Part shown: in pieces, positions 1-64,000 of the stretch | Layout: every line of letters starts with the position of its first letter | Position numbering within the stretch: position 1 is the first letter of the stretch | DNA from: Raillietiella orientalis | Taxonomy: Eukaryota | Direction: 5' to 3' | NCBI GenBank assembly: GCA_036172245.1 | Contig: JAYWIR010000006.1 | Location: 2,480,001-2,544,000, forward strand | DNA: 64,000 nucleotides | Translations under genes and position numbers: made by a program | The notes under the pieces: generated by a model | What the model saw: the letters and a program-made list of their open reading frames with translations, nothing else | Database searches by the model: none | What the model was told of the DNA's origin: nothing

Positions 1-3000
1 ATCGGAGGGGGTGGGAAGGGAATAACGGCGAAGCCAGGGGAGCGTCCTTTGCGCAGAAATGTGGTCAGTCGGTGTCTCTTGGTGCTTCTTCTCGGCGATG
101 GGTGCTGCTTGTTTCTCTTTCTGAGACACGCCCTGACATCTACCGGCCGCTCCGTGAGACACGGAAGCAAGCAACGGCAGCGGCGAGCCTGCGCGCAGCG
201 AAAACGTTCGGAATCAGAGCTCTTCGAGGAAGGGTGAGAGGAGCCGAGCTCGGGATGCGCCTTCACTGTGGGCTTGGGGAGGGTTTGTTTTCCTGTTGAC
301 CCTGGCTACTGGCGCGCAGCACGCACGGGAACCGCGCCAGACTGAGAGGCGACTGGGACGCCTCGCTCCTGTAGGACACCTCCGCCGACATGCCCCTTTT
401 CTCGTCTTCTCCCCCCCATCCCCACCTCACCCCTCCTCCAGATACGAATTCATTGTGGAAGCCCTCGGGTTGCGATGGCCCGGCGACGGTCACTACTATG
501 GGGAAGGAAGGAGACTGGCGCCCGCCTCGGAGCGGGAGATCGGCAAGCAGAGGAAAAGGAATGATGCGGCAAACGCGGAGAAACGGCGACGCCTCCGCGA
601 CCATTCCGTGGCACGAAGGGGGGAGTAGGGGTGGGGGAGTTCAGCTCCGGCCAGCCGAGAGATGCCCGAAGGCACACCTCCGCTCGATCCAAGAGGACTC
701 CGTTTTCAGATCTTTCGACCCCTCTCTGCTGTGCCGGCGGAACCGCGGCGCTTGTTTTCCGGGAAGGAATTCCCGGAAGAATGACGTCCATGGTAGCAGC
801 TTCCTGCATTAGCGCCACACATTGTAAGGAATTTTCTTATCGACTGTTGCATTTAATTTGCAATCCGGACTATGCACACACATTTGACCTTATGCCCTCG
901 AGAGCAGCCATCAGCACACATAGGGTGAGCTACGGAAAAAGACTTTCCCGCCTCGCCGAGTTTGCATCGTTGGGCGCCACGCTGACGTCACGGCGCCCGT
1001 CCACGGGGCGCGACTTTTCCAAACGATTCCGCGGACGCTCGTCTCCCGAAGAGAAGTCCGTCCGCAGGGAGCACAGGAGGTTTCGGCGGAAGACGCAGAA
1101 TCCTCAACGGAACTTCGTAGCCTGGAAACCGGTCGGGGTCCATCTCGTTCCTCGCTTGCTCCCGTCGCAGCTCATCGTAATGCAGGGCGAGCCGCTGACC
1201 AGCCGGCCCGCCTCGAGCCGGGCCTCGAGGCCGCACTCGAGGCGCGCCACTTCCCAGCGGCTCGCTCCGTGTCTTCGGATCGCATTGTTGGGCGCCATGT
1301 TGCTCTAGAGACGTCACGCTGACGTCACGCCGCGAAGCCGGACTTCCGGAGCGCTGCTTCCCAGTCTCTCTCCCGACATTGTGTAGCATAAAATTTTTTA
1401 ACGAGTTGATTAAACTTATTTATATCACATCTGGCATGCAATATAACATTCATAATGACGTTCTGGGAAGAAAGGCAAACGTATGCACTGATTTATGAGC
1501 ACCATAGAACATCGATTCATACGGTAGTCTTCCTGATAACGCGGGACATACGTTCCGAGCCATACATGAATAATGAGAGGCGGGCATTCATGGAAGACGC
1601 CAAATGCAACTGGCGCCATGTTATTCGCGGAAGTTTGAATGAAATAGTACTACTCAAATTACGTGCTCGCATTCTTTTAGAAGCAGGTGACACTGCGCCA
1701 CGAAGTTGAAATTCACCCGCGGCGCCCTACGCTGCAGATTTCACCCGCATTATACGAGGGTGAAATTGCGCCGCCGCCGCGCCACACTCCGAAACTTCCC
1801 GGCGGTCATTCAGCGAGAATTCAGCCCGCGGCGGCGCTGCGGCGGCGCTTTCCTTCCTCCCGCGCTCCTGAAACGTCCCTTCGAGCCCCGAAAGATCCTT
1901 TCGGGTTGCGACAGGGGCAGGAAGCAGGTCCGTTCGGAAAGCGGGGTTTGGCTCCCAGAGCTCCACAACCGCGACGCCGGCAGAGAAATTCGGGAGTGCT
2001 TTCCCGTTCTCTCTCCCCCTCCACGGCCCGTTCCCGGGGCCGCGAATCACCCTTCGAAACCTGGCAAGCGTCCCGAAGTCATCTCCAGCGCCCGCTCCGG
2101 AGGATTCTCTGCTAAGTGGGTCCTCTGGAATCTGAACGACTCCAATGGGCGTTGGGGGTGACATGAATTCCAACCAGGGGTGCGCCCCCGACGTCCTATA
2201 AAGCCACGGCTGTTTCGGCCTGCTCCACCCGTCGACCGCGAGCGGTTCGGTGGCACGGCTGCTGCCCGGGGGCGACTGAGCTAGAGGCGAGAGGATGTGC
2301 TGACAGGTGGACGTCAGGGATTTTCACTCGGAGAACCCAAAAGCACACGTGGGATTCCCGGTTCAGCCCTTTCGTTTTGGATTCGTTCCTGCCTCTCTCC
2401 ACGCTCTTCGCGTATTCGTCCCTCGGCTGCCTCCCTCTCAGCTCTGCGGAGGCGCGCCCGACCTATCCCTTGCCTGCTCGAAGGCTGACCGCCGAGTCAT
2501 CCCTTATGGTCCGTGGAATCCACCCGTCCGCTTGCGCGCTTCTTACACTCTGGAGAGGAATCCCCCGAGGGCGTGTCAACCAGCTCCGAGGTAAGCGATG
2601 GAGGGAGGGCTCCGTTTTCACAACGGGAGGGGAAGCCACTCAATGGGGGCATCCAATTTTCGGTTTCCACCAGCGCCGCCCCGGCATTGAAGCTGCTTCG
2701 CTGGGGCTTCCCGTGCAACGCCGCCCGACATCTGTGGACATGGAATGTGTGTGGACCCAAACTGTGCAAGGTGGGGAAATCCCTCCTGCACCTCCTATTG
2801 GACTGTGTTGCCCCCCGGCCCCTTTAGGGACGCTTCGCCGCGACCCTTGGAACCCCCGGCAGCAATCCCGGAGACGCTTTAAAGCGCCTCTTCCTGCTCA
2901 ACACCCTCGCGCCGGTCACATCCCCAGCAGCACTTTGCTGCCCACGCGGCGGGACCGCGGCTGCATGGAGCAGCGCCAGAGGCCAGTATGACAGGGATAT

Positions 3001-4380
3001 CTTCTACTTTGCTGTCCACTTCATGGGGGCAGCATCAAGATGACCACATCTGGGGAATCTTGGAACAGGAATTTTCCGGCATTCTTACAAGGATTCAGAG
3101 GACATCCTCCAGCATACAGTGATCTCTTCTCGAACCCCCCCCCCTTTCTTCCTTTTTTTTTGACTGCATGTTTCTTGTTTTTTTGTTTGTCTCCCCTTCC
3201 CCTGTGCTGCCGAGGCGAATCCCTCTGGCTTGCGTGCCGCTTCCCGGCAGGTTCCTTCTCGTAGTTATAAGTTATGTGGCAGGATCAATCGTCCTGACAC
3301 AGACGTGCGTTTATTTTATAAGTAAACGTCTCGATGTGACCGGGTGTCAACCAGTGTCGTACCCGAAGCCTACAAGGTCAACCAGCGGCATTCTGGGGGG
3401 AGGGGGAAATCGAAACCCATAATGCCTCCCATTTCTCGGCGTCAATCCTTTCCCAGGCGGGGGTTCGAATGGAGAGCGTGCATTATTCTTGGGGTCAAAT
3501 CCGCATTCGAATGGAGATGAAGTTGGAAAGCGCTTCGCTTCGGAGACCGCAGCCACGCGCGGTTGCCAGCCCAGCCTCCGACGACTGTGAGCTTGGCGTT
3601 GTCGTACGCGCGAAAGCAACCGGCTATCTTGTGGGACGTTGGTCGAAGTGACGACCCACAAGACGCCTATTTCAGCTAACGAGAGTGTATAGCTGGCAGC
3701 CCTGGCTTGTTGCTAGTCGGCAGCGATGGATGTCCATCGAGCATAGCTGACTGGACTTTTGCATTCAGGGGCAAGACCACGCCCCAAAAGTATCCATGGT
3801 GATGCCTTTCTTGCCGTGGGAACTTCGTCATCGCAGCGTGGTCTGTTCTTCGACCATCATACGTTCCTCCGATTCAATTTCCTCTCTTCTTCCTTTCTTT
3901 TCTTTTCTTTTTTTTCTAATCCGGGAAGTTCCGGATTCCCTTTCCTCCCCTTTCCCATCCTTGAAAGCGTCTTCCGGGATTTTCGACAGGAACGAACGCG
4001 CTTCCAGCGTCTTTGATTTTTGGGCCCTATCGCTCCCTACCACGTGGAAGCGCAGTCGGCTCAGCTCCACTCGGGATGGTTCGAGAACGAACCTCCGCCT
4101 CTTCCACGACCTCCGCTTACCGGGGATGGAAGCCTCGCAGAGCGAACCTGGAAGGGCCTCCTCTCCCCCCATGAGGAAGGCGATCTCTTGGACAGGATCA
4201 CCGTATCACCGGGAACGTGAACCTTTACACGAGCACGCATGTTTCCTCGAAGGACTCCCGCGGGTAGAGTTTTCGCCCTGCCTCTTCCGTCGGCCTCCGC
4301 CCCACGCGCCTCGCAGTCTGGCGCAAGGAGCGGACGGGAAAGCACCGGCCTTGCCGCGCGCGCGGGGACTGCCCACTCAC

Positions 4381-4484
4381 CTGCCCGAGGCGAAAGCCGT
4401 CCCGTTGGCGGTCCCGAAGCACGAGATGGCCACCAGCACAGGAATCATCACCGCTAGGGAGACGTGTATCTTCGACGCGAAGGT
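4381..4484 (-). CDS. SLC7A9: SLC7 transporter coding exon 8 (remaining exons not found in window)
   Basis: TFASKIHVSLAVMIPVLVAISCFGTANGTAFASG(R), TM8 P..VAxSxFGxANG...xGR; cgtag acceptor and gtgagt donor; 104 bp, phase 0-2. The eight exons total 926 nt (308 codons plus 2 nt). Confidence 0.95.
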
Positions 4485-5068
4485 CTACGACAGTACATTG
4501 GCAGAGCACACTTTGAGGAGGGGGAGGGGGGCGCTTGCCGTGAGCAGGGGGAAGAGGCGCTCAAGAAAAAATGAGACGGGTTTCTGGGCGGAAACCGCAA
4601 GCGACTTCTGGAATCGGTCGGTCTTCCCGCTTCCGGGCCGAGCGCTGCGCTCCTTCCCGGAGGTCAGGCAACGCCGGTCGGGCAGCGTGCAAGAAACAAA
4701 CAACCTCTTGAGCGACCGTGCATATCCATCCACATGGAGCTCGTCAAGCACATCAATATGCGAGACTGTCCCCGTTTTTAGTCAATCATCTTTCGTTGCT
4801 AAGCATCAGAGGCACAAATGCAACTGCGCCCTTTTTTTTTAAAACAAAAAAAAATTATCTCACTCTTTTACGATCTTTCACCTTCCATGCATGCTTTAAA
4901 CGTAACTCTTTAAAATCAGAGTGAGATCTGGAACAAGAGGATGCTGCAAACGAAACATTTAAACTCTTGCAATCCTTTCATTCATCGCATTAAAACAGCG
5001 AGCTGACCTACCGGAGCTTGAGGTGACAGGGAAGAAGTTCAAGGGCAATATAATGACGTGTACTGTAC

Positions 5069-5192
5069 CACTGCCACGGTTTCCGATTGATAGATTTCCT
5101 CCGGAGTCAACACAGCTAAATATGCTACGTTTACTAGAGTGTAGCACAGAATTACCAGAGGCATTCCAAGATACACAGAGCGTGGAAGGTTT
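5069..5192 (-). CDS. SLC7A9: SLC7 transporter coding exon 7
   Basis: (K)NLPRSVYLGMPLVILCYTLVNVAYLAVLTPEEIYQSETVAV; NLPR...YxLxNVAY...SxAVAV pattern; tttag acceptor and gtaca donor; 124 bp, phase 2-0. Confidence 0.95.
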
Positions 5193-5934
5193 CTAAATGC
5201 AAACAACAAGACAAGGATCAATATCATGGAACATGATGCAGAAGTGCGGATGAGATTTCAAGTTTCATTGCGTTTTGAGTCTCTTTAAGCACACCGTTTG
5301 CTTGCAGCTTGCAGGTCTTTCCGGTCGCTAGAAAAACTCGGGTTCATTCATGGATTCAGGCGGCACTTGGACGCAGCAGCAAGAAAGGGGAGGCGGAAGA
5401 ACAAAAGGGAAAGCACCGAAAATTTCTCGCTTCTGTTCTCATCGCCCCTTCGACGTTCAAGACGGTCTAGACAGACTGTCTGTCGATTTCCCAACTTCGT
5501 TGAGAAAGTCGCGCGCGAGGAGGACAACTTCGGACCGTGTCCGCTCTTTTCGTGGACGGCGAACGAGCACGGAAACGTTGAGGAATCGCTGCGAGCAGTT
5601 CCAGAAGGGGGAGGAGGAAGGAGGCACAACCCCCTTCCCGCCCACCCCCTTCCCTTTTTCGAAAAGTCGTGCTGTAGCAGCAGCACCCCCTCCGTCCCGC
5701 AAGCTCCGCGGAACTCGCCGCGGCGACGGAGCCGCCGAGCGCGAAGATGGAGCAGCATCAGCAGCAGTCAGTCAGTCGCGCGGAAGAGCGAAACTCGGGC
5801 GGGAGTCTCGTCTGCCCTTCGCCACAGCTCCCTTACCGGACAAAACCGAGCACTTCCGGTGCATGTGAAACATGGAGAAACGAACAAGGATTGAATGACA
5901 AGCAGCGTTTACAGAAGGAACCAGATTTACTCAC

Positions 5935-5979
5935 TTTTCTGGACGCTCCAGCTCTTCCATAACGTAAGCCAGCTGATTC
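5935..5979 (-). CDS. SLC7A9: SLC7 transporter coding exon 6 (45 bp)
   Basis: (W)NQLAYVMEELERPE(K), equivalent to WNQLNYxTEELxNP; long T tract plus atag acceptor and gtgagt donor; phase 2-2, joins exons 5 and 7 in frame. Not translated in this frame in the ORF track. Confidence 0.93.
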
Positions 5980-6542
5980 CTATAAAAAAACAACAACAAA
6001 AAAAAAAAAAGAAAGGTGAATTTTTTTTATTTTTCTGAAAGGTCCTTCCGTGCGTCTTCATCATCGGAAGAAACCGACAACATTTGCAAAAACTGAAGCA
6101 CGAACGAGGGTAACAAGCATTCGCGAGGGTTGAAGGGGGGTGAGGAACGCCATTCTGCTTGTTAACACGGAACGGTGAACCGCAACCCGCGGTCCCAGAG
6201 AATCTGGCGAACAGACTCCAGTCGCACCTTGAAAGAAGTGGAAACTCTCTGGATCCCAAAACCGAATGATAGCGGAAAGAGCTCTTGAAAGTGATCAGGA
6301 GCCTCAACCCATCTCGACAGATTGCCAAACGGTTCAGGGAGAGACGAATTTACAATCCGTCAATCAGAGGAATGCGTCCGTGGAAAGAAGAAGGAAAGAG
6401 AGAGAGAGAGAGGGAGGGAGAGATGATGAGGAGGAGACTGGCGCTTTGAGCGGCGGTGCAACACGGAAGAGAACTGTTCCCAGACTCTGAAACCTCTGCG
6501 GAGTTCGTCGCAGTCGTATTAAGCGCTTAAGCATCAACTTAC

Positions 6543-6642
6543 CAACCGTCATAGGACCACAGCCCGCCATAGAAGGCTTGAATACCGCTACTGATGGAAG
6601 TCGTACTTCCCTTAAAACCAGTTCTTAGGTTTTCCGTTTTTC
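6543..6642 (-). CDS. SLC7A9: SLC7 transporter coding exon 5
   Basis: (G)KTENLRTGFKGSTTSISSGIQAFYGGLWSYDG(W); TM6 FYxGLWxYDGW signature of b(0,+)AT-type members; aaag acceptor and gtaag donor; 100 bp, phase 1-2. Confidence 0.95.
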
Positions 6643-6720
6643 CTTTTCGAAAACAACAGAGAAACAAATTTACTAACCTGATCTGCTGCATCTTTACATG
6701 TATAAAGAATGAAACTTCAC

Positions 6721-6846
6721 CTGAAAATACCATGAACAATCCTGCGAACATGATTACGAAAACGGCCATCAACTTGCTAACAGTGAAAATCTTCTGGATC
6801 CTAGTCGACAGTTTCAAGCTCCAACAATTGTTGAAAGTTACCAACG
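6721..6846 (-). CDS. SLC7A9: SLC7 transporter coding exon 4
   Basis: (A)LVTFNNCWSLKLSTRIQKIFTVSKLMAVFVIMFAGLFMVFS; matches the TFxNCxSVK..TRxQxxFT..K pattern; ctaag acceptor and gtgaag donor; 126 bp. Confidence 0.95.
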
Positions 6847-9389
6847 CTTAGATGAGATGAATTTAATAGGTTTGTCGTGTACAAAGAAAAGCATACTTCT
6901 TCCATCTATCACTTAACAATCAGCATCATGTACAAGGCGCGCTGCTCGCGTCAGCAGCACGCCACTTGCTTACATCCCGACACAAAATGTACATGCCAAA
7001 AAAAAAAAAAAAGGGAAAATTCGACGAACGTTGCGAATTGATGGTGCACCCGGCAAGGGACTTTCTGCGCATGAATCGGGAACATCGCGAAACTCCTGAG
7101 AGCGCCAACTCGCCGGAGTCGGGGACGTCGCGAGGCCACGCGCTCGGATCCCTCCCTCACGATAGCGAGGATGGAAGACGCGAGATCGACCACAAGCGGA
7201 GGCTCAACAGACGTCCAGAAGAGTGCTCGGAGTCGGAGTAACTTTCGGAAGCAAAGAACGAGGAAAGTCGGCGCTAAGACAAGATGCATCGCGGCATGCT
7301 TTTTGTTGTTGTTGCTGTTGTTGATGATGAAGACGATTTGGTGCTGCTGCTACGGAAATCTCCGATCTGGAAGCAAAATGCAAGAACCATTATTTTATGG
7401 ATCGCATTCCCGGAGAAGGGCGAAAAGGAGGCAAGCGATCCCGCTACACAAGCTTCAGAATTCTGGAATCGAGACGGAATCGATAGACAGCATTCTTCGG
7501 GCCGGTCTGGACACGTCCAAACAAAAGAGCTCGAGTTTGAGGTACTTGCCGAGGTCTCTGAGCAAAGTAATCAGCGTGAAGTGAAGAGTCAGCTGAGAAG
7601 GTGAGACCTCCACGCGAGACACTGCAAAACAAGGGGATTCATCGATGGCCAAAAACCCCCAACGCCTCGCCCTCTCTTAATCATCAAACGAACCAATCGC
7701 AAACGTCAACAGCCCCCGTGTACGGCACACGTTCTAAGAAACACCCTATTTGGTCGTCTTCTTGAAAAGACGGACTCCGCCTCCACCGCCGGGTTGTGCT
7801 TCCGGAGCGGAATTCCCGCTCTTCGAAACGGTAATACGCGTAGAGGTTCCCGAAGGGCGGAAGTCCGGCTGGTGACCGACCACACCACGCAGACAACCAC
7901 ACAGGACGCTCTCCGTAAAGCGACGATAAAGTAGCACGCACCAGAGGTGATCACCAAACTCTCAGGTGGGTCTCGGCACCTGCTGATCTTGGCGTTCGGT
8001 TCCGCCCACGTGCCGTGAAACAAACAAACAGAATTGAAACGAAATAGAATGCCGTAAAACCTCGCCATTTGGGCGCGCAGGCCTCCAGATTGCTACGAAA
8101 CACTCCCGATGATTTCCACCGCCGGTAACGAAGGTCATTTCGGTTAACGCCTTGTCCGTTGCACGAGGCACTTAGGGGCAAGGGTGAAGGGCCACCTTTG
8201 AGGAGGAAAGCTCCCCGGTACAAGATCACAGGGGTTCGAGTTGCTGTCTCTTTAACCGTGCGAAGGTGACGGATTCCTTTCCCGGATGTTTGTTGATGTT
8301 CAGACCGGTGCCGTCCAAGAAATCACAAGAGAAACGCTGTCGACGAATTCCTAGATCTGGTTCCCGAACAGGCGGAAATTTCCGGTTCGAGGAATCGGAC
8401 ACCCGACAGCTCGCAGAGGTCCACGGCGCCCCCCCTCTCCAAGTTGAAGATGCCATCTGGAGCCTCGCAAGCACTGCATGGAGGCCACCGAGGCGCGTCC
8501 GAGACCTCTTGCCTACAGCGACCCGGAACACGTGCATCTTTGGAAGGAAAGAGCTGCTCCGCGTGCGTTGCACCTTGAGCAAAGGATCTGGGGTGCGCTT
8601 GTCGCTCGTTTCGATAAGTGGGCTGGATTTCGCCAACAGCGAGCCCATCCTCTGCAGCGATCACAAATTTCTAATAAGGAGCAGCTCAATGTGTTTTGCC
8701 TCCTTCCTGAGAGGAATTTCGATCTCCCCGTCCCTCGAATAAACGGGACAGGAAATCACCCGAAAGAGAGCGTGTCAAGGCAACCAACATGATGGATTTA
8801 TCGACCGAAAGTTAAAGGAACCCTTCCCAGCCACAATGCAAATGTGCTCGATTTTTCTCAAGAGAATTCGCCAAGAGTGTGGAGCCATCCCCTCGTAGAA
8901 AGGCTCGGCCAGAAGCTTCCTGCTTCCCCGTTTTCGCTTTGTCCGCTTCGTGCCGTGGAGCGCTAGTGCAAACCATAATGGCAAATTGGATTCACCACAC
9001 ACGAGGAAATGTCGAAACGCAGTAAAAATCAAGGAAGCGGGGGAAGGCTTCCCTCCGGACGGACGGCACTGGTGTGTGTGCGATGTGTGTGTGTTTTTTT
9101 CTTTGCCCCGATAAGTGGAAGAGGCTGAGCGGAAGAGGAAGCCTCCGGAGAACTTGGGTTCCTGTCATGAAATGTCGCGGCAATCTGTGGTTAAGGAAGA
9201 ACTCGTTCCGGGAGTGCGGGTCCCTCAAGTGCAACGGGCGGCGTGCAAGAAGCACAGCCGCCACCGGTTCAGCACGCGGTAGAACTGTTAAAACAAAGAG
9301 AGTCCTCCTTCACTTCCGAGCGATGCAATGGGCAAATTTTGCAAAGAAAAACTGAAGGTACGGAAGACAAGTTTCTATGCAGCACATAC

Positions 9390-9632
9390 CTATACAAAGA
9401 ACGCATAATATTTTCACTTGGAGATCCTGGTCACAAGCGTGGCTGCTGATCCCTAGGACAACGTACTCGGCGAACGTGAGGCAGACAATGGCCAAGGTCG
9501 CTGATTTCACCAGAAATACGCTGATCCAGGCTATCATGTATGCAGGAAAAGGACCGAAAGCTGCAACGCAGTAGCTGTATTCTCCTCCGGAAAGAGGTAT
9601 TGCTAGTCCCAATTCGACATAGCACAAGGACG
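9390..9632 (-). CDS. SLC7A9: SLC7 transporter coding exon 3
   Basis: (A)SLCYVELGLAIPLSGGEYSYCVAAFGPFPAYMIAWISVFLVKSATLAIVCLTFAEYVVLGISSHACDQDLQVKILCVLCI; LCYxELG..SGGEYxY motif; ttttcag acceptor and gtatg donor; 243 bp, phase 1-1. Confidence 0.96.
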
Positions 9633-9889
9633 CTGAAAATCGACACTTTTTTTTGAAAAACAAACAAACTTTAAAACACATCATTCTCAATCAACGACTG
9701 ATTGGTGGTCACACACGCTGGGGGCTAAGCGAAATTTGCGCGAGAAAACATTCAGCTTATCGCAACGCGATACGCTGAATCCGCTGTGGAAACATCGGAA
9801 GACATGGATCGAAAGTTTCATGTCTTTCGTATCCGAAGCGCTTAGGGCGGTTGGTCAGCGTTCCTTCGAAAGCTGCACGGAGGGCTTAC

Positions 9890-9991
9890 CGAGCATGCAG
9901 AAGATCCCGCAGAGTGGCCATATGATGAGCGTCAGGGCGACGGACCCAGTCCTTTCCAAAACGGACTTGGCAGACACGAAAATTCCCGAAC
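9890..9991 (-). CDS. SLC7A9: SLC7 transporter coding exon 2
   Basis: (G)SGIFVSAKSVLERTGSVALTLIIWPLCGIFCML; contains the GSGIF signature; ttgcag acceptor and gtaag donor; 102 bp, phase 1-1. Confidence 0.95.
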
Positions 9992-12900
9992 CTGCAATGC
10001 ACCACAAAAATTCAGATCCCATGGGCAGAAGCCGGGAGATTCCCGCAAGCACGGTCCGCACCTAGCGACAGGTCGGTGGTCTTGAGAAGGAGGGTCCACT
10101 TTTAACAGGAGTGTGATTAAAGATTAGCAGGGGTTCTGTGGACCTCTGGTGAAGAGTGTGCGATCGAGATAAATTCAAGGAACGGACACCGTTCGCTGGT
10201 GGTGACGTCATCACTCACCGTACACCTCTCTCGCGATGCGATCGCCGCCGGAAAGCACACCCATTCCTTTCGACATCACCGCGGACAGGAACGCAGGTTT
10301 CGCGTTGAAGAGCACATAGCGAGAGGTCACGAGAAAAACTCAAGCGGGAAAGCATCAAGGAGGGAAAGCCTTTTCACTTTTCCCGGGAACAAGCAGTCCT
10401 TAAACGGGAGCTGAATCCAGGCATCCTAAGAGGCAAGCTCTCAGGAAAAGCGGCAAGGATCTGTGCGAACAGAGGACGACATTCCAAGCTTCTCTACATG
10501 ACTCTTTCTTGCCAAAAACACCGCAGAGGAACTCTGAGACCACGAATAACATTCTCGTAAGGACTCGCGCCAGTGATATCTCACGCATTATAGGAAGTGG
10601 ACGATCCAAACAAGGAAAATCGGGCGGATCTCATATCGTACCACGTGTTCTGTTTCGCTGCCTAATTCTAAACATCTAGAAACAAGATGATTTTGACCTC
10701 TCAGTTGTGCCCGACGCTCGACTACTACTGCTAAATTCCAAATGCCGATCCTTGATTCCCATAGACAAGTTTCAAAGCTGTGGCAAACTTCGGACCACTG
10801 TTCGATAAGTACGCGTTTGCCATGGAAACGCGTATTGCTAAGTGTGTTTGCGAAACCGCGGAAACTGACTGGAACAGCAGGACGTGGCCGAATGAATCAA
10901 CAGTACACGAGGTGACGAAATCGCAATTGAATTAAAGAAGGATGAGAGGAGCGACAAAACCCTCAACTGGGATGTTAGCCCCCACGAAACGCGCCTGACA
11001 GTGGCAGACAGTGTCATCGGAAAACGGTTCCCCTGATGTTGCCAAAGAATCATCCGTGGTAGTGGGCACGGGTCATGCCTGGCACTGGGAATTCTGCGTC
11101 CGTCCCATCGTACTTGGACCCACTTTCGACTGCTTCGTAAACTTTCAAGCTTTGGGGGGACAAGCAGCAGTGGCGCAGAGGAAAGTCAGACAACAACCTT
11201 GACCAGGGACTGGCTCGTAAGAAATAAAGCAAAGCGTGCAATGCAGGGAGGCAGTGGGTTGGTAAAGGAGCTGGAGATCGACTGTGAGCGTGCTGCCAGG
11301 GAGCGAACTCTTTACAGTCCATCAAAAACTTCAAAAGCAAAGAAGAAAAGAGCATTTCTTTTTTTTTTCAAGAGCCGAGAAAAAGCTCTCTCTTTGGCAT
11401 GGATTAGGGAGCACAAGATTGATGGAAAAAGCAAATAGGGAGTGGCAAGCTGAGGGACGCTACTACGGAAAAGGTGCCCGAGAATACCTCAGTACGAGTA
11501 TGGCATCCTGCTGCATCATAAGATGTGCATAATCAGAAGAGAAACCATTTTTTATGACGTTCATGGACTCTGCAGGAGTTTTTACTTGTCAAGATCAGAG
11601 CAGCGTAAGAAAAATCAATAAGAAAAAACCGTCCTTCGATGCGGAAGCTTTGAGCATGCTTAAGATTTGTGTGAAAGATTCGCATGTCGGAAATCTGAAT
11701 GATCTTACAAATCAAAGTGCACTTGAGAGCCCAAATGATGTGTCCTCGCCATTTGGGCGGCTGCGACGTACAATCTTCTGGGCTTCTTAAGCACTGCTCC
11801 TATTATTATAATTTTTTTATTCTTTTGAACCTTGGTTTCGCCCGTGGTTCACGACCATGAAATTCTCATCTTCCTTTCTCATATCCTTCCATCTTATATC
11901 CTTGTCGAAGAGATGTAATCCCTTGCTCACAAATAATCTGACCCTTTGACTTGAACTGGGACGCTTCTAAACTACTGCGCCCCGCTTTTGCATCTTTTGT
12001 GTTTACAGGTCACCTTGACCACCGGCATTGTCCTTCCTTCACTGTTCCCATGGCATCTCGCAGAAATGAAGCCAACCTTTATCATCTGGCGTACCTTGGA
12101 AGCGAGCTCTCCCTCTCATCTGGTATCCCAAGAGAGCAGTACCGAGTGGTCGCCCAACCACTCAGGGACGGTTCCTCCAGCACGACTTCATCGATCCTCA
12201 GCTCGGCATTTTTTTTATTACTTTCATTCCTCGAACGTCACATAAATCGAATAAGGAAAATTCTTGAAGGCAGAAGCGAGTCTGCTGGGCTCAAGAGGTG
12301 ACATAATCCCCGAAACTGACGCAAGGAAAGGCTGCTTAGGCTATGCTTCTCTGGTTTCAAGATCGGCCTCCCCTGATGTGAAGAATGGCATTCGATGAAC
12401 GTCTTATTCTGTCTCTTCAAACTCGAAAACGGAACGTTCATTCCCACTTTTTTTTTTTCTTCCCCCCTCCCCCCCCTCTCCCCCGATAAACTTTGGAATC
12501 CGTTTTCGTTGAGCAGTTATCTTGGGTCGCGAAGCCGCTCCTGTTAACACATTTCTTGGTTACGTATACCTCGTTAAGAACCCAACGTTTTGAGTCTTTC
12601 ACCACTCACCTCGTTTTTGACTGAACGCCTGAACATGGCCAAATTTACCTATGCATACATACGTATACGACTCTGCTCGCCGTAAGACTTATGGTAACCC
12701 TGAATTTTCGGCTGTGAGGAAGAAATGTTGAAAAAACTCGTAAGCAAGTACCACCGCAAGTACGGATACGAATTCATACGAGGCCATCCGAAAGAAGAAG
12801 TTCGTCTGAAAGAATATGAGGACGCTCAAGTTCTTGCCGATGAATAAAGGAAGCAAGGAGAGAACGACAAGTAGGCAACCCATTCAGCTCACTCACACGG

Positions 12901-15900
12901 CCACCGATTTTCTCAGATGATTGACCTGATTTCCGTTATCCCTAGGTTCCGATGCTTTTCCGCTTGGCCTTGTCTAAGCACACCAACACCACACTACACA
13001 AGCGACTACTGTTGGACGAAAACACCAAAGCTTCGATTTGTGACTCGTAAACGTGCAAAGTGTGCTTTATTCGCTGTGCACGCAAGCACGTGCCCACAGG
13101 GAAAAGCAAAAAAGAGTCGGAAACAAATAACGTCATACTTCAGAATTCGCCCTCTTTGCAGAACTCATAAGGGATGGGAAAACACCAACCTGTATTAAGT
13201 TTAGAACACGTTATTTTTAAGATTCCCACACACCAGGAAACAAAAAGGTGTTTGAATTTTTGTGGTCTCTTGGAAACTCTGTGTTGTCTTAGGAAACAAG
13301 ATGTAAGTTGCCAAAATAAATCTTGAAGAGAGTTCGGCGGCAAAAATAGGAACCGACACTCAAGGAAGCCAAGAAAGCACATTTTTGGATTCCCAAACCC
13401 ACTAAGAGAGGGAAGCGCTATTTTAAAAAGTTTCGGACGCCACTTTATGCAAGCAGTGGAACAGAAGCATGTGGAAGAAAAAAGGAATCTAGAGATCAGA
13501 TTCGTCACAGATTGCGCATGGCTCCAGTGTGAGCATCCTCATTGCTCAAGTACTGGACATATACAACAGGAAAAGGAAAGGCCAAAACTCACTGCCTCAC
13601 TGTGCACTTCGAAAGCTCTGTCGATGTCAAAGAGCTTCTTCGACAGACGGCCAATCGTTTCTCAGAGCCGATGCAAACAAACCCGCGGTTAGTCTGAGTA
13701 ACAAGGGGTCTATCTCCAAATCGCGACTTCGGATGCCGATTTGAATCGAAGAACCTACTGGATACCCGCCCTAGTGGGCAGTGTCACCCTCATAAACTGC
13801 CGGGTGTACCACGGTGACCGAAACGGTGCAGACGTGAGCTGTGATCCGGGTTTCTCAAAGACCAATGTACCCAAGTCTCATGTTCTCTGATGAGCCAGGA
13901 TTAGAAGGACAAATTCACACTTATCATGGCAACCTTGATGTGACTGCACGGACAACCGCCATCGGGCAGTGGGATTGGGACTGTGGCAGCCAATCTGACG
14001 AGCAAAGGAACGACTGGAAGCCCGAAATCTCTTGTCTCCTTCAGAAATGCTTCCCGGTGTGAAAAGCGGCAGTCTCCACGCAGTGTTTGGAAAAAAGATG
14101 GCTGAAACACGACTAAATGAACGAATAAATACGAATTTCGGTAATTCCAATCTTAGAGGAAGCCGTCCAGTAGTTTCCTAACAAGCTGACAAGAAGCGCA
14201 CCAGTGTTTCAGCGGCTGGAAGGAATACACCGGGAAAGAGTCAGAGAGCTATGAGTGGACCGTCCCACGGTGTTCTCGTGGAAGAGAAACATGTTCGTTT
14301 TTGCGCGAGAAATGGACACAATGGGCATCCATCAAGGCGGAACCAATTTTCCTCTGCTTGTCGCTGTGTCAGACAAAACGAACATGGAACCAGAGATCAA
14401 GAATGATAACGCGAGTGATACCTCACACCCCTGAGCAATGGATCAGGAGGACCTTTCGAGGAGCGGACTAGACGGAAATGTAGGAAATGCTACCGATAAA
14501 GAAACGAAGGAGATATGCGGCATGAGTGCTAGAAATGTTAGCCACCGAACACTTAAAGTGAGAATGCGGTATGTTTTTCTTTTGGGAAATGAAATGAGTT
14601 ACTGGCATTTACAGTGTGAACCTTTCTCATCAACCCCATTGCATAGAAGGAGGTCCAGCGTGTAAAAACTGCGTTTGGATAAAAGCCCCTGAGTTGGAAA
14701 CCTTCGTTGGTTCCATCCGCTTTGTTTTTGATTTTCTTTCCAATTTGTTTGGGGAACTTTTAAATTTAAAAACGGTTCACAGGGCAACATAGTAATTACT
14801 TTATCGGCAAAGAACATTGGCAAACTTGATAGAGAGCTTACTTGGCACGTTGAAAAACGTGGTGTGTGGCACGGAGAAACCAACGGTTGCATTTTACTTT
14901 GACGAATGGTTTTCAGCCCCATCATACCTTCCCACTAATCTGCCATGCATTTTTATTTGTCCAAAATGAGATTTCGAAATTAGCAATTTCTCACGATTCG
15001 AGTAGAGGGGCAACTCGATAATACGAGAAGACAATCTGATAAACCGAAACCTAAGCAGCGTGCGCGTTAAGAACGAATAAGGAAATGCTGGGTGCGTAGG
15101 AATAACTACCATGCTACTGCCCCGGCCACATACAGGATGATGACGGGCGTTTAGAACAAGCGCTGATTAGCCCTGGGTTTAATTAAGAGGATGAGTGTGC
15201 AAGATGCAGGTCTTGTGAGCTTTCTCGGCAGCAACCCGCCGGTACCCTGAGTGCATGTCGAGGAACATTTACTTTGTAGAATCACTTTCCAATAAGACCT
15301 TGACAGTTTGATGCGATGAATTAATTAGGGGTGACCGAAGACCTTTTCGGTGGTGAACAATCTCTTCGAGTCGGAATCTTTACCACTGCTCTTATGTTTC
15401 AATAAAGAACAGTAAACTTGCAAAAAAAAAAAGAAAAAAGTATACCCAGGTGCGTACAATTTTGGAGTCGTACTAAAGATAAAAAGCATTTTTTTTTTTT
15501 CTTTCTTTTCTCAGCACCGGTCCAATTCTAGGGGTTTGGGCGTAAGGGAAATCAAAAGGCGAAAGGTTTTGAACAACAACTCCAAAGGCCACCGGAACAC
15601 GAAAAGATGACTTGTTGAATAAGAAATATGTACTTGCTAAGATATGATGAAACTTTTAGAAATGTTAAAAGGTCCACTAAAGGCAACCAAAAGACGTGGG
15701 GAAAACAAAATGGACACCTACGCCAATACCGCCAAAAACTTCCACATGTTCGAAAGCTCAACAGTAAAAATTTCCACTAGCAAAATAGAATGATTCCAAA
15801 GGAAACGCCCACGAAAAACGAGCAGCGACCATTCCTAACGGCTAGTAGAAGGAAGAATCCCACAGACGTAAGCGGAATGATAAGACGATCACTACAAAGG

Positions 15901-17404
15901 GTGGTTCATCACCCTCCATCGTGCTAGTAGAAGTTTCCACTGCGTATGACAACTTCCTTGCTTTCCAGCACTTCCAACCACATTACCTTCCAATCTCCCA
16001 AATTCCAACCACTTTCCCGACGACATGGGCCCACAGTCCTTGCTGCATCGGATACGACTTCGCTGTTGATCTGCTTGCCCGACTCCTCCACCCCTTTGCT
16101 TTTCCTCGCACCCTTAGTTTAAATGCATGCTGAGCGATGGAGACGAATCCCGAACAAACTTCGACATAGCTTGCGATGGGTGACTGCCCTGAAGTGCTGG
16201 GGATTCGAACTCTGCGCTGGACAGACACCCTCCTCCGGACCCATACCGTTCACACACGCTTCCGGTGCCATTCACCGTGGTGCACTCCTTCACTTGCTCG
16301 GGGCAGGGACGCCAAAGTCAACGACCACCCGGTTATTCGAAACGTTCATTCTGAACCAGAGAAGGTTGCTGCTCTTTTGCTGGAACAGTGAATTAACTGC
16401 TCTTTACACGCGACACCACGTTCGCTGGCGGATCCTTCAGTCCCTCAACGCGACAACGATCCCGAGTCGGATCGTTCCCATGGCAATCTCGAACTTTAGA
16501 ATTTTCGGAGAATTGCATTTTCTTGGATTTTTCCTTTTGCGCTTGATACTCGCATCACATCATCCCCGTCCACGCTGTCGCAGCTCTTTAGAGGAGTGTA
16601 CGTCACTCCCTCTGAATATTCCGATCCCCATAGGATTCGTAAGAGCTTTTAACACTCATGCACTCTTCCAGGAAATGCAATCCGCATCCAAGGCATGGGC
16701 TCGCGTTCTGATTTCCATTTTTCCCTCGTCCCGTTCCTCATGCTCATCAAAACTGGGCAAAAATACCAAAATATACATCCTTTTGATATATGCACGGTAG
16801 TGTGGTCCTAAAATACTCAAACAGCCAAAAATTTGTGTATTAGAATGAGATACGGCTCCAGGAAAAACCATGTAGAAAATAGGCAGAATAAATCGCACAG
16901 GTCTGTCCACAAATTAATGGAACTCAAGAAGGAGTATTATTACAATGAAACTAGTCATTTTGTTGCAGGAAAGAGGAATATCATAAATCTGGGAAAGACC
17001 TTTTAGACTTAGTTCCTCCAAATATCCAAAAGACCATGAGGGAAAGGTTTCAGTATTTCAATGAGCAGCTAAGAAAATAGCATCCATTACATTTAGAGAG
17101 ACATAAGCTTTCCATCACTGTGTAAGAGAAGGCTGAGATGATCATAAGAATTAGGGCGTTTTTTTCAACTGCACAAATGCAACAGTTTTTAAATAGATTT
17201 TCCAAATTCTAGCAAAAGGGTAATGTATTTTTGGTAAGATAAACTCTTTCCGGAATATCTTCTTAAAAAAAACCCTCAAAGGGAATTTTAAATCTTAACA
17301 AGGTTGCATTTTATTATTCACTGATATTTCCCACATTAATAAAACTCTGGCAGCGAGGTGATCACCTGGAATAGATGCTTTTGTCTTACAAAGAGGTTTC
17401 TTAC

Positions 17405-17486
17405 CTATAACGCAACCTGTAGTCAAGGAAATTGCACCAAATAGTCCAACACGCCTTTTTAGAGTGAGGCCCTCGGTAGATGACAT
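17405..17486 (-). CDS. SLC7A9: SLC7 (b(0,+)AT/LAT-type) amino acid transporter, first recognised coding exon
   Basis: Translates MSSTEGLTLKRRVGLFGAISLTTGCVI(G), the L(K)RxxGL...xxGxxIG start of SLC7 TM1. Ends in a gtaag donor in phase 1, matching the next exon. The frame is open upstream of the ATG to a possible acceptor near 17502, so the true start may be further up. The symbol names the closest subfamily, not proven orthology. Confidence 0.88.
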
Positions 17487-20400
17487 TAAAACAATAGAAA
17501 TCTGTGCACAGAAGGAAAACTTGTTTGTATTTTTTGTTCTTCCTCCAAACCTTTATAACTTTAGATTCTTGTTCTGAAAAAGTGGTAAAATAGAAAGCAT
17601 GTTTCATGTCAATCAAACATGTTTTTTCAATCAAATTAATGAACTGATCTTGAACATTTAACCATGCAGACACATATCACACTGCAGAATGTGACTGAAT
17701 TCTAACTTGTTCTTATGATTACATGAATTGCATTTTGAATTAATTAGATATGACAAATGCTGTTTAGCTATAATAAATAAATTACATAAGCAGTCAATAT
17801 TTTTTCTTTAACCTAGTGGCAACTAAATTTGGTGTTCCTGTGTAAAGGTGGCACTGGCATTCAAAATGTGAATCTTGAAATGATCCCTTAATTTTTCCAA
17901 GCAAGGGTGCAAAAAAAAAACGCTGTTAACAGTGCTTATCTAACTTTTTGAGCATCTCTGGGTTTTTCCTGGGAGGGCCACTATGTCAAAAAAAACTGCA
18001 AGTAATGTACAAAGCAGTGTCTCTGGGAGAGCCATTACTTTTTTCATGTTTTCTTCTTTTTTATTTTGTTTTGCAATCTCCACACCTACCTTAAATCCTC
18101 TTGATTATTCAAGGCTTTAGATCATTTAATTAGCATAACAATACAGTATACAAGCTGCTACAAAAAGACCCTTAAGAACCCTTAAGAACTTGAATTTGCA
18201 AAACTTCAAATAATTCGAATAACAGGGCTGCACTTGGACCACAGAACCAAAAAATATTCCCTGTCTAGATGCCTGGTGAATTACTTGAAAGGCTGGAAAA
18301 TTCGTGCTGGCAAGCTAGAACACTGCCTCTGATAATATCTTGGAAGGGGCGACATTTGTTTTCAAATTTTGCAAAGTTATTCTGAGATCGACCGTAGCTC
18401 AAATGAATGACCTACAATTGATTAACTTATTACTCCTCCATTTTCTCAGGGAGTACATCCTATATACAAATTTGAAATTGCTACTCCCTCTCTTTGGAGC
18501 TTCTACAGCCTCTCCACAACTGTGAATGCTGCTTTGTGGTGGAATTCTTGCACGAACACTGCGAGTACGAAGGGTGTGCTGTTGTTAGCTTTGGAGCTGC
18601 GGTTGCCCCAGTCACGCTTTTCACCTGCCATTGGTGCACCGACGTGGAATTTAAACTGAACTTCCATGGATTCGCAGGATCGACAGCTGTTCTGCACATC
18701 ACGGAGACCTCGCAGGGGCCCCCAGGACGTGCACACAGCTCTGAAGCACCCACTTGGAACACCACGCGCTGCAACCGCAGTGTGACCATCGCGAATTCGT
18801 TCAAGCCCGGGGCAAAGTCACAAACTTAAGGGTCATGGGGAAGGGGGGGGGGGGGGGAATTGCTCACGATTGCACAGCAGCCACGTGGAACGTGGTCCGG
18901 TGTTCTCCCAACTCCTCTGCAAAGCCCTCAGAATGCCCTCGGAAACGACACATTGCCCCGACACGACACACAACTACGTGTGATTGTTGCAGTCTTCGAC
19001 TCTAATTCTCCATCCCTCCAGACGGGAGAATACCTCTATAAATAGAATGCAGGTGTTTTCCATTGCGTAATCCAGAGCAGCCGAAGCAAGAACCCCCCCA
19101 AAGCTCAAGTATCTACAGGAATAGCCAAAAAAAGAAAATAGAAAGCTCCGATCAAACGACGAGTAGAGTGGTCCCACTACGATGCGCGGGTTTGTTTTTT
19201 TTTTTCCTGGTGTTCCAAGGACACATTCTGTTTTCACAGAGATGGTGGATTTAAAAGGAGCATAAAAAGTCTTAGGGCGTCTGCTTTCCTGCTGGTAGTC
19301 CTGCTGTGAAGACATCCACTTCCGCTTCTTCGGAGCGGGAGTCGGACGTGGGAGCTTTGCCTCAGTAAAAAAAAAAAAAAAAAAAAACTCAACTTTGCTA
19401 CAAACCATTGTGATGTTAGACCGGTAATCTGAGCAAAAATACATGAGAATACCATGTGATCGTACAAGATAATCGAAATTCGGATCTACCTATGCATTCC
19501 ATGTACCTTCCTGTTCCATCGAATGGAAACTTTTCCGCATTTTTTGCAGGGGTGCCTAACAACAGCAACAAAAAATTCGATTTCTTCGTTAAGCCACACT
19601 AGAGAGCTGCCAAACGCCTCAGGGAGATCAGATTCAAACATTTGAACAAGACTTCGGGTTCTTAAAATTCAAATTCAAATAGGACGCGGTCGTGCAGTGC
19701 TCCAGGAAAGTATTTATCATGATCGGCATTTGAATTCCTTCATAATTTGGGAGGTTTCATGCTCAGTAGCTATCAGTCACCTTAAACCGAATTGAATTAA
19801 CTCGAGTGATATTATGGGATGGAAGCAACGCGTTATTTAGTGGGGGATTTTTTTTTTTTTTTTTCTAGCTATAATGGAATTTATTGCCTGCACCCACATA
19901 AGTCATGAACTTGAATGAACGCTTAATTTTCCATTTTCCACATTCCAAAGTTATTGATTAATATTGATTCGTCCCGTTCGCTGTGTTCTGTCATGATTCT
20001 TTAAACATGTGCCTTCTAAAGAGGAAGGAACGAGCCTTTTTTCATTTGAAATTTCAGCAAACACTCCAACATTGCTTTTAGAAGTTGCTTTCCGTTTATT
20101 TTGAAATTATTTTCAATACGCTAATTAATTTGGAATTATAGTACTGCATTCTTTTTTTGTTTTGTTTTTTTCACCTGTGATGCTTCCTGTTTCAGGAAAA
20201 AACAACAACCATCCACTCCTCATGCAGTTGAGTGATTTTAAAATCACGACTTTCCCATGTTTCAATAAGACAAGAGCTTTTCCTGTTTTTTTTTTTTTTT
20301 TTCTTTATCATTCACACTGAATACTTGAAAAACTCATAGCAATGCATAAATATGAATCCAGAAATGTTTTAAAAATGGGGTCTTTTGTTAAAAGCCAATA

Positions 20401-22161
20401 AATTAGCACCCCATTGATTGTTATGGTGCATCAAAAGCACTGAACTCCTTTTCTTGAAAAGACAAAAAAAAAGTTGCCAACAAGATGCCTCAAAGGCGGC
20501 CGTTCCCTGTTCCAAGCAAAGAAGCACCCTTGGCTTTCTTTTGGTGGAAAAGTAACAACTGCCCAATCCTTAAAAAGCAATTGCTGTTTACAAAATCAAT
20601 GCTTGTCCTGAAGTACATTAATCAACATTTATTTCAGGTACAAGGTCGATTGAAAACTCAAGCTAGGTTTTGTTTGTGCAACATTCAGAAACGGACCGAT
20701 TACTATGCAGTAAACCCTAGAGAGTGATTTTGGTGATCCCCCCCCCCCCTCTCTCCCTTTTTTTTCCCCCCTCCTGATGAGAATCAAACTAGTTAAAAAT
20801 CATTTTTTTGTGTGTGTAATAAGCTGACAATAACATACTTTAAAGACAAAAAGTCATGGGGGCCATAACCAAGATGCCATGCAATGAATTTGGGCCCCCA
20901 AAAATAGAAGTTACCAAAAGATGCAAATACCGATGGAACAGCCATTTCACCACAAAGCCATTTCACACCAAACTATCAAGATCCAATCATGACCACAACT
21001 TGTGGTTTGAAATCTTGGATAGAAGATGTGCATAAAAATGTGGTCCACCACCAATCTTTGAAGCATGCTCCGTTTCCCTGAATCCCTCTTCCCAGCGCAA
21101 ACACGAAGAAGGCAGTTTTTTATTGTTCTGAACGTCAGAATCGTCGCGATTTGCCCCTCGACACCGGAAGATGGCAGTACGAAGCTAAAGAGCCTGCAGC
21201 TTCCGTCTGCACCCCCTTTTTTGAGTGTACGAAAAATTAAATTAGCAAACCCAAATGCAAAGTTTCGATCACAGACTTTTTCGTGTTCGGAACGACGGCA
21301 GAATTTGATTTTTCGCAGCGAGAAAAAGATAGGGGGAAAGGGCGGGATGGAGGGGGGAGGGGGACGGGGGAGGGGGGAAGAAAAGAAACTGAACTGTCCA
21401 GATGAACTGTCGATCCACATCGTTTTCCCCTCTTGGACCTCCGGAGTGCCTCCGGAATCGGCAGCAGCATTTGCGTACAATCAGAAAAGACGGGAGGCGA
21501 GTTTGCGCCAGGCGTGTGTACACTCCGGAAGAACACAAGACGCGGAAACGTCCCCTGCCGGCATGCGGGAACACCCGAAATGCAAATGCGCGCGATCAAA
21601 CACGAATTTCTTTGTGTCCCCCTTCCCTGTGGAAGACATCGGCCCCCGAATCTGAGAGGAATTCGTTACCTGGTGTTCAGGCCGCCGGCTGCGTGTCATC
21701 AGATCGATGCTGTCGTCCGACTTGTACGCAATGCTCCGGGTGCACTACGCTCACGTGAATTTCCTTCCACTGGAGAAGATCGATAGCGGTGGGAACGTCA
21801 TAGCGTTCTTGGAATGTGTGTGGCGCAAGCGGGGTTCATTGTGGTTTACGGCCATCCAGCTGCAAGCAGGAGCCAGCCGTGGTAAGCACGCAGCTCGCCC
21901 ATTCATGCAGACTGGGGGAGAGGGGGAGGGGGGGAATTTCGCTTCGCCTGCCTTATGGACTTATCTGGGTTCCCTAAGGCCCTGGGATGAGGGAAGCGGC
22001 TACCAGGGATCTCCCCGTCGATTAAGCCTTGGCAGGAATGGGATCGGTAGGAAGTTGAGAGCCGGAATCGAAAGGAAGAGGATTAATAGGTAACTCACAG
22101 GGGATGCGACCTCACGAGCCCAGACAAAAAGGCTAACGAAGATTATTAAAAACAGCTGAGA

Positions 22162-22203
<42 letters not shown>
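22162..22203 (+). repeat. (AAT)14 microsatellite
   Basis: Direct reading of the sequence. Confidence 0.97.
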
Positions 22204-22204
<1 letters not shown>

Positions 22205-23629
22205 GTGATAAAAACTCTGTTTTACAAAGTCTTTATTTTTAAAAAGAGAGCAGCAGACATATCCTTCGATCAGCCCATCACCTCCTGCTTTCGGATTCCT
22301 TTCTTTATGAATTTTTGGGATTAAATTATGACCGAGTTACCCATGCAATTTATTAATGGTATTAAGAGCTTGTGGTTAGGGGGTGAGTGGGGAACCCTTG
22401 TCAATAAAGCATGAGAAATTTAGAATCGAGTTATTTAATTTGTGTTATGACACGATGAGGAGAATCACTTACTGACTGCACGATTAAGATCACGGCACTT
22501 TCGCTCACAAACTTGTAATTATCGAAAATCACTAGAAAAAAATTCTCTTCTTTTTTTCTACTCGGACTTTGCAAGATAGTGCTCGTTCCCCTTTTGAACG
22601 GGCCAGGGACCAGTCGGGAACACGAATGGAAAATAAACCACAGAATACCTAGCTCTCCTCTTATTCCTTAATTTAAAGGTAATGCCAGTTACTCGCAGTT
22701 GCTCTGGGAGACTCTCCATGGTATCAAAGGAACTGAACTGAAACAACCAAATCTGAAAGAAGCTGCAAAAGGAACTTTGTTTGGACCAGCATTCCAAGAA
22801 AAGGAACGCATTTCCGAAGTTGAACTCGGAACTTGGCCCCGGGTCGTGCCCTTCACGGGTCTTCGAGCCATCCTTGGATCACCTGTGATTTACAGGAGTG
22901 CGGAGCAGAGACTTCCCGGTTCCTTCCGACAGAATCAGTAGAAGTTCAGCCTTCCCGTGTTTTGGCAGTCGAAGCGTTCGGGCGATTCCAGTTTGATGCT
23001 GGCCTTCCTGGAAGTGAGTTCCGTGAAGGAACGGTGTTTTCCTGAGCGAGCGCCACCGTGGACATTTCTGCAGGGGTTGCTCCTAATTTCAGAAGAATGC
23101 AGGGCGAAGAGGTCTCATTTGTTTGTGGTGACGTTTCTCACATCTTTCTGTGGCTGTTCATCACGTGTCGCTGATGAGAAACCTCGTGCACTGCGTTGAT
23201 ATGTGATACCTCGTATGACGGAGTGAGGAATTCGGAGTAATCAGGAGCGTAATTGAAATCATGCCGGCCCTTTTTGACTTCAGGAACAGAGCCCAAACAG
23301 TTGCCCAATACTTTACAAACCAACAGCCTGGGCCAACAGAATAGACCTCTGGATGAAACACCAATTCGTGCTATAACACTATTCGTGTGACTCAGTTACC
23401 AAGCCATAAGCTGCTCGATCATATTACGGCATCATTTCTCGGTTCTCAAAAGGCGCCGAGCGCTCGTGCTGCAGCAACGAATGATTTCTTAGATGCGTCA
23501 AACTCTTACCACGGTTTGTTCTTCTTTCCGTTCTTCGGCTTCTACTCACTGGAGCTCCATAGAAAGTGGCCTCTGCATGCGCAGAAACCCGAAAATGAAA
23601 ATCATCAGTGTGAAAACTAGTAGACATTC

Positions 23630-23662
<33 letters not shown>

Positions 23663-26600
23663 AAGCAAAAAACAAAACACCAAAAATTCAAGGTGTTGGG
23701 TGAAAATTTGCAGTCAGTTCCAAGGAGGGGAAACAAAAAGTCCAACCACGTTCTTCGCAACACACCAACAGAGCGTTGGGATTGCAACTACCGCCGCAAT
23801 TCTTCGTCTACGCTGAGACTCATTCCCATAAACTACCATCCATTCCTGATTGAAAAAATCTTCTGGAAATCGTGGGCCACCTGGTGTGGTGCGACCCTAG
23901 GTGATAGGTAAAATTCGACGACAAATTCCTCGTGGCGTCGCAGCGGGAACTTGGAAAACACACATCACACGTAGCACATGCCGAGGAACCCTTGCAGTCG
24001 TGGTGGTAGCTGTTTTTGTCTGCGATGATGCGACACCTACCATCTCTGCCATGTTAATTCCCATTCCACGCTTATTCGTCAGCTCATTCCTTGTAACTCT
24101 TATGGTAGTGCCGCTGGGCAAAGGAAGAATTCCCCAAGGATCGGACCGCGCCTCGCTACTTGAAATTTTCGGAGAAACGCTCGTTGGCTACAAAAACAAA
24201 CCGCGAATAGAGGTCTTTTTCCTTTTTTTTTTTTTTTTTTGCAGCTCACGTGTCGTGAATTTTATGGTAAACTTTCATGGTAATTCCATTTTATGAATTT
24301 TATGGGAGAAAAGGAGGACACTGAATGCGTGACTGCTCTCGAATGTGGCCTGCTGGATGAAAAACGCCAATCTAATCGGAAGAACTCCTTTTCAATGATG
24401 AAAATCCAGATAAGGTAAACAAATGAGTGACCTTGGAGGCTGGGAACAGGGAGTGTCGACCACATTAAGGGGTATTGGATGTGGGCATGCAAATGCCGAA
24501 GTGAAAGCTCGTGCATTCACTCGGCTGTTGTTCAGAACTGGAGAACACCAACACACCATGCATGAATTCCCTCCCGTCACGGATGGAGCAGACGAATATA
24601 AAAAGGCATCACCACTGAGGTTGACGGCCAGCAGGCCGAGGAGTAAAAGTCGCGCCGAAAGTGTCCACCGTTTCAGCCACGTGCGACCTGCCACGAAATC
24701 GCTCCATTTGGGAAGGAAGGAAGGATCGAGTTGTACAGGATTACTCCACAATTCGTACCGGTTGATTCCCGGTTCACTCGCAGTTGCCTTTCAGTTCCCT
24801 GCATGCTCCCCTCGTCACGGCTCAGCCGTTTCACATCTTGCGGAACGGTCAAGAAAAAAAGTTATGTTCTCGCAAAGGTCAGCGCAAAGCAAGACGACAC
24901 CGAAGACAGGCAGTGCGGACAAAGTCGTAGGTTCTTCCAGCCCACCTCCCTCACCCCCAAAGTGACCTGATGGGCGAAGAGCGCTAGAAAATTTCGTCCG
25001 GCAGGCAACCACGAAAATTCACATCGGACGTTTCCAACTGCTTCTTCTAGAGATGCTTCTTCGTTTTGCTCTTTAAGTTAGAAAATCACCGGCGCTTGTG
25101 CGGTGCTGTGCAAAACGGTTTCCGATATGCAGACGGAGCGATCAGATGCGGGAGACTTTATAGATTTTTTTTCTTCTTCTACCACTTGAATCTCACTTGA
25201 CGAGGGTTCTGAGGGCAGAATTTCGTTCCACCGCCCCCGGAAACGGGGAAGGCATGTGATCAACCATTCCGAAACCACCACGAATGAGCAGCTGACCATT
25301 CCGAACCGAATTCTCCGTGAAAGGCGGATGTGAACGGTCGGAAAACCAGAGCTCTTCCACCAGTAAGTACGAATGAAGAACGCTGCCGCCCTTGTGTGTA
25401 AGAGAAGTGCCACACATATACGCACACGCACCGAAAACGAAAAGAACGCGAAAGCACACGCACGAAGATTGAATTTTGATTACCGTCGTCGATTCGGCTG
25501 CTTTCCGGCCACGTGCGTGCTGTCGGTCTTCTAACGCACTGCAGTGCTTTTTTTTTCTCGCTCTCCCTCCCTCTCTCGTTTTTGGCTCCAGGTTGCTGCG
25601 GGGGCCTCTCCGCGCGGCGGGGATTTTATTTGCCCGCAACCGGTTCCTGCGGCTCGAAGAACTCCCGGGACCGCAGCGTTCCGCTGACAACAAAATGATT
25701 GACGAAGTGTTTTCCCCATTGGAAAGTGATGCTGGGCCATCCCGCTGATTTTCGCCCCCGGAAGACGGCTGGACCTCGGTCTTGAAAGACGGGAAGCTCG
25801 GGCCTGAAAGCGGATCCGGCTCGGAGAGGAATCTCTGTGCCGCGAGCTGCCGCTTTTCGTGTTGCGGTGTGATCGGATGTTGTCATCCTTCCAGCCTGCT
25901 TTGGAGTTCATTCGCAGATGCCGTCAGCCCTCGTCGGCCCTCGCCAATCGTGATTTTCTGCTCCTTCTGCCAAAAGTGCCTGTGATTCCCTTGCTGCTGT
26001 CGACTGACGCTGCGATTTTCAGGAATAACGTTCAAGAAACCACGCAGTGCACTTCTAATTGGGGAGGGTTCTCGCATTGTGGACCTAGCCCGTTGGTTGA
26101 GAAATTGCGAGGATCAGGTGTTTGGTTTGAAGCCTCCTCTCTTCCAATTACGAACTCTTTGACACATCAAAAGAGATGTCCGAGCCATTTCTGGTGAATA
26201 CCAAGAACTCACGACAGAAGAAATCAAAAACCAAAGATGGAAAAATTGAATTATCTTTGACTTTCAAATGAATGGACGCGATGTAATGACAGTGGTGATT
26301 GCCTAGTGAATTTCGACTGGTTTCTTAGCTACCGATGTCAAGAGGGCAGAAGCTTTAAATTCTCTTTATTATTCTCCGGACTGTCGCTCCTGGGACGCTT
26401 GAAAACGCGAGCGTCACGTTCTCAAACTCTGAGACAGCCTCTGAGACAAGACCACCCTATGGGAAGGTTTTCCAGAACCTTCCTGGGTTGAAGACGACCA
26501 CGGTCCCTCTGCAATGTTTCGACATCTTCTTGGGAGAAGGAAACCAACGTTCTTCCAGCTCCCAGTTCTTCCAGTTGCTGTCGCGGTGGCCTCTTTGCAT

Positions 26601-26811
26601 CCAATCGCGTCGGGAACTCGGATTGCACCAGACGGCACCTAACTGCAGGAGAAGAACCAGGATCCAGGCATAAAACAGCAGTGGAATTAGGTGTGGAAAT
26701 TTTAGACGAAGACCAGTGGCATAAAATGATAAATTCAGACACACCACACGCGTGAAATTAAAGGATGTAGGAAGTGCGTTTCAGAAAAACTTTGGCGAGC
26801 TGAGGTCGCGT

Positions 26812-26958
26812 GAGCATGAACCACAAGACATTGAACTTACTTTGAATTCTTCAATTCAAAATTACGTTGTAGCTGCTCTTTACTCCGCTTTACTTGAAAG
26901 TGCAACAAGCGAGAATAGTGCTAGCATGGTTGCCATGGAATCAGCAAACAGAAACACT
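26812..26958 (+). pseudogene. atpG: Fragment of bacterial-type F0F1 ATP synthase gamma subunit (C-terminal region), probable nuclear Wolbachia/Rickettsiales transfer
   Basis: Translates [49 protein letters not shown], matching (Y)EP...LYxALLESxxSExxARMxAMxxAxxN of AtpG. Similarity stops abruptly on both sides; the segment is AT-rich and unspliced. The donor assignment rests on my recollection of Wolbachia AtpG ([17 protein letters not shown]) and is not search-verified. Confidence 0.8.
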
Positions 26959-27654
26959 ATGCTGGAAAGAAAGAAATGCTGAATGAACAACAGCGTTGCC
27001 TCACAATCGTCCTCGTCAAGCAGCAGTCACAACCGACTCGATTGAATTTATGGGTGGTTCGATTTGAGACGGCCTTTCCGCTTTCAGTATCTTTCTTGCG
27101 GCTTTGAATGGAGGCCTTCTTTCAGGAACGAGGCCGAAGAGCTTCTTTTTTGCAACCGGCACCACCGAACCCGAGAATGCTGTGACTTTTGTGGAATCTT
27201 CTTAGAAATTAAGGCAGTGCTTGTAAGCGCTGGTGCGTTTCTCCTTCGAGGTCTTCCTCGAACCTCTAGAAAAGTCCTCCTCCTCCTCACGGTTCCAGAC
27301 CTTCGGCTTCAAAGAACGGCTGTGAAAATAAAGTAAGGACTTTATTTCGAAGCAGGTTGGGGAAAGTTGGCCTAAATCCCCGCTTCCTCTTTATTTATCT
27401 TGGATGTGCACCGAAATACCCGACGTTGAACGATCATCCCAAACAGCCATCTCTTGTTCGCTCAGATGGGTTTTCCTTGTCATCCCATGAGTGGTCGTTC
27501 ATCCGGCTAGGGCAGATTGGAAATCAAAGATGTAATCATCTTGAGTCGGTGTATAATTGAGACCGCTGCGGGGGAAACTTTCGTGTGACGACATCGCCGT
27601 ACTGCACGTAAAAAAAAAAAGGAGGTTTTGTCGCTGTTTTTTTCCCTTCCAGCA

Positions 27655-28568
27655 TTTTTTTTCAGGTTTTTTAGGTTTTCTTTTTTTTGGTTCGCTAAGT
27701 ACCTCCAGAGTCGGTCGCGCGTCTCGAGGCGCACGTGGCTCTCTAACACTGTTCCACGTTACCCGCGGACGGTGCGTGCTATTCTTCAAGATAGGGGGGG
27801 CACCCCGGAAGGGGGGCCGCCCTATGAATCCAAAAAGGCCCAGAGTCCGTTCCTCTCACGTTTGGGGAGGGGGAATCGCACCTCCCATCCTGGTTGTCTC
27901 CGAAAGGGAACCTAGAAGGAAATCCCCTTCCTCATTCTCTCCAGAGGAACTCCCCGGGAGGGGGGTGGTCCTATCCATTTCATCTTCTCCAAAGGGAACC
28001 CGGAAAGGATCCGCTAATAGGAATTTCTTCTCCGGAGGGAACCCACAAGGGAACCGCTCCTGTTCACTCCTCTGAAGAGAACACCAAAGGGACGCTTCCG
28101 AAACTCAGAAGGGGCGCTGCAGCTTCCCGCAGAGGAATCGCTCTCGCTTGCTTCCTTGCACTCTGTGAAGAGGCGATTCGGAGAGTCCCTCCCGCAACAG
28201 GGGGGGGGTCTGCTCCTTTGAACAACTGGAGAGGTGCCTGTGAAGGTTCCTTACTCCATCTTGAAACCGAAGGGGTCCCCCCGGTGTGGGGGGTCCGCTC
28301 TTCGTTGCACGACTGGAGGGGGAACTCCCCACTCCTTTATTCCTGGGAAGACCCGAAGGTCAATTTCCAATTGTTCCGGCCTTCATCGGGGGCCTCCCGC
28401 TTAATCCACCGCCGGTGCCACGCCCGAATGACTCGGCCAACCAGCGCCGTTGCAGGAGAAACACGGAACCCAAACGACGCAGAGGCGTCAGTTTCTGCCG
28501 GAGGATTCGAACCCGCGACGCATGGTGCCACGCGCGGAAGCCTTAACCACAAACCCTCCGACGCGGGC
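27655..28568 (-). mobile_element. tRNA-headed SINE-like element, copy 1
   Basis: Minus strand starts GCCCGCGTCGGAGGGTTTGTGGTTAAGGCTTCCGCGCGTGGCACCATGCGTCGCGGGTTCGAATCC, with an A-box-like GTGGTTAAG and a B-box GGTTCGAATCC. Collinear with 37744-38470 over about 800 bp. Degenerate A-rich stretch at about 27655-27690. The 3' boundary is approximate. Confidence 0.75.
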
Positions 28569-31500
28569 TGGCACGACGCGCAGACGAATGAGCGCACCCC
28601 CGAAATGCCATTTTTATAAATCGATCACCCTGGTTTCGTGTTTCGAAAAACAGCCGTTTGGCGCGCGTACAAAAATAAGCCCGCGAAGAAACGTCACCCT
28701 GCAGCTCTACAAGTCTCACTTGGTATGCCCACCCAAGGAAAACCCCTTGCGACGGTGCAGGCGCCGATCCGGGAACCCTGGATCGAAAGGGTGTTCGCAG
28801 CTCCGAAACAACGGAAGCGAACCTTCAATTAGCAGGAGGCGAGAAGAGCAGCACCGTTCCGGGCCGCGGAGCGGAGGGGGCGGTGGACCAGCAGTCCGTT
28901 TCCGAGCCGCGTGAACTCTTCCGGATTTGTGCTGGCAGAAAAACAGTTATGGGAAAAAAAAAAATTCCTTTTCGAAAAAAGTGTTTCCAGCCAATTGCAC
29001 ACCTTGCGGTGCACAATCCGGGTGGAAGAAAAATGAGAGGGGAATCAGGTCAGTCGTGGGTGGGTCAGTAGTGCGCTGTGGAAGGATACCCGAATACAGC
29101 TTTCTTCGAATTGTGGCCAATTGAACCACCTTGAACCACGAGGAATTACCTATCTGGAACCGGGAAAAACAACAACAAAAAGGGAAGTTTAAAAGATGGG
29201 CGACCTCATTTCAGAAACGAAACAGTCTGTGGTTCTCGAAGAACTAGCAAAGAAAACAAATTCGGACTGAAGAAACAAAGGAGCAGGAGCCATCGATGTG
29301 GAATTTCCACAGTTTTCTTTTACAGTAGATTAGGCAGTGAAGAGATTAAATGAATTCTTCCTCAGAAAAAAAGTACCCGAGTTTTGATGATATGAAAAGC
29401 ACAGAATGTAGGCCAGAGAATTATAAAGTCTCCTCTTCTCGTGATATAATCTCACTGGCAGCTTCTTATGGCTCCCTCCTTGAGGATTCTTCTGAATGAT
29501 GAGAAACAACGCCTCCATCCGTCAACAGCGCCGTAGATGTCGACAAGCGTCCGGGTATCTGCGGAGTTTAATGGCTGTCCATCTCCGGGCATTAGGAGAG
29601 GAAACCGACTTTTATCCTGGAGGAGCCTGCAAAACAAGGACGGAAACTATGGAAACACTGCTCCGACAATCCCTCCTGATCCACAAGTAAAGATATCCTC
29701 TTTCTTTGTGGAGCAGCGGTCGTTATCCCTATACCCTCAAGCTAGGAATGTTTTCCTGAATAGCGAGCCGCTCAAGATCCCAAGATGTTTTCCTTACTTT
29801 TCTCATAAGATCCATCCGTGATGCTTTTTCGATGCAGCCTCGCTGGCGAGAATGAAGTTTATTTCTTTCGGTTTCCTGGTGTATCATCTGCGAGAGAAGC
29901 ATTGCTCAGGGCAGACCGCAACTCTGACGCACGTTTCCAAGAAGCACCACTCTCTCCCCATCCACGCATCGAATTTTTAGTAGGATTACTTGGGGCTTAC
30001 CAAGTAAATCTTGGGTTACTCACCTATGAATTCGGTTACTGCAGTTTTTCTTTAAGTACCAACTCTGCTTCTGCCTAACTCAAATTCGATGGTCCGCGTG
30101 AGACTGGGTTCAGTCATTATCCATGGCGTAGGTCGTAGAATGTTCCGCCTACGATCGTTCCCTTCCCCTCCTCCCCCCCCTAGAACGCGTCCGCTAGCTA
30201 ATCGCCCATCTGCTTCGCTCTTTTCGAGTCAGTCACTGGTCTGAACTGTCGAAACTCCCCCTCAGCTTCCTGGCGCCCCTGGGACGCAGGCTCGGAAACG
30301 TCTAGGGACGAGGATGCGCTTCCAGACACTGTGGTGTCTCGGAAGGCAAGAGAAAAGGTGTAGGTAACACTTTGGGTTCCCTCTCGAAATTTTTCGTTCC
30401 TGCTCGGGAAACGTGAAAATCGGCCCTCGCGAACCGCTTTCCAAGGATTCTCAAATTAGAAACTTCGGGCTCCCGATTCTCGTTTCGTGTAAGAGTATTT
30501 TGTCATGGAATGTCCACGCCGAGGAATGTCGTGTTCAAGGATACCTTTCTCGTGACCTATTTGCTAAATGCTGTGTCGGATCGAAAGGTATTCATATTAA
30601 AAATCAATGCCTTCTGGTTTCAGCTTTCTCTCTTCTTCCGTGCCCACAAGAGTCGCGCTTGAACGCGAGCCTCAGTTCTGTGTTGGGGTTCGTGGCTTCA
30701 TTTCTATCAAGTCCCTCAGCAGTTTGAATTGACTCTTGGCATACATCCCCTGCTCACTGGTGATCATTAGACACGGAAAAAGATGTATTCCTTACGCACA
30801 CGGAGTACTCCTTATCTATCTTACTGAATCAGAGATCTAGTTTCCAAACAGCACTCCAAATGGGTTTAACTCTTGTTTATCGCTACTTACCCGGAATTGT
30901 AAAAGAGGCTTGCAGAAGTCCGTCTACATAGGTCTTTCGCTAATGAGCTTCAGGGACACGATCGAAAACAGGGAAAATCCAAAATCGGACAGGGAGATCC
31001 ATGGAGAAAAAATTGTTCTCAAGTGGATTCGCGTTGATTGTGCACTTTTTCTTTCATTTTCAGCGTATCACTTCAAGGGAACTATTGATGCTGGCAAAAT
31101 CTTCCTTCTTCCCCTTCTGTTTCGTCACTTAACTATGTGCAGTAATTTTCATGTCAGCATGGCACTGTCGTATAACATACTCATTTTTAGATTGTGGGAT
31201 AAATGCAGCCAGAAAAGTCGCAAACAAAATATGAGCTCGGGGTGGTGCTACTTTGACCAAGGGCAGCAGGAGCTCTGGTCATGGTTTTTCGAAACTCTGC
31301 AGAAGACGTACAGAAAGAATCGTGGCCGATGCACCGCCCTTTGCATTCCGTGCAATGGGAATCATCTTCGGAGTGGATGTGCCCACGTCTCCACGAGCAC
31401 CACGTCTTCTGAAGCAAAGGCTCATGCAACACATATACTATTGTGTGGGTGTCCCACGGAGGATTTTTTTTGAGGCTTTGAGGTTAAGGATTCCTCAAAT

Positions 31501-34500
31501 ATCGCTGAAGTTTTGTTCATGTTTTAAAAAATCATAAGTTCCTTGATAAATGCCTGCTGTGTCAAAATGGTCGAGAGCCTTGTTGTTGGCATGCAGTTTT
31601 TTTTTCCTAGCATTATGAAACTTCTACTGGAACAGACCCATCCTCTGGAGCTGGAAAGCACTGCCTGTGAAATTATCGCTCTCAAAAAAAAGTTTCCCAT
31701 GATTTATTTATTAAGGAATTAGTCACGCCTTGAGTTTCCTCAGGGATAATCATCTCAGTCACATGACCGGACTGTTCGTCAGGCCACAGCTTCTGCGGCT
31801 TTTGTGATGGATTGTAATAAAGCTTTGCATGCTATATGCCCATTCCACAGATTATTAGAGGATCCGTACGCATATTGATGACAGTGATTTCAGTCGACTC
31901 ATCAAGATCGGTTTCTTAAGTGGATCATAATGAACTCTTTCTTATGTGACACACACAATTTGTCCATTGGAGTTCTTAGATTACTTTCGTTGAGAGTAGA
32001 AATACTAAAGCATCTGTTGCAGAAATAGTGAGAACTGATTGCTACACTGCCATCAGTGATAAATATGAATTCAAGTAGATTCATAGGACTAGTCATTTTC
32101 GCATAAATTTCTTGAAAATTCAAACTTGAAACTCTTACGTCTGGTATCGGCATCCTATTCTTTAGATTGTGAACGGAATATTTGTTCACACAAACTTAAT
32201 TTTATTTGCTATGAGAACGTAGTTAGAATACGTTGTTATTTCAACTCTTAATGTATCACATTGTACTGTATTTACCAAGTTAATGATGTAAAAATTAGCC
32301 TTTTTAGATTGATTTACGATAGGTTCAGATGCTTCCTGTAAAATGGTCACCTTCTAATAATTTTGGATTCGGCCGCAAGTATCGGCATCGTGACCAAGAT
32401 TCTCTTGACAGACATGAAAGAGTGTTACCAAAAGTAAAAGTGCCGTATCACCACTCTCTCTCAAATCAAAACATTTACATATTCCCTGCCGTGAAACAGA
32501 ATCATCTTGTTCATTTTACATGCCGAAACACCTTTTTGGAAATGAATTTTTTCAATTTTTATACTATGATCCGATTGCGTTTGTGAAGAAAATTTGTAAG
32601 ACACTTCATAATGGAGATCTGGTATAGAAATCACATGATGTTTTATAATTGCGAAAGGCATCTTTGCCCCGAAAACGCTCGTTTCCCTTAAAACCTTCGT
32701 CCTACCCATAGCATCCGGAAAAGAATTTTTGTGTAGCCACGATCTTGCCAAAGTTGAAGGACGTTATCCAACACAATCTTCTTTTTTCTCTTCTTCAATC
32801 CGTCGGAAATTAGAAGTCCTTGTGTCCAGCCAATCTGGCTTAAACCGGAGCAAGAAGGGAAAAACAGCCGATTAAGATGAGTGTCTTGTACAAGTGTATT
32901 GAATAAGACCACTTTGCAGGTGGACGGTGTCTTTCTGTGGAGGACTCGGGCTGCTGGTTAGAATGCCGGAGGCTCAGTTCACGAACCAAGCACGACTAGG
33001 AAGAGATCCTTTGATGATCGTGTAGATCTTCGCCGGTGCTCGCTTGGTCCTCCACGAAAGTTTAATGTTCTGTTTGCTCCTCTGAAATCTAATCTGTTCT
33101 GTTTGCAAATTAGCAGCATTTTCAGAATGAATCACTTGAACTGATTGCATGTTTTCGATTACGAGAGTTTTGATTTTTGGAGCATTGGTGGCCAGTAAAC
33201 ACTCCTGCGTGGCTTTTTAAAATTGGACATGTTGAACAAAAATAACAAATAAAAACGATTAGAACAACAAATAGTGTGGATTTTCCTTTTCATGGAATGA
33301 TACTGATTAATCAATAAAAGAGCACACGATAGGAATAGAAAAATATTTCTTCCGGAAGTATGGGTTGGATTGGGTCTGAAAATCATGCATAAATGTATTT
33401 TCTCTTCTTTACCACACTCTTTGCCTACTCTTTTCCCTCAAAGTAATCGAATTATTATCCTTTTCCCCCATAGCAATGCAAAAATATATTGGAGTCTGGT
33501 ATTCCCAAAGCTGCATCAGTCTTTGAGACCCAAGCAGTGTTTTCATAGGGCAATTATTTCCATAGCGGCTAGGAAAAAATTTCCTTCATGAGTAGAGACT
33601 GTTTGATCTGTAGAAAAGCGGAGTATTGTTTTACTTTGAACAATAATTTGGCGTGATTTAGTGTTAAGATTACAATAAGGGTTCATTTTTGCAGATTCAG
33701 AACCTTTAAGGACAAATGGCTTCATTGCAGCAGTAAGCACACAGATTGATACAAGGAAAACTTAACGGTTTGTAGAGTATTCACTAAATTTTTTTTTTTT
33801 AGATTTCTCTTGAAAATTCATTCGACAAGTTCATTCCTTCTCATGTTTTGATCATCAACATTGAAGATGTCTCTAGATATGTTAATGAAGTTTTCATGAA
33901 AGCCATATGCATTAACAGAATAAAAAGGAAGTTTTGGAATACATGGTTAGTGTACTGTCCGTTTTATTTCTTATACAAGCAGGAGAAATCGGTTGAAGAA
34001 AATGTTAGTGTGTAATAATTTTGTGATGCATCATGTAGCATCAAGGTAAAGGTTAAGCACATATGAGATGTTTCACTGATGTCACATGGTTTAGAAGCAA
34101 GCTTTTCTTTGCATTAAGCATTGTAGCTAACAGAATGGATTGAGCAACAGAAATATGTTTATTTCATTTAGATTTGGTGTCTGCCAAATGAAATGAAATG
34201 TATTGAATGTGAACAGCAAGTTTCATGTCAAATCTATCTGAGCTTGCTCTGCCTCATAAGCAAACATTGATGTCCTGATCCTCTAGGATACCACAAGGAC
34301 CATTATAGAATCTCCCTCTTCGTAATTTGTGGAAACGAATGCTTCCATTTACAATTAGCAGTCTAATTTAAGGATTATGCTAAGAGGTTGACTAGTCATA
34401 ATAGTGTGCCTAAATAGGGGGTAAAATAAAATGTATCAAGATAATGTTGGTTTCCAATTGGATTTCAATGTCTGGAGATCTGTTGGGATTTTCTGCATAT

Positions 34501-34679
34501 TTATTTATCAAATAGCTAACTTCTAGTTCACTTGCAGATATGCTGCACATGACTACTGCCTGGAAATTGTCTATGGTATTGTAAGGTGGTGGATGGATCA
34601 TCCCATGTGAAAAACTACCTCTCATTTTTAAAGTGATGACACCCAGATTTCTCTTTGGTAATTAAGTTGTGCTGATACA

Positions 34680-35084
34680 ATGTCCACTGCAATGTTGAAG
34701 AGAAAGCTTGTCTTGGAAAATTATGACAGTCACCCAATCAAATGGCGGATCAGACCATGTGATATCCAGAATGATGTCTATATGGATACCTTCGTGCCAG
34801 AAATACATAAGCATATTATGCCAACCTTTCAGCAATTGTCACATACACTTGCTGACAGTAAGCAGCAGCATTTGCCCATTCATAATCAGCAAACTACTGT
34901 GGAACTTTGTAGTTTCTGTTTTATCCTTGAAGACCTGATGTTGTGCTCTTACTGTGAAAAAAGGTTATGTGGAAACTGTGCATTGTGTTGTTTCCTCTGT
35001 GAAGAGCCATTTTGCCAAAATTGTTCCCTACCACATTATGAACAGAAACTTGATTTTCGTATCTGCTTATCCTGCAACAAGTAG
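34680..35084 (+). CDS. SIVA1: Siva-like apoptosis regulatory zinc-finger protein, 134 aa, intronless CDS
   Basis: N-terminal MLKRK followed by a C-terminal Cys array CSFC...CSYCEKRLCGNCALCCFLCEEPFCQNCSLPHY...ICLSC, the Siva cysteine spacing ending in CLSC. ATG in acaATG context; AATAAA about 65 nt after the stop. Confidence 0.85.
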   Translation: MSTAMLKRKLVLENYDSHPIKWRIRPCDIQNDVYMDTFVPEIHKHIMPTFQQLSHTLADSKQQHLPIHNQQTTVELCSFCFILEDLMLCSYCEKRLCGNCALCCFLCEEPFCQNCSLPHYEQKLDFRICLSCNK

Positions 35085-35148
35085 ATGCTGACTGTTAAGA
35101 CCTCCAGCTTGGTTGATGTGACTGTTCATTGCCTGTTTTTATGGACAT

Positions 35149-35154
35149 AATAAA
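35149..35154 (+). promoter_or_regulatory. Putative polyadenylation signal of the Siva-like gene
   Basis: AATAAA just downstream of the TAG at 35082-35084. Confidence 0.45.
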
Positions 35155-36911
35155 TTATAGCCATTTAGTATTAAGCTGTCTATTTGGTATGCTCTAAAAG
35201 TCGTATCCGCCACATATCCTTTACCTTGGCATCACAGCCTAAAGGGTTACATGCTTAATTCACATGAATATTTTAGTACCGTTACTTGTGATGGCCGTGC
35301 ATTCATGTGTTGAATTTATCAGATGCTTTACAAGACCAAAGTGCGATGCATGAAGGAGCAGTGCACTGCAAAGTGCTTGCGACTCGAAAAATTACATTTT
35401 CTAGTGCAGTTGAACTTTCATTTTTGGTGTGTTTTTTTTTCTTTTCTTTTTTGAAAGAAAATTTCGTCATCAGTTGATGCTTTCCTTGTCTGCACACTTC
35501 ATTTCATCACAATTTGCAAAATGTAAAGAATTATTCCACATGCACGGATGTGAACCATGCTCCAAGATTCTGTGGAACAAATGCTGGTTGAAAGTCACCG
35601 TGAACTGACTTTTCCAAGCCCCGATTTACTATTTCGACATGTGGAGTTCATGAATTGGGACTTATAGGAACCATCTAAGGTGCTTTGGGTCAAAGGGCGT
35701 GCATCGATTTCAGATTTCATCTTGAAGCCTGTACATTGTGCTTTGGTGCTCACCGTCGATGAATTCATACGCAGCTAGTAAATTTTCTTATGCTCAGCTT
35801 CAAATGATGCTGAAGTTTTGTAGGTTTTTCTCAAGCCACAGTATACAAAGAGCCATCCCATCGACACCTTCCGGGAATATGTTGTAGCAGCCCGGTCAGA
35901 CGTGCCGTTCGAGCGTTGGTCACGTACAGGCGTGATTGCATTTGCAAAGGGAATGGTTATTCCAGCCTTGCCGTTCCTCGCCTTCCTTCTTGAAGAAGCT
36001 GTTTGACTTTTCCACCCGTGCTCGAAGAAACGGAACAGGGAATTTCGAGAGAGGAGATGCACCGCCCTTCTTCAGGGTGAAGATGTGTTCTTCGTGGGTT
36101 CTGTGATTTTCGAAGTGGACGGCTCGCACATCCTCTGCCAGCGATTTGGAATTTTCTTCTACATCTCAAAAATGAGTTTCTTGCAGTTATACTTTTGAAA
36201 TGCTGAGTGAAAATTTGTCGCTTTTGGGTGCTGATAATGATCAGGAGATCGTACGTTCCTTTTTTGTACTATAATCTCTTTTTCTGATATGGTGAATCTT
36301 TCCTTCTATTTTATTTCTCTCTGTTTTTTTTTTTTTTTTTGTGGCTGATTTTTTCAACCTTGCTCCTTTTCGAAACACCGATCTCTGGGTCAAATTTAGT
36401 TGTACTTTGTTTCCTCTCCCCCCCCCCCTTTCTCTCTCTCTCTCTCATATCTATGGATGACCTTAAAGTGCGTTCATTTGCTCAGCAGCTGATGAATTCT
36501 TCCACTGTGGGTGGCATTCGTGGACACCTCGTTTTTCATCATAAACCCTCAGAAATGGATATGGTTCTCAAATGAGCGGTCCTCAGTGAAAAGAAAGCAT
36601 CAGTTTCTGTGCGACGGACGCCAAATAAAAGACCGCTCTTGCGATCACGAGGAGTGTGTATTCCCTTATAACAGCTGAATTCAGCTGGTTGCCCATTTTT
36701 CATGGAGCACATTTGCTGCCCCTGTGCTTGTCATCTTCCTCCTGGATCACCTGATTTCTCAATCTTGCCCGTAAAGGACGTATTTTTAGTCCTCCTCAGC
36801 AAAAGCATTAGGTTTACGAAATGTCTTACATGACCCTCGTTGAAACCTTCATGCATAAGATGGTCACTAAGTTTCTAAGCATCGCTTTTCATAAAAGTGT
36901 ACGAAAACATT

Positions 36912-36943
36912 TGTGTGTGTGTGTGTGTGTGGGGGGGGGGGGG
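36912..36943 (+). repeat. (TG)10 microsatellite running into a poly-G tract
   Basis: Direct reading of the sequence. Confidence 0.92.
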
Positions 36944-37743
36944 AAAGAAGCATAGTAGACATGCCAACCACTTTTCATAGCACTTAATCAAAATGAATGG
37001 AGATACTCTCAGCAAGCAACGCAGCTGGCTCCCAACACATCCGTTCATTTTTCTTAAGTGATCTGCTCTGCATTGCCATGCTTACAAGTGAAACCCTTGC
37101 AAGATTTGAAATGTCCTTCTGATCGTTAAATGAAATCATAAAGGTTGTTTCAGAGCTTGGGCTAAGGATTATTTGATGGAGATCAGGATCTTTCCCGTTC
37201 CTTCTTTCAGATTGATTTCACAAGTTGATGCGCACATTTATCATACCGAGCGAGGTAATGAAGGGAAGTGTCCTTACTGTTTCGATCTTTATCCTCTTTC
37301 CTTGGGCTTCAAATAATTATTTACTTTCCGCTCACCTCCAGCCATTCACCATCACATTTTCCACCCCTGTAGACCCCCAGTTGATCCACGGCACGCGCAT
37401 TTCATTCTCGATTTCCCATTCCGAGCGGAAAATAATAAATTTCATTTTTATCACTGATTGCTTTCCTTTTTTTTTAGTGCCTCTGCCACATTCTGCTGCT
37501 TCCCCTTCCCTATCTGTTGCAGCAGAGCTTTTTGTCTCTTTACAGTCTCGTTTTGGTAACAGTCAGTAGACAAGATTCATAAAAGCCATGGTGATACCAG
37601 CCAGAGAACCGGGATAATGAGCGGGAAGTGTGACATTTCATTCCGATCCCCCTCCTTGCAGTACGTCGAACGAAAGTCTTCATAGCCGCGATTGCCTTCA
37701 CATTTGCCAACCACCACTTCTTTTCTGTCTTCGCGGTTCTTCG

Positions 37744-38470
37744 ACACGGTTCCACGCCACCCGAGGGTGAGTAATTTTTCAAGATAGGGGATATTCCGGG
37801 AGGGATCCTCCCTATGAATCCAGGAAGGACTCGGAGTCCGTTCCTCTCACGCCTGGGGAGGGATCCCCGGAAATGGAGATCACCTCCACCCTGGTTGTCT
37901 CCGAAGGGGAATCCAGAAGGGAACCTCCTTCCTTATTCTCTCCGGAGGACCCCCGGGGGGTCCGCTCCATTCTTTCTTCTCTGAAGGGAACACGGAAAGG
38001 TTCCAATCCTGGAATTTTTTCTCCGGAGGGATCCGATCCTGTTTTATAGTCCTCTGAAGAGAACCCAGAAGGTGACGCATCCGACATTCAGAAGGACGCA
38101 GCTTCCCCGAAGGGATTGGCTCGCTTCTCTGCACTCTCTGGAGAGGTGGTGGCGACACACCTACTCCACCAGTACGAAGCCGAGGGTCCCCCCGGAATGG
38201 GGGTTCGCTCCTTCACAACCGGAGGGCAGCTCCCACTCCGTGATTCCTGGAAGGACCCGGAGGTCGACTCCCATTTGTCCCGGCTCTCATCGGGGGCATC
38301 CGGTTTGAACCGCTTCCAGTGCCGCACCCGGATGAATGTAGGCCAGCCAGAGTCATCTTGTGGGGTGAACTCGAAACCCACGACGCGCCGCGTCGATTCC
38401 TTCGGAGTATTCGAACCCACGACGCATGGTGCGCGGAGACTACCGTAACCACACGGCCTCCGACGCGGGC
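37744..38470 (-). mobile_element. tRNA-headed SINE-like element, copy 2
   Basis: Minus strand starts GCCCGCGTCGGAGGCCGTGTGGTTACGGTAGTCTCCGCGCACCATGCGTCGTGGGTTCGAATACTCC. Shares the blocks TTCAAGATAGGGG, CCCTATGAATCCA, GAGTCCGTTCCTCTCACG, CCTGGTTGTCTCCGAA and TCCTCTGAAGAGAAC with copy 1. Confidence 0.75.
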
Positions 38471-39178
38471 AGAATCACTCCGTGACGCCTGAGGCTTTCG
38501 AAAAGTTCCGTGTGTACGTGAAAACACGTGACCTCATCATCTCTGCTTCGGGATAACCTTAAACCGAATGCATCTACTAACAGATAAACAGGGACTACCA
38601 CTTCTGGCTTGGTTCCTTTACTCCGGTTGGCCTGAGCAGCCGCCTCCTGCCTCGCCACAACATGTAGCCGACCATCGGGTGATTTCCAAGTCTCCCTTCT
38701 CCTGGAGATTTCACGGGGAGCAGCCGAACCTGCTCTGGCCTGCCTACGAACCTCGATCAGCAAATTGGAGACAAGCGACTGTATTGGTGATGCTGGCACG
38801 TGCTCATGAATCTAATTTATTTCATGGAATTGGCAGGGGGAGTGCTTTGTTTATCAGAGTGTCGGAACGGTGTTATCAGAGAAGGAGCTGATTGCACGGC
38901 TGTGCTTTGCTCTCATTTATCGTGCCTGATACGTTCAGGATTGATTCCTGTAATCGCGAAAGGTACGTGGACCACACGTTCACCGAAGTGAGTCGTGAGC
39001 GAGGTTTGCTTGGAACCAACGAGAGGCTCGGATTATCGATGCAAATTTCGCGGCAATTTATCTGTTAGTAGATGCATTCGGCTTAAGGTTATCCCGAAGT
39101 AGAGACGATGACGTCACGTGTTTTCACGTACACACGGAACTTTTCGGAAGCCTCAGGCGCTACGGAGTGATGCTGCCC
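38467..39178. mobile_element. MITE / non-autonomous DNA transposon with 122 bp terminal inverted repeats (possibly PIF/Harbinger-type)
   Basis: 38467-38588 is the reverse complement of 39057-39178, with 8 mismatches by manual comparison. TIRs begin GGGCAG and the right flank is TTA. The ~470 bp interior has no recognisable transposase. Confidence 0.85.
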
Positions 39179-42100
39179 TTACTGTGTACAACCGTTGATT
39201 TATTGTATTCGAAACTTTACCTAACGTTTGCCAGGTATTTAATGATCTTTGTCGGCTGGGCACGTCTCTCGCTCCCATAAAAAATTCACTTTTCAGACCG
39301 TAGTTCTATTCCCTTTATGGATGATTAGAATCCGACTGAGCGCTTTCTTTATGTTCGGAGATAACGGCGACCAGATGCTGGTTTTTCCGTGATCTCGGAG
39401 CAGCAACTTGCCGCTCTGCGATCGAGCTTCTTGAGAAGCCGCAGCATTTCAGGATGTGAGAAAGATTGAATGAGAGAGGACAGCGCTAAGAAAACAAAAT
39501 GATTATGGTAATTTCATCGCTTTCTTTCCCCTCCCTCTCAAGGCTCGGGTATTCCTGTTTCCCGGTAGACCAGTCCCAGATCTACTCCACAGCAAGGCTG
39601 AAACGAAAGCGAAGAATCACCTCAGCTATCAGCAGACCGAGCGCAGCCACCAGTAATTCTTTCGGATGGTTTACCAGTCAATCCTTACGGATGTTCCGAG
39701 ATTTCGTAGAAGAAATGCAGGAATCTGAAGAAAGCTCTAAAGGGCACGCTATTTTTCCCGAGATAACGAAAGTGTACTGACGTGAACGGGAATTTACAAG
39801 CAGGAAAAGAAACGGGGAGGGGGGAGGGAGGAGAGAAAGGAAAAAAAAAAATGGCAAGCTCGCTCTGCTGCATCTTCTCCTTTATCCTTGAAGCTTTAAG
39901 ATGACAGCAAAGCAGTGGATCGCGCTCACGGGCGAAGGACCGAGTTTTCCGTCTTGCGCATACCTTTGAGCATCCGGGATTTCTTGGAGAGTCGGCAAAC
40001 ACAAAAAATAATCGTTCGAAAGTTAATATACTCGGAATGGAAGGCTCGGGTTTTCTCTTTGCATGGAGGTATGTCGAGGGTCATCCACCTGGAAGCGTCT
40101 TGAAAAATCAAGCAATTTCGCCGTATGTGTTGAAAGCTAATTACACGAGCCCGGGCCTGGCATTCTGAATTAAAGTCTCTATTTGGCAACCCCTCGATGC
40201 AAGGCATTTGGCAAGATCGCTGGAGCTTGCAGCAGCAAGTCGTTTCTCGATCCCTGAGAATGGGAAGGAAAAACCCGAAGAGGGGAAGCCACGGCGTGCG
40301 CGACGTCGCTGCGGACTTGGGCTCGAACTGCGTCCGGATTCATCCTTGAAATCGGAGAGGTGAAGACGGGAACAAAGGAGGAAAAGGGGACACCCTTTGG
40401 TATGCGCGGAATGACGAAGAAAGAAACAAGGGAAAAAGCCGGAAGGGATTCCGGGAGCGATCCCCAGGTTGCGATTCGCAGTCCCGGGGAAACTCTGGTG
40501 CGCTTTACTTGGCAACCAGCGATCGAGAGATCCGGAGACTATTTTTAATGATTGGAGGCTAACGCCTGAGAGAAGGCTGGGATCACTCCTAAGGCCCTTT
40601 AAGATTTTACTGCAGCAGAGTGAAAGCAATAACTCGATCCCCCTGTGTACAGGTGACACTCACGGACTGCGGGATACAGGATGATGTAACTGCGTCGTGC
40701 AGCAAGGGCGGAAGGCTGTTGCAGCAAGCCACGTGGAAACGAGGGATTCGCTCTCGTGTGCGCGTGTTTTCCCCCTCGACACTTCGTGTTTTGCTTCATT
40801 TCCCGACAACGAATACCACCGCGTCCTCGACTCCACTGGCAATCGAGCGACGCTGTCGGTTCGTCCTCGTGGTTCCTCGTTTCTGCTTCCGCATCCCTGG
40901 GAGGGACGAAAGAGATGGAATCTCGGGTCCAGCCTTGAGGAAACTCGGTCTCGAGGACGACGGTTCACAGATTCCATGCAGAGTCTGTACGACGATAACT
41001 CTGATAGACGGGGAAAAGCCATCCGCGTCCTCTCTTTTTTCCCTTTTCGCAGCAAGGGATCCTCAGCTGCTGGCTTCCGTCGAAGACTGCCTCCCACAGG
41101 TTGCTTTCGGCGTGCACATCGAAGACAGCGTCTGCAGGCCTCTCCCAGTGCTGGGGGCACGGGACGAAAGATCGCAAGACACGTTGCTGCGACCTCAGCA
41201 GTGTTTCCTGCGAGTGACACCAGCGCGCCCCCGCAGGACATGCAAACCCCGGATGCTGCACGGCTTTCTCTCCTCCATTCATCTACCCAGGCACAGTGCA
41301 CGCTTGATAGTGTCACCTCTGGTAAAAGAGACTTTCAGACGTACGCGACCCTTGATATGGTCAACATTTCAAGTTTTCTGTCATTCGATAAAACAAACTT
41401 TATTTGCATTAAAAAGATGTGGCTTATGTGGTAGTGGAGTCGCGGGATGGAGTTCCGAAGAGCGTTCTTCTGTACCTGCTTTTCAGCATTTTGTATTCCT
41501 CGGCCGAAGAAATCGAGCTGAATTTACCGATCGGCCATTTTTTTTTTTGCTGGTGAAGATGCTGCACCCATTGCAACACGATTCCATTCCAATGATAAGA
41601 GAGAAGAAAAATGCAGCAGGTGACTCTGAGATTGTGGAGTGGAGGAAGGAAATCATGTCCACGATCTGGACACCATCATGAACGCTCCTGTGGAGCATGC
41701 AGACGAAAATGTGGATGAGGGTGACAGATGTTCAAAAAACTGCCAAAGTCATTGACCACTCGTTCAATTTAGCTACGGAGTGGTCAGAACGCGTCTGCCT
41801 TCCTGTTCGTGATGCTCTTCTCTCCTGAGAAGAGTACGGGAAAAGGCAATTGGTGAAGAAGTTTGAGTAAAATTTCATACTGTATCGTCATCATCATTTA
41901 CTGCATAAGCCATCATTATTTTTTACCTCTGTAATGTTACTGAATTTGCTCATTTGAGTGTAAAAATTCACAATTTACTGTTCCACAATTTGGTTTCTTT
42001 CATTTCATCATCCCCAGAAAAAAGATTCATTTTTTTTATTTTTTTTTTTTTCTCATTTCGACTACCCATCTCGACATTCTATAGAGGCGACGTTTTTAGA

Positions 42101-45100
42101 ATTTCGATTCCAGAAAAAGGTGACCGTGTCGAATGCGCACTGCGTTCCGTTCCGACACGGACGCCGCGATGGGACGGGGGGGGGTAGGAGGGAGTTTGGA
42201 AGATGCGCGCCTCCTCCCGGGCTCCGCGCGAGCGGTTGCGCAAAAACTTCTAAAGGATCGCGGGCGTAGAGGGTCGGTGCGACTCCGCATCAAAGGGAGG
42301 GAAGGAGCACCCCTCTTGTGCCGCACAGTAAACACTGCTGCGCAGCACGTTGACGCACGCCATGCCAAACAAAACGCCCGTGACTCTTCGAGATGATTTA
42401 CGCGTTCTTATTTACATCCAGACGGATGCCAAACCTCGGGAACACTGAGAGACAGGAGCATCGGGGACTCCGTTTTCCAATGCCAAAAGGGTTGTTTTCG
42501 AATGGGGGTGCGCGAGAATTCCAAACTCGGGGAAGCGGCCCATCACTTCCGATAACATCCCGACCTTCCTCCGGACCCTGGCCTCGAACGGGAAGATGGT
42601 TCTCGTTCGGAATCTTTTTTACTCCCGGCATCACGCGCGTTCCGATGAATCACCGAGTCGGAGGCGGTGATAATCGTTCCAAAGGAACTGCGTTCGACCC
42701 GGTGGAAAATTGGGAATGCGCACTTATCGACGCACGCTTCCAGGAAACGATCTTCGCTTTCCGGTGGCTGCTTTGATGGACTCCAGCTTGTCCGCCCTCT
42801 TAATCCCGTAGTAGGTTCTGCTGCTATTTATAGGAGTGATTTTCCAGCACGCACGGCGACAAAACGACTGGATCCGGGCAGTCATCACCACCTCCATGCC
42901 GCAAACTTCGAATCGAGGACGATCTCAGCTGCAAGACACGGATGGACCACCCCTCGAATGATCCGTAGCGTCGTAAGATGCCCTCCTCATCGACCCCAAA
43001 CCCGTCCCTCACTGGCGCGGGGTCCAAGGAAAAAAACTTTTTTCGAATATTTCGCTAACGTTGCTGAAGCTGCCGCCCTGCCCCTCCCCTTTAGATCGGC
43101 ACTTTACTCTGATGGAACCGTTTGACGGAATCAGAACGGTCCATCCAGGTACAGAGACGTCAGCCTCCACAATAGGCATCTGATTCTCTGACAGACTTGC
43201 AGGTCACGTCCATTCTTAGGTTGTGTGTTGAGCCGGCGTTTGATGGTAAGGTGACTGCCGGCTGCAGAGATGCGAAACGGCAAAGGCGTACGGACACCGT
43301 GGAACGTGGAAGACAAAACGGGAGCGGACCAAAGCGCAGGAAGATGAGTGGAGGGGGTCCGTGGGGCAAAAAGCTTTGGGAGAGTGAAATGCGGATCTCT
43401 TTGCAGAAACGCAGGTTGCCTGGGAGCGGCATGGAAAGTCAACGACTACTTGCGGATTTGAGACGAAGCGCTGCTGAACTACGAGGGGGCCAAAAACACG
43501 TGAAACACTTCCATGCCACCACGGCTTCGTACACAAGATGGTCTTTTGGCTCTTCAGTGAAGATCGTTCTGCTCGATCCGCATTTATTGTTTCTTGTGCA
43601 ACTGTTTAGCTCGTCGTCTTAGTAGCTCAACAGCACCGTATGGCACCACAAAGAATCCCACAGTTGAGAATAGCAATGGGATGTAAGAATCAGAACATTG
43701 CAGAGCTCCCACCTGAGTTGTCGTCTTTGAATGCCCTAAAAGCGCATTTGACCTGTTGAGCGAGTCATTTCCTTTAACAAAGTCCACCCGTGGGCGCGTC
43801 AATTAAAATTGGCGAAAACGTATATGTATACGTCAAACGCACAGCATATTGTCCATTTCAGTGAAAGAGAAAAAAAAACATTATTCATGAAAATTTCCTT
43901 GTTGTACAGAAAATAAGAAACTTCATACATAAGAAGAAGAAAAAAAACTCATAAGAAATCGGTTATCTTTGGTCATGAGGGCGTTCACGAACGAGGCGCG
44001 TCGCTGTCTTCTATTGAAGATGATTTTGACCCCATTCTGTGTTTTTGCCAGTGTATGTACAGAAATTCCAGATGTATCCAGGTTGACTTTCGCACAAGGC
44101 AAAAAACTTCATGCCCAAGCGGCTCCTTTCAGAAGGTATCTACTGCTTCCAAGACAATCGCCCTTTCCATGGCAACAAGGATTCATCAACACACATGCCT
44201 TGTTTGGATGTTTTTTTCTCCCCAAGCAGTTGCAATTTTGGAAGTTCTGCTTCCTGAAGTCACGTTTTGGTCATCTGAACCAACTTGCAAGGCAGTGAAA
44301 ATCTGTGATGCGACATCACGTTGCTGAAGAGGAAAGGAGTGGAGGATATTCTTTCCTTCTTCGAGGAATGCAGATCAAGGTTCCGACAATCCCTTGCAGT
44401 ATGAATATTGAGGTGAAACACATTCCGTTTCCGTGTTGTTTCTTGGATGCCAACTTCTCATCCTTCATCGTTTCCTCAAAGAATGAACTTCCACATATTG
44501 CCTTGCGTACAAATCAGTCCGATTAGGGATAGCAGTTTCTTGTCCAAAAATTTATACCAGTGAAGAAGCGAGCACTTCTTCCTTGCTTTTCTAGGTACAC
44601 TGACTTGTTGACCAGGCATCCCAGGGGGAAAAAAAAACGAAATCACCGAAAAATTACATCTTGCACGGATCACTCTTTGCCGAAACTGATCATTTGCAGC
44701 TTTAATCGAGGAAAATCATTACTTCCCTCAATTCGAGCTTCAATTGTGCAAGAAGTATGTAAAAAGAAAAAGACAGAAGAATTTTTTGTGTGGTTGGCCC
44801 ACCTTACAGCACTTCAAAGACGTCTTGATAAGAAATTAATGGGGCGAAATAATAAATACACAAACAAATGTTTTAACTTTTTACCAAAATCTCGTATTTT
44901 GATAGCAGGGCGTAATTTTTTTTTTTTTTTTTTTTGGGGGGGGGGGAACACCCGCGTACATATTCGTCAAACGCACCACGGCGGCGCCATTGCGAAATTT
45001 GTATACATGCGTCGCACTCGCTCAACAGGTTAAAGGCCACATCTCAGTATCACGGGAGGCTGTGCGACGTGAGACGATCAGGGAAAGATTAGCAAGAAAC

Positions 45101-48100
45101 AGCTGCTACACGATGACGGAAAGGGTAGCGCAAAAATGATGGGCAGAGGAGTAATCCCACGCTGAGGTCTGGTCCGGTGTTACGAAAGAGCAGCAAATGG
45201 GTGTTAGTGGACGCCTCCTGCCCGTCTGAAAACGGATAGGAAGAGGGAAAAGGAAGAAAGATACCAAGATTTACTTCAACAGATCACCCAGACGGGCAGA
45301 ACACAAGCATTCCTGGCTGGCGGTCCTCGGATCGTGGGGCCCGAAGAATGACGGAGAAAGAAAGAAATCACGCAAAGAAGATGAGGAAACTGATTGGTAA
45401 GATTGTAGTAGGGACATCTCACAGATTGGGGCAAGTGACCCCATGGGGTACCTTGCAGGCCGTGACAACAACAACCCAACTGGCGCGTAAAGAAATAGGG
45501 TCGAGGAGAAAACATCGGTAAATTGCCACGTTGTTGGTACGGGAAGCGCTCCTCAGGATGCAAGCTCCGCATCTTGTTCCACACAGCGCCTAGGGAGTCT
45601 AAGGAAGGGTTAAGGCGAAACAACAGCATGATCGGGGAGGAGAGGACGCGGCGGACGGCGCAGGGCAGTCTCCAGACGCAACTGAGGGGCTGTTTCGACC
45701 CTGCGACTTCTTTGGTCAGGCACGAGGAGAATGATCTCCGGCAAATGAGTTTCCTTTGCTTCCAAAGTTTGCAGAAAAGTCGTGCTCTCTTTCGAAAGGA
45801 AGAACCCGGAGCGCTTCCGACCCGAGCGACCTGAAGACTTCCCGGAGGAGGCGGGAAGCGAAAACGGCGAACCAGGGCAAAAGGTGAAGAAAACAAGCGA
45901 ACACGGAAAGGATCAGGGAAGGAAGAGAGAAAAGCCTTCCGTAGGTGCTCCCTCGTCGATCGCCGACAGCCACGAGGGTTCCCAGAAATTTGTCAGTTCC
46001 TAAAGGCACTCGAAGAACGAAGAGGAAAAGAACACACCTTGATTTATCGCGGCGAAAGCTGGGAATGACGTCATTCAAGAAAAACAAAGCATTGCTCGGT
46101 CGCGCCAAAGCCTACGCAGCTGACAGAGAGGTTTTAAATTCCGAATTAAAAAGGAAGGATCTCTGTCACCCCTTCCCTCCCAATCGGCAGGTACCTGTTT
46201 CGAAAATCCGAACATCATGAACGGGATGACAACGTCGAAACGGGCTTTTGAAAAAGAACAGGAACTTCCGCTTTTTTTTTCTTTTTCTTTTTTTGCGCAG
46301 AGACGAGTTCCCCGCCGTTTGTGCCACCGTGTTCCCGGGAAGGGGGGGGGGGGGTGAGGGGGAAGCTGGCCTGCTGCTGCTTAGAGGATTCCAGGCCGCC
46401 GCCTACCTCGTTTGGCGCTCCCAACCAACATTCTTCCCGCTCGCCCCGCATCCGCGCCGGCCACGCTTCCTTTCCGAGCACACGTTCTCCCGTCGTCTCC
46501 TTGCACCAAATACCCTGACCGCGACCCCGCGTGTGCGCAAACATTCTCGATTCGGACGCGGTCTCCTCCCCCGCAGATTCGAACGGGAGGTCCATCCATC
46601 CATCCTCCTTCAGAAACGGCGAACCTCGCCGGCCGGCGACTCTTACGCGTTGCTGCGTCCGCGGCCCGGCGGCGCCTCCGCTTGCGCGCGCGCGCCGTCG
46701 CTGACTGCGAGAAATTCCACCCACGGTGCCCAACACCGTGGGTGCAGATGTAAGACCAGGACCGGTTCGAGCGAGAAATGAGAAGCTTTGCTCCCCCCCC
46801 CACCGACCACTCAGCCCGGGGGGCACATATTTTGCGTTCTCGTTCTTTTGCCAGCTTTGGGGGGATCGCAAGCAGCGGACTCGGGCGGGTGCCGGGAGAG
46901 GAAAAGAAGAGGGGGAGCCAAGGGTGTTGTTCTGCGTGACGCTCCCCGAAGGACACGGTTCTCCGCTCCGGATCGCGGGGTTGCCTGGCGTCGCCTCCCT
47001 CCCTCGAACTCCGTTCCTTTGTGTTCCCTCCCTTGCGCACGGGGACGATGCTCCATTAAGCTGAGTCAAAAAGGGAAAAAAGAGGGAAGGAGATACCGGA
47101 ACTCACAGGTAGAAACGGGGCAGCAGCCGGGAGCGCACGTTCCCCCGCTTGATTCGTAGGGAAGGGGGGGGGGGCGAAAAGGGCAACGCGGGTGGCACAT
47201 CCGACCTGGCTCCGAACAAAGCGATTTGCTTCGGCCTCCTCGGATGCCCTCTTCCTTTCCTCCCCGCCCGCCCCCGGAAGCGGTGGTCCCCTAACCTACT
47301 CTTAGGCGCCCTCCCTATATCTAAAAAGACCAACCGGCGTCGTTCCAGGCGCTGCGCGAGACCTCGCCGTTCCGGAAGCGGCCGGCGCACCGAAGATTTT
47401 TCCGTCTGTCGCGAAAACCTCCGAGACCTTTCCCGAGTCCCAGAGCTCTCAACCGGAAGAACTCTGGAGCGCTGTGAAGCGTTGACGGGCGTGGCAAAGG
47501 ACCGCTTCCCTTCCTGGAAGGGGAACCACACGGGAAAGCACTCTGCGCGGATCCCTCGCGTGCAGCCCAGCACACAACTCCGCCACCTGCAGGAGCACGT
47601 CGCGTACTGAAAGGTGGTGGCCTCTCGGTCCCTGCTCCCGCGGCTGAAGTCCCAGGAGGATCCTGATTGGTTGTGTCGTCACTCGCCCTTCCCCACTCCG
47701 ATTGGTGGTGAGCCGGCACATCAGGAAATGCGGCGCTTTCAAAACGCGAGCGTTCCGCCCAGGCGTGCTGCTGCGGGCGTGCAGCGAAAAGAAGGGGAAA
47801 GAAGGAAAACCCCCCAAAAAGAGGGAGAGAGAAAGAAGGGTAGGGATGGGGAAAGAGGGACGGGTGGGGGGACGGGGCGACAGCGCCAAAAGGGGAGGTG
47901 GCAAGGAAAGCGAAGGGGTGCGCAGGGATCACCGCAAACATGCGCGCGCGTACCTGGAGACGGCCTGCGGCCCCGCCGCGCTGCCCCGGGAACAGGAAGG
48001 CGCTCTCCCTTCCACCCGTGGGAGAGGGGAGGCGGCGTCCCTCCAGGCGCATGCGCGCCGCGGCTGCCGAAGCGTTCTCCTCGCATGCGCCTCGTGCACT

Positions 48101-48924
48101 TCCGCCGGCACGGGGAGCCCTTTCGTTTCCAGGGACTCCCGTGTGTTCCAAGGGCGGAGTCCCCTGGGGATCGGGAAGTGGAGCAAGATCTCTCCCCGTG
48201 ACCATTCGAGCTTTCCTGCCCTCCTTCCTCCCCGAGGGGCGAAAGCGGGAGCGCCAGGCGACCCCGGAAAGGAGGGAAGGAGAGGGCCAAGCGGGTGTAT
48301 GCCGTCCTCCTCGAGTGCCCTCGCCTCCCTCCTTCCCCTGGAGGGACGTACACCCCGGTGGTCGGTCTCTGGGTGTTCCCTTCCCCTGCCCTCAGCGTGC
48401 TTCTTCGGATTCGAAGGGAGCTGCTACGAGGCAAAAGGAGGGACCACATAGCAGGGGAAGGAGGAAGCGCACATCCCCCTGCTTTGGGGTGCACAGCAGA
48501 GCCGGACTCATCCCCTGAAGTGCGTTGTTGCTCACCCACGCCCGGAGCGCCATCGGGCAGAGGTGCGGCTGGGGCCTCCGCTTCCCTATGCTCGTGCTGC
48601 TCTCGCGGCTTCCGGCCCGGCCAAATGCGGCGGCGGCGGCGGCGGCACGTTTCCTTCTTCTCAAAGAGCGGTCTATTAATAGATACATCCCCGCACCTTT
48701 CACGATTCACGAAAACCCTATCCCGCTTTTCCCAAAATTCCTTTTCCCCCTCGCGTTCAACTGGCGCGGGCCCGGAACGACCTCCGCAATCACACGAGTG
48801 TTCCGCGCGGCATCGCCCGCTTATCCGGGGGGAAGTCCGCCCACGCGCGAGCGTACGGACGAGGCGCGGGCGCGTTCTCTCGACGGCGCGCAGCGGTGTC
48901 GAGCGGTGTCGAGCAACCGCCTGG

Positions 48925-49077
48925 ACGCAACAATGCGCGCGCGCTTTGCGTGAGGAACGCAACAATGCGCTCTTCCCCTCCCCTCCCCCCCCCTTCCAAC
49001 TTCGAAGGGAGGACGCAGCGATGCCTCCGAGACATCCCCGCACGCAACAATGCGGCGGCTTCGACGAGCAACAATGT
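48925..49077 (+). promoter_or_regulatory. Cluster of four GCAACAATG (Sox/HMG-box-like) sites
   Basis: GCAACAATG at about 48927, 48959, 49044 and 49068; three copies extend to ACGCAACAATGCG. The spacer sequences are unrelated to each other. Confidence 0.45.
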
Positions 49078-49950
49078 CCCACACGTCATGAGCGCGCCAT
49101 ATGGCCTCCGGCGCTCTTCCCTCGATCCTCTCGTCCTTCACGGAGTCTCTGTCCTCTCCCGGACAGGAGGCGTGCGCTGCAAAGGCGATCACCCCCTCCC
49201 CCCCCTATCTTTGCAGCGCGCGTCCCAAATGCCGCCGCCATGTGCCCCTCTTCGCCGAAACTCCTCCGCCTCTTCGTGCATCTCGTCCTCCCTCCCCTGG
49301 GAAAAGCAGGAGAAGGAGTGGGATGGGGGAAGGAAGCACCTCCCGAGCAGCGCGCCGATCTCTCGAAACCGGAAGACTCCTGCTGCCTATCGCGAGGCCC
49401 GGACGACCGTTTCCTTCGCTCTCGGACCGACCCGGGTCGATCAGGGAATCGAGGAGGGGTTTCCGGGAGAGGGGAGAGGAGGAAACGCGTTCTCCCTCCC
49501 CCCTTCTTCCTCCCAGGCAGGAAAGTCCTTCGCGGAAAGAAAAAGGGATTAGGAGGAGAGGGAGAGCCTCCGCCATCGATCGGGAGAGCCAGCACGAGCG
49601 CGCGCCCGCAGCCGCCTCCGCCGCCGCGCGTCTGGCGCATGTGCAGTTCGCCTCCGCGAGTTCGCGCGCGCGCGGCCCAGTTCTCGCATGCTCGGCGACG
49701 GAGGCGAACGCGCGTGCTAGGCGACGCCCGGTTCATCCCGATAGAGTGCTGCCGTGACGACGATGCCCGCTTTCTTGGCCACGACGCCGTGAGTCCCGAA
49801 GAAAGGGGAGGAGGAAGATGCGCAGCGGGGGAGCGACCGCCACGACCGCCACCCAAGTCCGTACGACTTCCGGGTAGAGGGAGGCGACCGCCCCCCCCCT
49901 CCCACCCTGATCCCCGGGGCGATGTGCGTCTGTGTGTTTGTCTGCCGCAG

Positions 49951-50179
49951 GATTCCGGTCGTCGTCACCCAGCATCCCGCTGCGCGCAGTGACCGTCATG
50001 GAAGCGACCGCCGATGACCCTCATTCTGACCTCCATCGCCACGAGGGCGACGGCGAGGATGACGACAACAACGGTGGTGGTGGCGGTGGTGCCGACGGTG
50101 ACAACTCGTCGGCTCTCCCTCTCGAAGGGGATGGCCCTGGCCATTTGCTTCGGGTCACCAAGCAGTCCTGTCTGAAGAG
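49951..50179 (+). CDS. Exon of an unidentified protein-coding gene (acidic/Gly-rich; possible ATG at 49998)
   Basis: tgtttgtctgccgcag acceptor and AG|gtgaga donor. Reads ...MEATADDPHSDLHRHEGDGEDDDNNGGGGGGADGDNSSALPLEGDGPGHLLRVTKQSCLK(R) and splices in frame to the next exon. Confidence 0.65.
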
Positions 50180-50346
50180 GTGAGAGTGGTCGCGTAGCTT
50201 CCCCCGACCCTTCCCCGGCGAGGTCCCGGGGGAGCGACGCCGGTCTCTTTCCCTTCCCGGAAAGAGGAGACACCGCCCGCCCATCCTCTTCCTCACCGCT
50301 GCCCTCCCCCTTGGTGCTCCCGCTTCCTTCCTTCTCTTTCTTACAG

Positions 50347-50502
50347 AGTGTCCTTCGGGAGCTCCCGAGGGAACATGGTCGAGACGGTAGTGTTCGACGC
50401 TGCCGAGCCGCAGGTCCTCCAGACCACGGAGCAGAGGACGGTCAGGGCGATGCCGGTCCGGCCCAGCGCCCTGCAGCCCGAAGGCAGCACCACAAGGCGA
50501 AG
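50347..50502 (+). CDS. Next exon of the same unidentified gene (RVSFGSS motif)
   Basis: Strong pyrimidine tract ttccttctctttcttacag and AG|gtaggg donor; 156 bp, phase 2-2, no stop: (R)VSFGSSRGNMVETVVFDAAEPQVLQTTEQRTVRAMPVRPSALQPEGSTTRR. Confidence 0.7.
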
Positions 50503-51045
50503 GTAGGGGGTCTGTCCCGGTGTTCCCGCACGCGGAGAGACCGGAGGGCGCGGGCCTGCTTATTACCTGAGGAGAGAGGAACGCTGCCGCCCGGATCGCG
50601 CCGAGCAGCGTGCGTCCCGTCGCGGTGTCGACCCGCCCTCCCCCAACCACCGTGGACTCGCGAAGGGGTGCGCCCGGCCCACCCGTCCCCAATCTCTCTA
50701 CCTTCCTGTGCCACCAAGGCGATCTCCTCCGCAGGAGATAGTAGGTAGAGGAATCGTGTGGTCTGGGTCTTCGAGCAACGGTAGACCCGGGCGGACGACA
50801 CGAACGCGCGCGAGTGGTCGCGTCGTGCTCTGCTCTAGAGACGTGGACGCTCCGTGGACGCTCGTGGTCGCGGAGCGGCACACACAAAAAATGGGGGTTC
50901 ATGGCTCGTTCCCCCCCCCCCCCTCCTTCCCTCCCTCGCACTTTCCGTGCCGGTTTTCCATTCGGAAATAAGCGCAAAGCATCAGCTGCCGGATTTCTGG
51001 CGATATGCTGCAGTTCGATGCCCGTGTAGGTACTGGACTCAACGG

Positions 51046-51059
51046 GTTGCCATGGAAAC
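51046..51059. promoter_or_regulatory. RFX X-box consensus match
   Basis: GTTGCCATGGAAAC fits GTHNYYATRRNAAC at all 14 positions. Confidence 0.4.
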
Positions 51060-54000
51060 TCAAATCGCAGTTGTCAGGCCCTCTCTCCAACTGCTGTGGG
51101 AAACGCGGCGCTGTTGCCGGAATGGAAGTTTCCGCGGAAGTGCGCCATTGTTGCGCCGAGCGCGCCATTCTTAACAGAGACGGAATGGCGGGAAGTGCTC
51201 TGCGGCTGGCGCTCCAGCCCGAGTAGAAGTTGTTTTTTCTTCTATTTTTCCTTTTTATGGTTTTTTTTTTTTTTTTTTTTTTTTTAAGCGCTTTTCGCTT
51301 TTTTATCGGGCACCGTTCGGCTCGTGCGATCTCGTAGGACCCTCGTTGACCTTTGTTGCCTTCTACGGCCTCTGCATCGGTTTGTCTGCGTGCGCAAGTG
51401 GGGAAACGACTATTCATCACTTTCCGTTCTTCACCCCACTCAGTCGGTGCCTGCGTTTCGATCCCTGGTGCGCCGTGGCATTCGCCGGGAAAGCGACAAC
51501 ATCCGCCGTCCGTGGTCGAGGGAGGAGCCAGGATTTTTCCTCCTCCTCCTCCTCCTCTTTTTTTTGGACCCCTTCGCCCTTATTGGGTTCTTCCGCTTCC
51601 CTACAGCTTTCCCGTGTCCCGAAAAAGCAGACAGAGCCCGCGCTCGAGCAACGGCGGCGGAAGGGGTGCTGCCCCATCCGATGCTTCCAGGAGGGAAGCA
51701 TCCTCGGGAAGTGGACGTTCCCTGATTTCGCGTGGACACGAGGTGCGCGGACGGGGTCGCCCAAATGCCTCCTCGGTCCGGAGGGGGCTGCGCACATGGG
51801 CGCGCGAAGAACGAGGGACCCGGAGGAGCGAGTCTGCCCCGATCTTCCGTCTAGGACGGCGGGGACGCGGTTCCCCTGCCCTCCCACCCTAGGCGAAGCT
51901 CGGCAAGGAGTGCGGCGGAGATGATGTCCTGGACCTCCCTCGCGGGCATTTCCCAGCTGGTGGTTTACGCTGTTCCCTTCTCCCTCTGCGGCTCCCATCC
52001 TGGAGCGTCATCGTTGCTGTCATCTTTTCGAGGGATCGAAAAGAGATGGCGCTCGCTTTTCGGAGTTCTCCGAGGGAGCCGCCAGATGGTCTCTTTCCCA
52101 GGAGAGACTTTTGTGTCCCGAGGATACTGTCGCTCCCTCCTTCCCTCGCTCACCTCCCCGCCTTTCCCCAGGGGGGAGGGGAACCCTGATCCTGCAGGAG
52201 ACCGGCACACCCCAGGGAAGCATCGCTGCGTCGCGCGGGACTCCCCTTCAGAACGCGTCCTAGAAAGCAGATGCGAAGGGAGCGCTCGCTCCTCTCCCGG
52301 TTGCCGCAGCTACGGATTCTCGTCCCCGGGTTGCGCAGGGCAATCCCAACCACGCCCTTTGGCTGCTCTCCCGCTTTCGGATGCTGCCCTTCTCTCGGTC
52401 AGCGGCGCCGTCGAAGGGCAAAGCCGAGACGGGAGCGCAGCGCCCCTATTTGGATGGGGGTTGGTTGAGGGATGGGGCGCGCGTTCCTGAAGCACCACCT
52501 GGGGGGCGGTTCCGAAGGCACATTCCCGTATCCGCTGGGGTCGGGGCGGTGCCGCGCCTGCCGGTAATCTCCCCCTCCCCCCATCTGTCCTTGCAAAGCG
52601 AAGATGAGAGCCCCTTCTATTCTCCTTCCGCCTTCAGCATCCCGGAATCTTTCCCTGAAAAGGGGCGGCGGAGGAGAGAAGGTGGAAAATCATGATCTGT
52701 GCGCGCCGGAGGCGGCTCGGAGCGAAGGGCGGGGTCTCTTCCCGCCGCACCCCTAGTCGTGGGGACATCCCGCCTAATCGGATGCCAAGGCTCGCCGCCC
52801 GAGTCGCCCTCCTTTCCTTCAGGTGGAGCGCGCGGATCGAAGGTCACGGCCGAGCGTCGACTGCGACCTTGGGTGAGGAAAGGGAGCGCTTCCCCATCCC
52901 ATCCTGCCGTTCCTTTCTGGAAGCGGGCCGGCCAGCTGTTCTCCGGGATGAAACCCGGAGCGGCCTCTTCGAGGGGAGTGGGTGGGAGATGGGGGAGGGG
53001 AACTCCACGTGGGGGTAGAGCGCTTCTCTCCTTTTTCCTCCCTCCTCCCTTTCCGGATCCCCTCGCACCCGCCGCCGCAGGGGGCGCCCACCCAGCTCCT
53101 CCCGTCCTCCTCCGCCTTTTCCGAGGCGGCGCCACCAGGGCCGCAAGGGGCGCTTCGGTGGGCATGGTGTGAGCCATAGGAGATGCCGGCAGGCGCTCTG
53201 CCCGGAGGGGCCGATCGCGTTCCATAGGTCTGCAGTGGATTGCAGGGAGGGGGTGCATCCTGTCCCCGTCAGCTCCGTGCGGAGGTGATATGGGCACTGC
53301 AGCTTCTGTTCGCGGAGCGCCATCGGAGGGCGGCCACCGTGCTGTTGCCTTCGGCTTTCGGGGGTCTCCTCCGCCCCCTTCTTCGGACAGTCCAACCGCC
53401 TGTCCCCTCCGCCGCCCTCTTCCCCCTCCTGCATCCCCTCCCTTTCCGCGCTGCTGGGGTGCGCTGCCGCTTTCCCTTTCAGTTGCCAGCGTCTCCCGCT
53501 CGCCCCGTCGCCTACGCGGGGGGTGCTCCGCTTTGATCGGAAGGCCCGGCGCCCCACCCCGCGTCCCCGTCCCCATGGGAACGCCACCGCAAAGGCCTCG
53601 GAGCTGGGACGGGGCGGGGGTTCCGTCCTGGAAGAGCCGAAGCTGCAGGTGAGGGGGTGAGGGCTTCCCTGAAGGTCCCGAGGGACCATGGAGGGGGACA
53701 CGAGGGCAGGGAGACCCCAAGGCGCCTCCGCAGAGCCTGCGCCGTCGAGACCATGCGGTTTCCGGCCCGACGCGGTCGGTCGGCCACCTCCAAAAAAAAG
53801 AAGGGGGAGGGAGGGGAAGGAGAGGCAGTTAATCCTCTCGAATCTTCTCGTCCAGACCCCTTGCTCATCACTTCCTCACCGTTCCGTCGCTATGATGGCG
53901 GCGGCAGCAGCTCCCTTCCTCGATCCTCTGCGATGGGTGGAGAAGCTGCGGGCGCGCGCGCGGCTCTCCTGGTGCTGCGCATGCGCTCAGGAACATTTAT

Positions 54001-56408
54001 TCTCCCCCACCCCATTCTCCCCCACTCTTCGGACCGGACCGGAAGGATATGCGGCTGCACCGTCTCGTGTTGTCGCTTCCCAACCTCGGTCTCTACCGGT
54101 CACCACCCGCCCGCCGCGTCCCGAGAACTCCTTCCATTCTCCCCCATGGGAAGGTTTCGGGAAGCGGAGGCCGCGGCGCGACGAAGACCGCAGGGGAGGG
54201 GGGAACTCCCTAGGCTCCTGGCGTCTCTTCTTTCCTCCTCCTCTTCCCCCCTTCCGGCGCGCCGCTCCTCCGAGGTCGGCTCCTGCTGAGCTTCGAGCGG
54301 TCTATCATCCCCGGGTACGAGGGAGGACGGCTTCCGGGAATCGCCGCCGGGAGCGCTGCAAGCGAGCGCCCCGCGGAAGCTCCGAGCGAGGGCGCGCCCC
54401 GCCCACCGCCTCCACTCGACAGGTCTCCGACCGGGAGCAAGGCTTCTCCGGAGCGGGACGGGCCCACGGACGAGCTGGGTGCCCCTTCTTTTGCTGGCTG
54501 CCGAGATCCCACCAAGGAGCGCGCTGCTGACTCAGACGGGATGCTCCCTCCGGCGACGTGTCCATGTCCTCCTGCCTCCGATGCGGTGCCGTTGGGGCTG
54601 CTTGAGCGCACGCTTGCTGGAAGTTCTGCTGCATGGCGATAGGGAGAGTTCCCCCTCCCCCCCCTCTCGTTTGCAAGTAGCAGTTTCCTTTCCCTTTCTT
54701 CTTCTTTCCTTCCTGTCCCCCCCCCCTCCCCGTCGTGTTTCCGTGGTGGGACGGCGGCACCTCCCGCTTCCCCCCCCCCCTCCCACATGCCTGTTTTCCA
54801 CGCAAAAAGCGAACTTTGAATCTAAGCAGATAGCGACCGAGAACCACTTTCTCTCTCGCACGCAATTGATTTTCCCAAGCCGTGCGCGAGGCTACCAGAA
54901 AGAAAGAGGTAGGGGGGGGGGAGAGGGGGAGAGAGAGAGAGGGGGGGGGAACCCCCTCCTTCTAACAATGAGAGCGCCAGGCAACGCTGGCGGTGAGTTT
55001 TGGTGCGCGCGTGTGAAAAACGTGATGATGCAAGCGGGAGGGAGGCAAGTCGTTCGTGCGCGAACGGATTCTGCAAGAACTCCGCCGCATCTGCTGCTGC
55101 CAGCGCCGCCACCGCCGCCACGGGATGATGATTTACTGGCACGTTCCGCATGGAACGAGCTGCGTGATCCACAGGGGGTGCGCGCGAGGGCGGGCTGCCT
55201 GCCGCAGGGATTCCCGGTCGTCACCGCCTCGTGCCTGACGGCGACCCTCGCAGCTTCTGCTGCTGCTGCTGTACGTCTGGATCCGAGTACGCGAGAGACG
55301 CCCGCGCGACTGCCTCCAGGTGTGTGCGGACGGGTACAAGGGTCGTGTGACGCCGTACACGTAGTCGCCATTGTTCTGTCTCAGTTTGTACGCTGCACGT
55401 ACGGTTACCTTGGGAAGGGAGGGAAAATCAATGTCGTCCGCTTCGCTAGGGAAGCGCCAGTCGCCGCGTCGATCCGCGTCTTCCTCGGACACGTCGCTGA
55501 CTGATGAATCAAAGTGCAGGTGGACACGAGAGTCATAGATCGGACACGAGACGCGCACGCGCAGAGCGAGTTGCGAGTGCGCAGCGAGGAAGGGAGGAGG
55601 GAGGGGGGGAGACATCCTAAGTTACTTGCTGAGAAAAGCTATCGAGGAGGTTTGATAGCATCCGAAAAAAACGAAAAAAAAAAAAAAAAAAGGCAGGGAG
55701 GGGGGGGGGGCGGCAGGGGAGAAAAGAAAGAAAGCAAAAAGAGGACGGGATGAACAGCAGCGATGATCGAGAAGAAATCTGCCGGAAAGGGAGCACCTCG
55801 CGCCGAAACACCCGCGCGTGCGCGTGGCGAAAAAGGGGCTCGACGTCTCCAGGGGCGGCGGCGGCGGAGTGGGTGCTGCCGCCGCTGGATTGCGGGGTTT
55901 CATTTTCTTTTCCGCAAGACCAGTAGCCGATTCCGGGTCAAATCGAGCGTTTCTACGTGAGAAGGCACAGCACGTGATCTGCAAGCGCCGGACGTGTTGG
56001 CAAAAAGGGGGAGGCGGGGGGAGGGGGGGGGGGAAGCCTCGTCGAGGCGAGAGAAGCCGCCCCGAACCACACGAGGCGCGCAGCCACCGATGCGCGCGGA
56101 TCTGCACAATAAAATGAAGAGTGATGCTAGCAGTAATAGAGATGAGCACTCGCCGCGCCAGTAGCGTAGTGTTCATTCATGTATCGTGCGTCCGTACACG
56201 TGTCGTGACTGCAGACGTGCGGAAACTGTCTCTCTGTGTGTGTACAGTTGGCAAATGCATGTGCGTGCGTTCTCATGTGGCACGTATTGAGATGATGCAT
56301 GAGACGTGCGGCAATTGAAATAAATAAAGCTGGTTGTGTGTGGATACATGGCGTATGACGTTGCGGAACGTACACTGCGTGTGCACATACATGTATTGCA
56401 ACAGGCGG

Positions 56409-56470
56409 TCTCTCTCTCTCTCTCTCTCTCTCTCCCTCTCTGTATATGTATATGTATATATGTACGTGTA
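56409..56470 (+). repeat. (TC)n microsatellite followed by degenerate (TATATG)n
   Basis: Direct reading of the sequence. Confidence 0.9.
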
Positions 56471-57829
56471 CGCAAGATTTTCTTTGATCACACTTGGGCT
56501 GGATCCTCGTTTTCGTTTTCTCCAAGAGAGGAAAGTGGCACGAGAAAACTGGCCTGTTCCGTCACGGGCAGCAAAAGAATCTCTTTCCCGAGGTCTCCCG
56601 CGGCGGGAGAGGCGACAATCGCTCTTTTCTATTCGCGTCTGGTCCTCGGTGCTCGCTGTTTTTTCTTCCTCTCCACCCGGGTGATCTGTTTTCAGTGATG
56701 TTCCGTACGCATCTTGCTCCTTTAGAGCTTGGCAGGCGAGACCGGCGCAAACAACGCCCTCCTGCTGCTGCGACTCGGGCTCCTCGCCCAAGAGTTGTTG
56801 GTTCTGGTCAGCTGTCCATCCCCGCGGTCGAGTTTCCTGCCGCTCCGCGGCTGGTGGAAGAACGTGGGGGTCCTGGAAGAATAGGTGTCTTGCCCTTCTC
56901 CCTGCTGTTGCGGGAGACTGTGAACTCGGAAGGCGAAAGTGCGACTCCGAAGGGATCCGTGCTCGCAGGCGAGCAGCTTCACGGGGTTATTGCGCGTCTG
57001 TCAGTCGGGTTCCCTGCTGCCATCTCTTGCGCTTTTCTTTCCTGCAAAAATGACCTCTGCTGAAACGAGCCTTCCTGCGGCTTTGCTTTCGGCCGGCCGG
57101 TTTCGTTTCTTGTTCCGCGCACTCGCAGGATCAAAATGGCAAAAACAAAAAAAGAAAGAAAAGAGAAAAGAAAAAAGAAAAGGGAAGCTGCAGTTTAGCA
57201 GTCGCGTGCTTCATGCACGAAAGGAGAAGGGGCTGCTGCTGTCACTTTCGATCTCATTGTCTTCTGAAGCTGAGCATCTCAAGATCGGTCGGGAGAAAAG
57301 AAAAGGAAAAAACAAGAGGGCGACGCGTTGTCTCGCGGACGGTCTCAGGTACCGAAGCGGAGGAGGCGGAATGAGGAGGAAGAGGAAGGCAGACATCCAT
57401 AGGAATCGCAGGCTTCGAAGGCGAAAGAACAGAGTTTTAGCAAGTGGCTGTGGTTGTCCAGCCGGGAGAACGCTCTTGTAGATTGCGCGCAGATAGAGAC
57501 TCACAGGTGGAAGGCAGGCTTTTTTTCCTTCTCAAAAAGAGACAAAACAAAAGAAGCCTTCTTCGGAGCTTGAAGACGCTATGGCGCCCAGATGCAGCTT
57601 TCAATACATCTGTGGTTTCCGGCTGCCTCTTGCAATGTTCGTTTTTCGTTCTCACTCCCCGCTTTTCGGGGCCGCACCACAGTGTCGCGCAGCAGCTTCA
57701 GCACCGCCTGCGCACCGATTGTGCTGCTGCGCCCGGCTGAAGAGACGGACCGGGTTGTCTTCCGATGGGCTTCGCATCGCGCGAGACCCGGGATGCATTC
57801 GCTCCCCCAGCGACTCTTCGGGGAACTGT

Positions 57830-57849
57830 CGCGCGCGCGCGCGCGCGCG
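57830..57849. repeat. (CG)10 alternating purine-pyrimidine tract
   Basis: Direct reading of the sequence. Confidence 0.95.
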
Positions 57850-60800
57850 GGATGGGGTGGGGCGGGGGAGAGGAGCCTTCCTGCGAGGGGCAAACGTGCA
57901 AAGTGGGAACCGAGAGTGCGAGTGCCGACCGTCGAGCGTGCGCGCCCGCACGCAGCTTTGGGACTCTTGCAATGGTAATTGATATACGCACGGAGGGAGT
58001 GTGCTCTCTTTCCAAGCCCCCCAACGCATCCGATTTCGAGCAGGAAGCACGCACGGCGCACCCGTTCTTCTGCTCGAAGAGCGCCTTTCGGGTTTACCCG
58101 TTCCCAAGTGGTTGCTGCCGAAGCGGCGGCATCGTCTATTTTCAAACCGTCGCCGCCGCCAGCGAGCGAGCTGTGGCATCACTGCCGCGCACGCCGGATG
58201 TAAACAGGCCATTGTTTCGGATGATGAGGATGGCGTGGATGTTTCCCCACGAACGAGATCTCCATCCAGGCCGTCGTCTCCAAAATTCGTTAGGAGGTTA
58301 AAAATAAAGGCATTTAAAAGCCGGGAACTCGGCGGAAGGGAGGAGGGGCTTCCCAGCGCACCGGCGGAACTTCGGAGGATGCTGGGAGAACTTTTTCTCT
58401 TCGTCCGATTTCTAAAATTAGTACCTGTCATAAAAAGTCTCGTACGCAGTTCGTCATGCAGGCGTCCCACCGCGGCGCCGCGTGGTGCGAACTCGCAGCT
58501 TCGCGTCTCTTTTTCCCAGTGGACCGAGCGAGGAGCGTTGCGGCGCGTCGCCGCGCGCTGCTGCCCGACACCGTTCGCTCCCGCTGCACCTCGCGGGGAC
58601 TGCGCTCGCCGGGAACGGCAGCGAGCCTGCACACCGCACCCGGGAGAGGTGGGGAGGGGTACCGAGGGAAAAGACAACGTGCCGACGCCAAACTCGCTCC
58701 CGCCGCTCGCATTCTCCCTCGACTTCACTCGGGATCTCGAGGAACCCGCCTTCGCCTCTCTCGCCGAGCAAGCTATATTGGGGCATTCTGCATCCCAGAG
58801 CGCCGCTGCTCCCTCTGGTCCTGATCCTCCTTGCAGCGTGCGGTGCCGCAGTCGGCGCATCTGTTGTTTATTTTCCTCCCCGAATGTTGCGCGTATCTTT
58901 TGGCATTGTTCGGAGCTGCTTGTCTATAAACAACGTCTTCGACTGAGGAGACTCTCGGCACGAAAACAAACCGCAGTGTTAAAAAAGAAAGAAAGAAAGG
59001 ATCCCGAGAGTGTCCAAGGTTACTTTTGCAAGCAGCCTCGACACTCCAAAACTAGATCGGGCATTTTTTTTTTTCTTTCTTCCTTTTTGGTGGGATTGCG
59101 ACAAAGACTTCCGGATGTTCCGCATCCCGGGCAAGACTCCCATCGAACGCTTCCTCTCTGCGCTCGTTGTCCCCAAAAAAGTTTGTAGGAAAAAACAGAA
59201 TGAAGTGTCCAGAACGATGGCAGCCGGACCTCGGGAGAATAAAGAAGAGCGATCGATGCACCATAGGTGCCAGGCTTCTTGCTTTTCCTGTTCCTCTGCA
59301 GCACGGGCGCGCTTTCCTGGGAGGAACACCGCGGGTGTTTCTCGTTATTTGTGCCTTTATGGGTTCCATCGACAGGAAGTCCTGGTGCTCCTTCTCGAAA
59401 TGGACGCCTTCCTAGTCGCGGAAGCTCCCGAGCTCTAGGATTTTTTTCTTCTCTCTCTCTCTCTCTGCAACATTTTGTTAACTCAGCAGCTTCTCGTGCA
59501 AGTGCCTCCCTCCCAGAGGTGCTGTAAAGCAAGAGTTGATACCAACAGACCAATCAGTGAGTATCCAAAAGGGACTCCTGTTTAGCGTGGACTTGCACAG
59601 GGTGGTGGAACACAAAAGATTTGCATGATCGCCTCAGAGTCCTTCAGGAACGAGGGATGTGGAAGGGCTCGGCGTGGGCAGAACGATGGTCGACCTTTGA
59701 ATGTAGGAACGGCAGGTGAAGACGTTGGATGTTACGAAGGTGGAGGGAGGGAAAGTTATTTGTCCCGATGACGGCAGTGCTGAGAGCCGTGACTTTGCCC
59801 GCATCGTAATCCGCGAGTTCTTCGTGCAGTCTTTTCGCCGTCTCGCCATCCAAGGCTGGGCGTCAGGAATACATCGGCCTTTATTAGAAAGGGAACTGGC
59901 AGAACAATAGGAGATCCGTGGATCCTGTTCAGGAAGATTGGCAGATGCGCATCGGCTGAATTCCCAGTCGATCCGGGATACCTAATCCAAGGATGGCTAT
60001 GGCCGCTGCAATTACTCCCGATTCGTTTCATTTTTTTGCCTCAGCTCCCGTGTCGCGCTAAGTTGGCTTTACTCGTGTTTGCTGCCCTCTGCAGGAAAAG
60101 TATGTATAGTAGCAGAAGAAAATTCGAGATCCACTGCGGCTGATCGCTGCGTGGCACGCCAAGAAGTCTTCATCCTCCCCTCCAATCGGGAAAGAAGGAG
60201 GAAGAAGAGGAAAAACGCGATATGTTTGTCTGTAACGCCCGAATCCGAAAAAGGACCGATTTTCTTCCACGACTTATGTCCCCGAACTACACGAGTGAAT
60301 TCGGGAGACCGGGAAATGCTTCTGCATCTCAACTGGGCAGGCAGCAGCAGCGCCTTATCCACTGTTTCATTCCGGCCTTTCGGATTTTACGCCTCCGACG
60401 CGTTTTCTTGCACCAGCACCATGGGAGCCTGCAATTCACGGCTCAGCCCAGATGAGCGTACTGATTTCCCGTGCGTTTGGTTTGCAGTTGACTGGAGGGA
60501 ATGAGAATGTTCGGTCTCCACCCGAGTGTCCATAGCAACCCGAAGTCAGTAAGAAGCATCTGAAATTTCCCATTAGGTGATAAATGTGGTTAGTTCATGC
60601 AATGTTCGCTGCGTGACGATCTCAGTTTGGGTATCCTTTGAGGGTCACACCTGTAATCCTCAAAACCCCAGGCCAAGGTCAAGACGGAAAGCTGCATAAG
60701 GATGCGCTGCAGTCGCCGCAGAGGCCTCCCCAGACGACGCTAGAAATGCTTGGCGATTTTCTTTGAGAACCGTCATCCAGTGGATGGTTGTCCCTGCGAA

Positions 60801-63800
60801 ATTTCCCGAATCTCCGTGTGGCTGCCAGGTCTCTTCGGTGATTCCTCTGGACTCTTATCCGCATTCTGCGGGGAGTGAAGCCAGAAAAAAAAGGAAAAAG
60901 TTCCGTATTTCCTGAACCACGCCGCGCTGCAGATCGATTTCCTCCAGCTGTACCCTTGCTGCAGAAATTCCAATCGCAAGCTGTAGACAACCTTTTCATT
61001 ATCTTTCCGACCAAGCGGAGATGGGAATCATTAGTGAATTCAGAGTTTCCTCTTAAAAACAAGGTGACCAGTCACACTCATCGGACCGGCACGTGTCACG
61101 TCATCACGATCGGTTTCTGTGCCTTTTCCTCCGTGTCGCAGCAGGCAGTGCGCGATCGATGAGCACGCTGCCGAGCACTTCCGACCTCCCGATTTCCTCT
61201 TAACGGTTTCGAACTGCGGCTGGTCTTTGGCAGCAAGACATCGTTTTGCTAATCACGTTGAAGGAAAGGTTCGATAAGCGGATGGAGTGCGATAAGGCAA
61301 GTGCCACTGGAGACTGAATCCGCGTTGAATCAACAGTCCCGACGTCGGTGTTACAGTGCAAATGTCTTACACGAATTTCCCTTCAAAAGGCAAACTTTCC
61401 CACAGCAGAAGTGGAAGCGCAAGAAACTTTAGCAATTAGTTCCAGCCGAGCGGTGTTCAGCAATCGGCATAACGAGCTTGGAATTCAAGTTCACGTGGTT
61501 CACAGCCTTGATCACGGTTCGGCCGATCCTTCCCAACTCCGAGCGAAAGAAAGGGAAGATCGTTCTTTACCGTAGATTCGGCGATACGCATATTCGGGGA
61601 AACACCACAAGGGAACACGTGGGCTGCGTTGGACGTGTTATAACTCAAATACGCGAGAAGCACGCTCTCGTTCTTCCTTCAAAGTTACACCTTTAGCCGT
61701 TCTTGGAAAGTAGAAATACGAAGTCGCGTGCATCGCTTTAAGCCTTGAAGAATGATAAGATGGAGTGGAGCACCTCGTGACGCACAGTTCTCGAGTTGGC
61801 AGTCGGGAAACCGTCCTCTTCATCCCAACCGATAGACACACTTGTAGAGGTGCGTTTCAAGATTTGATACCGAAGGCTGAGAGTTCCAAACGGTGACGTC
61901 CAGTCTCCCATTACTGCCAGCGGTTACCAATCGGTTAACGGCTGCGCATCTTGGCCGAAGAAACCAATGAACCATCCGAACTCTTACGTTTCATGTGCTG
62001 TGGTTCTTAATGGCGTTTTCAGCGTTCACAGATCAACCATTTGGGGGAGAGAGTTGAGAACTATTTTATGCATATGCATGCATAAGTTTGACCCAACGTT
62101 CATCACCTCATCATCATCATCATCATTGCAGCAGGGTGTTCCGACACGTCCCCGATCGGCTCCTGTTATCTACTGACCACAGACTCCGTAACCAGCCATC
62201 GAAAAGGGACGGCAGAACTTGAAATTTTGCTTTTTCGGTGCTAATCTTCCGTTTCCTGATGGGAATTTCGCAGCTGCTCCACTGGTCAGCCTTTAGGGTG
62301 ACCTCGGTTATGAGTTACATGCTTCAGAATCACAGCTTTCAAGAGGTTCGGTCACCAGAGTGTCTGCCATTCGTAACCGGGCACTGCTGTTCCCTGCGAA
62401 GAACCTTAGAGCTCCTTAGACAGGAGCACGAATGGATTCCCATTCGTGAAGGGCTGCTTCTTCTAATTTACGAATGCGGCTGACGGCTTAATCATGAGGA
62501 GCTCCCTTCTCTCTCTCAGAGCTAAATGATCCAAAGCATCTGAACCTTTGAAGCATAGCCTTTTTTCTTTTTTCTTTGGCAAAAGTCTCCTGTGAATCTC
62601 TGATTGTTGTTCCAGCATAACAGGAAAACAACGAAACTGTTGTTCTCATCAGTAATTCAATATGAGTGTTAAACAAGATGATGCTGGCGTGAAGCAAAAA
62701 AGAGAGAAAGAGAGAAGGAAGGAAAAACAGCTGCCTAAAGAGAGAGAGGCCAATAAAAAGCAAAAAAGCACTACACTAATGGTGCATTTTATGGCCGAAT
62801 TGGAACCTTTGCAATGTGGATGCACAAAAGCGACGTGCAAAATGAATATTTGAGGATTCTTTCGCTTCGATTCTTGCTACCTGTGACTTGCGCGCTTCCG
62901 GTATCTGTTTATTCGCTCAACCCTGATGCACGCATCCAGGAGTGGCTCCGTAGATTGTTCCGCAAGTAAGCGATACAGTTAGACGTAAAGCATGCTGATT
63001 CAGAACGCAACAAAGGCGTTACAGACACGCAAACAGACACGGAGCTTTTGGACGGATCTTGCTGCACGGATGCACCGGAAAGCCCAGGATGGCCGCTCCT
63101 GACCGCGTCTGCTGAAGCCTTGGATCTGCGAAACTTCCAGCACGAGACAGCCACCAGCATTCACCTCCCACGATCTTCGCAGCCCCCAAAGTGCAACTAG
63201 GAGCGTGCTCTACATGTCTTTCGGTGCACTCGTTTGGTACCAGGGGGCTTTCCTTCCGATAAAGTGTGATTCACGCTTTAGCCTCGCCGGAGAAACCCAC
63301 GCGTGAGCTTGCAAGCCGGGAATGGTAGTTTTCAGGATGCGAGCATTTCTGGGAACGCTTGGAACGAGCGAGTTACGCGATCCAAGCTGCGCCACGGGGC
63401 GATCGGCGTGCAGCAGAAATCGCTTGTGATTCTGTGGAAAAAAAAAAAAAAAAAAAACGTCCATGAAAATTCGACTTCCTCATAGGACGTGTGGTGTGTG
63501 CTCTCGGTGTGCTCCTTCTCCCTTGCTTCGGTGATGCAGGGAATGTATGCAGGGGAGCGACCTCGTCGAATCCTCCTCGCGCGCAGGTTTACCGTCATCG
63601 TTTCTTCTTCCTTTTCCTGTACGATCATCACGTTTATCCGGTGGCCGCGAATTCCAAAACGCTGATCCCGAACGCGGCAAAAGCGGTTCGCAAGCAGCCA
63701 TTCCCCCTCCCCCCCCACAAGAAAGCCGTGCCGGCGTGCAAGGGGAACGTCCGTTCCCACGGGATTGCGGAAGCGGGCGCTGGCACAGTTTCCGCGTACA

Positions 63801-64000
63801 TCGCGTGCCCGTTTCGACCTGCGCTTCCCCCGACAGACCTTCCTTGGTCTGACCTGCTGGCTCGGTACTTCATCACCCCTGATCGATTATATACTGCTAT
63901 TTGCCCGAGCCCCCTCGCGGAGACCTTGATTCGAATTTGGGGCTCAACTGGAGCAGCGGACGGCGTGGGGCGCTCTTCGAGATGTGCAACCTGTGCGCCG

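Follow-up and report, generated by a model that had tools for sequence, protein, structure and literature searches.

Here, we describe four short, dead pieces of Wolbachia chromosomal DNA in animal nuclear DNA, that is, nuclear Wolbachia transfers (nuwts), a reading to which we give a probability of nearly nine in ten. The pieces lie in a 64-kb stretch of DNA (the window, meaning the whole stretch analysed; features in Table 1), originate from Wolbachia, form a mosaic, are inactivated and have decayed towards higher GC content, and the same window holds a eukaryotic gene. The case is one of ordinary, old, non-functional transfer from Wolbachia to its host, of a kind that has been described many times.

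Table 1. Coordinates of the Wolbachia-derived fragments and of host features in the window.
Feature	Position	Strand	Remarks
SLC7-type (Y+L / b0,+) amino-acid transporter gene, intron-split	4380-10001	-	tblastn with animal SLC7, five ordered exons
SLC7-type exons	10001-9888, 9633-9376, 6847-6542, 5197-5042, 4514-4380	-	
Fragment A: ~38 codons from the 3' end of Wolbachia ligA (NAD-dependent DNA ligase) and ~10 nt past the stop	26637..26770	+	
Filler between fragments A and B	26771..26808	.	38 bp; GC 50%
Fragment B: 3' ~240 nt of Wolbachia atpG	26809..27061	+	Pfam, tblastn, blastn, alignments, tree
~840-bp repeat, copy 3' of fragments A and B	27734-28568		Same orientation as second copy
Fragment C: piece of Wolbachia topA, residues ~83-112	37435..37516	-	
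Fragment D: piece of Wolbachia COX1-family membrane protein gene	37523..37646	-	
~840-bp repeat, copy 3' of fragments C and D	37732-38470		Same orientation as first copy

Identity and extent of the atpG fragment

The initial annotation reported a 49-codon stretch (26812-26958) that reads as ATP synthase gamma-subunit sequence, and translation, Pfam, phmmer and blastn all agree with this. An 85-codon stop-to-stop frame (26725-26982, 85 aa) spans part of the atpG fragment and matches Pfam PF00231 (ATP-synt gamma; E 1.6e-10, with 41.6 bits where the cut-off is 39.9) at profile positions 203-252 of 285. Wolbachia AtpG proteins used as tblastn queries yield two linked HSPs in frames 1 and 2 of the window, which for P0016 fall at 26812-26958 (frame 1, 79.6% of 49 residues) and 26993-27061 (frame 2, 65.2% of 23 residues), and together extend to residue 284 of 287. 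The frame changes within the fragment because two insertions, of 11 bp (26959-26969) and 2 bp (26989-26990), both relative to every Wolbachia sequence aligned, shift the reading. By blastn, 29 of 33 fetched Wolbachia and Anaplasma atpG loci match 26811-27061 with 68-81.5% identity, and match nowhere else in the window; against Wolbachia atpG the significance is E 2e-62. The atpG stretch is real, far beyond chance.

The extent and setting first given for the fragment need revision. It had been described as about 150 bp long, isolated and flanked by unrelated sequence; the atpG homology runs on 3' to 27061 in another frame, a ligA fragment lies 38 bp upstream, and two more Wolbachia fragments are found at 37435-37646. 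A working gene would be an open frame of ~287-290 codons, the full length in Wolbachia, and what is present is codons ~206-286 only. These are split between two frames and lack a start codon; the homology ends near 27061, so that ~4 terminal codons and the stop codon are absent. An Rfam search of the window returned no matches, and an exact 33-nt pattern across the 11-bp insertion had no matches in metagenome contigs.

The best relatives found by phmmer among 5.8 billion proteins are Wolbachia AtpG (72-80% identity, 66-67 bits, E 5e-13). In the protein search, which was restricted to longer proteins and gathers its candidates via common 5-residue words, thereby favouring close relatives, 116 candidates gave 74 matches, and the named ones among these 74 are all Wolbachia AtpG, a 'Rickettsiales' MAG, or arthropod records with the same 287-290-aa bacterial-type protein, at 61-80% identity. 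The arthropod records bearing this bacterial-type AtpG are from Trichonephila, Glossina, Callosobruchus and Parnassius, and atpG itself is present in insert-bearing host records (P0026, P0029 and P0070). A maximum-likelihood DNA tree was built over 237 columns from the window fragment and the atpG tails of 29 Wolbachia and 3 Anaplasma. The branch splitting the 29 Wolbachia and the window from the 3 Anaplasma has support of 100/100, and the window fragment adjoins two Wolbachia loci, L001 and L002 (94/80, a node not starred), on an end branch of 0.18 against a median of 0.06. Over the same columns it is 84.8% identical to L002, 83.5% to L001 and 66.7-82.3% to the other 27 Wolbachia. On these matches and this tree, we judge that the atpG fragment derives from Wolbachia and branches inside the genus, in line with the Wolbachia-like character given to it in the initial annotation.

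That annotation had also set a test beforehand, whether eukaryotic ATP5F1C or Rickettsiales AtpG would be the best match, and Wolbachia AtpG wins, with animal gamma at ~20 bits. It is virtually excluded that the fragment comes from the mitochondrial ATP synthase gamma gene of the host itself (ATP5F1C), as an exon or a processed pseudogene: the two belong to the same family (PF00231) and the aligned region is conserved in all gamma subunits, but in a comparison of the frame with all solved structures, animal mitochondrial gamma chains, including the bovine one, reach 19.6-20.2 bits (E 0.007-0.012) and the top-scoring chain of any kind 27.9 bits, whereas Wolbachia AtpG scores 66-67 bits. The ~80% DNA identity to Wolbachia atpG and three more bacterial-only gene pieces beside the fragment also argue against the host gene, and a mitochondrial gamma gene or pseudogene of an animal is excluded by the protein matches, blastn, the tree and the structure-chain scores alike.

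Further Wolbachia fragments and the surrounding host DNA

The window DNA was compared with 10 Wolbachia genomes reached through the fetched loci (five, then five more), a comparison that pieces shorter than ~50 bp, or pieces from accessory DNA absent in those 10 genomes, would escape. The four fragments are each matched in 5-8 of the 10 genomes. Fragment A, matched by DNA search in 8 of the 10, is identical at 87/99 nt (88%) to L047 and at 109/134 (81%) to L046; the Wolbachia ORFs that it matches are LigA (NF005932, E 1.5e-169 and 2.2e-175), and in the fragment the ligA stop comes two codons early. Fragment C is 71/87 identical (82%, 6 gap columns) to L036 and L051, in an ORF for topoisomerase I (TIGR01051, E 1.2e-237), and its translation passes through several frame changes. 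Fragment D is identical at 101/117 positions (86%) to L045 and at 100/119 (84%) to L037, whose ORFs of 430-434 aa match PF00115 (E 2.5e-11 and 3.6e-11) and no NCBIfam model, and it has an in-frame stop (W>*) and a conserved H changed to P. Separately, in one of the Wolbachia genomes (G002) the ligA 3' end occurs twice: the additional copy (L038:1453-1552) is outside any long ORF and adjoins an ORF for a reverse transcriptase/maturase of a group II intron (TIGR04416, E 1.1e-121).

Fragments A and B are spaced by 38 bp and fragments C and D by 6 bp, with the topA/COX1-like pair 10.4 kb downstream of atpG. In the complete genome G001, the four source loci lie at 1.330, 0.838, 1.293 and 0.139 Mb and are thus unlinked. 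The chromosome of G001 (1,389,053 nt, 34.9% GC) was run by blastn and tblastx against the entire window, and no bacterial match beyond the four fragments was found; the 38-bp filler likewise has no match to it by either program. Comparison of 1-20000 and 40001-60000 with 5 Wolbachia genomes revealed no further pieces.

The DNA around the fragments is that of an animal. The only Pfam AA_permease_2 matches come from 2 of 291 frames of at least 90 aa, both on the minus strand (9313-9690, E 1.6e-10; 6542-6847, E 3.5e-4), and belong to the SLC7-type gene, for an exon of which the best named relatives are animal (sea cucumber and Hydra, 38-46% identity). Against 1.84 billion representatives, phmmer with one SLC7 exon returned identities of at most 60%, over part of the exon, and no match reached E <=1e-30; in its nearest protein-atlas clusters the commonest phylum is Arthropoda, a weak indication counted from 1 and 8 members of known phylum. 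Also on the minus strand, tblastn weakly aligns 17322-17483 and 17404-17676 with the N-terminal region of SLC7 proteins (E 8e-5 to 1e-3); they overlap a frame that Pfam matches weakly to Condensin2nSMC (E 0.0011), and may be another exon or a chance match. Within one assembly, the fragments adjoin non-bacterial flanks and share the window with an intron-split animal gene. They appear to sit in non-coding DNA: of the 188 frames of 45-89 aa at 21-40.5 kb, 150 were scanned with Pfam, and the atpG frame alone was matched.

GC content along the window varies from 36% to 66%, and CpG is not depleted. Between the two Wolbachia clusters, frame 34662-35081 (+) has a sub-threshold Pfam match to Siva (E 2.9e-4; 21 bits, cut-off 26.2) and no homologue in the word-based protein search. 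A block of 61-66% GC at 46000-56000 has long open frames in all six frames (up to 596 aa) with no Pfam match, which are probably a by-product of composition. On the minus strand, 18977-19489 gives a weak Pfam match to AGH (androgenic gland hormone; E 0.0053), of which about one by chance is expected among 291 frames.

Could the fragments be an artefact, with reads of live Wolbachia mis-joined to host contigs? We regard such an assembly chimera or contamination as very improbable. Physical continuity is seen in one assembly alone, and sequencing projects on arthropods and nematodes often contain Wolbachia reads, as described in PMC9894559, but a mis-joined live genome is expected to give long, collinear, intact, AT-rich blocks. 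The pieces seen here measure 82-253 bp, are 81-88% identical to living genomes, are frameshifted, stop-bearing and GC-shifted, and come from four unlinked loci, and the rest of the 64 kb is without match to the G001 chromosome. The pieces do not belong to a living bacterial genome: they stem from four unlinked loci, with frameshifts, stops and decay towards higher GC.

Downstream of each cluster is one copy of a ~840-bp repeat. The two copies share their orientation, lie ~10 kb apart and are 67% identical over 853 columns; the repeat has 50-57% GC and no Pfam match in its frames, and its presence near both clusters could be any of coincidence, a transposon or an old duplication. The repeat raises an explanation that is compatible with the Wolbachia origin, namely that the fragments were carried by a host repeat or segmental duplication and became multi-copy after a single capture. 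We consider this unlikely. The divergence between the repeat copies is of similar order to the decay of the fragments, but the clusters hold different Wolbachia genes and have no mutual similarity outside the repeat, the distance from cluster to repeat is 672 bp in one case and 85 bp in the other, and neither cluster is flanked by terminal inverted or direct repeats, none of which were found on searching around either. Apart from (TG)10, no tandem repeats were found in the window. The end of the second repeat copy is also exactly where an inverted repeat begins (38467-38588 / 39057-39178), with 122-nt arms that are 93% complementary and 468 nt between them, resembling a foldback or MITE-like element.

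Decay, age and donor

Pooled over all four fragments, 42 of 359 sites (11.7%) that are invariant in at least five Wolbachia genomes are changed in the window, or ~0.12 substitutions per site at these invariant positions. The changes run towards the host composition, with 35 AT>GC among 242 AT sites vs 5 GC>AT among 117 GC sites (Fisher p 0.004), and the fragments have a GC content of 42.0%, against 34-38% in the homologous Wolbachia DNA and 44-57% in the flanks. This excess of AT>GC changes is what a long neutral stay in a GC-richer genome would predict. The single-base departures pointed out in the initial annotation are borne out, CAT standing for the TAT of Wolbachia YEYEP and AGC for the AGA/AGG of ARM, and these two replacements (Y>H and R>S) are included in the 12 atpG states of the window that are found in none of the 29 Wolbachia. 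By codon position these states number 5/4/3, a count biased to positions 1 and 2, as only 2 third positions are invariant among Wolbachia. Differences of the atpG fragment from L002 fall on the three codon positions as 12/9/15, against an expected 9.6/5.4/21.1 (p 0.09, a weak test of neutrality).

With their frameshifts, premature stop and replacements at invariant sites, the pieces are, as far as their sequence can tell, dead and encode nothing functional. Lateral transfer followed by decay, as the initial annotation had proposed, is upheld by these lesions together with the intron-split eukaryotic gene in the window. That a remnant of atpG or ligA has been domesticated, and is expressed within a host transcript or as a small protein, is highly improbable. 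The 85-codon frame covers part of the fragment, and transcription of some nuwts in other hosts is described in PMC3849323, but no start codon precedes the homology in this frame, which terminates within the region of the 11-bp insertion, conserved residues are replaced, and no host exon recognisable by Pfam lies nearby (in 291 frames of at least 90 aa window-wide, and in the scanned frames of 45-89 aa).

The change rates of the four fragments (10.4, 12.2, 6.9 and 14.6%) are homogeneous by a chi-square test of little power (p 0.54), and as rates are compatible with one age. The neutral rate of the host is taken to lie in an assumed range of 1e-9 to 1e-8 per site per year. Under that assumption, the inserts may have an age on the order of 10 to 100 million years.

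With the fragments concatenated, identity of the window to five Wolbachia genomes is 77.6-81.5%, and that of those genomes to each other 82.5-87.5%. The nearest genome is G007 overall and for fragments A and B; G001 and G008 are nearest for C, and G008 for D. The donor falls inside the sampled diversity of the genus, with no supergroup assigned.

An unsampled, divergent Wolbachia, or a close relative within the Anaplasmataceae, could have given rise to recent inserts, most of the 15-22% difference from known genomes then being donor divergence rather than age in the host. In favour of this, no sampled genome is nearest throughout, the best identities are only 81-88%, and Wolbachia genomes differ mutually by 12.5-17.5% over the same columns. 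We hold it to be quite unlikely, as the changed 11.7% of sites are invariant among 5-8 Wolbachia genomes and 35 of the 42 changes are AT>GC, first and second codon positions are altered, as are residues that all 29 Wolbachia share, and two frameshifting insertions, one stop and several frame changes occur within ~590 nt. Such damage is not expected of a living lineage under selection.

Origin, significance and comparison with known systems

We therefore return to nuclear Wolbachia transfers as the preferred reading, for which we infer the mechanism of integration, a single episode, the age and a germ-line route as follows. Wolbachia lysed in germ-line cells would have left DNA broken into pieces of 80-250 bp, and unlinked pieces would have been joined end to end or via short filler, ligA with atpG (38 bp) and topA with the COX1-like gene (6 bp). 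The joined pieces would then have been captured when a chromosome break was repaired by non-homologous end joining, in the manner of numts, and would since have been drifting neutrally. Such drift is suggested because substitutions at invariant sites, the AT>GC shift towards host composition, indels, frameshifts and stops are all found. Capture of organelle DNA at double-strand breaks via non-homologous end joining is described in PMC3798261; for the pieces in the window, end joining is suggested by their arrangement alone. An RNA-mediated route, as discussed for nematodes in PMC3849323, is possible.

As the nearest Wolbachia genome is not the same for every piece, a single donor and a single event are not established. 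We offer only tentatively, and with the odds well against it, the proposal that all four pieces stem from one ancient shattered insertion, joined during one repair event that dates back ~0.12 substitutions per site, in a host lineage now without (known) Wolbachia; were it true, the pieces would be a marker of palaeosymbiosis.

The pieces mark a past, possibly present, infection of the host lineage by Wolbachia, and fossils of this kind reveal, and may date, former infection. For annotators, 'bacterial' matches in this assembly are host DNA and not contamination, and the mosaic of unlinked pieces adds a small case of endosymbiont DNA captured in numt-like fashion. Wolbachia is known from arthropod and nematode hosts, and if the host here lay outside these groups, the reading as one ancient insertion would extend the historical host range. 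Between about 20% and 33% of genome projects on arthropods and nematodes are reported to show lateral gene transfer from Wolbachia (PMC4299567, PMC3798261).

The transfers of Brugia malayi, as described in PMC3849323, are also short gene fragments (mostly 100-200 bp there, 82-253 bp here), mostly degenerate and scattered; the host DNA here, in contrast, has ~50% GC and is not assigned to nematodes. The large Wolbachia inserts known from Callosobruchus chinensis and Glossina are long, collinear and often near-identical. Those described for Drosophila ananassae in PMC4299567 share the donor genus with the present case but are likewise long, collinear and often near-identical, whereas the pieces here are tiny, scrambled and old. 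Closer in condition are the 'genomic fossils' of Dictyocaulus viviparus, which the account in PMC4046930 presents as short, co-assembled with host genes, marked by frameshifts and stops, and neutral relics of infection, although there nearly 1 Mb is involved and the absence of live infection is proven, and here there are four pieces in 64 kb. In arrangement, the pieces resemble numts and nupts as described in PMC3798261, in which short unlinked pieces form a mosaic with little or no filler and then decay neutrally, with the differences that the source here is a bacterial endosymbiont rather than an organelle and that end joining is only a proposed route here.
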